Shown: positions 1-64,000 of the stretch, piece by piece | Numbering within the stretch: the first letter of the stretch is position 1 | How the letters are laid out: each line of letters starts with the position of its first letter | Assembly (NCBI GenBank): GCA_035063765.1 | Contig: JAPSFT010000010.1 | Coordinates: 9,660 to 73,659 of the forward strand | Length of the DNA: 64,000 nt | Direction of reading: 5' to 3' | DNA from: Deltaproteobacteria bacterium | GTDB lineage: Bacteria; Myxococcota_A; UBA9160; PR03 | Made by a program: the position numbers and the translations under genes | The notes under the pieces: generated by a model | The model's database searches: none | What the model saw: only the letters and a program-made list of their open reading frames with translations | Told to the model about the DNA's origin: nothing

Positions 1-599
1 TCGTAGAGGTGCACGAACAGGAACGAGCGATCGGGCGCAGCGGCCAGCCAGGCGAGGGCGGCGTCGACCACCTGGTCCGCCGGGCGCTCGGCGACGGCGA
101 CACCACCGTGGGACGGGGAGCCGAGCGCGAAGGTGTCGTCGTAGACGTCGAAGCCGCGGGCGAGCCCGAAGCGCTCCGCGAGCACGAAGGACCCGACGAA
201 GGCCGCCGTGGCGTAGCCTGCCTCGCGGAGGTGGGCCGCGAGCGTCGGCACGTCGTCGCGCAGGCGGAAGAGCCCGTTGTGGTGGATGCCGTGCTCGGGC
301 GGGTCGAGGCCGGTCAGCAGGGTGGTGTGCGAGGGGAGCGTGATCGGGGCCGGGGTGATGGCGTTCTCGAAGCGCACGCCGGTGGCGGCCAGGGCGTCGA
401 GCGCCGGGGTGCGCCCGGGGCCGGCGCCGTAGGCACCGACGTGGTCCGCCCGCAGGGTGTCGATCGAGACCAGTACCACCCGCAGCGGCCGCTCGGGGGC
501 GGGGGGCGGCGGCGCGTCCGGCGTGCACGCCAGGGCGCCCGGCAGCAGGCAGGCGACGGCGATCCGTCTGCGCCAGCGCCGCTTCGCGTTTCGCTCCAT
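1..599 (-). CDS. Sulfatase-like hydrolase/transferase (alkaline phosphatase superfamily), probable lipoprotein; truncated by window start
   Basis: Not in the ORF track; read manually. The minus frame from ATG 599 gives MERNAKRRWRRRIAVACLLPGALAC...VVLVSIDTLRADHVGAYG...RTPALDALAATGVRFENAITPAPITLPSHTTLLTG...AGYATAAFVG...RGFDVYDD...FLFVHLYD, a typical sulfatase N-terminus, open to the window edge. Confidence 0.9.
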   Translation of the reverse strand, partial: MERNAKRRWRRRIAVACLLPGALACTPDAPPPPAPERPLRVVLVSIDTLRADHVGAYGAGPGRTPALDALAATGVRFENAITPAPITLPSHTTLLTGLDPPEHGIHHNGLFRLRDDVPTLAAHLREAGYATAAFVGSFVLAERFGLARGFDVYDDTFALGSPSHGGVAVAERPADQVVDAALAWLAAAPDRSFLFVHLY

Positions 600-654
600 T
601 CCCACCCACCGTCCGATCCGACCGCTCGACCGACCGCCGTCCGACGCCACGCCA

Positions 655-772
655 CTCCGCGCCGTGCCCGTGCCCCAGCCGTGCCCGAGCCGTGCCGTGC
701 CCGTGCCCGTGCCGTGCCGCGCCACGCCGCGCCTCGCGCTCCTCACGCCGCGCCGCGCCGCGCCGCGCCGCG
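655..772. repeat. Low-complexity short tandem repeats (CCGTG/CCCGTG run, then (CGCCG)5) in a divergent intergenic region
   Basis: Repeated ccgtg/cccgtg units at about 660-715; cgccg x5 at 746-770. Confidence 0.8.
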
Positions 773-839
773 GAGGCTAGCAACGCGCCCGCCGGCTGGT
801 TCGCTGTGGGCGTGGCGATCGGTCACCTTCCCGCCCTCG

Positions 840-2264
840 ATGGACCGGCCTCCGTCCGCAGCCGAGACCGCGCCCGGGAAGCCCCGACTCGTGCGCCGGC
901 TTGCGCGCCGGCTCGCGGCGTGGTCGCCCGCGCGCTGGAGCCTCGCGATCGGGCTGCCCTTCGGACTGGCCTTCGCGTGGTTCACGCCGCCGCTCCAGCC
1001 GCCGGACGAGATCCGCCATCTCGCCCGCGCCTTCCTGATCGCCGAGGGCTGCTTCGGGGCCGAGCTGCACGAGGGACGCGCGCAGGTCTCGGTTCCGCGC
1101 ACCCTCCTGCGCATGCCGGCGCGGCTCGGCGAAGGAATCCAGATGCATCCCGAGCGGCGCCAGGAGCCCTGGCGCCTCGAGCGCGAGCTCCGCGTCGCCC
1201 TCCGCCCGGAGGTGCGCGAGTGGCGCCCCCTGCCGAGCCTCTACTCACCGCTCGCCTACCTCCCCGGGGCGCTCGGGGTCGGGGCGGCGCGCGCGCTCGG
1301 AGCCTCGCCCGTCGAGCTCCTGTATCTCGGGCGGATCGCCAACCTGCTCGCGTACCTGGTGCTGCTCGCCGCCGCGCTGCGCCTGGCCCCGGCGCACCGC
1401 AGCGCGTTCCTCGTGCTCGGGCTGCTGCCGATGTCGCTCTTCCTCGCCGCCTCGCTCGCGGCCGACGCGCCGACGCTCGGGATCGCGCTCCTGCTCGTGG
1501 CCGCCGTCCTGCGCGAAGCGCAGCCCGAGCGCGGGCCGCTCGGCTGGAGGCCGCTCGTCGGGCTCGCGGCGCTCGCGGCGGCGCTCGGGCTCGCGAAGCC
1601 CGGCTACCTGCCGGTCGTCGGGCTCGCGTTCCTGGTGCCGCGCGCGCGCTTCGGGGGGCGCGCCCGCTGGCTCGCCGCGCAGGGTGCCTGGCTCGCGTGC
1701 GGCGTCGTCCCGGGCGTGCTGTGGGCGGCCTACGTCGCGAACCTCGGCCACGAGCCGCTGGTCCCCGGCGCCGATCCCGGGGCGCAGCTCCGCTGGATCG
1801 CCGCGCACCCCGCCGGCTTCGCCGGCGTCCTCGCCCGGACCGTCCGGGAGCTCGGCTGGCTGTGGGCGACGAGCTTCGTCGGGCTGCTCGGCCACGCGGA
1901 CACCTGGCTCCCGATGTGGCTCTACCGCGCGGCCCTCGCCCTGCTGCTCGCGGTGGCGCTCCTCGACGGCGGGCCGGCGAGCCCCGTCCGTGGCCGGGGC
2001 CGCGCGCTGGCCCTGGGCCTCGCGGGTGCCGGCCTGCTCGCCACGCTCGGGATCGCCTACCTCGGCTGGAACGAGGTCGCGGCTCCGCTCGTGCGCGGCG
2101 TGCAGGGGCGCTACCTCGCGCCGCTCGCGCCGCTCGTGCTCGTCGCCCTGCACGTCCCGCGAGCGCGCCCGCTCCCGCCCCTCCTGCACGGGCTCGTGGT
2201 GGGCTGCGTGGCGCTCTTCCTCGGCGTGTCGGTGCAGCGGGTCCTGATGCGCTACTGGGGTTGA
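840..2264 (+). CDS. DUF2142-family polytopic membrane protein (GT-C-like glycosyltransferase)
   Basis: In-frame ATG at 840 within ORF 9..2264; PPLQPPDEIRHLARA first-loop motif, YSPLAYLP, LLALAKPGY-like segment and GVQGRYLAP; many TM segments. Confidence 0.8.
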   Translation: MDRPPSAAETAPGKPRLVRRLARRLAAWSPARWSLAIGLPFGLAFAWFTPPLQPPDEIRHLARAFLIAEGCFGAELHEGRAQVSVPRTLLRMPARLGEGIQMHPERRQEPWRLERELRVALRPEVREWRPLPSLYSPLAYLPGALGVGAARALGASPVELLYLGRIANLLAYLVLLAAALRLAPAHRSAFLVLGLLPMSLFLAASLAADAPTLGIALLLVAAVLREAQPERGPLGWRPLVGLAALAAALGLAKPGYLPVVGLAFLVPRARFGGRARWLAAQGAWLACGVVPGVLWAAYVANLGHEPLVPGADPGAQLRWIAAHPAGFAGVLARTVRELGWLWATSFVGLLGHADTWLPMWLYRAALALLLAVALLDGGPASPVRGRGRALALGLAGAGLLATLGIAYLGWNEVAAPLVRGVQGRYLAPLAPLVLVALHVPRARPLPPLLHGLVVGCVALFLGVSVQRVLMRYWG

Positions 2265-2340
2265 GCCCGCGCCGGCGGCGGGAGCGCGGGGGAAGGCGGG
2301 GAGCCGGGAGGCGCGGGCCCCCGTGCTAGGGTCCCGAGCC

Positions 2341-4035
2341 GTGCGCGCTGCGAGCGAGGCGATCTCCCGGGTGCGTTCCCTCGACGCGCGCCTCGCCGCG
2401 CTGGCCGGACGACGCCGCGCCTGGGCCGTCCTGCTCGGAGCCTGCCTCCTCCTGCTGCTCCCGCTCTACGCCCCGGCCCTCGCCGGCGCCTTCGTCTCCG
2501 ACGACTGGGGATTCGTCGTCAACAACCCGTGGATCCGCGACCCGACGCCTGCCCACCTGCTGGCGATCCTGCGTCCCTGGGGCCCCGTCACCGAGTACGC
2601 CGCCAACTGGGCACCCGTGCACCTGCTCACCCACGCGTTGCAGTGGCGGCTCTTCGGCGAAGACGTGCGTGGCTACCACCTGACCAACGTGGCCCTGCAC
2701 GCGCTGGTGTCGGTGCAGCTCGTGGCGCTCTACCGGCGCTCGGGCGTGGCGCCGCTCGGCGCCCTCCTCGGCGGCGCGCTCTTCCTCCTGCACCCGGCCA
2801 ACGTCGAGGTGGTGGCCTGGATCTCCGAGGTGAAGACGCTGCTCGCGATGAGCTTCGCGCTCGGCGCGCTCCAGCTCCAGGAGCGGCGGCCCGCCCTGGC
2901 GGTGCTGCTCTTCGCCCTGGCGCTGCTGTCGAAGGCGCTGGCGGTCTTCGCGCTGCCGGTGGCGATCGTGCGGGTCTGGTGCGGCCCCCCTCCGTGCCCT
3001 CGTGCCGGGGAGGTGCGGAGCGCTGCGCGCGCGGGCTGGTGGCTGCTCGCGTGGCTTGCCGTCTTCGCGCTCTACGCGCCGCCCCAGTGGGCCGCCTTCC
3101 AGCGCATCGGGGAGTCCGACCTGGGGCTCCACCCGGACGCCTGGGTGAGCGCGCGCACGATCGTCGCGCTCCTCGCCCGCTACCTGGTGATGGCCGCGAC
3201 CGGCACCGGGCTCTCGGCCTTCCACGATCCGCCCCGGGCCCTCTCGGCGGCGGATCCTTGGTGGCTCTTCGGCGCGCTCGCGCTCGTGCTCTTCGCGGCG
3301 CGGGCGCTCCGCTGCTTCCTGCGCCGCGACGAGGAGGCGGTCTACTGGGCCTGGGCGATCGGCGGCTGGATCCCGATCGCACAGTTCTTCCCCTTCACCT
3401 ATCCGCTCGGAGACCGCTACCTCTACATGCCGCTGCCGGGCCTGGTCGGCGTGGCGCTGCTGCTCGCGCAGCGCGGGCTCGGGCGGCTCGGGGCCCGCGC
3501 GCCGGCCCGCGCCGACGCGCTCGCGGCCGCCGCCCTGGCGGGCGCGCTCGTGCTGCTCGGGGGGCTCACGGCGCGCGTGCCGTCGCGAGCGGCGATCTGG
3601 CGCTCCGAGCCGCTCCTCATGGTCGACGCGGCCCGGAACTACCCGGAGGGCATCCAGGCGTCCCTGACGCGCGCCTTCCGCGCCGGCGAGCAGCACGATG
3701 CCGAGGGCGCCGCCGCCGCGCTGCGGGCCGCGCGCGCGAAGGGCTTCGACCAGTTCGTGGCGCTCGAGCGGGTCCCGGCCTTCGGCCCGATCCTGCGCGA
3801 CCCCGCCTTCCGGGCCGCCCGGGCCGAGGTGGCCGGCCTCTGGCTCGAGCGCTTCGCAGCCCGGCGGCACGTCGCCAACCAGGGGGAGCTTCGCGTGGCG
3901 GCGATGGCCCACGAGGCCCGTGGCGAGCGCGCCGAGGCGATCGCGGCGCTCGAGGAGGCGCTCCGCAAGGACGGCCCCTACCGGCAGACGGTGGCGGACG
4001 AGCTGGCGGTCCTGCGCCGGCAGCCGGCGCCCTGA
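2341..4035 (+). CDS. TMTC/GT-C-like membrane glycosyltransferase (protein O-mannosyltransferase-like) with C-terminal TPR-like helices
   Basis: FVSDDWGFVVNNPWIR, YHLTNVALH, LFLLHPANVEVVAWISE, LALLSK, GDRYLYMP. Start placed at GTG 2341, 8 nt after the extended -10 TGcTAGGGT; the ORF track starts at 2323. Confidence 0.8.
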   Translation: MRAASEAISRVRSLDARLAALAGRRRAWAVLLGACLLLLLPLYAPALAGAFVSDDWGFVVNNPWIRDPTPAHLLAILRPWGPVTEYAANWAPVHLLTHALQWRLFGEDVRGYHLTNVALHALVSVQLVALYRRSGVAPLGALLGGALFLLHPANVEVVAWISEVKTLLAMSFALGALQLQERRPALAVLLFALALLSKALAVFALPVAIVRVWCGPPPCPRAGEVRSAARAGWWLLAWLAVFALYAPPQWAAFQRIGESDLGLHPDAWVSARTIVALLARYLVMAATGTGLSAFHDPPRALSAADPWWLFGALALVLFAARALRCFLRRDEEAVYWAWAIGGWIPIAQFFPFTYPLGDRYLYMPLPGLVGVALLLAQRGLGRLGARAPARADALAAAALAGALVLLGGLTARVPSRAAIWRSEPLLMVDAARNYPEGIQASLTRAFRAGEQHDAEGAAAALRAARAKGFDQFVALERVPAFGPILRDPAFRAARAEVAGLWLERFAARRHVANQGELRVAAMAHEARGERAEAIAALEEALRKDGPYRQTVADELAVLRRQPAP

Positions 4036-4069
4036 TCGGGGCGGGGCCGGTACGCTAGACCCCTGCGCC

Positions 4070-4906
4070 ATGCAGCGCATCGCCGGCCAGGGCTCGCCCC
4101 GGGATCTGGGCCTCGATCAGGGCCGCGCCTGCCGGGAGGCCGTGCGTGCCGATGCCCGGGCGCTCGGCTGGGAGGGCGAGCGGGGCTGGCTCGCGATGCT
4201 GCGCCGGGGGTCTGGTGCCCGCCCCGGCCGCGCCCTCGCCCGCGACCTCGCGCGCCACTTCCCGCACCTCGACGAGCGCGTCGCCGGCCTGGCGGCCGGC
4301 GCCGGCCTGCCGCGCGAGGCGCTCCTGGCGCTGCTCGAGGAGGAGCTCGCCGGCGCGCCGCTCCTTGCCGCCGGCGTCGCGCCCGCCGCCGGCGGCGCGC
4401 CGCGCGTCGTGCTGCGGCTGCGCGCACCGCTTCCGCCGACGGGTCTCGTCGTGCGCGAGGCGCACCCGGACGGGGCCTACCCCTTCCTCGCTCTCACGCG
4501 CCCCGCGCTGGTCGTGGCGCTGGCCGGCGTGAACCAGCGCGGCCTGGCCGGCGCGATCGACCGGCTCGAGGGGCCGGCCGCACGCGGGGGCGGCCGCGAT
4601 CGCTGTGCGGTGTCGGGTGCGCTGCTGCTCGACCAGTGCCTCGAACGTCTCGACAGCGTCGAGAAGGCCCTCGAGTGGTGCGAGCGCAGGCCCGCCGGCG
4701 GGTGCACGCGCCTGGTCTTCGCCGACGCCGCCGGCGCAGCCGGTGCCATCGACCTCGACGGCGAGCGGCGGACGCGCTGCGAGCCGGACGCGCTGGAGCC
4801 CGCCCGCGACGAGCGCGAGGCCTGGTGCGAGCTCGATCCGGCGGGGCGCGCCCTCACCCTGCGCGAGCCGGATCGCTCCGCCGAGCGCCTTGCCCTCGCG
4901 CCCTGA
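4070..4906 (+). CDS. Degenerate peptidase C45 / acyl-CoA:6-APA acyltransferase-like (Ntn hydrolase) protein
   Basis: ATG 4070; GSPRDLGLDQG (N-terminal G..HG-like), LAGVNQRGLA, LLLDQCLERLDSVEKALEW, LVFADAAG pattern typical of C45; no Gly-Cys autoprocessing site visible. Confidence 0.55.
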   Translation: MQRIAGQGSPRDLGLDQGRACREAVRADARALGWEGERGWLAMLRRGSGARPGRALARDLARHFPHLDERVAGLAAGAGLPREALLALLEEELAGAPLLAAGVAPAAGGAPRVVLRLRAPLPPTGLVVREAHPDGAYPFLALTRPALVVALAGVNQRGLAGAIDRLEGPAARGGGRDRCAVSGALLLDQCLERLDSVEKALEWCERRPAGGCTRLVFADAAGAAGAIDLDGERRTRCEPDALEPARDEREAWCELDPAGRALTLREPDRSAERLALAP

Positions 4907-4951
4907 GCCTTGCCGGACGGCGCACCCCCTGGGCGAGGGCGCGGGGCGCTC

Positions 4952-6199
4952 TCAGTGCGCGCGCAGGGGCTCGCCGGCAAAGAGCCGCGCGAGCTGGCGG
5001 GTGGCGGCGTCGGGATGCGAGCGGGCGATCGCGTGCAGGGCTTCGCGTCCCTCCGCTCCCGCGTAGGCGAGCGCGGTGATGGCGCCCGCGGCTTCGCGCC
5101 CACTCGAAGCTTCCGCGAGGGCGCGCAGGCGCGGCACGAGCGCGGAGCCGATCGCGCCGAGGCCCTGCGCGGCGGCGCCGCGCACCCCGAGGGCCGGATC
5201 GGAGAGCGCCTCGAAGGCGAGATCGACGTAGGGCGGATCGCGCGTTGCGACGAGCGCGCGCACGGCCGCTTCGCGTACGACGGGCGCCGGGTCGCGCCGC
5301 GCGAGCGCGGCGGCGCGCGCCGCGAGCGGCGTGCCGGCCGCGCGGCTCGCGGCGACGGCGCGCAGCTCGGGGTCGTCGCTTGCGAGCAGGCGCCGCAGGG
5401 TCGGCGCCGGGAGGCCTCCGTCGAGCTCGGCGAGCGCCTCCCAGGCGGCGGCGGCCAGCGGCGGGCCCCCTTCGCTCCGCGCCGCCACGGCGGGGCGCAG
5501 GGCGGCGAGCCGGTGCGGGCCCGCGAGGCGGAGGAGCGCGAGCCGGAGCGGGACGGAGCGTGCGGGATCGGCGAGCGCGGCGGAGAGGTCCGCGACGGCC
5601 GCTGCGTCGAGCTGGGTCGCGAGGCCCGGGATCTCGGCGAGCCGGGCGGCGGCGGCCTCCGCGACCGGCGGGGCACCCCGCGCCGCGAGCGCCGCGAGCG
5701 CGGAGGCGCCCGGTGCGCGGTCGCGGGCGTCGCCGGCGAGCGCGCGCCAGTGCCGGAGGCCCTGGATCGTGGCGGGATCCGGGGCACGCAGGAACGCGTA
5801 GCCCTCGGCCGCGACCGCGAGCGCGTCGCGCTCCGGGAAGCGCTCGCGCCAGAGCGACCAGCCCGGGAGCGGCTCGAGGGCGACCAGCACGCGCTCGCCC
5901 GCCGCGAAGCGCGTGGGCCGCACGGGAGCCAGCTCCTCCCAGGCGATCCGCAGGCGCTCCCCGCCCGGTACGCCGCGCCCCGGCGCGTCGAGGTCGTCCT
6001 CGACGCGGAGCCACGCGGACCAGCCGCTGCGATCCACGGCGGCGGGCGTCTCGATGGTCCCGGCCACCACGCGCCGTGCGCCCTCGACGGCGCGCAGGAG
6101 CGGGCCGCCGCCCGCGGCCGGGGGCGGCGCCGTGCTCGCCGCCGCGGCCGTGCCGGCCAGCCCTGCCAGCCCGCCGAGCCCGCCGAGTACGGCGAGCAC
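4952..6199 (-). CDS. Exported HEAT/PBS-lyase repeat protein
   Basis: 3' part of ORF 4952..8659: hydrophobic N-terminus, then HEAT-like units (DDPELRAVAA, DPAPVVREAAVRAL, DPALGVRGAAAQGLG). Start uncertain (GTG 6199 or near 6241). Confidence 0.65.
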   Translation of the reverse strand: MLAVLGGLGGLAGLAGTAAAASTAPPPAAGGGPLLRAVEGARRVVAGTIETPAAVDRSGWSAWLRVEDDLDAPGRGVPGGERLRIAWEELAPVRPTRFAAGERVLVALEPLPGWSLWRERFPERDALAVAAEGYAFLRAPDPATIQGLRHWRALAGDARDRAPGASALAALAARGAPPVAEAAAARLAEIPGLATQLDAAAVADLSAALADPARSVPLRLALLRLAGPHRLAALRPAVAARSEGGPPLAAAAWEALAELDGGLPAPTLRRLLASDDPELRAVAASRAAGTPLAARAAALARRDPAPVVREAAVRALVATRDPPYVDLAFEALSDPALGVRGAAAQGLGAIGSALVPRLRALAEASSGREAAGAITALAYAGAEGREALHAIARSHPDAATRQLARLFAGEPLRAH

Positions 6200-6237
6200 G
6201 GCGAGGACCCGCGTGCTCGCGAGGACGCGCGCTGCGC

Positions 6238-9200
6238 TCAGGGCCTCACCACCCACACGCCGGGCGGGTCGAAGACGCCGTTGCCGTCCACGTCGAGGAA
6301 GAGCGCGTTCGTGACGCCGAGCGCACGCACGCCCTTCTCGGCGGCGGTCACGTCCATCAGGTCGGCGAGCGTGGGGTTCTCCGTCGCGACGTCGGTCGGG
6401 TGCGGGTAGACCGGGAACATCGGCGGCGAGACGCCCTGCAGGCCGCGCGCCGCCACCACGATCCACTCGTCCCCGGTGATCCCGTCGAGCCGGAGCGTCA
6501 GGTTCGTCTCGAGCCGCTGCGAGCCGTTCACCGCGACGGTGTCCACCGTGAAGTCGGTCCCGGCGAGCAGCGTCTGCGCCGGCAGCGCGGAGTAGAGGGT
6601 CGGGATGCCGTCGTTGCGGCGGGCGACCGCGGTGGTGGCGTTGCGGTAGAGCACGATGCGGTCGTAGGGCGCCCAGGTGGGGGCCTGGACCCGGATCTCG
6701 AGGTCGACCTCCCCGTTGCCGACGCTGAGCAGCGTCCCCGCTGCGGTGGTTGCGGGTGCCGTCCCCGCCGGCACGACGCCGCCGAGCTGCGCGCTGCCGG
6801 CCGAGCCGTCGGTGGCGAGCAGGCGTGCGGTCAGGAAGACGCCCTGCCCGCCGACCGCCTTGCCGGCGTGGATCGCGCGTGCGATCTCGGCGTCGGAGAC
6901 CGCCGGCACCGCGTCGCTCGAGGCGGGCGTCCAGGTGCGCGCACCGGCGGCCGAGAGGCTGTGGTACTCGTGGGTGTCGGTGTCCGCCACGAAGGTCGCG
7001 GGCAGGCCCTGGTTCAGCAGGTTCATCCAGATCCCGATGCGCTCGCCCAGGAACTCGGTCTCCTGTTTCTGCGCCGAGGCGCCGTTCCACAGCTCGAGGG
7101 CCGGGAAGGCGTGGAAGAAGTTCGGGATCGAGGGGTCGAGCCGGAACATCGCCGGCTCGCCCGGGTCCAGGAACGAGCGCGGCGGGGTCACGGCCGTGTC
7201 GATCTTGAGCGGGTCGAAGTGGCCGTCGATGTGGTTCACCTGCACGACCGTCTCGAGACCCGCGTTCGAGGGGTCGGCCAGCACCGCGGCGTGGATCTCG
7301 GCGGGCGACAGGTTGAAGTGACCGTTGCTCGGGAAGCCCTCGCCGGGCGGCGCCGCGCCGCCGTGGTCGGTGGCGCCCTGGGTCTGCGGCTGCGCAGGAT
7401 CCGGGCCCTGCGGGTAGGCGTTGAAGTGCCCGTAGTCGAAGGTCGTGATCTCCTCGCCCGGCGTGGCGTTCACGAAGGGCGTGAAGCCCCGGCTCGCGAT
7501 CTCGGGATCGAGGTCCGTCACGTGGGCGTGGTCGGTGGCCACGATCGAGTCGACGCCCTCGCCGGCGTAGGACCGGATCCGGGCGCGCCGGCTCACGCGC
7601 GAGTCCTGGCTGTCGATCATGTGCACGTGGTAGTCCGCGGAGATCCAGCCGCTCGTGTCGAGCACGTGCGCGATCTGTGCCGACACGTTCGTGGTGGCGT
7701 CGGCGGCGATCGTCACCTGCTCGGTGTAGAGCGACCACTCGCCGCCGCGCGAGACCGCGATCTGGTAGGTGCCGGGCTCGAGCAGCAGGTCCGCGACGCC
7801 GTTCGCCTCGGTGTACTCGCTGCGCGAGAGGCCGGTCGGCACCGCGTCCTGGCTCAGGTCGTAGAAGAGGTGGGTGCGCGTGTCGTTCGCGGACAGCACG
7901 GTGGCGAACAGGCTGGGCTCGGGGCTCGGGTCGAAGCCTACCACCGAGACGCGGGCGGGGACCGGCTGGCCCGCGTGATCGACGACCGTCACGTGCAGGC
8001 GGCCCGTCTCGGGCAGGACCACGTCCTGGACGGTCGTTGCGCCTGCGGTGAGGGTCACCAGGTGGGTCGCGGGCGCCGCGCCGCCGCCCTCGTAGGGGAA
8101 GCCCTCCTTGGCTGCGGCGACCAGGTAGGAGCCGGCCGGGATGCGGCCGTCGTAGCAGCCCTCGGCGTCCGTCACCCAGTGGGCGCGCAGCAGGTGGAGC
8201 GCCGTGGTGCCGCCGGCGGTGTCGCGGCCGGCCGCGACGCGCGCGCCGGGTAGGGGGTCGCCCGAGGCGTCGCGCACGCAGCCGCGCAGGCGGCCGGTCG
8301 GGAGGCCGTGGACGTCGGCGAAGGCCTCGACGGCGTTGGCCCCACTGCCGTCGCCGATCGAGAACCAGCGCGTGAAGGTGTTGGCACCGCCGGCAGGCAC
8401 CGTGAAGTTCGGCGGGATCCCGGCGCCGAGCACGGCCGGCACCGCGTGCCCGTGGAGCACGAAGGACACGCCGGAGGTCGTGAAGGTGCTCGAGGGCAGC
8501 GCCACGTCGGGCGGCCGGGCGTCGAGCAGCGCGTAGTCGACCCCCTCGGCATCGTCGTAGCCGAAGAAGGACACGAGCGAGACGCCCCAGTTGGCGAGCA
8601 TCTCGCCGACCCCGGCCTGGCCCATCGGGATCGGCGCCTGGTCGGAGAGCGGCGTCCACTGCTCGAGCTCGCCGCCGCCGTTGATGTAGTCGCCGACGTA
8701 GAGCGGGAGATCCACCGCCTCCATGTTCGCGATCGTGGTGCGCAGCTCCACCGTCCGCGTGCCGGGCTCGAGGCGGTACTCGGTGCAGCCCCAGACCTCG
8801 TAGTCCTGGTCGTCCACGCCGGGCGGGAACGTGGCGCCGGCCTGCTCGATCACCGAGGAGGGATTGATGTCGTCGAGCAGGTCGTCGGGGCCGCAGGTGC
8901 GCAGGATGGCGGTGGTGCCATCCGCGCCGTCGTTCAGGATCTCGGCGCTGACGGCGTTCACCACGGTCTCGACGTTCACGGCCGGCTGCAGCTCGAAGAA
9001 GCTCTCGTTGCCCTGGCGCACGCCGTCCTCCACGAGCTCGGCGTCGATCAGGTTGCCGCCCCAGGTGCCGACGAAGATCAGCTCGCGCTGGGTGGGCTTC
9101 TGGACGACGAAGCGCGCGACGTCGTTGGCGAGCAGGTAGTCGTCGGCCGTGCAGTGCGCCAGCGGGCCGGTCGGGCAGTCGGCGGGGTCGTCGATCCGGG

Positions 9201-9594
9201 ACGCGCGCGCCTTGGGCGGAAGGTAGTCGAAGCGGGAGCGACGACCGCTCTCGAGCGCCGGCGTCTCGCTGGAGCGGACCGCGACGAAGATCTCGTTGTG
9301 GTCGCGCAGCGGCGCGCCCGGCGCGATCGTGGCGGTCCAGGTCGCCGGCCCGCCCGTCAGCCGATCGGTGACGTCCTCGCCGTTCAGCTCGACGCGCAGC
9401 GTCGCGGCGTCCGCGCTCGGGTGGAGGTCGATCTGCAGCGGGAAGGAGAGCGTCGTGACCGTGCTCTCGTGGGCCGGCGTCACGACCCGGAGCAAGGGCG
9501 ACGGCTCGTCGCAGTCGAGCCCGACCTGGGAGAGCGAGAGCAGGAGGATCACGGGAAGCCAGGCTCCCCGGCCGCCGAGCAGATGCGCGCGCAT
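6238..9594 (-). CDS. Large secreted CehA/McbA-family PHP metallohydrolase with carboxypeptidase-regulatory-like beta domains
   Basis: ATG 9594 with AAGGGGG RBS and TAGACT -10 (plus 9639-9644); signal peptide; WISADYHVH, IVATDH, GEEIT, GHFNAYP, QVNH, ELWNG and DTDTH PHP motifs; GRLHVTVVDHAGQPVPARV beta domain. Confidence 0.85.
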   Translation of the reverse strand: MRAHLLGGRGAWLPVILLLSLSQVGLDCDEPSPLLRVVTPAHESTVTTLSFPLQIDLHPSADAATLRVELNGEDVTDRLTGGPATWTATIAPGAPLRDHNEIFVAVRSSETPALESGRRSRFDYLPPKARASRIDDPADCPTGPLAHCTADDYLLANDVARFVVQKPTQRELIFVGTWGGNLIDAELVEDGVRQGNESFFELQPAVNVETVVNAVSAEILNDGADGTTAILRTCGPDDLLDDINPSSVIEQAGATFPPGVDDQDYEVWGCTEYRLEPGTRTVELRTTIANMEAVDLPLYVGDYINGGGELEQWTPLSDQAPIPMGQAGVGEMLANWGVSLVSFFGYDDAEGVDYALLDARPPDVALPSSTFTTSGVSFVLHGHAVPAVLGAGIPPNFTVPAGGANTFTRWFSIGDGSGANAVEAFADVHGLPTGRLRGCVRDASGDPLPGARVAAGRDTAGGTTALHLLRAHWVTDAEGCYDGRIPAGSYLVAAAKEGFPYEGGGAAPATHLVTLTAGATTVQDVVLPETGRLHVTVVDHAGQPVPARVSVVGFDPSPEPSLFATVLSANDTRTHLFYDLSQDAVPTGLSRSEYTEANGVADLLLEPGTYQIAVSRGGEWSLYTEQVTIAADATTNVSAQIAHVLDTSGWISADYHVHMIDSQDSRVSRRARIRSYAGEGVDSIVATDHAHVTDLDPEIASRGFTPFVNATPGEEITTFDYGHFNAYPQGPDPAQPQTQGATDHGGAAPPGEGFPSNGHFNLSPAEIHAAVLADPSNAGLETVVQVNHIDGHFDPLKIDTAVTPPRSFLDPGEPAMFRLDPSIPNFFHAFPALELWNGASAQKQETEFLGERIGIWMNLLNQGLPATFVADTDTHEYHSLSAAGARTWTPASSDAVPAVSDAEIARAIHAGKAVGGQGVFLTARLLATDGSAGSAQLGGVVPAGTAPATTAAGTLLSVGNGEVDLEIRVQAPTWAPYDRIVLYRNATTAVARRNDGIPTLYSALPAQTLLAGTDFTVDTVAVNGSQRLETNLTLRLDGITGDEWIVVAARGLQGVSPPMFPVYPHPTDVATENPTLADLMDVTAAEKGVRALGVTNALFLDVDGNGVFDPPGVWVVRP

Positions 9595-9664
9595 CGACAC
9601 CACCCCCTTCCTCGCCACGGGCGCGTCCGGAACGCGCGAGTCTATGGGGGGGAGGCCGCTCGCT

Positions 9665-10258
9665 TCAAGGAGGATCGTTGCCGGGCCGGCGATCGCGCCC
9701 CGGCTCCCCCGGGGTTGCGGTTGCCGCGAGGGTCTCGCAGAGCTCCACGGCCCGGGCCGCGCTCCCGGCGACCGCCCACCACGCGCGCGCCGTGGGCTTC
9801 TCGAAGCCCGTGTCGATCGCGCGCCCGAGCCATTCGAGCAGGGGGTCCCAGAAGCCCGCGGCGTCGAGCAGCACCACCGGCCGGTGGTGGAGCCCGAGCT
9901 TGCGGAACGAGAGCACCTCGGCGAGCTCCTCGAGCGTGCCGAGGCCGCCGGGCAGGGCGACGAAGGCGTCGGCGCGCTCGTCGAGGCCGGCCTTGCGCGC
10001 GCGCATGTCGTCGACCTCACACATCTCGACCCCGAGATGATGGACGTCCTCGTCGATGAAGCGGCGCAGGATCACGCCGTGGACCCGGCCACCGGCTGCG
10101 AGCGCGCCGTCGGCGAGCGCGCCCATGAGCCCGGTGCGTCCTCCTCCATAGACGAGATCGTGTCCCCGGCGCGCGATCTCGGCGCCGAGCGCCGTGGCCA
10201 CCGCGAGGAAGGGCTCGGCCGCCTGGCGGCTGGAGCCCGCGAAGACGGTGATGCGCAT
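9665..10258 (-). CDS. LOG-family (TIGR00730-like) nucleotide phosphoribohydrolase, short type
   Basis: ITVFAGS, LVYGGGRTGLMG, RK...DAFVALPGGLGTLEEL. Confidence 0.9.
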   Translation of the reverse strand: MRITVFAGSSRQAAEPFLAVATALGAEIARRGHDLVYGGGRTGLMGALADGALAAGGRVHGVILRRFIDEDVHHLGVEMCEVDDMRARKAGLDERADAFVALPGGLGTLEELAEVLSFRKLGLHHRPVVLLDAAGFWDPLLEWLGRAIDTGFEKPTARAWWAVAGSAARAVELCETLAATATPGEPGRDRRPGNDPP

Positions 10259-10270
10259 CGCGCGCTCCGG

Positions 10271-11773
10271 CTAGCGCCGCCCGCGACCGCCGCGCCCGCG
10301 CCCGCCACCGCGCCGCGAGCGCCCACCGCCCTCGCGCCGCTGCGGGGCGCGCTCGGCATCGGCGTCGCGTGTGGCACCCACCTCGACCTCGCCGACCGTG
10401 GTCTGGGGGCGGTGCTCCTTCAGGTAGGCCGAGCAGATCGCGGCCAGCTCGCGGCGCCCCTCGTCGCTGGCCGCCATCGCCGACACCACGGCCACCCAGC
10501 GGTCGATCTTCCAGGCGCGCTCGCGCTCGGGCACTGCGCGCATCTCCTGCTCCACCTTGACCGTGAGCCGCTCGCGCAGCCGGTCGAGGAGCTCGGCGTC
10601 GGACGGGAGCTTGCGTTCCGTGATCTGGATCCGGTTCACGTTCTGGAGATACTTGAAGTTGCCGATGTCGAGCGCCGACACGAGGGAGATCGCGAAACCG
10701 GCCTTGCCCGCGCGGCCGGTACGGCCGGTGCGGTGCACGTAGGTTTCCGGCGAGTCCGGTGCGGTGTAGCCGATCACGCAGGTCAGGTCCGAGATGTCGA
10801 TGCCGCGCGCGGCCACGTCGGTGGCGACCAGGAAGCGCAGCTCGCCGGCCTTGATGCGCGCCATCGCCCGCTCGCGCGCGGCCTGGGCCAGATCGCCCGA
10901 GATCTGGTCGGCGTCGAAGCCGCGGCGCTGGAGGAAGGCCGTCACGTAGCGGACGTCGTCCTTGGTGTTGCAGAAGATGATCGCGCTCTCGGGGTCCTCG
11001 TACTCGAGGATCCGGACCAGCGCCTGCTCCTTCTCCTGTGCGCTCACGAGGTAGAAGAAATGCTCGATCTCGGCGGGTGCGATCTGGCCCTCGGAGAGCG
11101 TCACGAACTCCGGATCGCGCATGAAGACGCGCGTGAGGGCGCGCACCTTCTCGGGCATCGTGGCCGAGAACAGGCAGGTCTGGCGCCTCTCCTTCGGCGG
11201 GAGGTAACGGTCGATCTCGCGCATGTCGGGCCAGAAGCCGAGCGAGAGCAGCTCGTCGGCCTCGTCGAGCACGAAGAAGCGCACGCGGTCGAGCACGAGC
11301 CGGCGCTGGCCGAGGTGGTCGAGGATCCGCCCGGGCGTGCCCACCACGATGTGCGGCCCGGCCGCCAGCCCTTCGAGCTGCGGCCCGTAGCCGACCCCAC
11401 CATAGATCGGCAGGCAGACGATGCCGCGGTGCTTGCCGATCGTGACGAGCTCGCTCGCGACCTGGTTCGCGAGCTCACGAGTCGGTGTCAGCACGAGCGC
11501 CTGCGGCGCGCGCAGGTCCGCGTCCACCTCGGCGACGATCGGGATGCCGAAGGCGCCGGTCTTCCCGCTGCCGGTGCGCGCCTGCACGATCAGGTCGCGG
11601 CGCGCCCGCATGGCGGGGATCGTGGCTGCCTGCACCGGCATCGGCGTGCGCCAGCCGAGCTCGCGCAGGCCGCTCTGGATGTCCTCGGGCAGCGCGGCGA
11701 AGAGGTTCTCGGAGGAGGCGTCGGCGGGTGCTGCGGAGGCGGAGGGAGACGAAGGTTCAGCGTCTTCGGGCAT
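10271..11773 (-). CDS. DEAD/DEAH-box ATP-dependent RNA helicase
   Basis: Q motif (TPMPVQ), ARTGSGKT, PTRELA, VLDEADE, FSATM, ATDVAARGID, YVHRTGRTGRAG. Confidence 0.97.
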   Translation of the reverse strand: MPEDAEPSSPSASAAPADASSENLFAALPEDIQSGLRELGWRTPMPVQAATIPAMRARRDLIVQARTGSGKTGAFGIPIVAEVDADLRAPQALVLTPTRELANQVASELVTIGKHRGIVCLPIYGGVGYGPQLEGLAAGPHIVVGTPGRILDHLGQRRLVLDRVRFFVLDEADELLSLGFWPDMREIDRYLPPKERRQTCLFSATMPEKVRALTRVFMRDPEFVTLSEGQIAPAEIEHFFYLVSAQEKEQALVRILEYEDPESAIIFCNTKDDVRYVTAFLQRRGFDADQISGDLAQAARERAMARIKAGELRFLVATDVAARGIDISDLTCVIGYTAPDSPETYVHRTGRTGRAGKAGFAISLVSALDIGNFKYLQNVNRIQITERKLPSDAELLDRLRERLTVKVEQEMRAVPERERAWKIDRWVAVVSAMAASDEGRRELAAICSAYLKEHRPQTTVGEVEVGATRDADAERAPQRREGGGRSRRGGGRGRGGRGRR

Positions 11774-11853
11774 TTCGGCGCCGCAGGCTACTGCTCGGCC
11801 CCGGGCGTGGCAAGCAGGGGAGGGGGCCCGCGCACGGCGCTACCTTGGCGCCC

Positions 11854-12156
11854 ATGGCGCGCATCGAACGGGCCGACGTGGAGCGCATCGCGGAGCTCGC
11901 GCGCCTCGAGCTCGGGCCCGGTGAGGCGGAGCGCATGACGGCGGAGCTCGGGGCGATCCTCGGCTACGTCGCCCAGCTCGACGCGCTCGACACCGGGGCG
12001 GTCGAGCCCACCGACCACGCGCTCGCGCTGCGGACCCCGCTGCGGCCGGACCGGGCCGAGGCGCCGCTCCCGCCCGAGCGCGCCCTCGCCAACGCCCCCG
12101 CCCGCGAAGGCTTCGCCTTCGTGGTGCCCAAGGTGCTGGAGGAGGACGAGGGCTAG
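11854..12156 (+). CDS. gatC: Asp-tRNA(Asn)/Glu-tRNA(Gln) amidotransferase subunit C
   Basis: [20 protein letters not shown]...[13 protein letters not shown]...LANAP...FVVPKVL; directly upstream of gatA. Confidence 0.95.
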
Positions 12157-13625
12157 TGCGCTTCGCCACCGCGTCGGACCTGGCGGCCGCGCTGGAGGGC
12201 GGGCGCGTCTCGGCCCTGGAGCTGGCGGACGCGGCGCTCGCCGCGGCCGGGCGCGCGCAGGGGCTCGGCGCCTTCGTGCACCTCTCGCCCGCGCGCGCGC
12301 GCGACGACGCCGCGGCGAGCGACGCGCGGCGCGCCCGGGGCGAGGCGCGCGGGCCGCTCGACGGCGTGCCGGTGGCGCTCAAGGACCTGCTCGTCGACGA
12401 GGGCGAGCCCTGCACCTGCGCGTCGCGCATCCTCGAGGGCTTCGTCGCGCCCTATCCGGGCACGGCGACGGCGCGCCTGCGGGCGACCGGCGCCGTCGTG
12501 ATCGGCCGCACCAACATGGACGAGTTCGCGATGGGCTCGTCTACCGAGCACTCGGTCTACGGGGTGGCGCGCAACCCCTGGGATCCCGGACGCACGCCGG
12601 GCGGCTCGTCGGGGGGCTCGGCGGCGGCGGTGGCGGCCGGTGTCGTGCCGATCGCGCTCGGCAGCGACACGGGCGGCTCGATCCGCCAGCCGGCGTCGCT
12701 GTGCGGCGTCACGGGACTCAAGCCCACCTACGGGCGCGTGTCGCGCTACGGGCTCGTGGCCTTCGCGTCCTCGCTCGACCAGATCGGGCCCTTCGCGCGC
12801 ACGGCGGCCGACTGCGCGCTCGTGCTCGAGGCGATCGCCGGGCACGACCCGCTCGACTCGACCTCGCTCCCGGAGCCGCCGCCGCGGCTGCGCGCGGCCC
12901 TGAGCGGCGACGTCTCCGGGCTCGTGATCGGGCTTCCGCGCGAGTTCTTCGCGAAGGAAGGGCTCGCGCCGGGGGTCGCCGAGCGCGTGCGCGAGGCCGT
13001 CGCCGAGCTCGAGCGGGCGGGCGCCAAGACCCGCGAGGTCTCGCTGCCCCACGCGCCGCACGCGATCGCCACCTACTACCTGATCGCCACCGCCGAGGCG
13101 TCGAGCAACCTGGCGCGCTACGACGGCGTGCGCTTCGGGCGCCGCGCCGAGGCGGCGACGCTCGGCGAGATGTACCGGCGCACGCGCTCGGAGGGCTTCG
13201 GGCCCGAGGTGAAGCGGCGCATCCTGCTCGGCACCTACGTGCTCTCGGCCGGCTACTACGACGCCTACTACCGCAAGGCCATGAAGGTGCGCACGCTCCT
13301 GCGCCGCGACTTCGAGCAGGCCTTCGCCGGCTGCGACCTGCTCGCGGGCCCCACCACCCCCGAGCCGGCGTTCCGGATCGGCGAGAAGACCGGCGACCCG
13401 CTCGCGATGTACCTTTCCGACATCTACACGGTGTCGGCGAACCTGGCCGGCATCCCGGGCGTCTCGCTGCCCTGTGGCTTCGCGGACGGGCTCCCGGTCG
13501 GCCTCCAGCTCCTCGGGCGGCCGCTCGACGAGGCGACGCTGCTGCGCGCGGCGGACGCGTACCAGCGGCGCACGGACTGGCACGCGCGGACGCCGGATCC
13601 GGCGCTCTGGGAGCCCGGGCGATGA
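12156..13625 (+). CDS. gatA: Asp-tRNA(Asn)/Glu-tRNA(Gln) amidotransferase subunit A
   Basis: Amidase signature [75 protein letters not shown]. Confidence 0.98.
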
Positions 13626-13644
13626 GCGGGCGGGACGCTCCGTC

Positions 13645-15117
<1,473 letters not shown>

Positions 15118-15118
15118 G

Positions 15119-17299
15119 ATGCGGGCGCTCGCGCGCGTCGCCCTCGCTCTCGCCGTGCTGGCGGCCGCGGCCCTGGGAGGGCTCGGCTGGTGGCTCTCGG
15201 GCTACGTCGCGAGCGACGCGTTCGGGGCGCGCCTGCGCGAGGCGGTCCGCGGGGCGACCGGACAGGAGCCCGGCTGGGAGGCGCTCGAGGTGGGCGTCCT
15301 GCCCCCGCGCGTGCGGGTCGAGCAGGCGAAGCTCGGCGACGGCACGGCGCTCGCGGTCGAACGCGCGGAGCTGCGCGTCGCGCTGTTGCCGCTGCTCGCG
15401 GGCGCGGTCGTGATCGACCGCGTCGCGATCGAGGGCGGCGTGCTGCGCGCGGTGCGCACCGCGGACGGGCTGCGCTGGCCGTGGCAGGGCCCCGCGGCGC
15501 AGCCCGCTCCGGGCGCGGCGCCCGGCGAGCCCGGCGGCGCGGAGCCCCGTGCGCCCGGCGGCACGGCGCCCGCGGAGCCCGGCGGCGCGGCGCCGAGCGC
15601 ACCCGAAGGGGAGGGCGGCTTCACCTTCGCCGTGCGCCGCCTCGACGTCGAGAACACCCGCCTCACCTTCGAGGACCGCACCGTGACGCCGCCGGTGACG
15701 CTCGTGCTCGCCGATCTCGAGGCGCGCGCCCGCACGAGCGAGGCGCGGGCGCTCGTGTTCTCGGGCTCGGCGCGGGTCGGCGAGGGCGGCCTGCGCGGCG
15801 AGGGCCGCGTGGACGCCAGCCGCACGCTCGCCGCCACGCTCACGCTCGAGCGCCTGCCGGCCGCTGCCTTCGCACCCTACCTCGGCGACGGCGCGACGCT
15901 CGGCGGCGCGCTCGACGGCACGCTCGCCCTGCGCGGTCCCGCCCGGACGCCCGATGCCGCCGACCTCGAGGTGCGGATCGGCGACGCCGCCTTCGCGATC
16001 GGCGACGCCGCGATCCGCGGGCCGGTGTCGCTCGCGGCGGAGCTGCGCGGCGCGCTCGACCGGCCCACCGGCACCTTCGCGCTCGACGCGACCGGCGCGG
16101 AGCTGCTCTACGGCGGCGGCATCGTGCGCAAGCCGCCGGGCGCGGCGGCGAGCGCCGAGGGCCGCCTCACGACCGCGCCCGACGGCCGCATCGAGATCGA
16201 GCAGGTGCGGGTGCGGCTGAAGGACATCGGCGGGCAGGGCTCGCTCGGCTTCGGCGGCGGGCGGCCGCTCGCCGCCCGGCTCGACGCGCCGCCCTTCCCG
16301 GTGGCCGACCTCGGCGAGCTGGTGCCGGGCCTCGCGCCGCTCGCGCCCGAGGGGCGGGCGGCCCCCGAGGCGCTCGAGCTCCGGACGCCGCCACTCGCGC
16401 TGGCTGGACGCATCGTGCTCGACGGCGTGCGCGTGTCGCCGGACGGGCGCGGGCCGATCGTGCTCCACGGCGCGCTCGTCGGTGCGGGAGACGGCTTGCG
16501 CAGCGAGGGGCTCGTGGCCGAAGCCGGTGGCCAGCCGGCCGCGCTCGCGCTCGCCGTCGCGGGGCTCGGCGGGACGCCCCGACACCAGACCCGGATCGTT
16601 CTCGAGCACGCCGACGCGCAGCCGCTGCTGGCCGCGCTCACCGGCGAGCCCGAGGCGATGACCGGGCCGCTCGGCGCCGCGGCCGAGCTCGCGGGGCCGC
16701 TCGCCGGCGGCGAGGCCTGGCTGGCCGGTCTGTCGGGCACCGCACGGGTCGCGGCCGGGCCCGGCCGCATCCCCGGCGTCGCGCCCTTCGAGCTCGTCGT
16801 CGAGCAGCTCCGCAAGACGATCGGCGGGCTCGGCGAGGGGCGGAGGGCGCGTCTCGAGCGCTTCTACGGCGATCGCTTCGAGTCGCTGGCGGGACGCTTC
16901 ACCGTGTCGGACGGGGTGGCGCGCAGCGACGACCTCGTGCTGCGCTATCCGGGCTATGCCCTCGAGCTGACCGGGACGGTGCGGCTCGCCGACCGCGGGC
17001 TCGACGCGCGCGGGCGCCTCGTGCTCGAGGAGGAGGCCTACGCGGCGCTGGCGGGCGAGGAGCCCCGGCCCGGCGGGCGGGAGCGCGTGCTGCCGCTGGC
17101 AGCGGTGGGCGGCACCCTCGACGAGCCGCGCATCGCGATCGACGCGCAGGCCGCCCTGGCCCTGGCCGCGACCTTCGCGACCGCCGGCAAGCGCGACAAG
17201 CTCGAGCGCAAGCTCGACCGGGCGCTCGGGGAGGGCGCCGGCCGCAGCGTCCTCGACGCGCTCGACGGCCTGTTCGCGCCGCGCGAGCCGCGCCGATGA
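15119..17299 (+). CDS. AsmA-family envelope protein
   Basis: N-terminal membrane anchor, long glycine-rich beta-strand body, AsmA-like C-terminus ([20 protein letters not shown]...[13 protein letters not shown]). Confidence 0.75.
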
Positions 17300-18369
17300 G
17301 CGCTCCGGGGTGGTTCACGCTGCGCTGGGACGGCGACGCCGTGCTGCTGCTCGACCAGCGCCGGCTGCCGCGGGAAGAGGTCGTGGTGCGTCTCGCGACG
17401 GTCGAGGAGGTGGCGCGAGCGATCGAGACGATGGTGGTGCGCGGGGCGCCCGCGATCGGCTGCACGGCGGCGCTCGGTGTGGCGCTGGCGGCCGTGCGCT
17501 CGACGGCGGGTGGCGCCGGGGCCCTGCGCGGCGAGGTCGAGGACGCGATCGCGCGCCTCGCGCGCACGCGGCCCACCGCGGTGAACCTGTTCTGGGCGCT
17601 GGGGCGCATGCGCGCCGTCCTCGCGGAGGGGGACCGCGCGGGTACGCTGCGCGAACGGCTCGTCGCCGAGGCGCAGCGGATCGTCGCGGAGGACGTGGCC
17701 GCGTGTCGGGCGATCGGCCGGGCGGGGCTCGCGGCGATCCCTCCGAGGGCGCGCGTGCTCACGCACTGCAACGCCGGCGCGCTCGCGACCGCGGGCTACG
17801 GCACCGCGCTCGGGGTGGTGCGCGCGGCGCACGAAGCGGGCCGGCTCGAGCGCGTGCTCGCCGACGAGACACGCCCCTTCCTGCAGGGGGCGCGCCTCAC
17901 GGCCTGGGAGCTCGCGCGCGACGGCATCCCGGTGACCGTGATCGCCGACGTGATGGCGGGCCATCTGCTGCAGCAGGGCGAGGTGGACGTGGTGGTGGTG
18001 GGCGCCGACCGGATCGCGGCCAACGGCGACGTCGCGAACAAGATCGGCACCTATCCGCTGGCGGTGCTGGCGCGCGAGCACGGGGTCCCGTTCTACGTCG
18101 CGGCGCCGCTCTCGACGGTGGACCCCGTGACGCCGGACGGCGGCGCGATCCCGATCGAGGAGCGCGGGCGCGCCGAGCTGGCGCGGATCGGCGAGACGGA
18201 GCTCCTGCCCGAGGGCGTCCCGGTGCGCCACCCGGCCTTCGACGTGACGCCGCACCGGCTCCTGAGCGGCATCGTGACCGAGCGCGGGATCGCACGGGCG
18301 CCCTTCGCGGAGAGCCTGCGCGCGCTGCTCGACGCGGCCCGGGTGGAAGCGGCGAGCGAGGCGGGCTAA
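17296..18369 (+). CDS. mtnA: S-methyl-5-thioribose-1-phosphate isomerase
   Basis: [82 protein letters not shown]; ATGA overlap with asmA. Confidence 0.97.
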
Positions 18370-18378
18370 GCGTTCGCC

Positions 18379-19314
18379 ATGAGCAGTTCGGGCACGACAC
18401 AGGTCCGCGGCGAGAAGATCTGGATGGACGGCGCGCTGGTGCCGTGGGACGAGGCCACCGTGCACGTCCTCACGCACACGCTGCACTACGGGCTCGGCGT
18501 CTTCGAGGGGATCCGCTGCTACCGCACGGCGGACGGCCGCTCGGCGGTCTTCCGGCTCGGCGAGCACGTGCGGCGGCTGCTCGAGTCGGCGCACATCAAC
18601 CTGATGGCGGTGCCGTTCACGAAGGAGCAGATCGAGCAGGGGATCCTGGAGACGCTCGCGGCCAACCGGCTGGCCGAGGGCTACATCCGGCCGCTGGTCT
18701 TCGTCGGGCACGGCGCCATGGGGCTCAACCCGGGCGACAACCCGGTGCGCGTCGCGATCGCCGTCTGGCCCTGGGGAAAGTACCTGGGCGACGAGGGCAT
18801 GGAACGCGGCATCCGCGCCAAGATCTCGACCTTCGCGCGCCACCACGTCAACGCGAAGATGACCAAGGGCAAGACCTGCGGCGACTACGTGAACTCGATC
18901 CTCGCCAAGCGCGAGGCGCTGCTCGACGGCTACGACGAGGCGATCCTGCTCGACACCCAGGGCCTCGTCGCCGAGGCGAGCGGGGAGAACCTGTTCCTGG
19001 TGCGCGGCGGCGTCCTGCGCACGCCGCCGCTGCCGGCCGTGCTGGCCGGGATCACCCGCGAGGCCATCCTCGCCCTCGCGCGCGACCGCGGCATCCCGGT
19101 CGAGGAGAGCGGGATCACCCGCGACGAGCTCTACATCGCCGACGAGGTCTTCCTGACCGGCACGGCCGCCGAGGTGACCCCGATCCGCGAGATCGACCGC
19201 CGCCGGATCGGCGAAGGCCGCCGCGGCCCCGTGACCAAGGCGCTCCAGACCGCGTTCTTCGACCTCGTGGCCGGGAAGGATCGGAAGTACGAGGGGTGGC
19301 TGAGGTATTGCTAG
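18379..19314 (+). CDS. ilvE: Branched-chain amino acid aminotransferase (PLP fold type IV)
   Basis: [63 protein letters not shown]. Confidence 0.96.
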
Positions 19315-19376
19315 GGGACAGACCCGGCGATCCGGCGATTCTCGGAGAGAATCGCCGGATCGCCGGGTCTGTCCCC
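19314..19376. repeat. Perfect 30-bp inverted repeat (REP/REPIN-like hairpin) immediately after the ilvE stop
   Basis: GGGGACAGACCCGGCGATCCGGCGATTCTC (19314-19343), loop GGA, exact reverse complement at 19347-19376. Confidence 0.9.
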
Positions 19377-19381
19377 GAAGA

Positions 19382-19411
19382 GGCGGTCGCGGCGGAGTTG
19401 CCGCGACCGCC
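19382..19411. terminator. GC-rich 12-bp hairpin between convergent ilvE and PEP-CTERM genes; possible terminator
   Basis: GGCGGTCGCGGC-ggagtt-GCCGCGACCGCC; no U-tract. Confidence 0.4.
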
Positions 19412-19425
19412 CGGGTCGCCGGGCG

Positions 19426-20058
19426 CTAGGCCACCACTTCGCGGCGGCGACCCGCAACCGCCAGGCCGGTCAGACCTCCGGCCAGCAGCGCCAGGGGTAG
19501 CGGCTCCGGGACCACCGTGAAGCGCTGGTCCACGTGCGGAGCCACGGCCAGCAGGGTGCCCGTCAGGCTGATCACCTTCACGACCTCGATCCGCGTCACC
19601 GCCGCGAAGCCGGCGGCGTCGGAGGGATCCGAGCTGCCGCCGTCGACGCTCAGCGCGAGCAGGGTCGCGAGGGGACCCCCGCCCTCCGCGAGCAGCGACT
19701 CGCTGACCAGCGCCGCAGCGCCGGTCCCGACCGCCACGAGCGGCGAGAACAGCGCCGCGCCCTCGATCCCGGCCGCCGCCTCGACGACGTAGGAGACCAG
19801 CACGGTCGCCTCGCCGCCGAGCGTCACCGACAGCGGCCCGGTCAGCCGGAAGCCGTCAGCGAGCATCTGCACCGGGTAGTCGGCGAGGTCGGAGGACACG
19901 TCGCCGCTCACGAGCACGTCGAAGTCCGAGAACGAGAGTCCGCCGACGCTGAAGCCGCCTCCGGCATCCAGGTCGGCCAGGGTCAGCGCGCGCGCCGGCT
20001 GTACGGCCAGCGCGATCGCCGCAGCGATCGGAAACCACCAGGCACGGAACACTTGCAT
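19426..20058 (-). CDS. PEP-CTERM sorting-domain surface protein
   Basis: Signal peptide MQVFRAWWFPIAAAIALAVQPARA; C-terminal VVPEPLPLALLAGGLTGLAVAGRRR (PEP motif, TM helix, basic tail). Confidence 0.9.
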   Translation of the reverse strand: MQVFRAWWFPIAAAIALAVQPARALTLADLDAGGGFSVGGLSFSDFDVLVSGDVSSDLADYPVQMLADGFRLTGPLSVTLGGEATVLVSYVVEAAAGIEGAALFSPLVAVGTGAAALVSESLLAEGGGPLATLLALSVDGGSSDPSDAAGFAAVTRIEVVKVISLTGTLLAVAPHVDQRFTVVPEPLPLALLAGGLTGLAVAGRRREVVA

Positions 20059-20224
20059 GCGAGCCTCCACGGTCCTGCACGATGCCTGCGCCAGACGACC
20101 CCTCGCTCGGCGCAGGGCTCGAGCGGTCCACCCGGCTCGTGTCGGCCTCGTGCCGCCGGCGCCGCGTGACCGCGCACACGGCAGCTCGTATGCGTGCGTG
20201 TCGACCGTCACCTCCGTCGCCGCT

Positions 20225-20266
20225 GGTTGCGCAGATCGCGCAAGGCGAGGAGCGCAGGTTGCGCAA
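20225..20266. promoter_or_regulatory. Candidate regulator-binding palindromes upstream of the PEP-CTERM gene
   Basis: TTGCGC-N5-GCGCAA at 20227-20243; GGTTGCGCA repeated at 20225 and 20257 (32-bp spacing); TTGCGCAA at 20259-20266. Confidence 0.35.
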
Positions 20267-20310
20267 TCCGCATCCCCACGCCTGCGCGTACCCGCGCTGG
20301 CGCGGGCGGG

Positions 20311-20997
20311 TCAGCCGGCGGCGAGGAGACGGGCGACGAGCTGCCGGTCGTGCGCCGGCAGGCGGCCCGCGGCGTCGAGGGTCGCGCGAGCGAGAGCGCA
20401 GGCCTCGCGCTGCGAGAGGCCCGCGAGCGAGTGGCGCACGGCCTCGAAGCGCTCGGCGTCCGCGGGGCCGAGCCCGCCGAGCAGGGCGGCGCGCGCGCGC
20501 TCCGCGTCCTCGGGCGAGAGCTGCCGGACGGGATCCTCGCGCAGCGTCGCCAGCACCGCCGCGCGGCTCAAGGCGAGCCAGCGCCGCAAGGGATCCTCGT
20601 CGAGCGCCGCCAGCAGGTCCCCGGCCGCGCCCGGCGCGCCGCCCACCAGCACCGTCGCGCAGGTACGCTCGTCGCCGCCGTGCACGACGTCGCGTAGCAG
20701 CGCGAGCCGGTCGAGCAGGGTGGCGTCGGGAAGCCGTGCCAGCCCGTCGCGGGCCAGCTCGAAGAGCAGCGCCTGCTGCTCGGCCTCGCCCATGCCCTCC
20801 GCGCGCGCCTGGAAGGCGGGATCGTCGAAGACCGGCGCGAACACCTCCGCGACGATCGCGTCGCGCACCGCGCCGCCCTGTCGCGCCTCGAGCCGCCGGC
20901 CGAGCGCGCCGAGCCAGCCGGCGGCCCAGGCGACCGCGAGCCCTCCGAGCGCGAGCGCGGCCAGCGCTGCGGCCGTGCGGCGCGCCTCGCGGGTCAC
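20311..20997 (-). CDS. Hypothetical membrane-anchored/exported helical protein, last gene of the ABC operon
   Basis: GTGA overlap with the permease stop; N-terminal hydrophobic helix; coherent protein-like composition to TGA at 20311. Confidence 0.65.
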   Translation of the reverse strand: MTREARRTAAALAALALGGLAVAWAAGWLGALGRRLEARQGGAVRDAIVAEVFAPVFDDPAFQARAEGMGEAEQQALLFELARDGLARLPDATLLDRLALLRDVVHGGDERTCATVLVGGAPGAAGDLLAALDEDPLRRWLALSRAAVLATLREDPVRQLSPEDAERARAALLGGLGPADAERFEAVRHSLAGLSQREACALARATLDAAGRLPAHDRQLVARLLAAG

Positions 20998-21809
20998 CGC
21001 CCGAGCTCGACGCGGCGGAAGGCCAGCAGCAGCAGCGCGACGGCGCCGCCCGCCCACAGCCCGAGCCGGCCGAGGGCTGCGGCCAGCGCGCCCCCCGCTT
21101 CGACGTGCGGGTTCCACGCCGCCGTTGCCGCGAAGACCGCCGTGCCGAGCGGGGGCCCGAAGCGGTCGAGCACCGCGAGCAGGCCGGGCAGCGAGACCTC
21201 GGGCTGCACGAGGGCGATCAGGAGCCCTGCCGCGTTGGCCGCGAACTGCAGCGGCACCGCCGCCGCCAGCGCGAGGAGCACCGCGCTCCGCCCGACGGCG
21301 AGCGAGGCCGCTGCCGCCAGCGCCCCCACCACGACCGCCCCGAGCGCGGTCGCCAGCGAGGCGATCGCGGCGGGCTCGAGGCCGACACCGTGTCGCGTCG
21401 AGAGCAGCGCGGCGGTTCCACCGAGCAGCACCGCGCCGGCGAGCAGCGTCACGGCGAGCGCCCCGGCGAGCCGCGCGCCGGCGAAGACGCTGCGCGAGAC
21501 CGGCCTGGCGAGCCACAGCGCGGCGCTGCCTTCGGCGAGCGGCCGCGCCAGGTGGTCCGACGCCAGGACGCCTGCCACCACCAGCACCGCCAGCGCCTGC
21601 ACCGAGAAGAGGATCGGCGCCAGGAAGCCGGCGAGCAGGGCCGGATCCACCGGCTGGCCGTCGAGGCTGAGGCTCGAGCCGAAGCCGGTGCAGGTGTTCG
21701 TCCAGCCGAGCGAGAGGACGAGCAGGATCGCGATCGCGAGCGCGAAGCGGCGCCGGAGCGCGTCGCGCGCCGCCTCCCCGGCGAGGACCACGAAGGCCCG
21801 CGCGCTCAC
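20994..21809 (-). CDS. ABC-2 type transporter permease
   Basis: Multiple TM segments; LAGEAARDALRRRF start, GSAALWLARPVSRSVFAGARLAG (ABC-2 loop), AFRRVEL C-terminus. Confidence 0.85.
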   Translation of the reverse strand: MSARAFVVLAGEAARDALRRRFALAIAILLVLSLGWTNTCTGFGSSLSLDGQPVDPALLAGFLAPILFSVQALAVLVVAGVLASDHLARPLAEGSAALWLARPVSRSVFAGARLAGALAVTLLAGAVLLGGTAALLSTRHGVGLEPAAIASLATALGAVVVGALAAAASLAVGRSAVLLALAAAVPLQFAANAAGLLIALVQPEVSLPGLLAVLDRFGPPLGTAVFAATAAWNPHVEAGGALAAALGRLGLWAGGAVALLLLAFRRVELGR

Positions 21810-21867
21810 CCGCGCACCGCCCGCGCGAAGGCCCGCGCGCTCACCCGCGTACCGCGCGCACGAAGGC
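21791..21867. repeat. 35-bp tandem duplication spanning the ATPase-stop/permease-start junction
   Basis: cgaaggcccgcgcgctcacccgcgcaccgcccgcg (21791-21825) and cgaaggcccgcgcgctcacccgcgtaccgcgcgca (21826-21860), 3 mismatches, then cgaaggc. Confidence 0.9.
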
Positions 21868-22551
21868 GTCCTCGAGCGACTCCCCCGGCTGCACCAGCGC
21901 GCCGAGCGGGCCGCCCGCGGCGACGCGCCCCTCGTGCAGGATCACGACCTCGTCGCAGGTGCGCTCGACCTCGGAGAGCACGTGCGAGGAGACCAGCACC
22001 GTGGCGCCGCGCGCACGCGCGGCCTGGATCCAGTCGCGCGCGTCGCGGACGCCGAGCGGGTCGAGGCCGCTGGTCGGCTCGTCGAGGACGAGCACGGCCG
22101 GGTCGCCGAGCAGCGCGCTCGCGAAGCCGGCACGCTGCGCGAGCCCCTTCGAGAGCGACCCCAGGCGCTCGTCGAGCCGCTCGCGCACGCCGGTCGTGTC
22201 GGCAGCGGCCTCCAGCGCGCGCCCGGCCGCGGTGCCCGAGAGCCCGGCGAGCGCGGCGTGGACGCGGAGGAAGCGCCGCAGGGTCAGCGCGCCCGGCAGG
22301 GCCAGCCGCTCGGGCAGGTAGCCGACGCCGGCCCGCGACGCCGGGTCGTAGGGATCGCGCCCGCGCAGGCGCGCGGCGCCGCGGCTCGGGCGCGCGAAGC
22401 CGAGCAGCAGGCGCAGCGCCGTCGTCTTGCCGGCGCCGTTCGGGCCGAGCAGGCCGACCGCGGCGTGCTCGCGGACGACGAGATCCACCCCGGCCAGGGC
22501 CCGCCGGCGGGCGTAGTGCTTCGTGGCGGCGGCGAGCTCGAAGGCGAACAC
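21841..22551 (-). CDS. ABC transporter ATP-binding protein
   Basis: GPNGAGKTT, LSKGLAQR, LVLDEPTSGLDP, VSSH; GTG 22551 lies 9 nt after a TACGCT -10. Confidence 0.92.
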   Translation of the reverse strand: MFAFELAAATKHYARRRALAGVDLVVREHAAVGLLGPNGAGKTTALRLLLGFARPSRGAARLRGRDPYDPASRAGVGYLPERLALPGALTLRRFLRVHAALAGLSGTAAGRALEAAADTTGVRERLDERLGSLSKGLAQRAGFASALLGDPAVLVLDEPTSGLDPLGVRDARDWIQAARARGATVLVSSHVLSEVERTCDEVVILHEGRVAAGGPLGALVQPGESLEDAFVRAVRG

Positions 22552-22660
22552 GGCGGCGGCAGCGTAGGCAGGTTCCCCCGCGCGCGCATCGCTTCGGCCC
22601 GCCCCGCCCGCCGAGCCTGGTACCTTCGGCCCGCGCACCCGTTCCGGACCCGGAGGCACC

Positions 22661-23482
22661 ATGTCCGCAGCCCATCCCCTCGCCGGCAAGACCGCGGTCG
22701 TGACCGGCGCCTCGAGCGGCATCGGCCGCGCCATCGCCCGCCAGCTCGGCCTGGCCGGCGCCCACGTGACCCTCGGCGGGCGCACCCGCGCCGCGATGGA
22801 GGAGACCGCCCGCGAGCTCGAGAAGGCCGGCGGCGGGGCGCGGGTCGTCACCCTCGACGTGCGTGAGCCGGCGCAGGTGCGCGCGCTCGTCGAGGGCGCC
22901 GTCGAGGCGACCGGCCGGCTCGACGTCATGGTCAACAACGCCGGCGTGTCGTTTCCGGGCAAGATCGCGGAGGGCGAGCCCGAGGAGTGGCGCGCGATGC
23001 TCGAGACCAACGTGCTCGCGCTCCTGGTCGGCGCGCAGGCGGCGATCCGCGCGATGCGCCGGTGCGGCGCGCAGGGCCACATCGTGAACATCTCCTCGAT
23101 CGCGGCGCAGCGCAACAACTCCGGCGTGTACGGCGCCACCAAGCACGCCGTGAACTGCATCCACCACACGCTGCGCGAGGAGCTGGAGGGCGACACGATC
23201 CGGGTCGTGAACGTGATGCCCGGCGCGATCGCCACCAACTTCGCGCGGAACTTCGACCCCGCCTTCGTGGCGGGCATCGTGAAGGCGACCGGCCTGGAGG
23301 TCGAGGTGAAGAAGGGCGAGCGGCTGCCCGACGAGGTGGTGGAGAAGCTCCAGCCCGCGCTACAGCAGCTCCTCGGCAGCCCCGACGACGTGGCAAAGGC
23401 GGTGCTCTACGCCGTCACCCAGCCGATCGAGGTGAACGTCGCCGAGATCGTCGTGCGCCCGCCGCGGCAGATCGCGCTCTGA
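22661..23482 (+). CDS. SDR-family oxidoreductase
   Basis: VVTGASSGIG, VNNAG, NISS, YGATK; GGAGG RBS and TGgTACCTT extended -10 at 22618-22626. Confidence 0.95.
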   Translation: MSAAHPLAGKTAVVTGASSGIGRAIARQLGLAGAHVTLGGRTRAAMEETARELEKAGGGARVVTLDVREPAQVRALVEGAVEATGRLDVMVNNAGVSFPGKIAEGEPEEWRAMLETNVLALLVGAQAAIRAMRRCGAQGHIVNISSIAAQRNNSGVYGATKHAVNCIHHTLREELEGDTIRVVNVMPGAIATNFARNFDPAFVAGIVKATGLEVEVKKGERLPDEVVEKLQPALQQLLGSPDDVAKAVLYAVTQPIEVNVAEIVVRPPRQIAL

Positions 23483-24487
23483 ATGAGGCTCGACGATCTG
23501 GTGACGCCGGCGCTGGTGGTCGACACCGCCGCCCTCGAGCACAACCTCGCGCTCATGGCCCGCGCGCTCCCCGGCCCGCGCCTGCGGCCCCACGTGAAGG
23601 CCACGAAGGCGACGGCCCTGGCGCGCCGCCAGGCCGCGCTCGGCCACCGCGGCTTCTGCTGCGCGACCGTGCGCGAGATGGAGGGCCTGGCGGCGGCGGG
23701 CCTCGGCGAGGACCTGCTCCTTGCCAACGAGACCCTCGACGCGCGCCGGCTCGGGCGCCTCGACGCGCGCGTGACCGTCGCGGTGGACTCGCCGGAGACG
23801 ATCGAGGCCGCCGTGGCGGGCGGCGTGCGCGAGGTGCTGATCGACGTGAACGTGGGGCTCCCGCGCTGCGGCTGCGCCCCCGAGCAGGCGGGCCCCCTCG
23901 CCGACCGCGCGCGGCGGCGCGGCCTCTCCGTGCGCGGCGTCATGGGCTACGAGGGCCACGCGGTCGGGCTCGCCGGCCGCGCCGAGCGCAAGGCCGCCGT
24001 CGATGCCGCGATGGCGAAGCTGGCGGCGGCCCACGCCGAGGTCGGCGGGGAGGTCGTGTCGGCCGGCGGGACCGGCTCCTTCGACCTGAACGAGCTCGCG
24101 ACCGAGATCCAGGCCGGCTCCTACTCCTTGATGGACACGGCCTACGCGAAGCTCGGGCTGCCCTTCCGGCCCGCGCTCGCGGTCTGGAGCACGGTGGTGT
24201 CGGTGGGCCCCGCCTGGGCGGTGTGCGACGCGGGGCTCAAGTCCCTCGGCATGGACCACGGCAATCCCGCGATCGAGGGCGCCCGGGTCTGGTTCTGCTC
24301 GGACGAGCACGTGACCTTCGCCGCCGACCCGGAGGCGCCCGGCGGCGCGCGGCAGGTGAAGGTCGGCGACCGCCTGCGCGTGTGGCCGGCGCACGTGGAC
24401 CCGACCGTCGCCTACCACGAGCGCCTCCACCTCGTCGAGGGCGACCGGGTCGTCGAGAGCTGGGCCGTCGACCTGCGGGGCTGGTGA
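23483..24487 (+). CDS. DSD1/D-threonine aldolase-like PLP enzyme (alanine racemase fold type III)
   Basis: TPALVVD, LRPHVKATK, LIDVNVGLPRCG, GVMGYEGH, SAGGTGS, EIQAGSYSLMD, DAGLKSL, SDEH, HVDPTV. Confidence 0.88.
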   Translation: MRLDDLVTPALVVDTAALEHNLALMARALPGPRLRPHVKATKATALARRQAALGHRGFCCATVREMEGLAAAGLGEDLLLANETLDARRLGRLDARVTVAVDSPETIEAAVAGGVREVLIDVNVGLPRCGCAPEQAGPLADRARRRGLSVRGVMGYEGHAVGLAGRAERKAAVDAAMAKLAAAHAEVGGEVVSAGGTGSFDLNELATEIQAGSYSLMDTAYAKLGLPFRPALAVWSTVVSVGPAWAVCDAGLKSLGMDHGNPAIEGARVWFCSDEHVTFAADPEAPGGARQVKVGDRLRVWPAHVDPTVAYHERLHLVEGDRVVESWAVDLRGW

Positions 24488-24551
24488 GCGTGGTTTGCGC
24501 CCGGGCGGATCACCGCCGACAATGCCGCGCCACGCGAGGGGGAGGCGGACC

Positions 24552-26186
24552 ATGACCGGGAGCGCGAGCAGGGGGAGGAATCGGGCCCTCGCGGCCGGAC
24601 TGGCGGCGCTGCTCGCCACCGGTGCGGCCGGTGCGGCCGCTGCGGGCGGGCCGCACGCGTCCTGGAACGGGAGCGGCGTCGGGCGCGAGCCCGCCCGCGA
24701 GCACGAGAGCGGGCTCGCGCATCGCCAGCGGCCCGTGCTCGAGTCCCCCGTCTTCGTCGAGCGCGAATGCTGGTGGCCGCGCCCCGAGACGATCCCGGCC
24801 GACACCACCATCACCTGCGGCACCGTCGCGGTGCCGGACGATCGCGAGCGCCAGCGCCCGCCGCCGTGGCACCCCTGGCGGGGCAGGTCGTGGATCCAGC
24901 TCGCCGTCGCCCGCATCCACCGCGCGGGCGCCGACCCGGCCGCGCCGCCGATCCTCGTGCTGCACGGCGGGCCCGGCGGCAGCGCCCTGACGGCGGCGCC
25001 GGCCGGCCTGGCGAGGCTGCCCGCGCTTGCCGGCCGCGACCTCATCACCTTCGACCAGCGCGGGGCCGGCCGTTCGCTCCCGAGCCTGGAGTGCCCCGAG
25101 AAGGAGGAGGCGATCCTGGCCGCGCTCGGCGCCGCCGCCTCGTGGAGGACGGAGCTCGCCGACAACCGCAGGGCCGTGAAGGCCTGCCGCGACCGGCTCG
25201 TCCGCTCCGGCGTCGATCTCGACGACTACGACACGCCGGCCTCGGTCGCCGACATGGAGTCGATCCGGCGCGCGTTCGGCGTCGACACCTGGAACGTGTA
25301 CGGTGGCTCGTACGGGACGCGTCTCGCCCTCGACTATGCGCGCAAGCACCCGCGCCGGGTCCGCTCCCTGCTCCTCGATTCGGTGTATCCGCCCGACGTC
25401 GGGGGCGTGCACCGCACGCTGTCGCTGCCGGACCGCGCCGTGGACGTCCTGGCGGCGGCATGCGCGGCCGACCCCGCCTGCAACGCCTCCTTCCCCGCGC
25501 TCGGCGCGACGATCGACGCCGCCGCGGCGTCGTTCGACGCGGATCCCGAGACGATCGACGCCACCTACACGGTGGGCGGCGAGACCTTCACGCGCTCGTT
25601 CACGCTGACCGGTGCGGACGTGCGCGGGGGCCTGTTCTCGGCCCTCTACCAGACGTCGCTGATCCCGCTCCTGCCCTCCGTGGCCGACAGCCTCGCTGCG
25701 GGCGAGCGCGGCATCATCCCGCTCTTCATCAGCCTGGGCGTCCCGCAGCTGCTCCAGCTCTCCGAGGGCGCCTACCTGTCGGTGGACTGCGCCGACGGGC
25801 AGCGCCTCCACCCCCCGCGGCGGGTTCGCGGGGCGCTGCGCGGCGCCGGCCGGGACGGGCTGGTCCTGCTCGGCTTCTCGCAGCCCTTCTGCGACGTGTG
25901 GGACGTGGAGTCGGTGCCGCGGAGCTTCCAGGACCCGGTGACGGTGGACGTCCCGACGCTGGTCTTCGCCGGCACGCTCGACCCGATCACGCCCCACGAG
26001 GACTCGCAGGCCCAGGCCGCACGCATGCCGAACGCGCGCTTCGTCTCGGCGCCGCGCGCGGGCCACGGCGCCGCCGGCTTCGACGCCTGCACCTACGGGG
26101 CGATGCAGAGCTTCTGGGAGGATCCGGCGGCGCCACTGCCGGCCTGCCTCGAGCTGCTCGAGCCGCTGCCCTTCGTCACGTACTGA
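24552..26186 (+). CDS. Secreted alpha/beta hydrolase (TAP-like / peptidase S33 type)
   Basis: Signal peptide, LHGGPGGS, FDQRGAG, GGSYGT nucleophile elbow, GTLDPITP, AGHG. Confidence 0.88.
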   Translation: MTGSASRGRNRALAAGLAALLATGAAGAAAAGGPHASWNGSGVGREPAREHESGLAHRQRPVLESPVFVERECWWPRPETIPADTTITCGTVAVPDDRERQRPPPWHPWRGRSWIQLAVARIHRAGADPAAPPILVLHGGPGGSALTAAPAGLARLPALAGRDLITFDQRGAGRSLPSLECPEKEEAILAALGAAASWRTELADNRRAVKACRDRLVRSGVDLDDYDTPASVADMESIRRAFGVDTWNVYGGSYGTRLALDYARKHPRRVRSLLLDSVYPPDVGGVHRTLSLPDRAVDVLAAACAADPACNASFPALGATIDAAAASFDADPETIDATYTVGGETFTRSFTLTGADVRGGLFSALYQTSLIPLLPSVADSLAAGERGIIPLFISLGVPQLLQLSEGAYLSVDCADGQRLHPPRRVRGALRGAGRDGLVLLGFSQPFCDVWDVESVPRSFQDPVTVDVPTLVFAGTLDPITPHEDSQAQAARMPNARFVSAPRAGHGAAGFDACTYGAMQSFWEDPAAPLPACLELLEPLPFVTY

Positions 26187-27474
26187 GGGTCGCGAGCGCC
26201 CATGCGGCGGCGGCGGTCACGAGCAGCGCGGCCGTCACCGTCACGACGTGGCGGCGCAGCGCGCGGGACCCGATCCCGGCGGCCAGGGCGCACTTCACCA
26301 GGGTGTTGCTGGCCGCTGCGATCGCGATCGCCGCGATCGCCGGCCCGGCCGCCACGGCTTCGTTCGGCTGTGCCACCGAGAGCGTGATCGCGTCGACGTC
26401 GGTGAGCCCCGCGAGCGCTGCCACCGCGTAGAGGCCGCGTGCCGGGAAGCGGCCTTCGGCGAACGCGACCGCGAGCAGCACCCCCGCGTAGAGCAGCGCG
26501 AAGCGGATCGCCGGCACGAGGCGGAAGGGATTCGCGAGGGGGAGCGCATCGCCGCCGGCGCCGTGCGCACGGCTGCGCCCGTGATGCCAGGCGGCGGCAA
26601 GGCCGGTGACCGCGATCATCGCGCCGAGCGGCCCGGCGATCCCCGGCAGGAGCGGCGCGTTCACCGCTGCCACGAGGACCCCGATGCGGGCGAACATCGT
26701 CGCCCAGGCGAGCAGGATCCCCGCGGTCAGGGCGTGGTCGAGGCGTGCGTCGCCGCGCCCCTCGGCGCTGCGGCGCGCGAGCGAGAGGGTCACCGCGGTC
26801 GACGACACGAGGCCCCCCGCCAGCCCCGTCAGCGGGATCCCGCGTCCCGCGCCGAGCGCGCGCGTCGCCACGTAGCCGACCAGCGACAGCGCCGAGATCA
26901 GGATCACGAGCCACCACATCTTCCACGGGTTGAGCACGCCCCACGGGTCGACCGGCCGGTTCGGGAGCACCGGCAGCACGATGAAGGCCGCGATCAGGAG
27001 CTCGAGCCCGGCGTAGAGATCGTCGCGGTCGATGCGCTCGACGAGCCCGTGCAGCGGTCGCTTGAAGGCGAGCACCGCCGAGGTGGCGATGGCGAGCGCG
27101 ACCGCCATTCCGGCGTGTCCGACCAGGACCGTCGCGCCGAGCAGGAAGGTCACGAGCGCGGCGGTCTCGGTGGTGAGGCCGAGCTGGCCCTCCTCGCGCG
27201 AGGTCGCGGTGTAGCCGGCCAGGACCACTGCCGTCACCATGGCGCCCACGCCGACGAAGAGCCACGGCGTCCCGAGCTCGAGCGAGAGCCAGGCCGCCAG
27301 GGCGCCCGCCTCGGCGAACAGGATGAAGGTGCGCAGCCCGCCGATCCCGCGCTGCTTGCGCACGCCGCTCTCGAGCTCCTCCGCGATCCGCTTCTCGCGC
27401 TCGAGCCCGATCAGTGCGCCGAGCAGGAGCGCGATCGCGAAGCCGACGAGCGCCGGAGGGTCGTCGAGGTCCAT
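26176..27474 (-). CDS. MgtC/SapB-family membrane protein with DUF4010
   Basis: ALLLGALIGLEREK, GIGGLRTF, GLTTETAA, LPVLPNRP..NPWKMW, GGLVSSTAVT, AGLTDVDAITLS, SNTLVK. Confidence 0.9.
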   Translation of the reverse strand: MDLDDPPALVGFAIALLLGALIGLEREKRIAEELESGVRKQRGIGGLRTFILFAEAGALAAWLSLELGTPWLFVGVGAMVTAVVLAGYTATSREEGQLGLTTETAALVTFLLGATVLVGHAGMAVALAIATSAVLAFKRPLHGLVERIDRDDLYAGLELLIAAFIVLPVLPNRPVDPWGVLNPWKMWWLVILISALSLVGYVATRALGAGRGIPLTGLAGGLVSSTAVTLSLARRSAEGRGDARLDHALTAGILLAWATMFARIGVLVAAVNAPLLPGIAGPLGAMIAVTGLAAAWHHGRSRAHGAGGDALPLANPFRLVPAIRFALLYAGVLLAVAFAEGRFPARGLYAVAALAGLTDVDAITLSVAQPNEAVAAGPAIAAIAIAAASNTLVKCALAAGIGSRALRRHVVTVTAALLVTAAAAWALATLST

Positions 27475-27498
27475 CGCGCCGATGCTAGCCTGCGCGCG
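27475..27498. promoter_or_regulatory. Bidirectional leaderless promoter with overlapping -10 hexamers
   Basis: Plus TAGCCT 27486-27491 is 7 nt before ATG 27499, with an extended TG at 27483; minus TAGCAT 27487-27482 is 7 nt before ATG 27474; no SD on either side. Confidence 0.7.
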
Positions 27499-28704
27499 AT
27501 GGCCTCCGGCCCCGCCGCCCGCCCCGCTGCCCGCTCGCGCCGCGTCACGGCGGGCCTCGCCTTCCTGGCGGTGTTCCTGACGCTCGCGCTGGCGATCCAC
27601 GCCTATCTGGCGCAGCGGCTGGTCCTGGCCCCCGCCTGGCCCGGTGCCTGGCAGGCCGCGGGGCTCGGCCTCCTCGGCGCCGGCTTCACGGCGCTGCTCG
27701 TGCAGGTCTTCGTCCGCCGGCGCACGAGCCGCGCGCTCGGCGTGCTCGCCTGGAGCGCCTACACCTGGCTCGGTCTCGTGTTCCTGCTGCTCGTCGCCAC
27801 GCTCGCGAGCGACGCGGCGCTGGCCCTGCTCGGCGCCGCCGAGCCGGCCGGCGCGACCGGCGGCGTCGCCCCGGCCCGGGTGCGCGCGCTGGTGGCGGCG
27901 GTGGTCGGGCTCTCGCTGGCCGCTGCCGCGCTGCGCGGGGGCATGGCCCCGCCGTCGCTCGTGCGCGTCGAGATCCCGCTCGCCCGCTGGCCCCGCGCGC
28001 TCGACGGCTTCCGCATCGTGCAGCTCTCCGACCTGCACCTGGGCCCGCTCCTCGACCGGCGCTTCGCGGCCTCGCTCGTCGAGCGCGTCACCGCGCTCGC
28101 GCCCGACCTCGTCGTGGTGACCGGCGACCTGGTCGACGGCGGTGTCGGGCGGGTCGGGGACGAGGTGGCGCCGCTCGGCGCGCTGCGTGCGCGCCACGGC
28201 GTCTGGTTCGTGACCGGCAACCACGACTACTACTCGGGCGCCGACGACTGGGTGGCGCGCGTGAGCGCGCTCGGCTGGCGCGCGCTGCGCAACGAGCGGG
28301 TCGCGATCGGGGCGGACGGTGCGGGCTTCGACCTGGCGGGCGTCGACGACCACCACGGCGCGCTCGTCGGGCCCGGCGGCGGCGAGGACCTCGAGCGCGC
28401 GCTCGCCGGGCGCGACCCGGAGCGCCCCGTCGTCCTGCTCGCGCACGATCCGGCGACCTTCCGGCGCGCCGCGCGCCGCGAGGTCGACCTCCAGCTCTCG
28501 GGCCACACCCACGGCGGCCAGATCTGGCCCTTCCGCTGGGCGGTGCGGCTCACCGTGCCGTGGGTCGAGGGCCTGCACCGGGTCGGGCGCAGCACGCTCT
28601 ACGTGAGCCGCGGCACCGGCTTCTGGGGCCCGCCGATGCGGCTGCGCGCGCCGGCCGAGATCAGCGAGCTGGTGCTGCGCTACCCGGGCGGCTCCGCCCA
28701 GTAG
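27499..28704 (+). CDS. Membrane-anchored metallophosphoesterase (YkuE/YaeI-like calcineurin-like)
   Basis: TM N-terminus; [48 protein letters not shown]. Confidence 0.93.
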
Positions 28705-29477
28705 TCGAGCGGCCCCTGGCCCGCGCCGAGCCCCGGGGCACCGGCGATCGCGCGCTGGAGCCAGGCGCGCGCCCGGCGCACCGCGCGCTCGAGGCCGTCG
28801 CCGTGGGCGAGCCGCGCCGTGATCGCCGCCGAGAGGGCGCAGCCCGTCCCGTGGGTGTGTCGGGTCGGGAGGCGGGGCGCACGCAGCCAGGTGCAGCTCC
28901 CGTCCGCGAACAGGAGGTCGGCCACCTCCGGGCCTTCTCCGTGGCCGCCCTTCACGAGCACCGCCGCGGGGCCGAGCGCGGCCAGCGCGCGCGCCGCCGC
29001 CTCGACGTCGGCCTCGCGCTCGAGCGCCCCGCCGCCGAGCAGCGCGGCGGCCTCGGGGAGGTTCGGCGTGAGCAGCGTCGCGTGGGGGAGCAGGAGCCGG
29101 CGCAGGGCGTCGACGTCGCCGGTCGCGAGCAGGGGATCGCCGTGCTTCGAGAGCATGACGGGGTCCACCACCAGCGGGCGCAGCCCGTGCCGGGCGAGCG
29201 CGGTGGCCACCGCCGCGACGACCGGGGCCGCGCCGAGCGCCCCGGTCTTCACCGCGGCCGGGCGCAGGTCCGCCGCCAGCGCGTCGATCTGGGCCGACAC
29301 GGTCGCCGGCGCGAGCACGTCCACCCGCTCGACGCCGAGGGTGTTCTGCGCGGTCACCAGGGTCAGCGCGCTGGTCCCGTACACGCCGAGGCGATGGAAG
29401 GTCTTGAGATCGGCCTGGATCCCGGCGCCGCCGCCCGGGTCCGAGCCGGCGATGGTGAGCGCGATCGGCGGCGGCAT
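28680..29477 (-). CDS. thiD: Hydroxymethylpyrimidine/phosphomethylpyrimidine kinase
   Basis: [63 protein letters not shown]. Confidence 0.97.
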
Positions 29478-29551
29478 CGACGTGACGGGATCCTTGCGGG
29501 GCGGGGGAGGGGGATGTCGGCTGGGGCGCTGCGGCGGGTGGGGTCGCCCGG

Positions 29552-29558
29552 TACGCTA
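29552..29558. promoter_or_regulatory. Overlapping divergent -10 hexamers between thiD and the cupin gene
   Basis: TACGCTA contains plus TACGCT (29552-29557) and minus TAGCGT (29558-29553). Confidence 0.4.
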
Positions 29559-29622
29559 CCCGCATCCCCCCGCCTGCGCCGCCCGCCCGGGCGGCGCGGA
29601 GCGGCCACGATCGGAGGACGAC

Positions 29623-29937
29623 GTGGAGCTCCGACACATTCCGTGGACCGACCTCGGGGCGCCCGGCGAGCTGTCACTGCGCCGCGGACTCGAGGCCGAC
29701 GGCTTCGAGGTGACGGTCTGGCGCGATCCCGCCGACCGCAGCTACGACGCGCACACCCACGCCGACGACGAGCGCCTCCAGGTCGTACGCGGGCGCATCG
29801 TCTTCCAGGTCGCGGGACGGGTCTTCCCGCTCGGACCGGGCGACGCCCTCGAGCTCCCGCGCGGCACCCTCCACAGCGCCCAGGCCGGCCCCGACGGCGC
29901 CGTCTACCTGATCGCGCGCCGGCTCGACGAGGCCTGA
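29623..29937 (+). CDS. Small cupin-domain protein
   Basis: GGAGGA RBS, GTG start; [18 protein letters not shown] and [17 protein letters not shown] cupin motifs. Confidence 0.85.
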
Positions 29938-29986
29938 CGCACGCGGCCCCGCCGCTCGCGCGTGTTCCGGACGCCCCGCCGCGGGC

Positions 29987-31510
29987 CTACTGCGAAGTCC
30001 CGGCGGCGCGCCCGCGGTACGGCTCCGAGATCACGATCTTCACGAGCCGCCCGCCCGCGAGCTTCGTGCCGGGCACGAGCCCGTTGAGCACCGCGGTGCG
30101 CGCCGGGTCCCAGGCGTTCCCGGTCCGCCGCGAGAGCTCGGCCAGGTCCTCGCCGGGTAGCGCGGGCACGATCCGCAGCCGCTGCACCTGGATCGCAGCG
30201 CGCTCCTCGGGCGTGATCGCGCGGAAGCTGCGCGCCATTGCGCGGGCGCGGCCGAAGTAGCTGCTCGCGAAGGGCGCGGGCGCCGCCGCGGAGAGCCGGT
30301 AGACCGAGCCCCCGTGCGCGATCCAGGTGAGCTGCCCCGCCATCGCGCCGTTCGGCGTCCAGACCTGGCCGCGCACCTCGTAGGCCGGGCGCCCGTCGAT
30401 CTCGAGCGACTGGGCGGCGACGATCTGCGCGCCGAGCTGGCGCGCCTCGACGGCCAGGAAGCGCCCCGCCGCCACCTTCGGGTCGTCGCCGGGGCCGGCG
30501 CCCTCGAGCGCGAAGCGCGCGTTCCGCTGCGGCGAGAAGGCCGCCACCATCCGGGCCGTGTTCACGAGCTTCCAGCCCTCGGGAAAGCTCAGCGCGAAGC
30601 CCAGGTCCGGGTGCACGAAGCGGCTGCCGAGGAAGACGCCCTCGGCCGGGTTGGCGTCCACGACGAGCCCTTCGAGCCGGCGCAGGTGCGCGGCCGGATC
30701 GTGCGCGCGCGGCGGTGTGAGCGCGTCGAGCTCGGCGCCGAGCGAGAAGGTGGCCGCCATGCGCTCGGTGTTGGCGGGATGGTGCTGGAGGAAGCTCGGC
30801 AGCCGCGAGGCGCCGAGCTGGAGCCGCTCCTCCTGCTCGAGCCCGCGCAGGAGGCTCGCCATCGCGGCCGGGTCGTAGCCGGCGGCCGCCGCGAGGCGCT
30901 GGCCGCCGTCGTCGGCCTCGCGTTCCTGGTCGCGCGCGTAGGCCGCCACCTGCGCCGCGCCCCACCAGCCGAAGGCGAAGGGCGTCGCCGCCACCACGAG
31001 CTGCTGGGCGGCTGCGTGCCGGTTCGCCACGTGCACGATCTCGTGGGCGAGCACGTTGGCGAGCTCGTCCTCGGAGCTGGTGAGGGCGAGCAGGCCGCGC
31101 GAGAGGAAGATCGCGCCGCCCGGCAGCGCGAAGGCGTTCGGCGTCCAGGCGTCGACCACCTGGAAGCGGTAGTCGAAGGCGCCCTGGCGGGCGTGGCTCG
31201 CCACGCGCTCGCCCACCTCGCGCACGTAGGCCTGGAGCGCCTCGTCCTGGAGCAGGCCGAGCTCGGCGATCGCGGACTGCTCGGCCTCCTCGCCGGCGCG
31301 CCGGTCGTCCCATTCGGTGGAGAGCACCGTGCGCCGCCGGGGCTCGCCGGCGACGGGCGGCTCCGGAGCGGGGCGCGAGAAGAGGCCGCAGCCCGCCGCC
31401 AGGAGCAGCACCGGCGCCAGCCCGGCGAGGCGGGGCGCGAGGCGAGGCGCGAGGCGGGGCGGCGGAACGGGGCGCGGCGGGTCGGTCGGCGGCAGATCGG
31501 CCTTGCGCAC
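29987..31510 (-). CDS. M48-family zinc metalloprotease lipoprotein with C-terminal LysM-like region (paralog 1)
   Basis: LLLAAGC lipobox, PNAFALPGG, SEDELANVLAHEIVHV, YARDQEREADDGG, FLQHHP, GEDLAELSRRTGNAW..LNGL. Confidence 0.9.
   Translation of the reverse strand: MRKADLPPTDPPRPVPPPRLAPRLAPRLAGLAPVLLLAAGCGLFSRPAPEPPVAGEPRRRTVLSTEWDDRRAGEEAEQSAIAELGLLQDEALQAYVREVGERVASHARQGAFDYRFQVVDAWTPNAFALPGGAIFLSRGLLALTSSEDELANVLAHEIVHVANRHAAAQQLVVAATPFAFGWWGAAQVAAYARDQEREADDGGQRLAAAAGYDPAAMASLLRGLEQEERLQLGASRLPSFLQHHPANTERMAATFSLGAELDALTPPRAHDPAAHLRRLEGLVVDANPAEGVFLGSRFVHPDLGFALSFPEGWKLVNTARMVAAFSPQRNARFALEGAGPGDDPKVAAGRFLAVEARQLGAQIVAAQSLEIDGRPAYEVRGQVWTPNGAMAGQLTWIAHGGSVYRLSAAAPAPFASSYFGRARAMARSFRAITPEERAAIQVQRLRIVPALPGEDLAELSRRTGNAWDPARTAVLNGLVPGTKLAGGRLVKIVISEPYRGRAAGTSQ
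31425..31460. repeat. 3 x 12-bp tandem repeat (PRLA x3) in the M48 signal region
   Basis: gcgaggcggggc / gcgaggcgaggc / gcgaggcggggc. Confidence 0.8.
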
Positions 31511-31600
31511 GCGCTCTCCGCAGGTGAGGCTGGGCCCGCGCGAGCCTCGCCCAGCCCCCGTCGGACTGCAACCGGAGCGCGCGCACTGGAGCAGCGAGCG

Positions 31601-33067
31601 TTGCCGCCCCATCCGCTTCCCGCCCACAAGACGCTCCCGGCCCACAAGACCCGCATCGTCGCGACGATCGGCCCCGCGTCCGAAGCACCCGAGGTGCTGC
31701 GCCGGATGATCGAGGCAGGCCTCTCCGTGGCGCGCCTCAACCTCTCGCACGGAGACTTCGAGGGCCACGCGCGGGTGATCGAGCGGCTGCGCGAGGCCTC
31801 GCGCACGGCCGGCCGCCCGCTCGCGATCCTGGCCGACCTGCCCGGCCCGAAGCTGCGGATCGGCGCGCTCGCCCGCGAGCCGATCGAGCTGCGGGCGGGC
31901 GACCCTTTCGAGCTCGCGCCCGGCGACCACGTGGGCGACGAGCACGGCGCCTCGGTGAGCTTCGCGCGCCTGCCCGACGCGGTGCGCGCCGGCGACCCGA
32001 TCTTCCTGAACGACGGGCTCGTGCGGCTCGCGGTCGAGCGCGTGGCCGCCGGCCGGGTGCACTGCCGGGTCGAGGTCGGCGGCGAGCTGCGCTCGGGCAA
32101 GGGCCTCAACCTGCCGGGCTCCGACCTCGGCATCCCGGCCTTCACCGAGCGCGACCGCGAGTGCCTGCGCTTCGCGCTCGGCGCCGGCGTCGACGCGGTG
32201 TCGCAGTCCTTCGTCGAGTCGGCCGAGGACATCGCGGCGCTGCGCCGGGCGGCGGCCGAGCTCGGCGCGCAGCCCTTCGTGATCGCCAAGATCGAGCGGC
32301 GCCGGGCGCTCGACCGCGTCGCCGAGATCCTGGCCGCCGCCGACGGCGTGATGGTCGCGCGCGGCGATCTCGGGGTGGAGATCCCGATCGAGGAGATCGC
32401 GCTGGTGCAGAAGCGCCTGGTGCAGCGCGCGAACCTCGCGGGCAAGCCCGTGATCACCGCCACCCAGATGCTCGAGTCGATGACCGGGAGCCCGCGCCCG
32501 ACGCGCGCCGAGGCCACCGACGTCGCCAACGCGATCCTCGACGGCACCGACGCCGTCATGCTGTCGGGCGAGTCGGCGATCGGCCGCTACCCGGTCGAGG
32601 CGGTGGCGATGCTGGCCCGGATCGCGGCGGCGATCGAGCGGCTGCGGCCGGCACGCGCGGTGCGCGACGCGCTGCGCGAGCGGCCGCGCGAGGAGGGCGC
32701 TCCCGTCTACGACCTGATCGCGCTCTCGGTCGACACGCTGATCGAGCGCGCCGCGCCCGCCGCCGTCTTCGTGCCGACGATCGGCGGCACCACCGCGCGG
32801 CGCATCGCGCGCTTCCGCCCGGGGCCCTGGATCGTCGCGGTGAGCGCCTCGGAGGCCTCCTGCCAGCGGCTGCTCTTCACCTGGGGCGTGCTGCCGGTGC
32901 GGGTCGTCGAGCGGCCCCACGACTGGCGCCCCTTCGCCCGTGACTGGCTGCGCGCGCACGGGATCGACGGCGAGCTCGTGCTCGTGACCGAGGGACCCTC
33001 GCCCCGCCACCCCGACGCCAACGACCGGATCGAGATCCTCGACCTGGCCCGGCAGGAGCCGCGATGA
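31601..33067 (+). CDS. pyk: Pyruvate kinase
   Basis: KTRIVATIGPAS, ARLNLSHG, ADLPGPKLR, KGLNLPG, IAKIER, MVARGDLGVE, ATQMLESM, RAEATDVANAILDGTDAVMLSGE; TTG start is tentative. Confidence 0.96.
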   Translation: MPPHPLPAHKTLPAHKTRIVATIGPASEAPEVLRRMIEAGLSVARLNLSHGDFEGHARVIERLREASRTAGRPLAILADLPGPKLRIGALAREPIELRAGDPFELAPGDHVGDEHGASVSFARLPDAVRAGDPIFLNDGLVRLAVERVAAGRVHCRVEVGGELRSGKGLNLPGSDLGIPAFTERDRECLRFALGAGVDAVSQSFVESAEDIAALRRAAAELGAQPFVIAKIERRRALDRVAEILAAADGVMVARGDLGVEIPIEEIALVQKRLVQRANLAGKPVITATQMLESMTGSPRPTRAEATDVANAILDGTDAVMLSGESAIGRYPVEAVAMLARIAAAIERLRPARAVRDALRERPREEGAPVYDLIALSVDTLIERAAPAAVFVPTIGGTTARRIARFRPGPWIVAVSASEASCQRLLFTWGVLPVRVVERPHDWRPFARDWLRAHGIDGELVLVTEGPSPRHPDANDRIEILDLARQEPR

Positions 33068-33783
33068 GCGCTGACCTCCCGCAGCCTCCCGGCGGAGAGC
33101 CCCCGAACCGCGTGCACTCCGAGGAAGCCTGGCTGCGCGGGCCCGACGACCTGCTGCTCGACTTCGACCGCGCGTTCCGGATCTTCCAGGAGTTCGTGCG
33201 CGGCTGCCGGGCGCTCTACGACCTCGGCCCCGCCGTCACCGTGTTCGGCTCGGCGCGCTTCGCCGAGGAGCATCGCTGGTACGCGCTCGCGCGGGCGGTC
33301 GGGCGGGCCTTCGCGGAGGCCGGCTACGCGGTGGTCACCGGCGGCGGGCCGGGCGTCATGGAGGCCGCGAACCGCGGCGCGCGGGAGGCCGGCGGCCTCA
33401 GCGTCGGGTGCAACATCCTCCTGCCCGAGGAGCAGCGCCCCAACCCCTATCTCGACCGGATCCTCACCTTCGACCACTTCTTCGTGCGCAAGGTGATGCT
33501 GGTGAAGTACTCGAGCGCCTTCGTGATCCTGCCGGGCGGGCTCGGCACGATGGACGAGCTCTTCGAGGCGGCGACCCTCATCCAGACCGCCAAGATCGAG
33601 CGCTTCCCGCTGGTCGCGATGGGGGTCGACTACTGGGCGCCGATCCTGTCGGCCTTCGGAGGCCAGGCGCTGCGCGCGGGCACGGTCGGCGAGGGGGAGC
33701 TCGCGGTGTTCTCGACCGACTCGCCCGCGGAAGCCCTCGCGCACGTCCAGGCGATCGCGCGCGTGACGCCGGCCGGCACGTGA
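33064..33783 (+). CDS. LOG-family (TIGR00730-like) protein, longer type
   Basis: [50 protein letters not shown]; ATGA overlap with pyk. Confidence 0.9.
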
Positions 33784-33806
33784 GCGGGGCAGGGGCCGGC
33801 GCGCCG

Positions 33807-34832
33807 ATGCGTCCGGTCGTCCGGCCCATCGCGGCCGGGGACCTCCCCGCGCTGATCGAGCTCGCGCGCGGCGCGGGGATCGGCGTCACCACGCTGCCGC
33901 CCGACGAGGCGCGGCTCGCGCGCCGGATCGAGATCTCGTGCGAGGCCTTCGCGGGGCGCCTCGAGCCCGCCCGGGCGAGCTACCTCTTCGTGCTCGAGGA
34001 CCCGGCGGGCGGCCGCGTCGCGGGCACCAGCGGGATCGCCGCCGCCGTGGGCCTCGACGAGCCCTGGTACAACTACCGCGTGGGCACCCTCGTCACGAGC
34101 TCGCGAGAGATCGGCGTGCACCGCCAGATGCAGACCCTCTTCCTGACCAACGACCTGACGGGTGCGACCGAGCTCTGCTCGCTCTTCCTGCACCCGGGCT
34201 CCCGGCGCGGCGCCCACGGCGCGCTGCTCTCCAAGGCGCGCTTCCTCTACCTGGCGGAGTTCCCGGAGCGCTTCACGGAGAAGGTGATCGCCGAGCTGCG
34301 CGGGGTCGCCGACGCCGAGGGCCGCTCGCCGTTCTGGGACAGCCTCGGCCGGCACTTCTTCGACATGGAGTTCTCGCGCGCGGACTACCTCTCCGGGGTC
34401 GGCAACAAGGTCTTCATCGCCGAGCTCATGCCGCAGCACCCGGTCTACACCTCGTTGTTGTCGGAGGCGGCACGGGCGGCGATCGGCGAAGTGCACGAGC
34501 ACACGCGCCCGGCGCGCGCGCTGCTCGAGGCGGAGGGCTTCTCCTACCAGGGCTACGTGGACATCTTCGACGCGGGCCCGGCGCTCGCGTGCGCGCGGGC
34601 CGCGATCCGGGCGGTGCGCGAGAGCAGGGTCTGCGAGGCGGCCGCCGGCGGCCCGGGTGCGGGGCCCCTGCACCTCGTCTCGAACCGCGACGAGCGCGCG
34701 TTCCGGGTGCTGCTGGCGCCGGGTGCGGTCGGCGCGGAGGGCGGCTTCGCGCTGGCGGAGGCCGATCTCGAGGCGCTCGGCGTCGCGGCCGGGGCGAGCG
34801 TGCGGGTCGTGCCCGTGCAGCCCGCGCGCTGA
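33807..34832 (+). CDS. astA: Arginine N-succinyltransferase
   Basis: [73 protein letters not shown]. Confidence 0.95.
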
Positions 34833-37650
<2,818 letters not shown>

Positions 37651-37654
<4 letters not shown>

Positions 37655-38643
37655 CGGGCCTGCTCGCCGCCGTGCTCGCCGGCGACGACGCGGCGCTCCC
37701 GGCCCGCGCGCCGTCGGGCGCCGCCATCGAGCGGCTCGGGCCCGCGATCTGGCGGATCGAGCCCGCAGGCGGAGCGAGGGACGCGCGGCCGCTCCTCCTC
37801 TCGGCCGGCGTCCACGGCGACGAGACCGCGCCCGTCGAGCTCCTGTGCGCGGCGGCCGACGCGATCGCGGCGGGCGCGCTCCCGGTCGGCGCGCCCGTCC
37901 TCCTGGCGCTCGGCAACCTCGGCGCGCTGCGCGCCGGGCTCCGCTACCTCGACCACGATCTCAACCGCCTCTTCGGCGGCCGCCACGGCGCGCGCCGCGA
38001 CGCCCGCGACGCGCCCCGCGCGGCGGCCCTCGAGGCCGCGGCCGGGGCGTTCTGCGCGCGCCACCCGGGCGCCCTCCACCTCGACCTCCACAGCGCGATC
38101 CGCGCCTCGCTGCACCCGAGCTTCGCCGTCCACCCGCTCGACGAGGCCGCCGCGCTCCCGCCCGCCGCGCTGCGCCTGCTCGCGGGCCTCGGGATCGACG
38201 CGCTGGTCCGCAGCAGCCTGCCGTCGCCCACCTTCACGGGCCATACCGCGCGCGCCCACGGCTGCGAGGCCTACACGCTCGAGCTCGGCCGCGTGCGGGC
38301 GCTCGGCGAAGGGGCGGCGGGCGAGCTGGCGGCCGCCGGGGGCGGCGTCCGCGCGCTGATCGCGGGCGCACCCCTGCCGCCCGCCGCGCCGGCGCCCGTG
38401 GTCTATCGCGTGCGCCGCGAGCTCCTCAAGCAGAGCGACGGCTTCCGGCTCACGATCCCACCCGACGCCCCGAACTTCACGCCGCTCGCGCCGGGCGAGC
38501 CGATCGCCTGCGACGGCGACACCACCTGGATCGCCGAGCCCGGCGAGCGGATCGTGTTCCCGAACCCGAAGGTCGCCCCCGGGCTGCGCGCGGGCCTGCT
38601 CGTGATCGCCGAGCGCGCGCCCGCGGAGCACGCCGGGTCGTGA
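37651..38643 (+). CDS. astE: Succinylglutamate desuccinylase
   Basis: [52 protein letters not shown]. Confidence 0.93.
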
Positions 38644-38644
38644 C

Positions 38645-39088
38645 TCAGTCGTCGAAGCCGAGCGCGGGCTGCGCGAGGAAGCGCTCGCGCTGCATGCCCT
38701 CCAGCGCCGCTTCGCGCAGAGCGAGGAGGCGCTGCGCCTCGTCGCCGCCATACGCGGCCTGCAGCGTCGAGCTCGCGTCGAGGCTGCTCCAGGCCTCGAG
38801 CTGCTCGGCGCTCGGGGCCTGCAGCACGAGCACGTAGAGCGGGCGCTCGCCGTCCACCCGCCGGTGGACACGCCAGCGGACCGGCGCCTTCGTGCGCCGG
38901 GCGGCCTCCGCCAGCCGGGCGAGGAACTCCTCGATCTGGGTCTCGTGTCCCTCCCGGACCGTGAGCCGGATGATCTCGGCCGCCGCCGGGCGCGCTTCCG
39001 GCGCTCCTGCGGACGGTCGCGCCGTCGCGACGGCCAACACCGCCCAGAGCCCCACGGTTCCGACGAGCCACGCATGCCGCTCCCGCAC
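38645..39088 (-). CDS. Hypothetical secreted protein, possibly a dimeric alpha-beta barrel
   Basis: GGAGGA RBS before GTG 39088; signal-peptide-like N-terminus; alternating beta/alpha pattern. Confidence 0.6.
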   Translation of the reverse strand: MRERHAWLVGTVGLWAVLAVATARPSAGAPEARPAAAEIIRLTVREGHETQIEEFLARLAEAARRTKAPVRWRVHRRVDGERPLYVLVLQAPSAEQLEAWSSLDASSTLQAAYGGDEAQRLLALREAALEGMQRERFLAQPALGFDD

Positions 39089-39355
39089 CTGTGATCCTCC
39101 CGGCGACGGCGAGGAGGCTACCGCAGCCGCACCGCCCGGAGCCCGTGGCCGCTGCGACACGGCCGGACCGGTACGAGCGCGCCGCCGCCGCGGCCAGCGA
39201 CCTCGGCGAGGAGCAGCCGCGGGCTTCGGCAATGCGGGAAGCCGTGCTCGATACGGATCGTGGGCACAGGTCTTCGCGTGCAGATTCGATCCGGCACCCA
39301 TGGCGGTGCGAGCCGCGCCGCGAGCCGATACGATGCCGGCCGAAGGGGGGATCCG

Positions 39356-40066
39356 ATGCGACGGCTCGTGCGAGCGTCCGTAGGGGTGGCGTGCCTGTCC
39401 GTGGCCGCACTGGCCGCCGGCTGTGCGTCCACCAACGTGGAGCAGACCCGGCGCGCCGGTGTGCTCGCGAAGCCCGATCGCATCCTCGTGCGCACCTTCG
39501 CCGTGACGATGGCGGACGTCGATCTCGACCGGGGGATCGGCCCGACGATCGCGCGCGAGGCGACCGGCGAGGTGACGAGCAGCGAGGAGCTCCAGCTCGG
39601 CCGCGCAGCGGCCGACGCCCTGGCCGACGAGCTGACGAAGAAGCTCCGCGAAGCCGGCCTGCCCGCCCAGCGCTCCTCGGGCCGCGTGTCGCTCACGCCG
39701 ACCACGCTCGTGATCGCGGGCAAGTTCCTGACCCTGGACGAGGGCAACCAGACCATGCGCACGCTGGTCGGCTTCGGCGCGGGCGCGAGCGAGGTGCGCA
39801 CGCGCGCCCAGGCCTGGATGGACGGCCAGCTCATCGCCGAGGCCGAGACCACGGCGAAGAGCGGCCGCAAGCCGGGTGCCGCGGTGACCCTCGGCGCGGG
39901 GGCCGCGGCCGGAACGGCGGCCACGGCCGCCGTCGTCGCCGCGGGCACCACGACCGTGAGCGAGCTGTTCCTGACCAGCGCCGAGGCGGACGCCCGGCGC
40001 ACCGGGCGGGAGCTCGCGGAGCGGATCGTGCGCGCCTACCGCGAGCGGGGCTGGATCGCCGACTGA
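39356..40066 (+). CDS. DUF4410-like lipoprotein
   Basis: LAAGC lipobox; IAGKFLTLDEGNQTMRTLVGFGAGAS, SGRKPG; TACGAT -10 at 39329. Confidence 0.7.
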   Translation: MRRLVRASVGVACLSVAALAAGCASTNVEQTRRAGVLAKPDRILVRTFAVTMADVDLDRGIGPTIAREATGEVTSSEELQLGRAAADALADELTKKLREAGLPAQRSSGRVSLTPTTLVIAGKFLTLDEGNQTMRTLVGFGAGASEVRTRAQAWMDGQLIAEAETTAKSGRKPGAAVTLGAGAAAGTAATAAVVAAGTTTVSELFLTSAEADARRTGRELAERIVRAYRERGWIAD

Positions 40067-40810
40067 TCACCGGCCCCGGGGCGAGGGCTCCTGCGCGCGG
40101 AGCCATCGTTCGCGGCCTGCCCGGATCCGCTCCACGGTGTCCTCGACGCCCGTGGCGCACTGCGGGAGGTCGAGGTCCGCCGCCCCGGCGAGCTCGCTCC
40201 CCTCGGCCAGCATCGATCGCCTCGCCCACGCGATCAGCTCGGGCCACATCTTCCCGACCAGGATCAAGGGCACGTCGTGGAGCTGCCGGACCTGGAGGAG
40301 CTGCCAGGCCATCGACAGCTCGAGCAGGGTCCCGATCCCTCCGGGCACCACGACGAAGGCGTCCGAGAGCAGCGCGAAGTGGTGGAGGCGCGTGAAGAAG
40401 GTCCGGTGCTCGTAGGCATCCCCGACGAAGGGATTCACGTGCTGCTCGAAGGGCAGCGTGATGCGGATCCCGACCGATCCCTCGGGGCGTCCGGAACCGG
40501 CTTTGGCAGCCCCTTCGTTGGCCGCCTGCATCAGGCCGGGGCCGCCTCCGGTGATGACGTCGCATCCCATGCGCGTGAGCTCCGCCGCGAGCCGGGCCAC
40601 CTGCTCGTACGCAGCCGTGCCCGGGGCGATCCGGGCGGAGCCGAAGATCGAGACGCGGTAGCGGGAGCGCCGGGAGCGGCGGAGCCGGGTGAGCTGGCCG
40701 ACGACCTCCCAGAGGCCCTTCACGGCGCCCTGCAAGAGCGCAGCCGTGGCCTCCTCGTCGCTCAGCGGGACGGCGTCGGGCCGGTCGAAGCAGGTCGGGT
40801 CGTCGCTCAT
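40067..40810 (-). CDS. LOG-family protein (third paralog)
   Basis: VSIFGSAR, ITGGGPGLMQAANEGA, FFTRLHHF, VVVPGGIGTLLEL. Confidence 0.88.
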   Translation of the reverse strand: MSDDPTCFDRPDAVPLSDEEATAALLQGAVKGLWEVVGQLTRLRRSRRSRYRVSIFGSARIAPGTAAYEQVARLAAELTRMGCDVITGGGPGLMQAANEGAAKAGSGRPEGSVGIRITLPFEQHVNPFVGDAYEHRTFFTRLHHFALLSDAFVVVPGGIGTLLELSMAWQLLQVRQLHDVPLILVGKMWPELIAWARRSMLAEGSELAGAADLDLPQCATGVEDTVERIRAGRERWLRAQEPSPRGR

Positions 40811-40844
40811 CGTGCGCAGCGTGTAGGGCAGCCGGAGCGGAGGC

Positions 40845-41510
40845 TCAAGCCCGGGGCTCCCGCTCCCGCGCATAGAGGCTCACGAGACGCGCGAGCAGGA
40901 CCGCGATGTACATCTGGCCCCCCACCGCCTCGACGATCACGAGGCCCCGCGCCGCCGCGCTCTTCGGCACCAGGTCGCCGTAGCCGAGGGACGCGATCGT
41001 GACGAAGCTCAGGTACACGGCATCCTGGAGGCCCAGCCCGTCCGCCCCGACGTCGCCGGCGAACGAGCCGGGTCGCCATCGATCGATCGCCCGGTAGCCG
41101 ACGCCGAAGAGGATCGCGACGAGCAGGTAGGCGTCGAGCGCCGCGAAGATCCGCTCGCCGTCCACCCGGCCGGAGGCGAAGGCATGCCGCACGCTGGCGG
41201 TCGCGGCCAGCGCGAAGCCCGCCGGCCAGAGCAGCGCGCCGGCGGTCTGCGCGGGTGCCGCCCCCAGCACGGCCTGGATGCCCTGCACGGCCACCAGGGC
41301 GGCCGCCGCCGCCACCAGCCAGCGCATGCCGGGCTCGCGGGCGAGCCCGAGCGCGGCGACGCACAGGCTCACGCCGACCAGCAGCTCGAAGACGTTCCCG
41401 TCCGAGCCGAAGGTCTCGAGAACCGGCTGCGCGCCGAGCGTCGCGAGCAGCGCCCCGAACAGCCAGGCGAAGCGGCGGCGGCGATAGCGCTCGAGCAGGG
41501 AGCCCAGCAT
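40845..41510 (-). CDS. Potassium channel family protein (ion-transport-2 pore domain)
   Basis: Several TMs followed by YLSFVTIASLGYGDLVP pore/filter and EAVGGQMYIAVLLARLVSL. Confidence 0.88.
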   Translation of the reverse strand: MLGSLLERYRRRRFAWLFGALLATLGAQPVLETFGSDGNVFELLVGVSLCVAALGLAREPGMRWLVAAAAALVAVQGIQAVLGAAPAQTAGALLWPAGFALAATASVRHAFASGRVDGERIFAALDAYLLVAILFGVGYRAIDRWRPGSFAGDVGADGLGLQDAVYLSFVTIASLGYGDLVPKSAAARGLVIVEAVGGQMYIAVLLARLVSLYAREREPRA

Positions 41511-41518
41511 GCGAGGTC

Positions 41519-42598
41519 CTAGGGGGAGACCGAGGGCACGAGGTAGCAGACCAGGGCGAGCAGCACGTAGACCGCCAGGAGCTGCACGCCCTTGAACCAG
41601 TTCGATCGCCCGTCGGAGGCCACCAGGCCGCCGAGCAGCACCGAGACGAACAGGAACCCCATCTCGCCCCGCGTGAAGGAGAGCGAGAAGGGCTGCGGGC
41701 CGATCAGGCCGCCGAGCAGCACGAGGAGCGGCGCCACGAAGAGCGCGATCTGGATGCACGAGCCGAGCGCGATGCCGATCGAGAGGTCCATCTCGTTGCG
41801 CCGCCCCATCGCCACCGCCGAGCCGATCTCCGCCGCGCCGCCGACGGCCGCCAGCACGACGAGCCCGAGGAAGGTCGGCGACATCCCGAGGGCGTGGCCG
41901 GTCGCCTCGGCGGCGCCGACCAGCACCTCGCTGAGCCAGGCGGCGCCGAGGGAGGCCGCCACCAGCAGCAGCAGGGCGCGCTGCACGCTCGCGTGCGTTC
42001 CTGCGGCGGGCTCGCCCGGTGGGGGGCCCTCGTGCTTCGAGAAGGTCTCGCTGTGGGTGCGGAGCTGGTAGAGGAGGTAGAGCCCGTAGGTGGCGAGCAG
42101 GACGACCGCGACGCTCGTGTCGAGCACCCCCGTGTGGCGGAAGCCCTGCTCGGCCCCGAAGAAGCGGTGGAAGCCGCTCGGCACCGCCATGCTGATCACC
42201 GCCAGCAGCATCATCGAGGCGTAGGAGCGCGCGGCGAGCGGGTTGTAGTCCTGCGCGTGGTAGCGCAGGCCGCCGAGCAGGAAGGACAGGCCGAGACCGA
42301 GGAGCAGGTTCGCGAGCAGCGCGCCCACCAGGGACGCTCGCACCAGCTCGATCATCCCGGCGCGCAGGGCGACCACCGCGATGATCAGCTCGGGCAGGTT
42401 GCCGAAGGTCGCGTTCAGCAGGCCGCCCACGGCGGGACCGGTGCGGACCGCGATCGCCTCGGTGCTCTCCACGATCCGCATCGCGAGCGGTGCGATCGCC
42501 AGGGCGGCGCAGAAGAAGACCGCCGGTGCCGGCATCGTCCCGAGGGCGTCGAGGACGAGCGCGACGGGCGCGAGCAGCAGCATCCAGCGCAAATCCAT
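41519..42598 (-). CDS. Ca2+/H+ antiporter (CAX/ChaA family)
   Basis: [58 protein letters not shown]. Confidence 0.93.
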
Positions 42599-42720
42599 CG
42601 CCTCCTGAGGGACCGGGGCCGGGGTCGACAAGGCATGGAGCGTCTCCCAGCATACTACGCAGGAGCGTCATGGGCCCCGAGGCGATGTCCGGTCCGTCCG
42701 GGATCCGAACGGAGGAGCAG

Positions 42721-45123
42721 ATGGTTCGCACCTACACCGATCCGCGGCGAGAGACACCCGAGGGCACCGCGCTCTCGGCGGACGAGCTGCGCAGGACGGA
42801 CGCGTACTGGCGCGCCTGCAACTACCTCGCCGCCGGGATGATCTACCTGCGCGACAACCCCCTGCTGCGCGAGCCCCTCCAGCGCGAGCACATCAAGCAG
42901 CGCCTGCTCGGCCACTGGGGGGCGAGCCCGGGCCTCTCCTTCGCCTACGTGCACCTGAACCGGCTGATCCGCAAGTACGACCTCGACGCGATCTTCCTGG
43001 CCGGCCCGGGGCACGGCGCGCCCGGCGTCCTCGCGCCCGTCTACCTCGAGGGGACCTACTCGGAGGTGTTCCCGAACAAGAGCGAGGACCTGGACGGGAT
43101 GCGGGCCTTCCTCGAGGAGTTCTCGTTCCCGGGCGGGATCGGCAGCCACTGCACCCCGGAGACGCCCGGCTCGATCCACGAGGGCGGCGAGCTCGGCTAC
43201 TCGGTGTCGCACGCGTTCGGGGCGGCCTTCGACAACCCCGATCTGCTCGTCGCGGTGGTGGTCGGCGACGGCGAGGCCGAGACCGGGCCGCTGGCCACCT
43301 CGTGGCACTCGACCAAGTTCCTGAACCCGATCCGCGACGGCGCGGTGCTCCCGATCCTCCACCTGAACGGCTACAAGATCAACAACCCGACCCTGCTCGC
43401 CCGCATCTCCCACGACGAGCTGGAGAGCCTGTTCCGGGGCTACGGCTGGAGCCCGCGCTTCGTCGAGGGCCACGAGCCCGAGCGCATGCACCAGGCGATG
43501 GCGGCGACCCTCGAGGAGTGCGTGCTCGAGATCCGCCGCATCCAGGAGGAGGCGCGCGCGAGCGGCAGGGCGCTGCGGGCCCGCTGGCCGATGATCGTGC
43601 TGCGCAGCCCGAAGGGGTGGACCGGCCCGAAGGAGGTGGACGGTCACAAGGTCGAGGGCTCCTGGCGCGCGCACCAGGTCCCGCTCGCAGGCGTCCGGGA
43701 GAACCCCGCGCACTTGAAGCAGCTCGAGGAGTGGCTGCGCAGCTACCGGCCCGAGGAGCTCTTCGACGCGAGCGGGCGGCTGGTCGCCGAGCTGCGCGCG
43801 CTGGCGCCGGCCGGGCGCCGGCGCATGAGCGCCAACCCGCACGCCAACGGCGGCCTGCTGCGCAAGGCGCTGCGCATGCCCGACTTCCGCGACTACGCGA
43901 TCGAGCTCGAGGCGCCCGGCCAGGTGACGGCGGAGAACACCCGCCCGCTCGGGCGCCTGCTGCGCGACGTGATGCGCTCGAACCCGGACACCTTCCGGGT
44001 CTTCGGGCCCGACGAGAACACCTCGAACAAGCTCGACGCGATCTACGAGGTGAGCAAGAAGCTCTGGCTCGCCGACTCCCTGCCCGAGGACGCCGACGGC
44101 GGCGAGCTGGCGCCCGACGGGCGCGTCCTCGAGATGCTCTCCGAGCACACCCTCGAGGGCTGGCTCGAGGGCTACCTGCTGACCGGCCGCCACGGCTTCC
44201 TCTCGACCTACGAGGCCTTCGCCCACGTCATCGACTCGATGTTCAACCAGCACGCGAAGTGGCTCGCCGCCTCGCGCGAGCAGCCGTGGCGCGCGCCGGT
44301 GTCGTCGCTGAACCTGCTGATCACCTCGACGGTCTGGCGCCAGGACCACAACGGCTTCACGCACCAGGACCCGGGCTTCCTCGACGTGGTCGTGAACAAG
44401 AGCCCCGACGTGTGCCGGATCTACCTGCCGCCCGACGTGAACACGCTGCTGTGCATCGCCGACCGCTGCCTGCGCAGCACGAACGAGATCAACGTCATCG
44501 TCGCCGACAAGCAGAAGCACCTCCAGTACATGACGATGGACGAGGCCATCGTGCACTGCGCCAAGGGCGTCAGCATCTGGCGCCAGGCGAGCAACGACGA
44601 GGGCGAGGAGCCCGACGTCGTGATGGCGTGCGCGGGCGACATCCCGACCAAGGAGGCGCTGGCGGCGGTGGTGCTGCTCCGGGAGCACTTCCCCGCGCTC
44701 AAGATCCGCTTCGTCAACGTGGTGGACCTCTACAAGCTGACGCCTTCCAGCGAGCACCCGCACGGCCTCGCGGACCGCGACTTCGACAGCCTCTTCACCG
44801 TGGACCGGCCGATCATCTTCAACTTCCACGGCTATCCCTGGCTGATCCACCGGCTCGCCTACCGGCGCACCAACCACCGGAACCTGCACGTCCGCGGCTA
44901 CAAGGAGAAGGGCAGCATCAACACGCCCCTCGACCTCGCGATCCAGAACCAGATCGACCGCTTCAGCCTCGCGATCGACGTGATCGACCGCGTGCCCGGG
45001 CTCCGGGTCGCCGGCGCGCACGCCAAGGAGGCGCTGCGCAGCATGCAGATCGAATGCCAGAGCTACGCCTACGAGTGGGGCGTCGACAAGCCCGAGCTCG
45101 ACGGGTGGCGGTGGCCCTCCTGA
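42721..45123 (+). CDS. xfp: Xylulose-5-phosphate/fructose-6-phosphate phosphoketolase
   Basis: [75 protein letters not shown]; GGAGGAG RBS. Confidence 0.97.
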
Positions 45124-45152
45124 AGCTCGCGGCCGGGCGCCGGCCGGGGGGC

Positions 45153-45158
45153 TAGGCT
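45153..45158 (+). promoter_or_regulatory. Candidate -10 hexamer (TAGGCT) upstream of the ABC-GH94-discoidin trio
   Basis: TAnnnT in the 66-bp gap after xfp, followed by an AAGGGGA RBS before ATG 45190. Confidence 0.35.
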
Positions 45159-45189
45159 CCGGCGCGCTTCGTCGCCGGGGAAGGGGACG

Positions 45190-46896
45190 ATGGAAGGCCG
45201 CCGGATCCCGCTCGATCGACTCACCTGGCAGCGCTGGCGCCGCGCGACCTGGAGGTTCGTCAGGTCGGAGGTCGGGGGGCGGGCCCGGGCCCTGTTCCTG
45301 GCGCTCCTCGCGCTGTTGGTCGCGATCAACGGCCTGAACGTGGTGAACAGCTACGTCGGCCGCGACTTCATGACCGCGATCGAGGCGCGCAGCAAGTCGG
45401 GCTTCCTGTTCGAGGCCCTGCTCTACGTCGGCGTCTTCGCGGCGTCCACGGTGGCCGCGGTGATCTACAGCTTCTGCGAGCAGCGGCTGGGCCTGCTGTG
45501 GCGCGCCTGGCTCACGCGGGGGCTGATCGAGCGCTACCTGCACGACGACACCTACTACTGGCTGCGCGAGCACGACGAGCTTCCGAATCCGGACCAGCGG
45601 ATCGCCGAGGACGTCCGGACCTTCACGGCCACCACGCTCTCGCTCCTGCTGATCCTGCTCAACGCGACCTTCACGATCGTCGCCTTCTCCGGCGTCCTGT
45701 GGTCGATCAGCCCGCTGCTCTTCGGCACGGCGGTGGCGTACGCCGCGCTCGGCTCGGGGCTCACGGTCCTGTTCGGGAGGCCCCTGATCTGGCTCAACTA
45801 CCAGCAGTCCGACCGCGAGGCGGACCTGCGCGCGAGCCTCGTCCACGTGCGCGAGAACGCCGAGTCGGTGGCGCTCCTGCACCGCGAGGGCCGGCTCGGC
45901 GCGCGCCTGGGGAAGCGGGTCGACGCGCTGGTCGCCAACACGAGGCGGATCATCGCGGTGAACCGCAACCTCGGCTTCTTCACGACGGGCTACAACTACC
46001 TGATCCAGATCATCCCGGTCCTGATCGTGGCGCCGCTCTTCATCGGGGGACACGTCGAGTTCGGGGTGATCACCCAGTCCTCGATGGCCTTCTCGACCCT
46101 GATCGGCGCCTTCTCGCTGATCGTCACGCAGTTCCAGCAGATCTCGTCGTACGCCGTCGTGCTGGCGCGCCTCGGGGTCTTCGCCGAGAGCGTCGAGGAG
46201 GTGGCCGCCGACGGCGCCCGGGGCATCGTGCACGACGACGGCGGGGACGGGATCGCCTGGCAGGAGCTCACGCTGCGCTCGCCGCACGACGGGACGGTGC
46301 TGCTCGCCGGGCTGTCGGCCTCGGTGCGCTCCGGCACCCGCGTGCTCGTCACGGGGCCGAACGAGGCCGCGCGCTTCGCCCTGTTCCGGGCGACGGCCAG
46401 GCTCTGGAACGCGGGCGAGGGGCGCATCGTGCGGCCGCCGCCGGGCACGATCCTGTTCGTGCCCGAGCGGCCCTATCTGCCGCCGGGAACCCTGCGCGAG
46501 GCGCTGGTGCAGACCGGGCAGGAGCAGGCGATCTCCGACGCGCGCATCGCCGAGGTGCTGCGGGCGCTCGGGGTCGACGGGGTGTTCGCCCGGAGCGGAG
46601 GGCTCGACGCCGAGCAGGACTGGGACGACCTGCTGTCGCTCGGCGAGCAGCAGCTCCTCGGCTTCGCGAGGATCGTGCTGGCGAAGCCGCGCTTCGCGGT
46701 CCTCGATCGCCCCGCGACCCTGCTGCCGCGCGAGCTCGTGGAGCGTACCTGCGCGCTGCTCGCGGAGTCGGCGATCACCGTCGTCACCTTCGAGCGCGAC
46801 GCGGCGCTCGCCGCGCACCACGATGCCCAGCTCGAGATCGGCGAGGGCGGCCGCTGGGTCTGGCGGCCCCTCGCCCAGGCGAGCCGCAGCGCATGA
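45190..46896 (+). CDS. BacA/YddA (ABCD-like) half-transporter with catalytically degenerate nucleotide-binding domain
   Basis: TMD motifs WRAWLT, NPDQRIAEDV, READLR, RENAESVA, GFFTTGYNY; NBD retains LSLGEQQ but has GPNEAARF (Walker A), PERPYLP (Q-loop), AVLDRP (Walker B) and VTFERD (H-loop). Confidence 0.88.
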   Translation: MEGRRIPLDRLTWQRWRRATWRFVRSEVGGRARALFLALLALLVAINGLNVVNSYVGRDFMTAIEARSKSGFLFEALLYVGVFAASTVAAVIYSFCEQRLGLLWRAWLTRGLIERYLHDDTYYWLREHDELPNPDQRIAEDVRTFTATTLSLLLILLNATFTIVAFSGVLWSISPLLFGTAVAYAALGSGLTVLFGRPLIWLNYQQSDREADLRASLVHVRENAESVALLHREGRLGARLGKRVDALVANTRRIIAVNRNLGFFTTGYNYLIQIIPVLIVAPLFIGGHVEFGVITQSSMAFSTLIGAFSLIVTQFQQISSYAVVLARLGVFAESVEEVAADGARGIVHDDGGDGIAWQELTLRSPHDGTVLLAGLSASVRSGTRVLVTGPNEAARFALFRATARLWNAGEGRIVRPPPGTILFVPERPYLPPGTLREALVQTGQEQAISDARIAEVLRALGVDGVFARSGGLDAEQDWDDLLSLGEQQLLGFARIVLAKPRFAVLDRPATLLPRELVERTCALLAESAITVVTFERDAALAAHHDAQLEIGEGGRWVWRPLAQASRSA

Positions 46897-49800
46897 GCAC
46901 GCCCGGCCCGGTCCGGATCGCGAGCCCCTCCGGGCTCGTGGCGGAGGTCCACGCGAACGGCTCGCTCCGGCGCATCGACCACCGCGACGTGATCGTGAAC
47001 CTGTTCCCCGGCAACGCGCTCGAGGGCGGGCCCGCGAACCTGTTCCTGCGCCGCCGGGACGAGGCCGGTGCCTGGACGCCGCTCCTCGGGCCCCGCAGCC
47101 CCGGCCGGGTCCGGCTCGACGAGCGCGGGCTCGAGGTCACGGGCGAGTGGTCGGGCCTGCGCTTCCGGGTGGCGCTCGTGCTCGCCGGGTCGGCGCCGGC
47201 CTGGTTCTGGCACGTGGCGCTCGAGAACGCGGGAGCCACGGTGGCGACGATCGACCTCGTGCACGTGCAGGATCTGGCGCTCGCGGACTACGGGGCCGTG
47301 CGGCTCAACGAGTACTACGTGAGCCAGTACGTCGACTACACGCCGCTCGACCACCCCGGGCACGGCGTGGTCCTGGCGGTGCGGCAGAACCTCGCGATCG
47401 GGGGGCGCCACCCCTGGCTCGTGACCGGCTCGCTGGCCCGGGCGGCGAGCTTCTGCACGGACGCGATCCAGCTCCACGGTCTCTCGACCCGCGCAGGGGA
47501 CGCGCCGGCAGCTCTCGCCGGCGCCGGCCTTCCGGGCGTGCGCCACCAGCACGAGCACTCGCTCGCGGGGATCCAGGACGAGCCGCTGCGCCTCGCCCCC
47601 GGCGCGCGCGCGACGCTCGGCTTCTTCGCCTGGCTCGAGCCGGACCACCCGGACGCGAGCTCGGCCGGCGATCTCGCGTTCGCCGACCGCGCGCTGGCGC
47701 TCCCGGAGGCCGCGCCCCCCGGCGAGCGCACGGCACCCTCCGCCGCGCCACCCGCCGTCACCCTCTTCAGCGAGCAGCCCGTGCTCGCGGTGCACGACCT
47801 CGAGCCTGCCGCGCTCGCCGCCCGTTGCGGGAGCGAGCGCCGTGCGGTCGAGGAGGACGGCGGCCGCCTGCTGTCGTTCTTCACGGGCGGCGGCGCGCAC
47901 GTCGTCCTGCCGGCCAAGGAGCGCGCGAGCCTGCGCCCGCACGGGCAGATCCTGCGCACCGGCGAGCGGCTCGAGCCCGACGAGGCCTCGCTCACGACCA
48001 CGGTCTGGATGGGCGGCGTCTTCCACTCCATGGTGACGCAGGGCCACGTCAGCATCGGACGCCTGCTCTCGACGACCCACTCGTACCTCGGCCTGTTCCG
48101 CTCGCACGGACAACGGATCTTCGTCGACGCGGGCGAGGGCTGGCGGCTGCTCGGGGTGCCGTCGGCCTTCGCGATGACCCCGAGCAGCGCCACCTGGTGG
48201 TACCAGCACGCGGCGGGCCTGCTCGAGGTCCGGAGCTGGGCGCCGACCGACCGCCACGAGCTGTGGCTGGCCGCACGCGTCCTGGCGGGATCCCCCTGCC
48301 GCTTCCTGGTCTCCCACCACCTCGCGGTGAACGGCGACGACGGCGCCGACGCCGTCGCCGCGCGCTGGACGCGCGACGCGCAGGGCGTGGCGATCGCCCT
48401 GCTGCCGGACACGGACCTCGGCCGCCGTTTCCCTGGTGGTGGCTTCCGCATCGACCCGACACCGGACACGCCGATCGATCGCATCGGCGGCGACGAGCTG
48501 CTCTTCGCCGACGGCCGCTCGCGTGGACAGCCCTTCCTCACGCTGGTGACGGCGCCGGCCGCGTCCCTGGCCCTGCGCATCACCGGGCAGCTCGTGATGC
48601 CGGTGCCGCCCGGAGCGGTCGAGGAGCGCCACGCGGCCGACGCGGCGCAGGCCGGGCGCTTCTGGCGCGACCTGACGGGCGGGCTCACGCTCGAGGCGCC
48701 GGCGCCCGCCGAGAGCGAGCGGCTCGAAGCCGTCCTGCCCTGGCTCGCGCACGACGCGTGGATCCACCACCTGGCTCCCCGTGGCCTCGAGCAGTACTCG
48801 GGCGGGGGCTGGGGCACGCGCGACGTGTGCCAGGGGCCCGTCGAGCTGCTGCTCGGGCTCGGGCGCGTGGAGCCGGTGCGCGCGCTGCTCCGCACCGTCT
48901 TCCGCAACCAGGACCCGGACGGCGACTGGCCGCAGTGGTTCATGTTCTTCGAGCGCGAGCGCTCGATCCGCCCCGGGGACTCGCACGGCGACATCGTCTT
49001 CTGGCCGCTCCTGGCGCTCGCCAGGTACCTGCTGGCCTCGGAGGACGCGGCGCTGCTCGACGAGGAGCTGCCCTTCTTCCACCCGGAGGGGGAGGCCCGC
49101 GCCGAGCGCGCGACCCTGCTCGGCCACGTCGAGCGCGCGCTCGCGCTGATCGAGCGGCGCGTGATCCCGGGCACGCGGCTCGCGGCCTACGGTCACGGCG
49201 ACTGGAACGACTCGCTCCAGCCGGCCGATCCCGCGCTCGCCGAGCAGCTCTGCAGCGCCTGGACGGTGACGCTCCACCACCAGACCCTCGCCACCCTCGC
49301 CGAGGCGCTGCGCAGCGTGGACCGGAGTGCGCTCGCCGCCCCGCTCGAGGCCTCCCTCGGCCCGATCCGCGACGACTTCCAGCGGCTCCTGGTCGCGGAC
49401 GGGGTCGTCGCCGGCTTCGCGCGCTTCCGCCCCGACGGGGCCGTCGAGCACTGGATCCACCCGCGCGACCGGGAGGGCGACGTCCACTACAGCCTGCTCC
49501 CGATGGTCCACGCGATCCTGGCCGGGCTCTTCACCCCCGAGCAGGCAGCCCGACACGGAGCGGTGATCCGCCGCCACCTGCTCGCCGCCGACGGCGCGCG
49601 GCTCTTCGACCGGCCGTTCCCGTACCGGGGCGGCACCCAGCGCCGCTTCCAGCGCGCCGAGACCAGCACCTTCTTCGGCCGCGAGATCGGCATCATGTAC
49701 ACGCATGCGCACCTGCGCTACGCGGAGGCGATGGCGCACCTGGGCGACGCCGAGGCCTTCCACCTCGCGCTGCGTCAGGCCCTGTCCGCCGGCCTGCGCG

Positions 49801-50276
49801 AGGTCGTGCCGAGCGCGCGGCTGCGCCAGGCCAACTGCTACACGTCGAGCTCGGACGCGGACTTCCCCGATCGCTACGCCGCCTCGGCGGGCTACGACGC
49901 GGTCCGGACCGGCGCCGTGGCCGTCGAAGGGGGCTGGCGGGTGTACTCGAGCGGCGCCGGGATCGCGGTGAGCCTGCTCCGCCAGCGCCTCCTCGGCCTG
50001 CGCCTGCGGCGCTCCGGGGTGGTCTTCGATCCCGTACTCGCGCGGGCGCTCGACGGGCTGTGCGCGGGCGTCGAGCTCTTCGGGCAGTCCGTGCGCGTGC
50101 GCTATCAGGTGGGCGCGCGCGGCTACGGGCCGGTGCGGCTCACCTGGAACGGATCTCCACTTCGCTTCGCACGGGAAGCCAATCCCTACCGCGAGGGCGG
50201 CGCCGTCGTCGCCGCCGAGGAGCTGCGCGAGCGCCTGCGGAGCGGAGCCGGCGAGCTCACGATCGAGCTCGGATGA
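46893..50276 (+). CDS. GH94 glycoside phosphorylase, 1,2-beta-oligoglucan phosphorylase-like
   Basis: GLEQYSGGGWGTRDVCQGP, SHGDIVFWPL, YGHGDWNDSLQP (GH94 catalytic motif), EIGIMYTHAHLRY, QANCYTSSSD, GWRVYSSG; about 1127 aa; no signal peptide; ATGA overlap with the transporter. Confidence 0.85.
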   Translation: MSTPGPVRIASPSGLVAEVHANGSLRRIDHRDVIVNLFPGNALEGGPANLFLRRRDEAGAWTPLLGPRSPGRVRLDERGLEVTGEWSGLRFRVALVLAGSAPAWFWHVALENAGATVATIDLVHVQDLALADYGAVRLNEYYVSQYVDYTPLDHPGHGVVLAVRQNLAIGGRHPWLVTGSLARAASFCTDAIQLHGLSTRAGDAPAALAGAGLPGVRHQHEHSLAGIQDEPLRLAPGARATLGFFAWLEPDHPDASSAGDLAFADRALALPEAAPPGERTAPSAAPPAVTLFSEQPVLAVHDLEPAALAARCGSERRAVEEDGGRLLSFFTGGGAHVVLPAKERASLRPHGQILRTGERLEPDEASLTTTVWMGGVFHSMVTQGHVSIGRLLSTTHSYLGLFRSHGQRIFVDAGEGWRLLGVPSAFAMTPSSATWWYQHAAGLLEVRSWAPTDRHELWLAARVLAGSPCRFLVSHHLAVNGDDGADAVAARWTRDAQGVAIALLPDTDLGRRFPGGGFRIDPTPDTPIDRIGGDELLFADGRSRGQPFLTLVTAPAASLALRITGQLVMPVPPGAVEERHAADAAQAGRFWRDLTGGLTLEAPAPAESERLEAVLPWLAHDAWIHHLAPRGLEQYSGGGWGTRDVCQGPVELLLGLGRVEPVRALLRTVFRNQDPDGDWPQWFMFFERERSIRPGDSHGDIVFWPLLALARYLLASEDAALLDEELPFFHPEGEARAERATLLGHVERALALIERRVIPGTRLAAYGHGDWNDSLQPADPALAEQLCSAWTVTLHHQTLATLAEALRSVDRSALAAPLEASLGPIRDDFQRLLVADGVVAGFARFRPDGAVEHWIHPRDREGDVHYSLLPMVHAILAGLFTPEQAARHGAVIRRHLLAADGARLFDRPFPYRGGTQRRFQRAETSTFFGREIGIMYTHAHLRYAEAMAHLGDAEAFHLALRQALSAGLREVVPSARLRQANCYTSSSDADFPDRYAASAGYDAVRTGAVAVEGGWRVYSSGAGIAVSLLRQRLLGLRLRRSGVVFDPVLARALDGLCAGVELFGQSVRVRYQVGARGYGPVRLTWNGSPLRFAREANPYREGGAVVAAEELRERLRSGAGELTIELG

Positions 50277-53200
50277 CGGACGCGCTCCTCGACGACTTCC
50301 GCGACGTCTCCGCGTGGAGCGCCGTGGCCTCGGGCGAGGCGCAGCTCGCGATCACGAGCGGCGCGGGCCCGGACGGCGGCGCGGCGATGCGCCTCGACTA
50401 CGACTTCCGCGGCGGCGGCGGCTTCGTCGTGGCACGCAGGAGCCTTCCGCTCGCGCTGCCGAGCGCGTGGGCGCTCGCCCTGCGCGTGCGCGGCGCCGCG
50501 CCGGCCAACAAGCTCGAGATCAAGCTCGCCGATCCCAGCAACCGCAACGTCTGGTGGTGGCACCGGGACGCCTTCGAGCTCCCCGCCGAGTGGACGCCGC
50601 TGCGCATCCGCAGCAGCGAGGTCGCGTTTGCCTGGGGACCTGCGGGCGGGGGGGTGCTGCGCGAGCTCGGCGCGCTCGAGATCGCGATCGCCGCCGGGCC
50701 GGGCGGCCGCGGATCGCTCTGGATCGCCGACCTGCGCTTCGAGGACCGCTCGCTCGCCGGGCCGCCGCGCGCGACGGCTTCGAGTGCCGCACCCGGCCGC
50801 GATCCGGAGTGCGCGCTCGCCGCCGGGGGAAGCGGCTGGCGCAGCGCGCCCGGCGCCGGCGGCACGCAGTGGCTCGCGCTCGACTTCGGCCGCGAGCACG
50901 AGTACGGCGGGCTCGTGGTGGACTGGGCCGAGGAGGGTGCCCCGCGTGCCTTCGAGGTGCAGGCGTCCGGCGACGGCGCCTCCTGGGCGACGCTCTGGTC
51001 GGCGCGCCAGGCGGAGGGCGAGCGCAGCTACGTGTACCTGCCGGGCGGCTCCTCGCGCCATCTGCGGCTCCACCTGCTCGAGCCCGCCGCGGGCGCCGGC
51101 GGCTTCGCGATCCGCTCCCTCGAGGTGCAGCCCTTCGAGTTCTCCCGCTCGCTCGCCGAGTTCTTCCATGCCGTCGCGGCCCGCGAGCCGCGCGGCCGGC
51201 ATCCGCGCTGGCTGCACCGCGAGCAGTCGTACTGGACGCCGGCCGGGGTCGCCGGCGGGACGACGGCGGCGATCCTGAACGAGGAGGGCCTGCTCGAGCC
51301 CGACCGCGGCAGCTTCACGCTCGAGCCCTTCCTGTTCGCCGGGGGCACGCTCGGCACCTGGGCGGACGCGGCGATCGACCTCACCCTGGCGCGGGGCTGG
51401 CTGCCGATCCCGTCGGTGACCTGGCGCTGGCGCGGCTGGTCGCTCGAGACGACGGCCTTCGCGGTGGCGGAAGCCTCCGGCGCCGCGGCGCGCGTGCGCT
51501 ACCGGCTCGTGAACGAGGCGGCGGACACGCCGCGGGTGCGGCTCTTCGTGGCGCTGCGACCGTTCCAGGTCTCGCCGCCCTGGCAGTCGTTCCAGGGGAT
51601 CGGCGGGACGGCGCCGATCCGCACGCTCGCGTGGCGCGACGGGGCCGTCGAGGTGGACGGCATCGCGCGCGTGTGGCCGCTCGGGACACCCACGGGCTTC
51701 GGCGCCGCGGCCTTCGAGCAGGGCGGCGTCCTGCGCGCGCTCGCGCGCGGCGAGCTGCCCGCGCGCGCGGAGGTCGCCGACCCCTTCGCGCACGCCTCCG
51801 GCGCGCTGCTCTTCGAGCTCGAGCTCGCGCCGGGCGCGGCGGGCGAGATCGAGCTCGCGGTGCCCTTCGTCGAGCGCGAGCCGCTCGGGCCGGTGGCGCT
51901 CGGGTCGGAGCCCGCCGGCACGCTGCGGGAGGTCACGGAGGCCTGGGGCGAGGCCCTCGGGCGCGTCCGGATCGCGCTGGCCGCCGACGCGGGCTGCGTG
52001 GACGCGCTGCGCACCGCCGCCGGCCACGTGCTGGCGGTGCGCGACGGCCCGGCGCTCCAGCCCGGCCCGCGCCGCTACACCCGCTCGTGGATCCGCGACG
52101 GCGCCACCATGTCGGCTGCGCTGCTGCGGATCGGCTGCGCCGGCCCGGTGCGCGACTTCCTCGCGTGGTACGCGCCGCACCAGGCCGCGGACGGCAACGT
52201 CCCCTGCGCGGTGGACCGCAGCGGTCCCGACTGGCTGCCCGAGCACGACAGCCACGGCCAGCTCGTGTTCACGCTCGTCGAGTACGCCCGCTTCACCGGC
52301 GATCTCGCGTTCGCGCGCCGCCTGTGGCCTGCGGCGCAGCGGGCGGTCGCCTACCTCGAGGGGCTGCGGGCGCAGCGCTGCACGCCGGAGTACCGGGCGC
52401 CCGAGCAGCGGGCCCGCTTCGGGATCCTGCCGGAGTCCGCGAGCCACGAGGGCTATCTCGCGCAGCCGGTCCACTCCTACTGGGACGACTTCTGGGCCCT
52501 GCGCGGGATCGGTGACGCGGCCGACCTCGCGCGCGCGCTCGGCGAGGAGGCGGAAGCCCTCCGGCTCGCAGCGCTGCGCGATGCGCTGCACGCGTCGCTC
52601 TACGCCTCGATCGAGGCGACGATCGAGGAGCGCGGCCTCGCCTACGTCCCCGGCTCGGTCGAATGGGCCGACTTCGACCCGGCCGCCACGGCCACCGCGC
52701 TCACGACCACCGACGCCGCCGAGCGCCTGCCGCCGGGCGTGCTGGCCGCCACCTACGACGAGTACCTGGCCGGCCTGCGCCGCCGGCGCCGCGGCGAGAT
52801 CGAGTGGAACAACTACAGCGCCTACGAGATCCGCATCCTGGGGGCGCTCGTCCGGCTCGGCCGGCGCGCCGACGCGCACGAGCTGCTCGCCTTCTTCCTC
52901 GGCGACCGCCGCCCCCGCGCCTGGAACCAGTGGCCCGAGATCTCCTGGCGCGACCCGAGAAGCCCCGGCCACCTGGGCGACGTCCCCCATGCCTGGATCG
53001 GCGCCGAGTACGTGCTGGCCCTGCTCGCGATGTTCGCCTACGAGCGCCCCGCGGACGGCGCGCTGGTCGTCGCCGCCGGCGTCTCGGACGCCTGGCTCGA
53101 CGCCGGCGAGGTGGCGGTTGCGGGCCTGCCCACCTGGTGGGGATCCCTGTCCTACACGCTGCGGCGGAGCGGGCCGGGCGCCCTGCGCCTCGAGCTCGGC

Positions 53201-53356
53201 CCCGGCCTGCGCCCACCGCCGGGCGGCATCGTGGTGCGGCCGCCGCTCGCGCGCCCGCTCGCGCGCGTCACCGTGGACGGCGCGCCGGTCCCGGACGTTG
53301 GCGGAGACACGCTCACCCTGCGGCGCACGCCGGCGATCGTCTCGATGGAGTCGTGA
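50273..53356 (+). CDS. Uncharacterised glycoside hydrolase: CBM11/CIA30-like + discoidin (F5/8C) + beta-sandwich + (alpha/alpha)6 barrel
   Basis: LDDF..MRLDYDF N-terminal module; ATASS..WRS..QWLALDFG..FEVQASGDG discoidin; LQPGPRRYTRSWIRDG, EHDSHGQ, SYWDDFWALRG, WNQWPE, GDVPHAW; ATGA overlap with the GH94 gene; no signal peptide. Confidence 0.8.
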   Translation: MTDALLDDFRDVSAWSAVASGEAQLAITSGAGPDGGAAMRLDYDFRGGGGFVVARRSLPLALPSAWALALRVRGAAPANKLEIKLADPSNRNVWWWHRDAFELPAEWTPLRIRSSEVAFAWGPAGGGVLRELGALEIAIAAGPGGRGSLWIADLRFEDRSLAGPPRATASSAAPGRDPECALAAGGSGWRSAPGAGGTQWLALDFGREHEYGGLVVDWAEEGAPRAFEVQASGDGASWATLWSARQAEGERSYVYLPGGSSRHLRLHLLEPAAGAGGFAIRSLEVQPFEFSRSLAEFFHAVAAREPRGRHPRWLHREQSYWTPAGVAGGTTAAILNEEGLLEPDRGSFTLEPFLFAGGTLGTWADAAIDLTLARGWLPIPSVTWRWRGWSLETTAFAVAEASGAAARVRYRLVNEAADTPRVRLFVALRPFQVSPPWQSFQGIGGTAPIRTLAWRDGAVEVDGIARVWPLGTPTGFGAAAFEQGGVLRALARGELPARAEVADPFAHASGALLFELELAPGAAGEIELAVPFVEREPLGPVALGSEPAGTLREVTEAWGEALGRVRIALAADAGCVDALRTAAGHVLAVRDGPALQPGPRRYTRSWIRDGATMSAALLRIGCAGPVRDFLAWYAPHQAADGNVPCAVDRSGPDWLPEHDSHGQLVFTLVEYARFTGDLAFARRLWPAAQRAVAYLEGLRAQRCTPEYRAPEQRARFGILPESASHEGYLAQPVHSYWDDFWALRGIGDAADLARALGEEAEALRLAALRDALHASLYASIEATIEERGLAYVPGSVEWADFDPAATATALTTTDAAERLPPGVLAATYDEYLAGLRRRRRGEIEWNNYSAYEIRILGALVRLGRRADAHELLAFFLGDRRPRAWNQWPEISWRDPRSPGHLGDVPHAWIGAEYVLALLAMFAYERPADGALVVAAGVSDAWLDAGEVAVAGLPTWWGSLSYTLRRSGPGALRLELGPGLRPPPGGIVVRPPLARPLARVTVDGAPVPDVGGDTLTLRRTPAIVSMES

Positions 53357-53359
53357 GCG

Positions 53360-54349
53360 CTACGCCTGCTCGCCACGCGCCTCGGGAAGCTGGTCGCGGA
53401 TGCGCTCCCAGGCGATCGCCGGGAGCACCTCGTCGACCACCTCGAGCGCGCTCTGCACCGCGCGGCTCGCCTGCTCGACCGAGCGCACCCCACCCGCCAT
53501 CGCCTCCTGGAGCGTCCGGGTCTCCTTGCCGACCGCGGCCTCGACCTGGGCCAGCAGCCAGTCGCTGTCGCGCCGCAGGAGCGCGACGAAGTCGCGCACG
53601 AGCCGGCCCCGGATGCCGGCCGCCACGCCCTCGAGCACGCACGCCTCCCACAAGGGCGAGCCGCGCTCGGGATAGTCGCCGCCCCACCCCTTCACGACGC
53701 CCTGGAGGCTTTCGGCCGTGCGCGCGAACCCCTCGCCGAGGAACGCCCTGCGCACGTCGGCCAGGCGCCGCCGGCGCGCGCTCTCGATCTCGTCGGGCGT
53801 GGCCGACGCCGGGGGGCGGCTCGGGTCGGGCCAGGTCCGTCCCTTCTCCCCGAGCAGCGCCACCACGCGCGCCACCGCGAGCTCACCGGCCTCCGCTCGC
53901 AGCCGCTCCGCGATCGCATGGCGAGCGCGCGGCACGAGCTCGTGCGAGCCCTTGCCGGCCGCCCCCATCACCTCGAGCTCCCCGAGCAGCGTCTGGATCG
54001 CGTCGAGGTCGCTCCCGGAGAGCCCCGTGCCGAGCTCCCCGTGCATCCGCTCGATGTCCTCGCGCATCGCGCGATGCGCGGCCTCGACGCGCTGCGCCCG
54101 CTCCGCGGCGAGCTCCTCGGCGCTCCGCTTGCGCGCGGTGGGGGACGCCAGGCTCGTGGCGCCCCCCGCCCGGCGCTGCTCCTCGATGCGCTCGTTCAGG
54201 CCCCGGATCGCGGCCTCGAAGTCGGCTTCGACCCGGGCAAAGCCGCTCTGCGGCCCGGGGGCGGCTGCCGGCTCGGGTTTCGCTCGGAACAGCCGGCCGA
54301 GGGAGTCGAGGAAGCCGAGACCTCCTCCCTGTGCTTCCGGGGTGGGCAT
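53360..54349 (-). CDS. Hypothetical all-helical/coiled-coil cytoplasmic protein
   Basis: AAGGAG RBS, TAGCGT -10 upstream, natural amino-acid composition; no family recognised. Confidence 0.75.
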   Translation of the reverse strand: MPTPEAQGGGLGFLDSLGRLFRAKPEPAAAPGPQSGFARVEADFEAAIRGLNERIEEQRRAGGATSLASPTARKRSAEELAAERAQRVEAAHRAMREDIERMHGELGTGLSGSDLDAIQTLLGELEVMGAAGKGSHELVPRARHAIAERLRAEAGELAVARVVALLGEKGRTWPDPSRPPASATPDEIESARRRRLADVRRAFLGEGFARTAESLQGVVKGWGGDYPERGSPLWEACVLEGVAAGIRGRLVRDFVALLRRDSDWLLAQVEAAVGKETRTLQEAMAGGVRSVEQASRAVQSALEVVDEVLPAIAWERIRDQLPEARGEQA

Positions 54350-54525
54350 GGGCTCTCCTTCCGATCCGCCGACACGGGTGGGACGCTATCGGCGGCGCGT
54401 CATCGGGCCGTGTAGCCGCGGCTGGTCCGGCTCGGAACGAACGGGGAATGGGTTCTCGTCATCGCGGTCCTCGCTTTCTCGGGGAGGAGCGGACCAGGCG
54501 TCCAAGCCCGGTCCGCCGGGGAGAC

Positions 54526-55947
54526 TCAGGGCGCGAGCGGCTGGGGGATGGTCGGCGCGGGGGGCGCTTCCTGCCAGCCCCCGCCGAGCGCGCGATAGAG
54601 GGCCACCACCGCGTTCAGCTCGTCGCGCTGGGTGCGCGCGAGGTCGAGCTCGGCAGGGAAGAGCTGCTGCTGCGCGTCGAGCACCTCGAGGTAGGTGGCG
54701 AGCCCGCCGACGTAGCGGATCCGCGCGATGCGCAGCGATTCGCCGAGAGCCTCGACCGCGCGCCCCTGCTCGACGCGCATCTGGGCGAGCTTCTCGCGCG
54801 CCGTCAGCGCGTTCGAGACGTCCTGCAGGGCGACCAGCACCGACTGCTGGTAGTCGTGGAGCGCCGCCTGCGCGCCCGCCTCGCTCGCGCGCCAGCCGTA
54901 CCAGGTGCGGCCGAAGGTGAAGAGCGGGCCGACGGCGCTGCCGACGAGCGTCCAGAAGCTCGGGCCCGAGAGCGCCGAGTCGAGCTCGCCGCTCGTGCGG
55001 CCGGCCACCGCGGTGAGTCCGATGCGGGGGAAGAACCCGGCGAAGGCCTCGCCGATGCGTGCCGTCTCCGCGTGCAGGACCTCTTCGGCCTCGATCACGT
55101 CCGGCCGGCGCTCGAGGAGCTGCGACGGGATCCCGGGCGGGACCTCGGGCGGGAGCTCCTGCGCCGTCAGCACCGCGCCGCGCTCGATCTCGCCGGCGGG
55201 GCGGCCGAGCAGCACCGACAGCTCGTTCTCCTTGGCGACGATCCGCCGCTCGAGGTCGGGGAGCGACGCCGCGGCCTGCGCCAGCGCCGCCTCGCCGCGC
55301 AGGTAGTCGAGCTTGGAGGTGACGCCGCCGCGGAACTGGCGCTCGAAGAGGTCACGGGTCTCCCGGAACGACTCGACGGTCCGGCGCGTGATCGCGAGCT
55401 CGAGGTCGAGCTCGCGCAGCTCGAAATAGGCCTGTGCGACGCCGGTCACGAGGGAGAGGACGATGCCGCGCCGGAACGCCTCGCTGGCGAGCATCTCGGA
55501 GCGCGCGGCCTCGGTGGCGCGCCGGATGCGGCCCCACACGTCGAGCTCCCAGGCTGCGTTCAGCACGCCCAGGTAGAGGCTCTCGGTGCCGGTGTCGGGC
55601 GTCGGCGAGCCGAAGGTCGCGTCGTGCTCGCGATGGACGTCGAGCTCGTAGCCGGCGTCGGGAAACAGCTCGCCGCGCTGCACGGCGGCGAGGCCGCGCG
55701 CCTGCTCGACCCGCGAGGCGGCGGCCAGCAGGTCGCGATTGTTCGCGAGCGCCTCCTCGACGTGCGCGCGCAGCACGGGATCGCGGAACACCTCGAACCA
55801 CGGCAGGTCCGCGATCGAGGCCGGGTCCTCGGCGCTCGCGCGGTAGGCGGCAGGCGCCACCCCCTCGGGACGGCGGTAGCGCGGGCCGACGGCGCAGCCG
55901 GCGAGCGCCACGGCGAGCAGCGCCGCGAGCGCGCCGCGCGGCGTCAC
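54526..55947 (-). CDS. RND efflux outer-membrane lipoprotein (NodT/OprM family)
   Basis: [13 protein letters not shown] lipobox, [49 protein letters not shown]; GTGA overlap with the permease. Confidence 0.95.
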
Positions 55948-58900
55948 GGGTGCCCTCCGCCGGGCGGCGTGGCATCGCCTGCCGGCGGCGCGGGCGCCGG
56001 GGCGGGCGCACGGCTCCGGCCCGCGAGCCGCTCGACGACGTAGAACGACACCGGGATCAGGAAGATCGCGAGCAGCGACGCGGCCAGCATCCCGCCGATC
56101 ACCGTCGTTCCGATCAGCTTGCGCGCCTCCGCCCCCGAGCCCGAGGAGAGGGCGAGCGGGACCACGCCCAGGATGAAGGCGAAGGCGGTCATCAGGATCG
56201 GGCGCAGGCGCAGCCGCGCGCCGGCCAGCGCGGCCTCGGCGGCGCTCTTGCCCTGCTCGTGCTCGAGCTTCGCGAACTCGACGATCAGGATCGCGTTCTT
56301 CGCGGCGAGCCCGATCAGGGCGACCAGGCCGATCTGCGCGAACAGGCTGTTCTCGAAGGCGCGCAGCCAGAGCGCCAGGAAGGCGCCGAAGACCGCGATC
56401 GGGATCCCGAGCAGGACGCTGAAGGGCAGCGACCAGCTCTCGTACTGGGCGGCCAGGATCAGGAACACGACCAGCAGCGAGAGCGCGAAGATGGCGCCGG
56501 CCGAGATGCCCTCCTGGGCCACCTTCTCCTGGAACGACATGCCGTTGTAGTCGAAGCCCATCTCGCGGGGCATGGTCTCCGCGAAGACCTGCTCGAGCGC
56601 CCGCATCACCTGCGCGGAGCTGAAGCCCGCGTTCGCGGTCACGTTGATCTGCGCGGCCCGGTACTGGTTGAAGCGCATCGTGAACTCGGGCCCCGCGGTC
56701 GGCTTCATCTCGACCAGCGCCGAGAGCGGCACGCTCTCGCCCGCGTCGTTCAGCACGCGGAACTGGCCGACGTCCTCGGCGCGCGTGCGGAACTCGCCCT
56801 CGGCCTGCACGTAGACCTGCCAGGTGCGGCCGAAGCGGTTGAAGTAGTTGACGAAGTAGCCGCCCATGAAGGCCTGGAGGGTCTGGAACACGTCTGCGAT
56901 CGCGACGCCCTGCTTGAGCGTCTTGTCGCGGTCCACGTCGGCGAAGAGCTGGGGCACGTCGGCGACGAAGACCGTGGTCGCCGACGCGATCTCGGGGCGC
57001 TTGCGGGCCTCCGCGAGGAAGCGCTGGGTCTGGGCGGCCAGGAACGCGGGGGTCCCGCCCGAGCGGTCCTCGAGCATGAAGGTGACGCCGCCGGCGGTGC
57101 CGACGCCGGCGATCGCCGGCGGCGGGAACGCGAAGGCGATCGCCTCGGGGAGCTTCCCGAGCTCGCGGTTGATGTGGGCCTTGATGGCCGCGTACTGCTC
57201 GTCCGGCGCGGTGCGCTCGCCCCACTCGTCGAAGGTGACGAAGAAGAAGGCGTTGTAGGTCGCGTACACCGTCGAGAGCAGGCTGAAGCCGACGACGGTG
57301 TTGTAGCTGTGGACGCCCGGGGTCTCGGCGAGGATCCGTTCGATCTGCTGGCACACCACGTCGGTGCGCTGGAGCGACGCCGCGTTCGGGAGCTGGACGG
57401 CGAGGTAGAGGTAGCCCTGGTCCTCCTCGGGCAGGAAGCCGCTCGGGAGGCGCGAGCCCACGAGCCCGGTGAGCACCGTCACGCCCAGCAGCAGCAGCAT
57501 GGCGCGCGCGGACTTGCGGATCAGGACGCTGCACCCGTGCACGTAGCCGTCGGTGACGCGGCCGAAGACGCGGTTGAACCAGCGGAAGAAGGCGCCGAGC
57601 GGGCCGCGCGCCTCCTTGCGGGGCTTCAGGAGCAGCGCCGCCAGCGCCGGCGAGAGGGTCAGGGCGTTGAAGGCCGAGAGCAGCACCGAGATCGAGATCG
57701 TCACCGCGAACTGCTGGTACATCCGGCCGGTGATGCCGGGCACGAAGGCGGTGGGAAGGAACACGGCCGTGAGGATCAGGGCGATCGCGACGACGGGGCC
57801 CGACACCTCGGACATCGCCTTCAAGGTGGCGTCGCGCGGCGAGAGCCCGTGCTCGATGTGGTGCTCGACGGCCTCCACCACCACGATCGCGTCGTCCACC
57901 ACGATGCCGATCGCGAGCACCAGGGCGAGCAGCGAGATCGTGTTGATCGAGAAGCCGAAGAGCGGGAAGAAGACGAAGGTGCCGATCAGCGAGACCGGCA
58001 CCGCGAGCAGCGGGATCAGGGTGGCGCGCCAGCCCTGCAGGAACACGAACACCACCAGGATCACCAGCACGATCGCCTCCCAGAGCGTGTGCAGGATCTC
58101 CGTGATGCCTTCGCTCACCGCGAGCGTGGTGTCGAGCGAGACCTCGTAGTCGAGGTCGGCCGGGAAGCGCTGCTTCAGCTCCTCCATCAGCGCCCGCGCC
58201 TCGCGGATCGACTGCAGGGCGTTGGAACCGGGCTTCTGGTAGATGGCGACGATCGCCGCCGGCTTGCCGTTCAGGCGGCCGGTCACGTTGTAGGACTGGG
58301 CGCCGAGCTCGATGCGGGCCACGTCGCGCACGCGGATCACCGAGCCGTCCGGCATCGCGCGCACCACGATGTCGCCGAACTCCTCCGCGTCGACGAGGCG
58401 GCCCTGCGCGCGCACCGTGTAGGTGAACTCCTGGCCCGGGGGCACCGGCTCGCTGCCGACCTGGCCGGCCGGGTTCACCCGGTTCTGCTGCTGGATCGCC
58501 GAGACGATCTCGGGCACCGTGATGCCGCGCTGGGCGAGCACGTCGGGCCGGACCCACATGCGCATCGCGTACTGGCCGGCCCCGAAGATCGAGACCTGGC
58601 CCACGCCGTACACGCGCGACATCGGGTCGTTCACGTTGATGTACGCGTAGTTCGCGAGGAACTCGGCGTCGAAGGTGCCGTTCGGCGAGTAGAGCGAGAA
58701 GAGCGCGAGCGGGCTCGTGGTCGACTTCTTGATCGTGACCCCGTAGCTGCGCACGTCCTCGGGGAGCTGCGACTCCGCCTGCGACTGGCGCATCTGGGAG
58801 AGCACCTGGTCGATGTTGGGATCGGTGCCGACCTCGAAGTAGACGTAGAGCGTGCTGTTCCCGGCGTTGGTGTTCACCGAGTACATGTAGATCGAGTCGT

Positions 58901-59117
58901 CGACGCCGCTCATCTGCTGCTCGATGGGCGTCGCCACCGCCTGCTCGGCGGTGAGCGCGTCGGCGCCGACGTAGGTGGTCGCGAGCTGGATCGCGGGCGG
59001 CGCGATGTCGGGGAACTGCGCGATCGGGAGCTGCACGATGGCGACGAGACCGAGCAGCACGGTCAGGATCGAGATCACGATCGCGACGATCGGGCGCCGG
59101 ACGAAGAACGACGACAC
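55944..59117 (-). CDS. RND efflux permease (HAE1, AcrB/MexB-like)
   Basis: [69 protein letters not shown]. Confidence 0.97.
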
Positions 59118-59120
59118 CCC

Positions 59121-60371
59121 TCAGGGCTCCGGGGCCGGACCGGGCGGCGTCGCGGCGGGCGGCGGCTCGCGTTCGGGCAGGCCCGCCACCGGCTCCGCGG
59201 GGCTCTCGACGCGAGGCGGAGGGCCCGGCGTGCCCGCGAGCTCGGCCGGAGCCTCCTGGGCCGCGACCTCCATCCCGGGCCGGACCTTCTGGAAGCCCTC
59301 GACGACCAGCCGCTCGCCCGGCGCCACGCCCTTCCGGAGCACGCGCAGGGTGCCCCAGGCGGGCCCGAGCTCGACCGTGCGCAGCTCGACCTTGGCGTCG
59401 GCCCCGACGACCGCCACCTGCCCGATGCCCTGGAGGTCCTGGATCGCGCGCTGCGGCGCCACGACGGCGCCGCGCAGGACGTTCGTCTCGACGCGGATGC
59501 GCGCGTACTGCCCGGGGCGCAGGAGCTGGTCGGGGTTCGGGAAGACGCCCTTCACGGTGATCGTGCCGGTGCGGGGGTCGATCTCGCGGCCCGCCGGATA
59601 GCCGGTGCCGCGGTGGGGATAGGAGCTGCCGTCGGCGAGGATCAGCTCGAGGCTGCCCGGGCGGAAGTGGCCCTCGCGCAGCGCCTCCTGGAAGGCCTGG
59701 GCGAAGCGCAGGTACTCCTGCTCGCTCACGGGGAACTCGACCTGGATCGGGTCGAGCTGCGAGATCGTGGTGAGCGGCTGGGGATCGCTGGGCCCCACGA
59801 AGTCGCCGAGCTGGCGCTGGGCGATGCCGACCAGGCCGTCGATCGGCGCGCGGATCTCCGTGAAGCCGAGCTCGATCCCGGCGCGCTCGGCGGCCGCCTT
59901 CGCCGACTGCACGGAGGCCTGGTCGGCGAGCTCGCGCTGCACGGCGTTGTCGAACTCCTGCTGGCTCACGGCGCCGTCGGCCACGAGCGGCCGGTAGCGG
60001 GCCACGTCGAGGCGCGAGCGCTCGAGCGCGGCCTGCGCGCGCGCCAGGTCGCCGCGCGCCTGGTCGAGGGCGGCGCGGAACGGGCGCGGGTCGATGCGGA
60101 AGAGCAGGGTGCCCTTCGCGACCCGCGAGCCCTCCTGGTAGTCGCGCGAGACCAGGTAGCCCGAGACCTGCGCGCGGATCTCGGCGTCGACCGAGCCCTC
60201 GGTGGTGCCGAGCCACTCGTTGATCTCCGGGACGTCGCGCGCCACCGCCTCGACGGTCAGCACCTCGGGAGGCGCGGGGGGCGCCGGAGCCTCGGGGCCG
60301 CAGGCGGGGGCGACCGCGAGCAGGGGGAGCAGGAGGTGGGGCCAAGCGGTCCGGCGCCAGGCGATCGGCAT
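59121..60371 (-). CDS. RND efflux periplasmic adaptor (MFP)
   Basis: PAC lipobox-like, EIRAQVSG, LLFRIDPRPF, IRAPIDG, LRPGQY; GGGAG RBS before ATG 60371 and TACGAT -10. Confidence 0.93.
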   Translation of the reverse strand: MPIAWRRTAWPHLLLPLLAVAPACGPEAPAPPAPPEVLTVEAVARDVPEINEWLGTTEGSVDAEIRAQVSGYLVSRDYQEGSRVAKGTLLFRIDPRPFRAALDQARGDLARAQAALERSRLDVARYRPLVADGAVSQQEFDNAVQRELADQASVQSAKAAAERAGIELGFTEIRAPIDGLVGIAQRQLGDFVGPSDPQPLTTISQLDPIQVEFPVSEQEYLRFAQAFQEALREGHFRPGSLELILADGSSYPHRGTGYPAGREIDPRTGTITVKGVFPNPDQLLRPGQYARIRVETNVLRGAVVAPQRAIQDLQGIGQVAVVGADAKVELRTVELGPAWGTLRVLRKGVAPGERLVVEGFQKVRPGMEVAAQEAPAELAGTPGPPPRVESPAEPVAGLPEREPPPAATPPGPAPEP

Positions 60372-60535
60372 CCACGCTCCCGGTGACACTCGAGGTGCGG
60401 CGGATCGTAGCGGCGTCGATCGGGTCCGTCCCGGCCGGGGCCGCGCCGGGCGGGGTCCGCGCCGAGCTGGATCTGGGTCCGCGCCGAGGCGGGTCGCGTT
60501 CGTTACCCTCGGGCCCCGCGCCAGGAGAGGATGTC

Positions 60536-61153
60536 ATGCTGTCCGACCAGACCCGCCAGCGCATCGACGCCGCCATCGCCTCGGGCCCGGTGGTGCTCTT
60601 CATGAAGGGCGACCGCCGCCAGCCCCAGTGCGGCTTCTCGGCCACCGTCGTGCGCATCCTCGACGAGCTGCTCCCCGAGTACGCGACGGTGGACGTGCTC
60701 TCGGACCCGGAGATCCGCGACGGCATCAAGGCCTACTCGAGCTGGCCGACGATCCCGCAGCTCTACGTGAAGGGCGAGTTCCTGGGCGGCTGCGACATCG
60801 TGAAGGAGCTCTACGGGAGCGGCGAGCTGCACGGGAAGCTCGGCGTGCCGGTGCCGGAGCGGCGCGTGCCGAACCTCCACGTGAGCGACGCCGCGGCGGC
60901 CTTCCTGCGCGACGCCGCGACCCGCGCGGGCGGCAAGGAGATCCACCTGCGCATCGACCGCGCGTTCCAGAACGAGGCCTACCTCGGGCCCGAGGAGCCG
61001 GGCGAGATCGCCGCCGAGTCGAACGGGGTGCGGATCCTGCTCGACCTGGCGAGCGCGGGGCGCGCCGAGGGCCTGGTGATCGACCACGTCGAGACCCCGG
61101 GCGGCCACGAGCTCCGCATCGACAACCCGAACGCGCCGGCGGGGCGCTCCTAG
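60536..61153 (+). CDS. grxD: Monothiol glutaredoxin (Grx4, CGFS) fused to a cysteine-free IscA/HesB-like domain
   Basis: VLFMKG..PQCGFS, YSSWPTIPQLYVKGEFLGGCDI; C-terminal LHVSDAAA..SNGVRILLD..EGLVIDHV..LRIDNPNA. Confidence 0.9.
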   Translation: MLSDQTRQRIDAAIASGPVVLFMKGDRRQPQCGFSATVVRILDELLPEYATVDVLSDPEIRDGIKAYSSWPTIPQLYVKGEFLGGCDIVKELYGSGELHGKLGVPVPERRVPNLHVSDAAAAFLRDAATRAGGKEIHLRIDRAFQNEAYLGPEEPGEIAAESNGVRILLDLASAGRAEGLVIDHVETPGGHELRIDNPNAPAGRS

Positions 61154-61163
61154 GCCCGCCGGA

Positions 61164-61421
61164 ATGCCTCGCATGCTCGACACCGAGGCCCCCACCGGCA
61201 CGCGCCTGCGCGACGCGATCGCGGGTGCGCTGCCCGGCGCCGTGGTCGAGGTGCGCGCCGCGGGCGCCGGCCACTTCGAGCTGCGCGTCGTCGCCGAGGC
61301 CTTCCGCGGCCGCTCGCGCCTCCAGCAGCAGCAGCTCGTGTACGCCGCCATCGCCCCCCTCATGGCCGGCGACGCCCCTCCCGTCCACGCCATCGACCAC
61401 CTCGCCACCGAAGCCCCCTGA
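61164..61421 (+). CDS. BolA/IbaG-family protein
   Basis: GHFELRVVAEAFRGRSRLQQQQLVYAAI..VHAI; adjacent to Grx4. Confidence 0.9.
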   Translation: MPRMLDTEAPTGTRLRDAIAGALPGAVVEVRAAGAGHFELRVVAEAFRGRSRLQQQQLVYAAIAPLMAGDAPPVHAIDHLATEAP

Positions 61422-61440
61422 GTCCCGGGGAGCGGTCCCC

Positions 61441-63051
61441 TCAATCGAGCGGGGTGGCGAGGGCGATCTTGACGAGCCGGCCGGACTCGAGGCGGGCGTC
61501 GCGGGGGAGGTCGTTGGCGACGGCGGTCTCGTCGAGGCTCCAGCGGTTGCCGGTGCGCCGGCCGAGCTGGGCCAGGGTCTCGCCGCCGCGCGCCTCGGCG
61601 ATCGCGAGGCGCAGGCCGCGGATCCCGCTCCGCTCGGCGCTCGAGAGCGGGCGCAGGCTGCGCGCGACGGCGTCGAAGACCGGCGCGTAGTAGCGCCACG
61701 CGGGGGGTGCGGTCATGCCGGTCAGGCGGAAGGTCCCGCTCGGGTGCGCCACCCAGGTGAGCGAGAGAACGGCGAGACCGCGCTGGGTCGGGGCCTCCAC
61801 GAGCGCCCGGTAGGCCGGCCAGGGCCCGAGCTGCAGCGAGCCGCCGTCGACCACCCGCGTGTCCGGGTTGGACGCGAGCCAGCGGCGCGCCGCCGTCGCC
61901 GGCTGCTCGCGCCCACCCTGCGACTCGAGCACCACCACCGCATCTTGCCGGGGCGCCATCGCGCCCACCGCCTCGCGCGAGTTCTGGGTCTGCCAGCCGC
62001 GCGGGAAGTCGATCGCGAAGTCGAGCTCGGGGTGCAGGAAGCGGGTGTCCTCGAAGACGCCCTCGCGCGGGTCGGGCCCGATGCGGACGCCCTCGATCCG
62101 GTGCAGGAAGTCCGCCCGGCTGCGCGCGATCGGCGCGCTCCGGTGCGCGCCCATCTGCTCCGCGCGCCGCCCCGCCGCCAGCGCGCGCTCGCCCGCCGCC
62201 GGGTGCGAGTCGAGGAAGCTCGGCGCGCGCCCGGCACCCCGGGCCTCGAGCCGCCCCTCGCGCTCGAGCGTCGCGAGGAAGCCCGCCATGCCGGCGGGAT
62301 CCCAGCCCGCCTCCGCCGCGATGTCCTGCCCGACCACGTCCGCCTGCCGCTCCTGGTCGCGGCTATACGACGCGATCAGCCCGGCACCGGCCACGTGGCC
62401 GAGCTGGCCCACCATCTGCGCCGCCTGCGGCCCACCCACCACCGCCGCGGCGATCGAGCCGAGCGCCGAGAGCAGGCCGACCCCCGTCGAGCGCGTCTCG
62501 CGCTGCGCCGCGTGGCGGGCGGCGACGTGCCCGATCTCGTGACCGATCACGTTGGCGAGCTCGTCCTCGCTGTTGGCGAGCGCGAGCAGGCCGCGCGAGA
62601 CGTAGACCCAGCCCCCCGGCAGCGCGAAGGCGTTCGCCTCGGCCATGTCCGCCACCGCGAAGTGGTAGGTGACGTCCTGGCGCGGCGAGGCCGCCGCGAG
62701 GCGCTCGCCGATCTCGCCGACGTAGCGGGTGAGCTTCGGGTCGCGGACGAGCCCGATCTCGCGCTCGACCTGGACGGAGGCCTGGCGCCCGAGCGCGATC
62801 TCGCGCTCGGGGGACATGGTCGTGAGCTCCGTCCGGCCCGAGACCGGGTTCACCGCGGTCGCGCAGCCGAGCCCGAGGCCAAGTCCGAGGCCCAGCCCGA
62901 GGCCCAGCCCGAGGCCCAGCCCGAGCCTGCGTCCGAGCCCGAGTCCGAGTCTGCGTCCGAGCCCGAGGCCTCGTCCGCGTCCGAGTCCGAGGGCGGCCCT
63001 GGCCGCCGCGGCGCGGCGGCGTCCGGACGGGAGCCGAGCGGCTCCGGACAT
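61441..63051 (-). CDS. M48-family zinc metalloprotease lipoprotein with LysM-like C-terminus (paralog 2)
   Basis: GGGAGG RBS; GC-ATAVNPVSGRTEL, ANAFALPGGWVYVSRG, SEDELANVIGHEIGHV, YSRDQERQAD, FLDSHP, GETLAQLGRRTGNRW. Confidence 0.92.
   Translation of the reverse strand: MSGAARLPSGRRRAAAARAALGLGRGRGLGLGRRLGLGLGRRLGLGLGLGLGLGLGLGLGLGCATAVNPVSGRTELTTMSPEREIALGRQASVQVEREIGLVRDPKLTRYVGEIGERLAAASPRQDVTYHFAVADMAEANAFALPGGWVYVSRGLLALANSEDELANVIGHEIGHVAARHAAQRETRSTGVGLLSALGSIAAAVVGGPQAAQMVGQLGHVAGAGLIASYSRDQERQADVVGQDIAAEAGWDPAGMAGFLATLEREGRLEARGAGRAPSFLDSHPAAGERALAAGRRAEQMGAHRSAPIARSRADFLHRIEGVRIGPDPREGVFEDTRFLHPELDFAIDFPRGWQTQNSREAVGAMAPRQDAVVVLESQGGREQPATAARRWLASNPDTRVVDGGSLQLGPWPAYRALVEAPTQRGLAVLSLTWVAHPSGTFRLTGMTAPPAWRYYAPVFDAVARSLRPLSSAERSGIRGLRLAIAEARGGETLAQLGRRTGNRWSLDETAVANDLPRDARLESGRLVKIALATPLD
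62865..62991. repeat. Hexamer-based tandem repeat encoding (LG)n/(LGR) in the M48 signal peptide
   Basis: About 21 degenerate (A/G)G(C/T)CCG-like units, including GAGGCCCAGCCC x3; reads LGLGRGRGLGLGRRLGLGLGRRLGLGLGLGLGLGLGLGLGC on the minus strand. Confidence 0.85.
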
Positions 63052-63152
63052 GGTTACCCTCCCGCCGCGTCCAGGCTTCGACCGCCGAGGAGTAGCCGAG
63101 CTTCACCCGGTTCGGAACCGGCCCCCGGCGCGAGCCTCGCAAAGGAGCACCC

Positions 63153-63809
63153 ATGGCCCTGGTCCTGCACGGCGCGGCGCCGTCCCCCTTCGTCCGCAAG
63201 GTCCGCGTGGCCCTGATCGAGAAGGGCATCCCCTACGAGCTGGTGCCGGTGCTGCCCTTCCCGCCGGCCAACGCGACGCCGGAGTTCCGGCGCATGAGCC
63301 CGCTCGGCAAGATCCCGGCGCTCAGCGACGGCGACTTCGCGATCTCCGACTCGTCGGTGATCTGCGCCTACCTCGAGCGCACGCACCCCGCGCCGCCGCT
63401 CTACCCGAGCGACGCCCGGGCCTACGCCCGCGCCCTCTGGCTCGAGGAGTTCGCGGACTCCCGGCTCGTCGAGGCGACCGGGCCGGCCTTCTTCCAGCGG
63501 GTCGTGCGCAAGCTCGTCCTGCAGCAGGAGCCCGACGAGGCGCTCGTGCGCAAGAGCCTCGCCGAGCTGCTCCCGCCGGCGCTCGACTACCTCGAGGGCC
63601 AGCTCGACGGCGCCGAATGGCTGGCCGGCGGGCGCTTCACGGTCGCCGACATCGCGGCGGCCTCGATGCTCCAGCAGCTCCGGCACGCCGGCGAGACGCT
63701 CGACGCCGGGCGCTGGCCGCACGTGGCGGCGTTCGCGGAGCGGGCGCTGGCGCGGCCCTCGTTCGCGAGCTGCATCGCCGAGGAGACCCGGCTGCTGGGC
63801 CTCGGCTGA
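63153..63809 (+). CDS. Glutathione S-transferase family protein
   Basis: SPFVRKVRVALIEKG, SPLGKIPAL, ISDSSVICAYLE, FTVADIA; AAGGAG RBS. Confidence 0.95.
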   Translation: MALVLHGAAPSPFVRKVRVALIEKGIPYELVPVLPFPPANATPEFRRMSPLGKIPALSDGDFAISDSSVICAYLERTHPAPPLYPSDARAYARALWLEEFADSRLVEATGPAFFQRVVRKLVLQQEPDEALVRKSLAELLPPALDYLEGQLDGAEWLAGGRFTVADIAAASMLQQLRHAGETLDAGRWPHVAAFAERALARPSFASCIAEETRLLGLG

Positions 63810-63819
63810 GGACCGCGCC

Positions 63820-64000
63820 GTGGCCGCGCGCACCCGCAAGCGGGGCCGCCCGCGCAAGAAGGGGAAGGCTCCTTCGCGATCGCCCGGCGCGCCGGCCCCG
63901 GCGGGTGCGGGCGGGCTCTCGGCCGCGCTCGCGCGCGGCCTCGGCGCCCTCACCGGCGGCGTGCGCGGCACCGTCGCGGCGACGCCCGGCATCGGCCTCC
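63820..64000 (+). CDS. 5' end of a CDS with an AT-hook-like N-terminus; truncated by window end
   Basis: GAGGA RBS, GTG 63820, open frame MAARTRKRGRPRKKGKAPS...GIGL to the end of the window. Confidence 0.45.
   Translation, partial: MAARTRKRGRPRKKGKAPSRSPGAPAPAGAGGLSAALARGLGALTGGVRGTVAATPGIGL

What the first reader, a model, noticed from the sequence alone, without database searches (positions are those of the whole stretch)
45190..53356. Candidate undescribed beta-1,2-glucan utilisation system: pseudo-ATPase BacA-type transporter + 1,2-beta-oligoglucan phosphorylase + novel glycosidase
Three genes are chained by ATGA overlaps (46893-46896, 50273-50276). The middle one carries the motifs of GH94 1,2-beta-oligoglucan phosphorylase. 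Characterised loci of that enzyme import sophorooligosaccharides through a solute-binding-protein ABC importer and pair it with a GH3 glucosidase; neither is in this window. In their place are an SbmA/BacA-type large-cavity transporter with a dead-looking ATPase and a cytoplasmic multi-domain (alpha/alpha)6 glycosidase. Inference: a system for importing and degrading or recycling cyclic/linear beta-1,2-glucans (osmoregulated periplasmic glucans), possibly scavenged from prey or neighbours.
Basis: partly seen in the sequence, partly recalled or inferred. Interest (0 to 1): 0.82.

Follow-up and report, generated by a model that had tools for sequence, protein, structure and literature searches.

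The report
Conserved beta-1,2-glucan breakdown operon, dead-ATPase transporter
A four-gene operon, found in many bacterial phyla, joins a bona fide beta-1,2-glucan phosphorylase to two unstudied protein families: a new type of glycosidase and an ABC-type membrane transporter whose ATP motor is dead. It most likely lets cells take back and burn their own periplasmic glucans.

Summary
Three + strand genes are chained by ATGA overlaps and sit behind a phosphoketolase gene.

[quoted passage not shown] It matches PDB 5H3Z at E 1.8e-174, and every residue checked is kept or conservatively replaced.
- **P0001** is an ABCD/Rv1819c-type half-transporter. Walker A, the Q-loop Gln, the Walker B Glu and the H-loop His are all lost, here and in 38 orthologues from other phyla. 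It is the only PF06472 gene in the genome.
- **P0003** is cytoplasmic, with two beta-sandwiches, a supersandwich and an (alpha/alpha)6 barrel. Its family is large (1,686 50%-identity clusters at E<=1e-30) and has no curated family or solved relative.

Of 36 loci with full flanks, 32 pair a P0003 orthologue with the dead-ATPase transporter or a beta-1,2-specific GH94. A second module in this genome joins an exported P0003 paralogue, a sophorooligosaccharide-type binding-protein importer and a Cgs-type GH94.

OpgG is present in all 12 carrier genomes tested but in only 4 of 151 genomes of this phylum. opgGH lies beside the module in six loci. Recycling of the cell's own periplasmic glucans therefore fits better than scavenging from prey. 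No biochemistry exists.

The parts
42721..45123 (+). Phosphoketolase (XFP), probably the first gene of the operon. The start is inferred at the ATG giving MVRTYTDP.
   Evidence: Pfam XFP_N 6.7e-178, XFP 5.9e-82, XFP_C 6.6e-90. It lies 67 bp upstream of P0001 with no terminator-like site on the + strand. A phosphoketolase lies within 10 kb of P0003 orthologues in 8 of 80 loci.
45190..46896 (+). P0001: ABCD/Rv1819c-type half-transporter with six predicted TM helices and a catalytically dead NBD-like domain.
   Evidence: PF06472 2e-42 and PF05992 6e-11. PDB 6TQE E 6.7e-55 over residues 15-564; plant ABCD1 E 3.7e-71. Hydropathy peaks fit six TM helices. It is the only PF06472 gene in the genome.
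46345..46392 (+). Degenerate Walker A region (LVTGPNEAARFALFRA, where ABCD proteins have GPNGSGKS).
   Evidence: No orthologue keeps GxxGxGK[ST].
46453..46500 (+). Q-loop region PERPYLPPGTLRE. The Gln is replaced by Glu, but the segment is otherwise highly conserved.
46624..46677 (+). ABCD-type signature LSLGEQQ, retained.
46687..46815 (+). Walker B (FAVLDR, catalytic Glu replaced by Arg) and H-loop (His lost).
46893..50276 (+). P0002: 1,2-beta-oligoglucan phosphorylase (GH94, SOGP subfamily), cytoplasmic.
   Evidence: Residue mapping against PMC5309861.
49203..49211 (+). W771-N772-D773. D773 corresponds to the LpSOGP catalytic acid D760.
   Evidence: Alignment. Invariant in 17 orthologues.
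50273..53356 (+). P0003: cytoplasmic five-domain protein of an uncharacterised six-hairpin glycosidase family.
   Evidence: AF2 mean pLDDT 88.3, pTM 0.84. Foldseek results. Family size.
50273..50752 (+). N-terminal beta-sandwich (residues about 1-160), strongly conserved, including WGPxGGG at 121-127.
50771..51091 (+). F5/8 type C (discoidin, CBM32-like) domain.
   Evidence: Pfam 1.1e-09. CBM32 structures match the family profile at E 7e-11.
51170..51907 (+). Beta-supersandwich domain (residues about 300-545).
   Evidence: Secondary structure of the model. The architecture matches GH94, GH15 and GH116 enzymes.
51920..53047 (+). (alpha/alpha)6 catalytic-type barrel (residues about 550-925). Invariant active-site candidates: R600, R601, W606, R608, D609, E657, D659, E721, H725, E726, D738, D739, E797, D800, D802, E852, E889, D903, H906, E912.
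53048..53356 (+). C-terminal beta-sandwich.

Best explanation
The locus is a four-gene operon (phosphoketolase, P0001, P0002, P0003) for breaking down beta-1,2-glucan in the cytoplasm. The substrate is most likely the cell's own osmoregulated periplasmic glucan (OPG), which this organism can make with opgGH.

Proposed steps:
1. P0001 forms a homodimeric ABCD/Rv1819c-type large-cavity transporter whose nucleotide-binding domain can no longer bind or hydrolyse ATP. It lets glucan move from the periplasm, where OPG is concentrated, into the cytoplasm. This movement is downhill and the substrate is trapped by metabolism. The retained NBD-like domain would act as a gate or a docking module. This step is inferred.
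2. P0003, a cytoplasmic enzyme of a new six-hairpin glycosidase family with two CBM-like beta-sandwiches, makes the cut that an exo-phosphorylase cannot make: ring opening, debranching or endo-cleavage. It is probably an inverting hydrolase. This step is inferred.
3. P0002 (SOGP) phosphorolyses the linear beta-1,2 chains from the non-reducing end to glucose-1-phosphate without spending ATP. The homology and the active-site residues are shown; the activity is inferred.
4. The hexose phosphates enter the phosphoketolase route to acetyl-phosphate.

Sub-confidences: SOGP identity 0.9; the operon acts on beta-1,2-glucan 0.8; P0001 carries the glucan inward 0.45; P0003 is the depolymerising or ring-opening hydrolase 0.4; own OPG rather than foreign glucan 0.55.
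For: SOGP identity:
- SOGP-specific Pfam domains and 5H3Z at E 1.8e-174.
- Counterparts of LpSOGP N138, Y141, Q621, R630, D631, W758, D760, R907, R916, E917, Y922, H924, Y1004, S1005 and S1006 are conserved; G623 and A626 are Ser and Gly.

Dead NBD:
- Walker A, Q-loop Gln, Walker B Glu and H-loop His are lost in P0001 and in all 38 orthologues aligned (48-59% identity, many phyla). Paralogues at 32-41% identity in some loci keep them.
- P0001 is the only PF06472 gene in a 96%-complete genome.

Linkage:
- At least 575 species genomes carry a P0003 relative.
- In 36 loci with full 10-kb flanks, 21 have the dead-NBD transporter, 14 have SOGP, 10 have a Cgs/NdvB-type stand-alone GH94 (8RF9, E 5.7e-246), and 32 have at least one of these.
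- An ABCD-type transporter of some subfamily is present in 48 of 80 loci.

Catabolic direction:
- GH1 beta-glucosidase (12 loci), phosphoketolase (8) and acetate kinase (7) recur.
- The genome's second module joins an exported P0003 paralogue, an SBP whose second-best PDB match is the Listeria sophorooligosaccharide-binding protein Lin1841 (E 2.5e-60), permeases, MalK and a Cgs-type GH94.
- All 76 N-terminally complete P0003 orthologues lack a signal peptide.

Own-OPG link:
- OpgG is in 12 of 12 carrier genomes, against 4 of 151 in this phylum and 1 of 14 controls.
- opgG or opgGH lies within 10 kb in 6 of 80 loci, where about 0.5 is expected. The genome's own opgGH is on contig C3.

P0003 fold and likely chemistry:
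- AF2 pLDDT 88. Foldseek best matches are GH94, GH15-type and GH116 enzymes.
- hhalign against the SOGP profile gives 77% probability and aligns W606-x-R608-D609 with the subsite -1 WGTRD motif.
- The phosphate-binding His of GH94 aligns with Ala850 in both profile alignments.
Against:
- Two close P0001 homologues (67-68% identity) sit in loci with no glucan genes within 9 kb, so the transporter is not strictly tied to the enzymes.
- 15 of 80 P0003 loci show neither partner. Eleven of these are shorter than full length, mostly short contigs; four have full flanks.
- A homodimeric ABC-fold transporter with two dead sites has no characterised precedent, so its direction and driving force are guesses.
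- The catalytic residues and the bond cleaved by P0003 are not established. The profile alignment to canonical GH94 is not significant (1.8% probability).
- The type of OPG made by these organisms is unknown.
- The OpgG co-occurrence was tested in only 12 carrier genomes, which are not phylogenetically independent.
Confidence: 0.55

Rival explanations
1. The enzymes are the same, but the substrate is foreign. The operon scavenges cyclic or linear beta-1,2-glucans released by neighbours or prey, as the first reader suggested for a Myxococcota-type organism.
For: The host is a Myxococcota-type MAG (note e1-2441119). Characterised SOGP loci are nutritional (PMC13731917). The second module, with an exported enzyme and a high-affinity SBP importer, looks like a scavenging system.
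Against: No TonB-dependent or other outer-membrane uptake gene was seen next to the operon. A transporter without an energy source is a poor scavenger of dilute substrate. Carriers include purple sulfur bacteria, methanotrophs, Nitrospirales and sulfate reducers, which are not typical polysaccharide foragers. All 12 carriers tested encode OpgG, and opgGH abuts the module in six loci.
Confidence: 0.2
2. The module is biosynthetic. The GH94 builds beta-1,2 chains from glucose-1-phosphate, P0003 transglycosylates or cyclises them (as the GH189 domain of Cgs does), and P0001 exports the product (as NdvA/Cgt does).
For: The trio parallels the Cgs domain set, an (alpha/alpha)6 domain plus GH94, working with an ABC exporter of type IV fold. 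Thirteen loci carry a stand-alone GH94 most similar to the Cgs GH94 domain. opgGH is adjacent in six loci.
Against: No glycosyltransferase or primer-forming domain was detected in the window operon's four genes. Phosphorolysis is favoured at cellular phosphate to glucose-1-phosphate ratios (general knowledge). An exporter with no ATPase lacks a driving force. The recurrent neighbours are catabolic: GH1, phosphoketolase, acetate kinase. The paralogous module uses a binding-protein importer, which only imports. P0001 is far from NdvA (E 3.4e-4, NBD only). No SGL-clan or GH189 match appeared among the sequence hits or the Foldseek top 50.
Confidence: 0.07
3. P0001 does not carry glucan. It moves another hydrophilic solute or peptide, as SbmA/BacA/Rv1819c do, or it is a membrane anchor or regulator for the enzymes. 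The enzymes act on a substrate that reaches the cytoplasm another way.
For: Close homologues occur without glucan genes nearby. Characterised relatives carry peptides, cobalamin or acyl-CoA (names). Fifteen P0003 loci have no ABCD gene or GH94 within reach.
Against: Translational coupling by ATGA in this window. Adjacency in 21 of 36 full-flank loci across phyla. Two different ABCD subfamilies have been recruited to the same enzyme pair. No other candidate transporter lies in the operon.
Confidence: 0.15
4. P0003 is not an endo or ring-opening hydrolase. It is a phosphorylase or an exo-enzyme for the SOGP end product, for example a sophorose phosphorylase or sophorose hydrolase, taking the place of the GH3 beta-glucosidase of Listeria-type loci.
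For: Its nearest detectable relatives are GH94 phosphorylases. Many invariant Arg and His residues line the predicted active-site loops. It occupies the position that GH3 has in Listeria loci, and SOGP cannot cleave sophorose (PMC5309861).
Against: The GH94 phosphate-binding His and Thr/Ser positions align with Ala850 and Ile909/Ala911 (low confidence). Twelve loci also carry a GH1 beta-glucosidase. Two CBM-like domains suggest a polymeric substrate. The exported paralogue sits upstream of a sophorooligosaccharide-type importer, where a depolymerase is expected.
Confidence: 0.2

Closest known systems
Listeria innocua lin1839-1843 and Lachnoclostridium phytofermentans sophorooligosaccharide utilisation loci (SOGP + GH3 beta-glucosidase + type I ABC importer with the binding protein Lin1841)
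   Same: The core enzyme is the same. P0002 is an SOGP orthologue with the catalytic and subsite residues conserved, and glucose-1-phosphate is made in the cytoplasm. A Lin1841-like binding protein exists in the genome's second module.
   Different: The window has no binding-protein importer and no GH3. In their place are an ABCD-type transporter with a dead NBD and a 1,027-residue enzyme of an unclassified family. A phosphoketolase is in the operon. The hosts are Gram-negative OPG producers.
Rv1819c (Mycobacterium tuberculosis BacA; PDB 6TQE/6TQF), ABCD4 and SbmA/BacA
   Same: Same membrane-domain family (PF06472/PF05992) and six TM helices. The characterised prokaryotic members import bulky hydrophilic compounds (the last point is my own knowledge).
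   Different: Rv1819c and ABCD4 have working ATPase sites, and SbmA/BacA have no NBD at all. P0001 keeps a full-length NBD-like domain but has lost Walker A, the Q-loop Gln, the Walker B Glu and the H-loop His, and no partner with intact motifs is encoded. No carbohydrate substrate is known for this family.
[quoted passage not shown]
   Same: The combination is similar: a GH94 phosphorylase, an (alpha/alpha)6 domain and a type IV-fold ABC protein acting on beta-1,2-glucan. In 13 related loci the GH94 is of the Cgs type.
   Different: There is no GT84 synthase domain, and the proteins are separate. The P0003 barrel is not GH189-like by sequence. P0001 is ABCD-type, not the MsbA-like NdvA. The gene context is catabolic.
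Six-hairpin glycosidases with an N-terminal supersandwich (GH15, GH65, GH94, GH116, GH78, GH95)
   Same: Predicted domain order and fold. P0003 has the W-x-R-D motif that aligns with the WGTRD motif lining subsite -1 of GH94 SOGP. By my own recollection GH15 has a similar motif; this was not tested here.
   Different: No family model reaches its threshold. Identity to any solved structure is 9-17%. There are two extra N-terminal beta-sandwiches. The GH94 phosphate-binding residues are apparently absent.
Endo-beta-1,2-glucanases of clan GH-S (GH144, GH162, GH192-194) and GH186 (OpgD/OpgG)
   Same: The proposed role is the same: cutting beta-1,2-glucan so that SOGP can finish the job. Clan GH-S enzymes are also (alpha/alpha)6 barrels.
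   Different: No sequence similarity was detected, and none appears in the Foldseek top 50. P0003 has a supersandwich-plus-barrel architecture that the single-domain SGLs lack.

Membership tests
[quoted passage not shown] | SOGP-specific domain set (Ndom1, second supersandwich, catalytic barrel, C-terminal domain) | tested here: met
   Pfam SOGP_N 6.8e-67, SOGP_2nd 4e-38, SOGP_4th 3.2e-07. Full-length match to 5H3Z at E 1.8e-174.
[quoted passage not shown] | Catalytic acid Asp (LpSOGP D760) and subsite -1 residues R630, D631, W758, E917 | tested here: met
   D773, R643, D644, W771 and E931 align with them and are invariant in 17 orthologues.
[quoted passage not shown] | Specificity residues for subsites +1 and +2 (N138, Y141, R907, R916, Q621, small residues at 623 and 626, Y1004) and phosphate site (Y922, H924, S1005, S1006) | tested here: met
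   N139, Y142, R921, R930, Q634, S636, G639, Y1018, Y936, H938, S1019 and S1020.
[quoted passage not shown] | Phosphorolysis of sophorooligosaccharides of DP 3 or more | not testable with these tools
   Needs an enzyme assay.
ABC transporter, functional ATPase - P0001 | Walker A GxxGxGK[ST] | tested here: not met
   The sequence is GPNEAARF, and no orthologue keeps the motif.
ABC transporter, functional ATPase - P0001 | Walker B with catalytic Glu, Q-loop Gln, H-loop His | tested here: not met
   LDR instead of LDE, PERPY instead of PQRPY, and no His at the H-loop position. Paralogues in L003, L023, L039 and L078 keep all three.
ABC transporter, functional ATPase - P0001 | Signature (C-loop) motif | tested here: met
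   LSLGEQQ compared with the ABCD-type LSLGEQQR. It is partly retained in the orthologues.
ABCD / Rv1819c-type membrane domain (PF06472) - P0001 | Membrane-domain family and six TM helices | tested here: met
   PF06472 at 145.9 bits (cut-off 24.4). 6TQE at E 6.7e-55. Six hydropathy peaks.
SbmA/BacA (NBD-less, proton-driven) - P0001 | Membrane domain only, with no NBD | tested here: not met
   PF05992 matches the membrane domain (42.8 bits), but a domain of about 220 residues related to ABC_tran follows it (26 bits).
Known six-hairpin GH families (GH15, GH65, GH78, GH94, GH95, GH116) - P0003 | Match to the family model above its curated threshold | tested here: not met
   Only sub-threshold hits: Bac_rhamnosid6H in 20 of 31 members (best E 1.3e-3), GDE_C in 9, GH15 in 6. 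TIGR01577 scored 27 bits against a cut-off of 821. hhalign to SOGP gave 77% probability and to canonical GH94 1.8%.
Known six-hairpin GH families (GH15, GH65, GH78, GH94, GH95, GH116) - P0003 | Supersandwich plus (alpha/alpha)6 barrel fold | tested here: met
   AF2 pLDDT 88.3. Foldseek E 2.5e-17 to 1e-10 against GH94, GH15-type, GH116 and GH78 structures, at 9-17% identity.
Clan GH-S beta-1,2-glucanases (GH144/162/189/192-194) - P0003 | Detectable sequence or fold relationship to solved members | tested here: not met
   None appeared in the profile search of PDB at E<=10. None of the Foldseek top-50 descriptions names a beta-1,2-glucanase; a Cgs chain (8RF0, rank 21), which also contains a GH189 domain, does appear, but which domain matched was not resolved.
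CAZy classification of P0003 | dbCAN/CAZy family assignment | not testable with these tools
   No CAZy or dbCAN library was available. Pfam, NCBIfam and PDB stood in for it.

The most novel reading that the evidence does not exclude
Periplasmic osmoregulated glucans double as a retrievable carbon and energy reserve. A transporter that evolved from an ABC importer has lost ATP hydrolysis but kept its NBD as a gate. It works as a regulated uniporter that lets whole OPG or cyclic beta-1,2-glucan molecules of about 1-4 kDa flow down their steep gradient from periplasm to cytoplasm. There, a new glycoside hydrolase family opens or debranches them. SOGP then converts them, without spending ATP, into glucose-1-phosphate for the phosphoketolase and acetate kinase route. 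This would be the first carbohydrate substrate for the ABCD/BacA family, the first functional ABC-fold transporter with two dead sites, a new GH family, and the first described OPG turnover pathway.
Probability: 0.3. Interest if true: 0.85.

Novelty: new variant of a known kind. Interest (0 to 1): 0.72.

Why it matters
- **Known gaps.** How bacteria degrade or recycle beta-1,2-glucans and OPGs, and how such large hydrophilic molecules cross the inner membrane, is poorly known. A May 2026 paper counts only two earlier studies of beta-1,2-glucan ABC transporters (PMC13731917).
- **A new enzyme family.** This locus offers a candidate new glycoside hydrolase family: 1,686 clusters at E<=1e-30, with no structure and no curated model.
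- **An unusual transporter.** It also offers a conserved ABC-derived transporter that kept its NBD but lost every catalytic motif. That bears on how the NBD-less SbmA/BacA transporters relate to the ATP-driven Rv1819c type.
- **Practical use.** SOGP is already used to make beta-1,2-glucans. A partner enzyme that opens cyclic or branched glucans would be useful.
- **Testable now.** Carriers are available in culture: Thiocapsa sp. KS1, Thiorhodococcus mannitoliphagus DSM 18266, Lamprocystis purpurea DSM 4197, Thiocystis minor DSM 178, Ramlibacter solisilvae, and Verrucomicrobium and Haloferula isolates.

Tried and rejected
- **Heterodimer with an active ABCD partner.** Rejected for this genome, because P0001 is the only PF06472 gene. 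It stays possible in lineages such as L078, which has both a dead and an intact paralogue.
- **P0003 as a member of a known family.** The Pfam, NCBIfam and PDB sequence and profile searches found only the discoidin domain, plus weak hits to six-hairpin families and to MmpH.
- **P0003 as a GH94-type phosphorylase.** The profile alignment to canonical GH94 is not significant. The phosphate-binding positions are not conserved in either alignment. This is disfavoured but not excluded.
- **A Cgs (GT84) synthase in the genome.** The only other GH94 is a stand-alone enzyme next to a P0003 paralogue. The 2,352-codon 'open frame' there is a high-GC artefact.
- **P0003 versus OpgG association within the phylum.** This could not be tested, because only the window's own genome among 151 carries P0003.
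- **ORF clustering.** Single-linkage clustering of all ORFs merged antisense shadow ORFs, so targeted tblastn was used instead.
- **Literature.** Searches for an OPG turnover pathway or a BacA-glucan link found nothing relevant.


Full report
**Observation**

The window has about 75% G+C, so mechanical ORF lists are full of shadow frames. The three reported frames are nevertheless real genes.
- P0001 runs from 45190 to 46896, P0002 from 46893 to 50276, and P0003 from 50273 to 53356, all on the + strand.
- The ATGA stop/start overlaps lie exactly where reported.
- A purine-rich ribosome-binding stretch precedes 45190.
- Sixty-seven bases upstream, on the same strand, a phosphoketolase gene ends (XFP_N 6.7e-178). 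No terminator-like site lies between it and P0001.
- The unit is bounded by minus-strand genes: a Na/Ca exchanger upstream and an RND efflux operon downstream.
- The operon is therefore most likely phosphoketolase, P0001, P0002, P0003.

**The phosphorylase (P0002)**

P0002 hits the three SOGP-specific Pfam domains. It aligns end to end with the Lachnoclostridium phytofermentans enzyme (5H3Z, E 1.8e-174). Cellobiose and cellodextrin phosphorylases reach only about 2e-4 to 1e-3.

I mapped the residues that the structural paper lists (PMC5309861) onto the alignments.
- The catalytic acid (D760 in LpSOGP, D773 here) is present.
- The subsite -1 set (R630, D631, W758, E917) is present.
- The +1/+2 specificity set (N138, Y141, R907, R916, Q621, Y1004) is present.
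- The phosphate site (Y922, H924, S1005, S1006) is present.
- The two small residues that make room for subsite +2 are Ser and Gly here.
- The conserved positions are invariant in 17 orthologues taken from related loci.

This is an SOGP by every criterion that sequence can test.

**The transporter (P0001)**

P0001 has the ABCD-type membrane domain (PF06472, 146 bits), which also matches SbmA_BacA. Hydropathy shows six helices. Its best bacterial structural relative is 6TQE (E 6.7e-55 over residues 15-564), which I recognise as Rv1819c.

The C-terminal 220 residues are NBD-like, but the catalytic motifs are gone.

| Motif | Expected in ABCD proteins | P0001 |
|---|---|---|
| Walker A | GPNGSGKS | GPNEAARF |
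| Q-loop | PQRPY | PERPY |
| Walker B | LDE | LDR |
| H-loop | His | no His |
| Signature | LSLGEQQR | LSLGEQQ (kept) |

This is not decay in a single genome. All 38 orthologues aligned (48-59% identical; Binatia, Rokubacteria, Verrucomicrobia, Chromatiales, Methylococcales, Desulfobacterota, Nitrospirales) show the same losses. The segment PERPYxPPGTLRE stays almost invariant. Paralogues at 32-41% identity in a few loci keep the full motif set.

The genome is 96% complete and has no second PF06472 gene. A heterodimer with one live site is therefore unlikely here.

Sources annotate the family as 'putative ABC transporter', 'SbmA/BacA-like' or 'vitamin B12/bleomycin/antimicrobial peptide transport system'. 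Many members do not score for ABC_tran at all.

**The third protein (P0003)**

Only the discoidin domain is recognised by Pfam. NCBIfam gives one far sub-threshold GH15-type hit. Neither phmmer nor a family profile finds a solved relative of the C-terminal 480 residues, apart from a marginal stretch of MmpH.

An AlphaFold model built on 31 homologues is confident (pLDDT 88.3, pTM 0.84). It shows an N-terminal beta-sandwich, the discoidin domain, a supersandwich, a 12-13-helix barrel and a C-terminal beta-sandwich.

Foldseek places the model among supersandwich-plus-(alpha/alpha)6 enzymes: GH94 phosphorylases first, then a GH15-type dextran dextrinase, an exo-beta-D-arabinanase, GH116 and GH78. 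Identity is 9-17%.

Profile-profile comparison with the SOGP family gives 77% probability.
- It aligns W606-I-R608-D609 with the WGTRD motif that lines subsite -1.
- It aligns D659-S-H-G with DSHG of SOGP.
- The same comparison with canonical GH94 is not significant.

In both alignments the phosphate-binding His falls on Ala850, and the Thr/Ser-Gly phosphate loop falls on non-polar residues. Invariant Glu852 and Glu912 lie nearby. This is weak evidence for a hydrolase rather than a phosphorylase.

Seventy-nine family members, including a 43% paralogue, share a dense set of invariant acidic, Arg, His and Trp residues on the six barrel loops. They also share a strikingly conserved first domain.

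The family is large. It has more than 1,100 proteins in the word-indexed search and relatives in at least 575 GTDB species. An exhaustive profile search finds 1,686 50%-identity clusters at E<=1e-30.

**Co-occurrence**

In 80 loci fetched around P0003 orthologues, tblastn finds several recurrent neighbours.

| Neighbour within 10 kb | Loci (of 80) |
|---|---|
| Dead-NBD transporter | 41 |
| SOGP | 36 |
| Second kind of 1,130-residue GH94 | 13 |
| GH1 beta-glucosidase | 12 |
| Phosphoketolase | 8 |
| Acetate kinase | 7 |

- The second kind of GH94 lies directly downstream of P0003 in 13 loci.
[quoted passage not shown] Both GH94 types that travel with P0003 are thus beta-1,2-glucan enzymes.
- Among the 36 loci with complete 10-kb flanks, 32 carry the transporter or one of these GH94s, and 13 carry both.
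- Counting the more distant ABCD paralogues, 48 of 80 loci have an ABCD-type transporter.
- The link is not absolute. Two close P0001 homologues sit in unrelated contexts. A third heads an ABCD-SOGP operon next to acetate kinase, transaldolase, glycogen phosphorylase and a debranching enzyme.

**A second module in the same genome**

Contig C9 carries a P0003 paralogue (43% identity) followed by a Cgs-type GH94.
- They are preceded by a sugar-binding protein and permeases and followed by a MalK-type ATPase.
- The binding protein's second-best solved relative is Lin1841, the Listeria sophorooligosaccharide-binding protein (E 2.5e-60).
- The paralogue has a 42-residue N-terminal extension with an Arg-Arg pair and a hydrophobic core, so it is probably exported.
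- All 76 N-terminally complete orthologues of P0003 start about four residues before the first domain and are cytoplasmic.

In module 2 the P0003-type enzyme therefore sits where an extracytoplasmic depolymerase is expected, upstream of an oligosaccharide importer. That is the best available clue that the family cuts beta-1,2-glucan polymers. By the same logic the cytoplasmic form needs its substrate delivered whole, which is a job for a large-cavity transporter.

**Whose glucan?**

OpgG (GH186) is present in all 12 carrier genomes tested, including this one. It is present in only 4 of 151 genomes sampled from this phylum and in 1 of 14 control genomes.

opgG or opgGH lies within 10 kb of P0003 in six loci from at least three lineages. 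About 0.5 would be expected by chance. In Thiorhodococcus mannitoliphagus the order is opgG, opgH, GH1, dead-NBD transporter, P0003, Cgs-type GH94.

This genome has opgGH on contig C3 and no GT84 synthase. No outer-membrane uptake gene was seen beside the operon. An unenergised transporter makes sense for a substrate that is concentrated in the periplasm, and little sense for a dilute foreign one.

Many carriers are phototrophs, methanotrophs, nitrite oxidisers or sulfate reducers rather than polysaccharide foragers. I therefore favour retrieval of the cell's own OPG over scavenging from prey, though scavenging is not excluded.

The module is patchy. Only this genome among 151 of its phylum has it, and even a genome of the same genus lacks it. 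Yet orthologues in other phyla are 50-70% identical, which points to horizontal spread.

**Comparison with what is known**

Characterised SOGP loci use a type I binding-protein importer and a GH3 glucosidase. The only other beta-1,2-glucan ABC system studied before 2026 is the Brucella type IV exporter (PMC13731917). Known beta-1,2-glucanases belong to GH144, GH162, GH186 and GH192-194 (PMC12102758); P0003 shows no relation to the clan GH-S families, and GH186 was not specifically tested.

I found no paper that links ABCD/BacA-type transporters to glucans or that describes an OPG turnover pathway. Earlier notes of this scan flagged the same trio in two other genomes, and a secreted relative in a beta-1,2-glucan operon. 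I treated these as leads. They agree with what I measured independently.

**Verdict**

- Firmly shown: the SOGP identity, the conserved death of the ATPase motifs, the novelty and fold class of P0003, and the cross-phylum linkage of these genes with beta-1,2-glucan enzymes.
- Inferred: the transport substrate and direction, the bond that P0003 cleaves, and the physiological role in OPG recycling.

Noticed in passing
outside the window: genome contig C9:201326-212680 (locus L083:5327-16680): A second, paralogous glucan module: a Lin1841-like sugar-binding protein, fused permeases, an exported P0003 paralogue (43% identity, with an RR and hydrophobic N-terminal extension), a stand-alone Cgs/NdvB-type GH94 and a MalK-type ATPase.
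   Followed up: partly
outside the window: genome contig C3, about 37900-42275 (-): An opgG-opgH operon. OpgG is rare in this phylum (4 of 151 genomes) but present in all 12 P0003-carrying genomes tested.
   Followed up: partly
L058, L062, L065, L066, L067, L071, L073, L079 at about 13050-16950 (+): [quoted passage not shown] They lie directly downstream of P0003 orthologues in Verrucomicrobia and Chromatiales. I saw no characterisation of them in the papers I searched.
   Followed up: partly
L078:2635-4440 (+) and L078:11632-13479 (-): One Thermodesulfobacteriota locus carries both a dead-NBD ABCD gene and a 41%-identical paralogue with all ATPase motifs intact. In some lineages an asymmetric heterodimer is possible.
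   Followed up: no
L086:4369-19695 (metagenome contig holding P0156): An operon of a dead-NBD ABCD gene and SOGP, without P0003, sits among acetate kinase, PEP carboxykinase, transaldolase, glycogen phosphorylase and an isoamylase-type debranching enzyme. This is a storage-glucan catabolic neighbourhood.
   Followed up: no
window 40067-40873 (-): A LOG/SLOG-type 'possible lysine decarboxylase' family protein. ORF clustering put homologues in 8 of the 80 P0003 loci, but only 2 passed a 40%-identity tblastn filter. The meaning of the recurrence is unclear.
   Followed up: partly
window 53360-54349 (-): A 329-codon ORF convergent on the end of P0003, with no Pfam match. It may be a real orphan gene or a high-GC shadow frame.
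   Followed up: no
window 54526-60729 (-): An RND efflux operon (outer-membrane factor OEP and an AcrB-type pump at 55944-59117). It is unrelated to the finding and bounds the operon downstream.
   Followed up: no
window 39260-40066 (+) and 41519-42631 (-): A DUF4410 protein and a Na/Ca-exchanger-family membrane protein lie upstream. The latter bounds the operon on the opposite strand.
   Followed up: no

What the first reader, a model, noticed from the sequence alone, without database searches (positions are those of the whole stretch)
45190..46896. ABCD/BacA-type transporter whose NBD has lost every catalytic motif except the signature
Walker A is GPNEAARF (46354-46377; no GxGK[ST]), the Q-loop is PERPY, Walker B is AVLDRP (catalytic Glu replaced by Arg at 46708) and the H-loop is VTFERD, while LSLGEQQ (46633) and the reading frame are intact. 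As a homodimeric half-transporter, both sites would be inactive. SbmA, which shares this TMD fold, has no NBD and is proton-driven, so this protein could be an intermediate: an ABC fold with a vestigial NBD running on proton motive force or facilitated diffusion.
Basis: partly seen in the sequence, partly recalled or inferred. Interest (0 to 1): 0.75.

Follow-up and report, generated by a model that had tools for sequence, protein, structure and literature searches.

The report
ABC-fold sugar transporter with dead ATPase
This gene encodes a membrane transporter built like an ATP-driven ABC pump, but its ATP-site residues are gone even though selection keeps the domain intact. It belongs to a large multi-phylum clade that sits next to cytoplasmic beta-glucan-degrading enzymes, so it probably imports sugar oligomers without hydrolysing ATP.

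Summary
ORF 45190-46896 (568 aa) is an ABCD/YddA-type half-transporter (ABC_membrane_2, E=2e-42). Its NBD folds confidently (pLDDT >90) but reads GPNEAARF, PERPY, LDRP and VTFERD, with LSLGEQQ intact.

This is not decay:
- 87 genome-derived relatives from at least 8 phyla keep the same substitutions.
- NBD dN/dS is 0.096, against 0.079 for the TMD.
- The genome has no second ABCD-type gene, so a homodimer with two dead sites is the simplest reading.

The SbmA-intermediate idea is only partly supported. The clade is a separate lineage from SbmA/YddA. It has only 2 of SbmA's 6 ladder glutamates, the same 2 as its ATP-competent relatives, and no conserved acidic residue in the predicted membrane helices.

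Context gives the function:
- The gene is start/stop-coupled to a 1,2-beta-oligoglucan phosphorylase homologue and to an uncharacterised 1027-aa discoidin/(alpha/alpha)6 enzyme.
- 45 of 84 family loci carry such glucan genes, against 2 of 75 loci of intact relatives.
- A paralogous enzyme pair elsewhere in the genome sits beside a classical sugar-importer gene set.
- A second ABCD-like lineage linked to the same enzyme has also lost catalytic residues.

Best reading: an importer of beta-glucan oligomers that does not depend on ATP hydrolysis. Its energy source is untested.

The parts
45190..46896 (+). ABCD/YddA-type half-transporter (568 aa) with a catalytically dead NBD; stop codon overlaps the next gene's ATG (ATGA)
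45277..46209 (+). Transmembrane domain (res 30-340), six long helices of the type IV ABC fold. Predicted TM segments are rich in conserved N/Q/S/T/Y/W and have no conserved acidic residue.
46222..46869 (+). Nucleotide-binding-domain fold (res 345-560), AF2 pLDDT >90, under purifying selection
46354..46377 (+). Degenerate Walker A, GPNEAARF. The family pattern is G-x-[ND]-[ED]-[ATS]-[AP]-[KR]-hydrophobic.
46462..46476 (+). Q-loop PERPY (Gln to Glu; Glu in 79 of 87 relatives)
46633..46653 (+). Intact ABC signature LSLGEQQ (S483 85/87, E486 87/87, Q487 86/87)
46696..46713 (+). Walker B AVLDRP. The catalytic Glu is replaced by Arg507 (Arg or His in 85 of 87 relatives).
46783..46800 (+). H-loop position VTFERD, with no His
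46893..50276 (+). [quoted passage not shown]
   Evidence: PDB 5h3z E=1.8e-174 over the full length
50273..53356 (+). 'GH15L': an uncharacterised 1027-aa cytoplasmic protein with an N-terminal beta-sandwich, a discoidin/CBM32 domain, a supersandwich and an (alpha/alpha)6 barrel. It is the most frequent neighbour of the transporter family.
42721..45123 (+). Phosphoketolase, 66 nt upstream on the same strand. It recurs near relatives of the transporter (L022, L025, L111, R. binae).

Best explanation
The protein is a homodimeric, ABCD/YddA-type (type IV ABC fold) inner-membrane transporter. It most likely brings neutral beta-glucan oligomers, probably beta-1,2-linked, from the periplasm into the cytoplasm. 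There the co-translated SOGP-type phosphorylase and the GH15L enzyme degrade them, feeding glucose phosphates towards the adjacent phosphoketolase.

Its NBD can no longer hydrolyse ATP and probably no longer binds it. The domain is kept as a structural part of the alternating-access machine: coupling-helix socket, dimer interface and possibly a docking surface.

Net uptake would be driven by the substrate gradient, which cytoplasmic phosphorolysis and hydrolysis maintain (facilitated diffusion with metabolic trapping).

Shown:
- motif loss
- family-wide conservation and purifying selection
- a single copy in the genome
- operon coupling
- enrichment of glucan genes near the family
- absence of an SbmA-type glutamate ladder

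Inferred:
- homodimer
- loss of ATP binding
- substrate identity
- import direction
- energy source
For: Fold and motifs:
- The fold is ABCD-like. The top PDB sequence hits are ABCD1 and Rv1819c and the top Foldseek hits are ABCD3, Rv1819c and ABCD1. NBD pLDDT is >90.
- The positions that 40 intact relatives conserve but the family has lost lie in or next to the ATP-site motifs: S391, G392, G394, S396, S397, Q426, R489, E507, T509, D513, E517, Y521, H536, R537 and H544. Scaffold residues are kept.
- Median dN/dS over 86 pairs is 0.096 for the NBD and 0.079 for the TMD.

Evolution:
- In a TMD-only tree, 33 representatives that each lack at least one motif form one clade (SH-aLRT 99) with an intact sister.
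- Outer branches keep Walker A and the Q-loop but lack the catalytic Glu and His. The inner clade of 14, which includes this protein, has lost all of them.

Context:
- ATGA overlaps link the transporter, SOGP and GH15L.
- GH15L is adjacent in 32-34 of 83-84 loci. GH94 phosphorylases, GH1 and OpgG are also frequent. In all, 45 of 84 loci carry a glucan gene, against 2 of 75 loci of intact ABCD-like relatives (p=1e-13).
- In 61 related genomes, all 13 with GH15L have an ABCD-like homologue, against 4 of the 48 without it (p=4e-10).

Direction:
- Neither enzyme has a signal peptide.
- In the same genome a GH15L paralogue plus a GH94 enzyme sit beside an SBP, a permease and a MalK-type ATPase gene, which together are the parts of a classical sugar importer.
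- Characterised relatives of this fold (Rv1819c, BclA, SbmA) are importers (PMC10960864, PMC12003926).

Cavity: conserved N/Q/S/T/Y/W residues line the predicted TM segments, and no conserved acidic residue is found there.
Against: - There are no experimental data.
- Most relatives keep a Lys or Arg at the Walker A lysine position (82 of 87). The signature motif, which normally contacts ATP across the dimer, is nearly invariant. Some non-canonical nucleotide or phosphate-ligand binding therefore cannot be excluded.
- About half of the family loci show no glucan gene within 8 kb.
- The genome also encodes an OpgG homologue and a second large GH94 protein, so export or turnover of self-made glucan is possible.
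- Beta-1,2 specificity rests on homology of one neighbour to LpSOGP. GH15L has no characterised relative.
Confidence: 0.55

Rival explanations
1. Proton-coupled secondary transporter. The ABC fold has been converted, as in SbmA/BacA, to run on the proton motive force, with the dead NBD kept only as a scaffold.
For: SbmA shows that this TMD fold can be proton-driven, and SbmA is proposed to derive from a YddA-like ABC transporter that lost its NBD (PMC13316013). The family has charge-reversed, family-specific residues (E97, D208, R232, R239) in the cytoplasmic helix extensions.
Against: Only E140 and E210 match the six ladder glutamates, and ATP-competent relatives have the same two. No conserved Asp or Glu lies in the predicted membrane segments. 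The clade is not on the SbmA/YddA branch. Unlike SbmA, it keeps its coupling helices and its NBD.
Confidence: 0.15
2. Still nucleotide-dependent. Either the altered site binds ATP (or another phosphorylated ligand such as Glc-1-P) as a non-hydrolysed gating or regulatory ligand, as at CFTR's degenerate site, or the protein pairs with another ABC subunit that supplies an active site.
For: A degenerate Walker A, Walker B and H-loop combined with an intact signature is the pattern of the 'dead' half of heterodimeric ABC exporters (PMC7756269). K or R is kept at position 395 in 82 of 87 relatives. Outer branches of the clade keep a full Walker A and Q-loop. Some genomes carry 2-3 family paralogues.
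Against: - Every one of the 87 relatives lacks GK[ST] and D-E, so paralogues cannot supply an active site.
- The own genome has one PF06472 gene. Its six other PF00664 genes belong to a different subfamily.
- No conserved adjacent ABC gene was found.
- The P-loop carries an acidic residue (76 of 87), Ala or Pro in place of the glycine before the Lys, and a hydrophobic residue in place of the Mg-binding Ser/Thr.
Confidence: 0.1
3. Exporter. The protein moves cytoplasmically made linear or cyclic beta-1,2-glucan outwards, an NdvA/ChvA analogue. SOGP would act synthetically and the (alpha/alpha)6 enzyme would act as a transglycosylase or cyclase, resembling a split Cgs.
For: Cgs combines a GH94 domain with an (alpha/alpha)6 cyclisation domain, and its product is exported by an ABC exporter (PMC11842490). 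Cgs (8rf0) appears among the Foldseek hits of GH15L. OpgG is nearby in Chromatiaceae loci. No PF00664-type (NdvA-like) exporter gene lies on the contig that carries the genome's other large GH94 gene.
Against: - No glycosyltransferase (GT84/GT2) is in the operon.
- The neighbours are catabolic (GH1 beta-glucosidase, phosphoketolase, 'glucoamylase family protein').
- The paralogous GH15L plus GH94 pair sits beside importer genes (SBP, permease, MalK-type ATPase).
- Uphill export without an energy source is hard to explain.
Confidence: 0.12
4. Not a transporter any more. It would be a membrane anchor, sensor or scaffold that recruits GH15L and the phosphorylase to the membrane.
For: Linkage with GH15L is strong across phyla and in two lineages. 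The NBD surface is conserved without catalytic residues.
Against: The TMD is the most conserved part (mean top-residue frequency 0.74, dN/dS 0.079), and invariant polar residues lie along the predicted TM helices. That pattern fits a maintained translocation pathway.
Confidence: 0.08

Closest known systems
Rv1819c / mycobacterial BacA (PDB 6tqe) and Bradyrhizobium BclA: ATP-driven ABCD-like importers of cobalamin, bleomycin and peptides
   Same: Same TMD-NBD half-transporter architecture and fold (phmmer E=6.7e-55 over res 15-564; Foldseek rank 2). They import large hydrophilic cargo.
   Different: Those proteins have intact Walker A/B, Q-loop and H-loop, and they need ATP hydrolysis (PMC10960864, PMC12003926). 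Here all four are replaced. The gene context is glucan enzymes rather than cobalamin or peptide functions.
SbmA/BacA (SLiPT family), proton-driven peptide importers
   Same: Related TMD fold (Pfam SbmA_BacA 6e-11). Like the protein here, they cannot hydrolyse ATP, and they are proposed to descend from a YddA-like ABC transporter (PMC13316013).
   Different: SbmA has no NBD and no coupling helices, and it has a six-glutamate ladder. This protein keeps its NBD and has 2 of the 6 ladder positions, the generic ones. It lies on a different branch.
Heterodimeric ABC exporters with one degenerate site (TM287/288, TmrAB, TAP, CFTR, ABCC1)
   Same: The catalytic Glu and the H-loop His are lost in one NBD while the signature is kept (PMC7756269).
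   Different: In those proteins a second, consensus site hydrolyses ATP and the degenerate site still binds ATP tightly. Here a single polypeptide would form two identical dead sites, and Walker A itself is degenerate.
Known beta-1,2-glucan utilisation loci (Listeria innocua lin1839 cluster; Chloroflexus Chy400_4166 system)
   Same: A cytoplasmic SOGP phosphorylase is encoded together with an uptake system and beta-glucosidases (PMC3960220, PMC13731917).
   Different: Those loci use SBP-dependent ABC importers with active MalK-type ATPases. Here the transporter slot holds an ABCD-type protein with a dead NBD, and a GH15L enzyme of unknown activity accompanies it.
ExsE of Sinorhizobium meliloti (pSymB) and the 'ExsE class' of SbmA/BacA-like proteins
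   Same: ABCD-like half-transporter. Its NBD is also partly degenerate: the Q-loop reads PRAPY, the signature reads LGDDEQR, and there is no H-loop His.
   Different: Only 29% identical. It keeps GK[T] and D-E. In the tree it lies nearer the second GH15L-linked lineage (support 71) than the clade of this protein.

Membership tests
ABC transporter, ABCD/YddA-type (Pfam ABC_membrane_2 + ABC_tran) | ABC_membrane_2 transmembrane domain of six long helices | tested here: met
   PF06472 E=2e-42. The AF2 model has six long helices. Foldseek top hits are ABCD3, Rv1819c and ABCD1.
ABC transporter, ABCD/YddA-type (Pfam ABC_membrane_2 + ABC_tran) | NBD fold with the ABC signature motif | tested here: met
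   ABC_tran scores 26.0 bits against a cut-off of 25. NBD pLDDT is >90. LSLGEQQ is conserved.
ABC transporter, ABCD/YddA-type (Pfam ABC_membrane_2 + ABC_tran) | Walker A GxxGxGK[ST] | tested here: not met
   The motif reads GPNEAARF. None of 87 relatives has GK[ST].
ABC transporter, ABCD/YddA-type (Pfam ABC_membrane_2 + ABC_tran) | Walker B catalytic Glu, Q-loop Gln, H-loop His | tested here: not met
   R507, E426 and no His. All 40 intact relatives have E, Q and H at these positions.
ABC transporter, ABCD/YddA-type (Pfam ABC_membrane_2 + ABC_tran) | ATP binding and hydrolysis coupled to transport | not testable with these tools
   Needs biochemistry.
SbmA/BacA (SLiPT) proton-driven transporters | No NBD and no coupling helices | tested here: not met
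   A full NBD is present (res 345-560) and cytoplasmic helix extensions are retained.
SbmA/BacA (SLiPT) proton-driven transporters | Glutamate ladder (E193, E203, E269, E276, E287, E378 of E. coli SbmA) | tested here: not met
   Only E140 and E210 align. The other four positions are L150, N203, R221 and S320. Intact relatives show the same pattern.
SbmA/BacA (SLiPT) proton-driven transporters | Phylogenetic placement with SbmA/BacA | tested here: not met
   SbmA, YddA and ExsE form a separate starred group (98). The degenerate clade is separate (99). SbmA is a long branch, so its exact position is uncertain.
Beta-1,2-glucan utilisation locus | SOGP-type GH94 phosphorylase in the operon | tested here: met
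   SOGP_N, SOGP_2nd and SOGP_4th domains. LpSOGP 5h3z E=1.8e-174 over res 30-1109.
Beta-1,2-glucan utilisation locus | Activity of the enzymes and the transporter on beta-1,2-glucooligosaccharides | not testable with these tools
   Catalytic and subsite residues of SOGP were not compared. GH15L has no characterised relative.
ExsE class of SbmA/BacA-like proteins | Clusters with S. meliloti ExsE | tested here: not met
   29% identity. ExsE groups away from this clade.

The most novel reading that the evidence does not exclude
ATP has been replaced by the partner enzymes as the motor. The conserved dead NBDs would dock the cytoplasmic GH15L and GH94 enzymes under the transporter. Binding of the emerging glucan chain, followed by its processive phosphorolysis or hydrolysis, would then rectify diffusion through the ABC-fold channel (an enzyme-driven ratchet). 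On this reading, hydrolysis-independent transport linked to GH15L arose twice: two unrelated ABCD-like lineages beside GH15L have both lost catalytic residues, and each has an intact sister. This would be a documented route from a primary pump to an enzyme-coupled facilitator, parallel to but distinct from the origin of SbmA.
Probability: 0.15. Interest if true: 0.9.

Novelty: new variant of a known kind. Interest (0 to 1): 0.7.

Why it matters
ABC transporters are, by the usual definition, driven by ATP binding and hydrolysis. The known degenerate sites always sit beside a working one. I found no paper describing a large, selected, multi-phylum clade of single-polypeptide ABC exporter-fold proteins in which both sites must be dead.

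The clade shows a stepwise series: intact, then hydrolysis residues lost, then binding residues lost. A second lineage tied to the same partner enzyme shows the same trend. This makes an open question directly testable: how does a primary active transporter become a secondary or passive one? The 2026 SbmA work raised that question.

The finding also points to an undescribed uptake route for beta-glucan oligomers, and to an uncharacterised glycoside-hydrolase-like family (GH15L). Culturable carriers in which to test both include Methylococcus capsulatus, Thiocapsa, Chromatium and Rhizobium binae.

Tried and rejected
- Decay or pseudogene: rejected. The frame is intact, the motifs are conserved and dN/dS is about 0.1.
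- ABCD-type partner in the genome: none found. The six other PF00664 exporters belong to a different subfamily. The only other NBD gene in the window is 23 kb away.
- Tandem or fused partners. The long representatives P0150, P0159, P0164 and P0199 are ordinary full-length ABCD proteins with both halves intact. The eight long representatives scanned with Pfam showed no glycosidase domain.
- SbmA glutamate ladder: mapped and not present.
- Membership of the ExsE class: rejected.
- Sequence assignment of GH15L to a CAZy family. The only PDB sequence hit is a CBM32 domain. Foldseek gives generic supersandwich plus (alpha/alpha)6 enzymes (GH15, GH94, GH116, GH142-like, Cgs) with no clear winner.
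- A scan meant to sample the partly degenerate outer branches (A3) mostly returned intact cyanobacterial and verrucomicrobial relatives. I used it as a negative control for glucan-gene adjacency.
- The promoter and terminator scan gave nothing useful.
- Coordinates of the AF2 models are not available in the Python box. Distances in the altered site (for example E426-R507 and E392-R395) and the NBD dimer could not be examined.
- The literature searches found no description of this clade.
Full report
**1. The observation**

The ORF at 45190-46896 (+) is open and encodes 568 aa. Pfam finds ABC_membrane_2 (E=2e-42, res 30-284), a weaker SbmA_BacA match (6e-11), and ABC_tran at only 26.0 bits against a cut-off of 25. 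NCBIfam's best model is the peroxisomal ABCD family, far below its trusted cut-off.

Residue-level alignment to plant ABCD1 (9wfu) and Rv1819c (6tqe) shows what each replaces:

| Motif | This protein | Canonical sequence at that position |
|---|---|---|
| Walker A | GPNEAARF | GPNGSGKS |
| Q-loop | PERPY | PQRPY |
| Signature | LSLGEQQ | LSLGEQQ |
| Walker B | LDRP | LDE(C/A) |
| H-loop | TFERD | ISHRP |

An AlphaFold2 model built from 81 homologues gives mean pLDDT 79, with the NBD (res 345-560) above 90. Its best structural matches are ABCD3, Rv1819c, ABCD1 and ABCD4.

**2. Not decay, and not vestigial**

The 120 closest proteins (64-83% identity) keep the substitutions: E392 in 108 of 120, E426 in 119, R507 in 102, P508 in 119, and no H-loop His.

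A pattern scan of one genome per species returned 564 loci. I extracted the gene from 87 loci spanning Pseudomonadota (Methylococcales, Chromatiales and others), Verrucomicrobiota, Acidobacteriota, Myxococcota, Thermodesulfobacteriota, Methylomirabilota, Rokubacteria and Binatia. Across these 87:
- position 392 is acidic in 76;
- position 395 is K or R in 82;
- the Walker A Ser/Thr is most often replaced by a hydrophobic residue;
- the Q-loop is Glu in 79;
- the catalytic-Glu position is Arg or His in 85;
- none has GK[ST] or D-E;
- the signature is kept (S483 85, E486 87, Q487 86).

Compared with 40 fully intact relatives, the positions conserved there but lost here lie in or next to the ATP-site motifs. 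Scaffold residues are shared.

Nei-Gojobori dN/dS over 86 pairs with unsaturated dS has a median of 0.096 for the NBD and 0.079 for the TMD. The domain is therefore functional, not vestigial.

**3. Homodimer or heterodimer?**

The motif pattern (dead Walker A/B and H-loop, live signature) is what the inactive half of a heterodimeric exporter looks like, so a partner was the main rival. No partner was found:
- The assembly (4.4 Mb, 96% complete) has a single PF06472 gene.
- Its six other PF00664 exporters lie on other contigs and belong to another subfamily.
- No second family copy or conserved NBD gene lies within 8 kb in 83 loci.
- The only other ABC ATPase in the window is 23 kb away.
- Genomes with several family paralogues carry only degenerate copies.

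A homodimer with two dead sites is the parsimonious inference. It is not shown.

**4. Evolutionary placement**

The library of one representative per 50%-identity cluster holds 1,621 clusters at E<1e-30. To avoid circularity I built trees on the TMD columns only.

- 33 representatives that each lack at least one catalytic motif form one clade (SH-aLRT 99), and its sister (P0144) is fully intact.
- Outer branches keep Walker A and the Q-loop but lack the catalytic Glu and the His.
- The inner clade of 14 (98), which contains this protein, has lost everything except sometimes a lone Lys.

This looks like stepwise loss: hydrolysis residues first, binding residues later.

E. coli SbmA and YddA and S. 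meliloti ExsE group elsewhere (98). The clade is therefore a parallel case, not a stage on the SbmA lineage.

SbmA's six ladder glutamates (PMC13316013) map to E140, L150, N203, E210, R221 and S320. ATP-competent relatives have the same pattern.

No conserved acidic residue lies in the predicted membrane segments. These carry invariant Asn, Gln, Ser, Thr, Tyr and Trp instead (N47, N50, N53, N158, Y184, Y268, N269, Q273, Q296, Q314, Q316). That fits a neutral carbohydrate pathway better than a proton relay. The TM boundaries are my estimate.

**5. Context gives substrate and direction**

The transporter's stop overlaps the ATG of a 1127-aa gene, and that gene's stop overlaps the ATG of a 1027-aa gene.

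- The first downstream gene is a full-length homologue of Lachnoclostridium 1,2-beta-oligoglucan phosphorylase (5h3z, E=1.8e-174).
- The second ('GH15L') has a discoidin/CBM32 domain and a C-terminal (alpha/alpha)6 barrel.
  - Its AF2 model has pLDDT 87.7.
  - Foldseek finds GH15, GH94, GH116 and exo-arabinanase-type enzymes and Cgs, with no specific assignment.
  - It has no solved sequence relative apart from the CBM32 domain.
  - All 31 homologues I extracted start without a signal peptide.

Neighbourhood counts across 83-84 family loci:

| Neighbour within 8 kb | Loci |
|---|---|
| GH15L | 32-34 |
| Large GH94 phosphorylase | 14 |
| SOGP | 5-6 |
| GH1 beta-glucosidase | about 13 |
| OpgG | 6 |
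| At least one of these | 45 of 84, in six phyla |

Controls and parallels:
- Among 75 loci of intact ABCD-like relatives, only 2 carry such a gene (p=1e-13). Those two (L115, L151) fall with P0144 in the same starred 40-row group as the degenerate clade, among its nearest intact relatives. Linkage to the glucan genes therefore probably predates the motif loss.
- Rhizobium binae plasmid p3 has the transporter next to a 'glucoamylase family protein' and a phosphoketolase.
- Among 61 related genomes, all 13 with GH15L have an ABCD-like homologue, against 4 of 48 without it (p=4e-10).

For direction, the same genome has a second module on another contig. There an SBP gene, a permease ORF, a GH15L paralogue and a GH94 enzyme lie in a row, followed by a convergent MalK-type ATPase gene. 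The SBP, permease and ATPase are the parts of a classical sugar importer. By analogy the ABCD-type protein occupies the importer slot in the window.

**6. A second, independent case**

In a genome of the same taxonomic family (G004) the operon phosphoketolase | transporter-SOGP-GH15L is conserved, with the enzymes 63-64% identical. The transporter there is a different ABCD-like lineage, 31% identical, with Walker A K to R and no H-loop His.

Three further GH15L-adjacent transporters (G059, G058, G021) have the catalytic Glu replaced by K, D and K. These four form their own clade (99), with a partly degenerate and then an intact sister. They lie near ExsE (support 71) and far from the clade of this protein. 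Two lineages linked to GH15L have thus lost catalytic residues. The sample is small, and the trees are quick-search trees.

**7. Mechanism**

The best-supported reading is an importer of beta-glucan oligomers, probably beta-1,2-linked, that does not depend on ATP hydrolysis. Its NBDs are retained for structure and gating, and flux is pulled by cytoplasmic phosphorolysis and hydrolysis.

The alternatives are proton coupling, residual nucleotide or ligand gating or a hidden partner, export of self-made glucan, and a non-transport scaffold role. I weigh each in the rival explanations. None is excluded without biochemistry.

The boldest reading the data allow is that the partner enzymes dock on the dead NBDs and act as the motor.

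**8. Novelty and limits**

I found no paper describing this clade or any homodimeric ABC exporter-fold protein with two dead sites:
- The 2020 review on degenerate sites treats only transporters that keep one active site.
- The 2025 survey of SbmA/BacA-like proteins does not use the word 'degenerate' and mentions the ATPase domain only as what separates BclA from SbmA/BacA.

Earlier notes of this scan, from other genomes, reached similar readings. I treated them as leads and re-derived the points here.

Limits:
- There is no multimer model and no access to model coordinates.
- Substrate, direction and energy source are inferred from context.

Noticed in passing
own genome, contig C9 (locus L109: 3327-14680), outside the window: A second glucan module: an SBP_bac_1 gene, a BPD_transp_1 permease ORF, a GH15L paralogue (44% identical, L109:6416-9643), a large GH94 phosphorylase (L109:9646-13473) and a convergent MalK-type ATPase gene. 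The same enzyme pair here sits beside the genes of a classical ATP-driven importer.
   Followed up: partly
window 50273-53356 (+): GH15L is an uncharacterised family of about 1030 aa (N-terminal beta-sandwich, CBM32/discoidin, supersandwich, (alpha/alpha)6 barrel). It has no signal peptide and no solved sequence relative. It occurs in at least 6 phyla and nearly always in genomes that carry an ABCD-like transporter. It is a candidate new glycoside hydrolase or phosphorylase family.
   Followed up: partly
L111 (G004:C119:1-12355): The same operon as in the window (phosphoketolase | transporter-SOGP-GH15L, enzymes 63-64% identical), but the transporter slot holds a different ABCD-like lineage (31% identical) with its own partial NBD degeneration. 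This is a paralogous displacement.
   Followed up: yes
L115 and L151 (Thermodesulfobacteriota and Luteolibacter MAGs): Fully intact (KQEH) ABCD-like transporters that sit next to GH15L (L115 also next to SOGP and GH1). They fall with P0144 in the same starred 40-row group as the degenerate clade, among its nearest intact relatives. They would be useful ATP-competent comparators.
   Followed up: partly
L105 (S. meliloti 1021 pSymB 1162057-1163637): The homologue at the exo/exs region, presumably ExsE, is itself partly degenerate. Its Q-loop reads PRAPY, its signature reads LGDDEQR and it has no H-loop His, but GK[T] and D-E are kept. The papers I read do not mention this.
   Followed up: partly
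window 42721-45123 (+); L022, L025, L111, L103: Phosphoketolase recurs next to relatives of this transporter in distant taxa (Methylomirabilota, Myxococcales, Rhizobium binae plasmid p3, and G004, where the transporter belongs to the second lineage). This hints at a glucan to sugar phosphate to acetyl-phosphate route.
   Followed up: no
L058, L059, L063, L076, L098 (Chromatiaceae: Thiocapsa, Thioalkalicoccus): A conserved cluster: OpgG, GH94 phosphorylase and GH15L, with the transporter and a GH1 beta-glucosidase divergent from them, followed by glycogen synthase and amylase genes. It occurs in cultured strains suitable for genetics.
   Followed up: partly
window 45190-46896, residue R232 (nt 45883-45885): In the loop between TM4 and TM5 (coupling-helix 2 region), 38 of 40 intact relatives have Gly, while the family has Arg at 93% in the 40-member sample compared. 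Charge reversals at E97 and D208 add to the picture of a remodelled TMD-NBD interface.
   Followed up: no

What the first reader, a model, noticed from the sequence alone, without database searches (positions are those of the whole stretch)
50273..53356. Unclassified CBM-like/discoidin/(alpha/alpha)6 glycosidase: possible ring-opening or debranching enzyme for cyclic glucans
The 1027-aa protein has two carbohydrate-binding-type modules and a barrel with RSWIRDG, EHDSHGQ, SYWDD and WNQWPE segments reminiscent of inverting (alpha/alpha)6 enzymes such as GH15/GH63/amylo-alpha-1,6-glucosidases. It lacks a signal peptide and is coupled to the phosphorylase. The phosphorylase needs linear non-reducing ends, so a plausible role is to linearise or debranch cyclic beta-1,2-glucans, for example cleaving the single alpha-1,6 bond of Xanthomonas/Ralstonia-type rings or removing glucosyl branches. 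The specific activity is hypothesis.
Basis: partly seen in the sequence, partly recalled or inferred. Interest (0 to 1): 0.7.

Follow-up and report, generated by a model that had tools for sequence, protein, structure and literature searches.

The report
Unclassified glycosidase of beta-1,2-glucan breakdown loci
This gene encodes a large cytoplasmic sugar-cleaving enzyme from a widespread, uncharacterised family that is only distantly related to glucoamylases (GH15) and GH94 phosphorylases. The family almost always sits in gene clusters for breaking down bacterial beta-1,2-glucans, so it is probably an unstudied step of that pathway.

Summary
The ORF at 50273-53356 is real. It encodes 1027 aa, has no signal peptide, and its start overlaps the stop of an upstream SOGP-type GH94 phosphorylase (ATGA).

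The AlphaFold model is confident (pLDDT 94.9). It shows a CBM-like sandwich, a discoidin/CBM32 domain, a beta-supersandwich, an (alpha/alpha)6 barrel and a C-terminal sandwich.

No Pfam, NCBIfam or PDB sequence model covers the barrel. Profile-profile comparison links it remotely to GH15 (95.9%, E 6e-9) and to GH94 (92.5%). It shows no link to GH144 (0.3%). The GH15 Y..W.RD motif and the GH15 base position (E889) are invariant. The acid is probably E726, or else D738.

The family is large (1059 clusters at 50% identity with E<1e-30). In 33 of 44 well-flanked loci it lies next to GH94 or GH144.

It splits into two clades with 100/100 support. The cytoplasmic clade, which includes this gene, pairs with an SbmA/BacA-type transporter and never with GH144. 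The exported clade pairs with CUT1 ABC importers, GH144 and GH1. This genome carries one copy of each clade.

Best reading: an inverting hydrolase that opens or unblocks cyclic or branched beta-1,2-glucans so the phosphorylase can act. Which bond it cuts (beta-1,2 or alpha-1,6) is unresolved. I rate it a candidate new GH family.

The parts
50273..53356 (+). GHX: 1027-aa cytoplasmic multidomain glycosidase of an unclassified family (the finding)
   Evidence: Open frame, identical gene call on public contigs, AF2 pLDDT 94.9.
50273..50752 (+). N-terminal beta-sandwich, residues 1-160 (CBM-like)
   Evidence: All-beta in the model. Weak CBM11/CIA30 hints at E 0.013-0.03. Near-invariant W15, F45, W94 and the A120-P123 (AWGP) motif.
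50771..51091 (+). F5/8 type C (discoidin, CBM32-like) domain, residues 167-273
   Evidence: PF00754 at E 1.1e-9, above threshold. The family profile matches CBM32 structures 4zz5 and 2rva at E 5e-15.
51230..51877 (+). Beta-supersandwich domain, residues about 320-535, as in bacterial GH15, GH65 and GH94
   Evidence: Model secondary structure. Full-length Foldseek hits to GH94, GH15 and GH116 cover the sandwich plus the barrel.
51920..53032 (+). (alpha/alpha)6 catalytic barrel, residues about 550-920. Invariant residues: Y602, W606, R608, D609, E657, D659, S724-H725-E726-G-Y728, H734, W737-D738, D800, D802, Y851, R854, W887, E889, G902-D903, P905-H906, W908
53033..53353 (+). C-terminal beta-sandwich, residues about 921-1027
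   Evidence: Model. No Pfam match.
46893..50276 (+). SOGP-type GH94 1,2-beta-oligoglucan phosphorylase (1127 aa), translationally coupled upstream
   Evidence: Pfam SOGP_N, SOGP_2nd and SOGP_4th. PDB 5H3Z at E 1.8e-174 over the full length. ATGA overlaps at both ends.
45190..46896 (+). SbmA/BacA/ABCD-type membrane transporter (568 aa) with a degenerate nucleotide-binding domain; first gene of the operon
   Evidence: PF06472 at 2e-42, SbmA_BacA at 6e-11, ABC_tran only 26 bits. Walker A reads GPNEAARF and Walker B reads LDRP, both conserved in the subfamily.
42670..45123 (+). XFP phosphoketolase (817 aa) upstream, a recurrent neighbour in the closest orthologous loci
   Evidence: Gene call and Pfam. 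XFP also lies next to the cluster in L008, L010 and L061.

Best explanation
GHX is a cytoplasmic inverting glycoside hydrolase of a large, uncharacterised family. The family is a remote sister of GH15 and GH94 within the six-hairpin glycosidases, and it is dedicated to the breakdown of bacterial periplasmic beta-1,2-glucans (cyclic glucans and OPGs). Proposed pathway for this operon: (1) the SbmA/BacA-type carrier, whose ATPase domain is degenerate and which is therefore probably proton-driven like SbmA, imports a bulky cyclic or branched beta-1,2-glucan whole; (2) GHX binds it through its CBM-like modules and makes the first cut, using E726 (or D738) as general acid and E889 as general base, and so produces a linear chain with a free non-reducing end; (3) SOGP phosphorolyses that chain to glucose 1-phosphate plus sophorose; (4) a GH1 beta-glucosidase encoded elsewhere in the genome finishes the job. 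In the exported sister clade, which includes this genome's second copy, the same step occurs in the periplasm before CUT1 ABC uptake. Shown: the fold, the remote homology, the conserved residues, the operon structure, the family-wide gene neighbourhoods, and the two localisation clades. Inferred: hydrolase rather than phosphorylase, the inverting mechanism, the order of steps, and the substrate. Which bond is cleaved is open. My split is endo-beta-1,2 ring opening about 35%, the alpha-1,6 bond of alpha-1,6-cyclised glucans about 25%, and exo, beta-1,6 debranching or other about 40%.
For: Fold: AF2 pLDDT 94.9, pTM 0.92. Barrel-only Foldseek top hits are six-hairpin enzymes of families known (from background knowledge) to be mostly inverting: the 4xhc rhamnosidase, GH15 isomaltose glucohydrolase, MmpH, GH100, dextran dextrinase and GH63. 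Remote homology: hhalign to genuine GH15 domains gives 95.9%, E 6e-9 and to GH94 gives 92.5%, E 4.7e-7. Thirteen columns are invariant and identical in both GHX and GH15, including Y-x3-W-x-R-D and the GH15 base Glu, which aligns with E889. E726 aligns with the WED acid of dextran dextrinase and is invariant, whereas E721 varies. Context: among 44 loci with at least 4 kb on both flanks, GH94 is present in 26, GH144 in 17, either in 33, GH1 in 12, CUT1 ABC in 17 and the SbmA-type transporter in 15. All 22 loci with the SbmA-type transporter have GHX without a signal peptide and none has GH144. Of 28 CUT1/TBDR loci, 26 have GHX with a signal peptide. The two clades separate with 100/100 support. 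This genome has both systems: the window operon, and SBP-permeases-GHX2 (with signal peptide)-GH94 on C9. The genome also has opgG/D-opgH, and relatives carry open frames of about 2,900 aa matching both GH94 and PF10091, read here as cyclic glucan synthases, so substrate is at hand. All GHX copies found in the phylum sample with a strong match lie beside GH94 or GH144.
Against: There is no biochemical evidence, and gene context cannot name the bond. GH15 and GH94 are exo-acting, and the shared R-D motif binds the terminal sugar in GH15, so an exo activity is possible and that would not open rings. In clade II, GH144 is often present as well, so a plain endo-beta-1,2 role would be partly redundant. 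Only 8 of the 22 SbmA-transporter loci have GH94 within 10 kb. CUT1 binding proteins can bind whole cyclic glucans (PMC13731917), which weakens the argument that bulky cargo needs an SbmA-type carrier. The acid residue is ambiguous: hhalign shifts that loop by 5 residues.
Confidence: 0.55

Rival explanations
1. GHX specifically hydrolyses the single alpha-1,6 bond of alpha-1,6-cyclised beta-1,2-glucans (Xanthomonas/Ralstonia-type OPGs), or of the alpha-1,6-containing oligosaccharide that GH144 and beta-glucosidase leave behind. This is a GH15-like alpha-glucoside mechanism and is the first reader's leading idea.
For: The best profile match is to GH15. The GH15 Y/W/R/D motif and base Glu are invariant. 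By background knowledge, characterised GH15 enzymes act on alpha-glucosidic bonds, including alpha-1,6 (the isomaltose glucohydrolase 5z3a and glucodextranase 1ug9 hits). CpSGL plus BtBGL leave a non-degradable glucopentaose from these glucans (bioRxiv 10.1101/2025.04.21.649730), so an enzyme is missing. Co-occurrence with GH144 in clade II points to a complementary activity rather than a redundant one.
Against: GH94, which is beta-specific, is almost as close and shares the R-D motif, so homology does not fix the anomer. Some GHX-positive relatives carry the long open frames read here as cyclic beta-1,2-glucan synthases, whose products have no alpha bond. The minimal GHX plus GH94 loci would be restricted to one class of OPG.
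Confidence: 0.25
2. GHX is an exo-acting hydrolase, the water-using counterpart of SOGP: a beta-1,2-glucan or sophorose glucohydrolase, or a beta-1,6 debranching glucosidase. On this view it trims chains rather than opening rings.
For: Both remote relatives, GH15 and GH94, are exo-acting and use the conserved R-D pair. The window operon has no beta-glucosidase of its own, and SOGP leaves sophorose (PMC5309861 abstract).
Against: GH1 co-occurs with GHX in 12 of the 44 well-flanked loci (15 of all 80), so the two are not simple substitutes. Two CBM-like modules and 1027 aa are unusual for a disaccharidase. Clade I loci would then have no enzyme able to open cyclic substrates.
Confidence: 0.12
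3. The operon is biosynthetic. SOGP would build beta-1,2 chains from Glc1P, GHX would act as a transglycosylase or cyclase (as dextran dextrinase does within GH15, or GH189 within cyclic glucan synthase), and the transporter would export the product.
For: Phosphorylases are reversible. Dextran dextrinase, a GH15 transglucosylase, is among the best structural matches. The trio loosely mirrors the modules of cyclic glucan synthase.
Against: The sister clade sits in plainly catabolic loci with LacI, TonB receptor, SBP/permeases, GH144 and GH1. The genome already has opgG/D-opgH for synthesis. SbmA/BacA-type carriers are known as importers. The phosphoketolase neighbour fits catabolism.
Confidence: 0.05

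Closest known systems
GH15 (bacterial glucoamylase and glucodextranase, Kribbella isomaltose glucohydrolase 5Z3A, dextran dextrinase 9JU0)
   Same: A beta-sandwich N-domain followed by an (alpha/alpha)6 barrel. hhalign 95.9%, E 6e-9. Shared invariant Y-x3-W-x-R-D, [EQ]-x-D-x-x-G, the base Glu (E889) and G-[DN]-x-P motifs, all in the same order.
   Different: Not detected by PF00723. About 15% identity. A 26-residue GH15 segment is missing and the acid loop is rebuilt as S-H-E-G-Y. Two extra N-terminal CBM-like modules. The genomic context is beta-1,2-glucan, not alpha-glucan.
GH94 phosphorylases (SOGP 5H3Z, cellobiose phosphorylase 8HO7)
   Same: Best full-length structural matches, TM 0.45/0.55. 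hhalign 92.5% over 310 columns. Same sandwich-barrel-sandwich layout. Encoded side by side with GHX.
   Different: No GDWND catalytic motif. An invariant Glu sits where GH15 has its base, a position GH94 (by background knowledge) fills with phosphate. No PF17167 or PF06165 match.
GH144 and the SGL clan of endo-beta-1,2-glucanases (GH144, 162, 189, 192-194; PMC12102758)
   Same: An (alpha/alpha)6 fold, presumably inverting, and membership of the same beta-1,2-glucan loci. This is the functional role GHX may fill in loci that lack GH144.
   Different: No detectable relationship: hhalign 0.3%, no PF10091 match, and no SGL-clan structure among the top 50 barrel matches.
MmpH methylmannose polysaccharide hydrolase (7QSJ)
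   Same: Best sequence-profile hit in the PDB (E 0.002) and a top barrel match (TM 0.60/0.67). As recalled from the literature, not checked here, it is an endo-acting enzyme on this barrel type.
   Different: A single-domain protein of about 350 aa that acts on an alpha-mannan, from an unrelated genomic context.

Membership tests
GH15 (Pfam PF00723) | Match to the family HMM at or above the gathering threshold | tested here: not met
   No PF00723 hit even at E<=1. A six-frame PF00723 search of the own genome finds two true GH15 genes but neither GHX copy. Only a sub-threshold TIGR01577 match: 27 bits against a cut-off of 820.
GH15 (Pfam PF00723) | Conserved region 1, Y-x-x-x-W-x-R-D, and a general base Glu | tested here: met
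   Y602, W606, R608, D609 and E889 are invariant and align with invariant GH15 columns. The base region aligns only at a relaxed alignment threshold.
GH15 (Pfam PF00723) | General acid Glu in the W-E-[ED] motif | tested here: inconclusive
   hmmsearch aligns E726 (SHEGY) with the WED of dextran dextrinase. hhalign puts the GH15 acid at P720, five residues away. D738 (YWDD) is a second invariant candidate.
GH15 (Pfam PF00723) | Inverting hydrolysis of alpha-glucosidic bonds | not testable with these tools
   Needs enzyme assays and product anomer analysis.
GH94 | Match to PF17167/PF06165 and the GDWND catalytic Asp motif | tested here: not met
   No Pfam hit. Remote hhalign only, 92.5%. There is no GDWND motif in the aligned loop.
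SGL clan (GH144/162/189/192-194) | Detectable sequence or profile relationship to GH144 | tested here: not met
   hhalign 0.3%, the same as the GH1 negative control. No PF10091 hit. Absent from the top 50 Foldseek hits.
GH133 / GDE amylo-alpha-1,6-glucosidase | Match to GDE_C (PF06202) | tested here: not met
   No GDE_C hit. Only a weak GDE_N hint (E 0.057) on the supersandwich domain.
CBM32 / F5-8 type C | Match to PF00754 above the gathering threshold | tested here: met
   E 1.1e-9, 38.9 bits against 28.2. The family profile matches CBM32 structures at E 5e-15.
Beta-1,2-glucan utilisation locus component | Conserved adjacency to enzymes specific for beta-1,2-glucan (SOGP/GH94, GH144) | tested here: met
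   33 of 44 well-flanked loci. Both copies in the own genome. All strong copies in the phylum sample.

The most novel reading that the evidence does not exclude
GHX founds a new glycoside hydrolase family whose members open cyclic periplasmic glucans. In its most novel form, it cleaves the single alpha-1,6 bond of alpha-1,6-cyclised beta-1,2-glucans, for which the papers searched here name no degrading enzyme. The cytoplasmic clade would work with an ATPase-dead SbmA/BacA-type carrier that imports whole cyclic glucans. That would make it the first carbohydrate cargo and the first catabolic role known for this transporter class.
Probability: 0.22. Interest if true: 0.8.

Novelty: new variant of a known kind. 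Interest (0 to 1): 0.62.

Why it matters
Beta-1,2-glucans (cyclic glucans and OPGs) are symbiosis, virulence and osmoprotection factors of many Gram-negative bacteria, and their degradation enzymes have only been found since 2014. Here is a very large protein family, spread over many phyla, that is as regular a member of these loci as GH144 or GH94. None of the beta-1,2-glucan papers I searched mentions it, and no Pfam, NCBIfam or PDB entry covers its catalytic domain. Characterising it would probably create a new GH family bridging GH15 and GH94. It could supply the missing ring-opening or alpha-1,6-cleaving activity. It would also give a first substrate lead for the ATPase-dead BacA-like transporters encoded beside it.

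Tried and rejected
1. Direct family assignment failed. Pfam, NCBIfam and PDB sequence searches with the protein, the full-length profile and the barrel profile found only the discoidin domain, or sub-threshold GH15-type hits.

2. The idea that GHX is a divergent SGL-clan (GH144-like) glucanase is rejected. hhalign gives 0.3%, equal to the GH1 negative control.

3. A simple GC3-based gene caller was too noisy in this 74% GC genome. I replaced it with public gene calls and tblastn-based neighbour detection. One neighbour cluster, 'c9', turned out to be the antisense frame of GH1.

4. Phylum-wide co-occurrence statistics were abandoned. Only 6 of 301 sampled genomes have a strong GHX match (2 more match weakly at E~1e-25), so the distribution is patchy and accessory.

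5. Literature searches for a characterised homologue, or for an enzyme that degrades alpha-1,6-cyclised glucan, found nothing.

6. A biosynthetic reading of the operon was considered and ranked low, because the genome has opgGH and the sister clade sits in catabolic loci.

7. I could not inspect the geometry of the active site because model coordinates are not exposed by the tools.

Full report
OBSERVATION

The ATG at 50273 overlaps the stop of the upstream gene (ggATGAcgg). That upstream gene starts with an ATG overlapping the stop of the gene before it. Gene calls on identical public contigs give the same three co-directional genes. They are a 568-aa SbmA/BacA/ABC-membrane protein, a 1127-aa SOGP-type GH94, and this 1027-aa protein. 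An XFP phosphoketolase precedes them, and a convergent 329-aa gene with no Pfam match follows.

The upstream enzyme matches the solved 1,2-beta-oligoglucan phosphorylase 5H3Z over its whole length at E 1.8e-174. The protein has no hydrophobic leader. The genome is 4.4 Mb with 74% GC.

ANATOMY

Pfam recognises only the F5/8 type C domain at 167-273. NCBIfam gives one far-sub-threshold GH15-type match. PDB sequence searches find only CBM32 modules.

An AlphaFold2 model built on a 94-sequence alignment is very confident (pLDDT 94.9, pTM 0.92). It shows five domains:
- a beta-sandwich at 1-160
- the discoidin domain at about 165-290
- a beta-supersandwich at about 320-535
- an (alpha/alpha)6 barrel at about 550-920
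- a C-terminal beta-sandwich

The full-length Foldseek search returns sandwich-plus-barrel enzymes. These are GH94 cellobiose phosphorylase, exo-beta-D-arabinanase ExoMA2, dextran dextrinase, GH15 glucodextranase, GH116, GH78 and GH95. TM-scores are 0.4-0.55 and identity is 9-16%.

The barrel modelled alone (pLDDT 92.7) best matches the following:
- a Klebsiella rhamnosidase (4xhc)
- GH15 isomaltose glucohydrolase
- MmpH
- GH100 invertases
- dextran dextrinase
- GH63 enzymes

None of the beta-1,2-glucanase families (GH144, 162, 189, 192-194) appears in the top 50.

REMOTE HOMOLOGY AND CATALYTIC RESIDUES

A 68-sequence profile of the barrel (A2) finds only weak GH15-type hits in the PDB. These are MmpH at 0.002, dextran dextrinase at 0.05, isomaltose glucohydrolase at 0.07 and glucodextranase at 0.5.

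I collected genuine GH15 domains from this genome and its relatives using PF00723. That search does not pick up GHX itself. I aligned these domains as A3. Profile-profile comparisons of A2 gave these results:

| Compared with | Probability | E-value |
|---|---|---|
| GH15 (A3) | 95.9% | 6e-9 |
| GH94 catalytic domains | 92.5% | 4.7e-7 |
| GH144 | 0.3% | 0.22 |
| GH1 (negative control) | 0.3% | 0.23 |

At a relaxed alignment threshold the GH15 comparison extends to 308 columns.

Thirteen columns are invariant in both families and identical. They are Y602, W606, R608, D609, G651, E657, D659, G662, G717, D802, E889, G902 and P905. E889 falls on the invariant GH15 Glu that established knowledge assigns as the general base.

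The acid loop is remodelled. hmmsearch aligns the invariant E726 (S-H-E-G-Y) with the W-E-D of dextran dextrinase, whereas hhalign offsets this loop by five residues. E721 is variable, while E726 and D738 are invariant.

I conclude that GHX is a hydrolase rather than a phosphorylase, because the base carboxylate is present. It probably inverts. It belongs to a separate family roughly equidistant from GH15 (alpha-specific) and GH94 (beta-specific). The R-D motif is shared with GH94 as well, so homology does not tell us the anomer of the substrate.

FAMILY SIZE AND CONTEXT

The family is large. It has 3708 clusters at 50% identity with E<1e-3 and 1059 with E<1e-30. It has more than 2100 hits in the word-indexed search, and every hit that carries a name is called 'discoidin domain-containing', 'F5/8 type C domain', 'hypothetical' or, once, 'TPR repeat'.

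I fetched eighty loci from named genomes. They span Myxococcota, Rokubacteria, Methylomirabilota, Verrucomicrobiota, Gemmatimonadota, Acidobacteriota, Chromatiaceae, Competibacteraceae, Binatia, Ignavibacteria, Planctomycetota, a Bdellovibrio MAG and others.

I clustered the neighbouring ORFs and identified them with Pfam, then recounted with tblastn. Among the 44 loci with at least 4 kb on both flanks:

| Neighbour | Loci (of 44) |
|---|---|
| GH94 | 26 |
| GH144 (PF10091) | 17 |
| GH94 or GH144 | 33 (75%) |
| GH1 | 12 |
| CUT1 ABC components | 17 |
| SbmA/ABCD-type transporter | 15 |

Typical layouts are LacI-TonB receptor-GH144-SBP-permeases-GHX-GH94-GH1 (L086) and GH94-GH144-GH144-GHX-SBP-permeases (L076).

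TWO CLADES, TWO COMPARTMENTS

A signal-peptide heuristic gives a clean split. All 22 loci with the SbmA-type transporter have GHX without a leader, and none of these has GH144. Of the 28 loci with CUT1 or TonB components, 26 have GHX with a leader.

A maximum-likelihood tree of the barrel separates two clades at 100/100 support:
- Clade I has 30 members, none with a detected leader (3 are N-terminally truncated and unscored), and includes the window gene.
- Clade II has 39 members, 33 of them with leaders.

The window's own genome carries one of each. The clade II copy (44% identity, C9:204415-207642) has a leader. It sits between an SBP with permeases and a classic 1126-aa-type GH94.

So GHX is always found in the compartment where the intact glucan first arrives. 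That is the periplasm when uptake is by CUT1, and the cytoplasm when the partner is an SbmA/BacA-type carrier. In clade I loci GHX is the only enzyme that could create the non-reducing ends SOGP needs.

SUBSTRATE SUPPLY

The genome has an opgG/D (GH186) plus opgH operon, a GH144-like gene and a GH1. Several relatives carry open frames of about 2,900 aa that match both GH94 and PF10091. I read these as cyclic beta-1,2-glucan synthases.

Within the phylum GHX is patchy. Six of 301 genomes have a strong match, and it is absent from two same-genus genomes. Every strong copy lies beside GH94 or GH144.

MECHANISM AND RIVALS

The best-supported reading is a first-step 'unblocking' hydrolase for cyclic or branched beta-1,2-glucans. 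It would be followed by SOGP phosphorolysis to Glc1P and sophorose, and then by GH1.

The bond cleaved is unresolved. Endo-beta-1,2 cleavage is the most general solution for the minimal GHX plus GH94 loci, and it fits relatives that make pure cyclic beta-1,2-glucan.

Three things favour the alpha-1,6 reading:
- the slightly closer GH15 relationship
- co-occurrence with GH144 in clade II
- the report that GH144 plus beta-glucosidase leave a non-degradable glucopentaose from alpha-1,6-cyclised glucans (bioRxiv 10.1101/2025.04.21.649730)

An exo-hydrolase role and a biosynthetic or transglycosylase role are less likely but not excluded.

COMPARISON WITH WHAT IS KNOWN, AND NOVELTY

The published repertoire of beta-1,2-glucan enzymes covers SOGP/GH94, GH144, GH162, GH186, GH189, GH192-194, GH3 and GH1 beta-glucosidases, a GH35 transferase, and SBPs (PMC11842490, PMC12102758, PMC12369401, PMC13731917). 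It contains nothing like this protein. No paper in the searchable library links a discoidin-domain protein to beta-1,2-glucan.

GHX fails the membership tests for GH15, GH94, the SGL clan and GH133. It works on a GH15/GH94-like scaffold. I rate it a new variant of a known kind, that is, a candidate new GH family within the six-hairpin glycosidases with a new pathway role. CAZy assignment itself could not be checked with these tools.

Noticed in passing
window 45190-46896 (+): The SbmA/BacA/ABCD-type transporter has a degenerate nucleotide-binding domain. Walker A reads GPNEAARF and Walker B reads LDRP with no catalytic Glu, while the LSLGEQQ signature is kept. The same degeneration is conserved in the subfamily that is at least 48% identical and sits next to cytoplasmic GHX. 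A more distant subfamily (about 30% identical; L025, L028, L029, L037, L049) keeps a canonical GxxGxGK[ST].
   Followed up: partly
window 42670-45123 (+); L008 12230-14596; L010 5265-7655; L061 1-1053: An XFP phosphoketolase is a recurrent neighbour of the cluster in the closest orthologous loci. This hints that the Glc1P produced is fed into a phosphoketolase route.
   Followed up: no
own genome C9:201449-211502 (L007): A second, exported system: SBP, permeases, GHX paralogue with a signal peptide (44% identical), then a classic two-supersandwich GH94 (about C9:207693-211502). A MalK-type ATPase lies nearby on the opposite strand.
   Followed up: partly
own genome C3:37936-42200 (L101 3937-8201, minus strand): An opgG/D (GH186, MdoG at E 4e-189) followed by an opgH-like GT2 gene of about 850-890 aa. 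The organism probably makes its own osmoregulated periplasmic glucans.
   Followed up: partly
relatives G002:C10, G003:C18, G004:C117, G010:C142, G237:C36: Open frames of about 2,900-3,100 aa that match both PF10091 and GH94. They are probably cyclic beta-1,2-glucan synthases. The window's own genome has no such gene.
   Followed up: no
window 53360-54349 (-): A 329-aa gene with no Pfam match converges on GHX, with only 3 nt between the two stop codons. It is not found next to GHX in the 80 related loci.
   Followed up: no
G103:C7:17017-18129 and G252:C39:27342-28160: Two much more distant homologues of the barrel (E about 1e-25) lie in shorter open frames of 747-873 aa. They may be a further subfamily without the N-terminal modules.
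   Followed up: no
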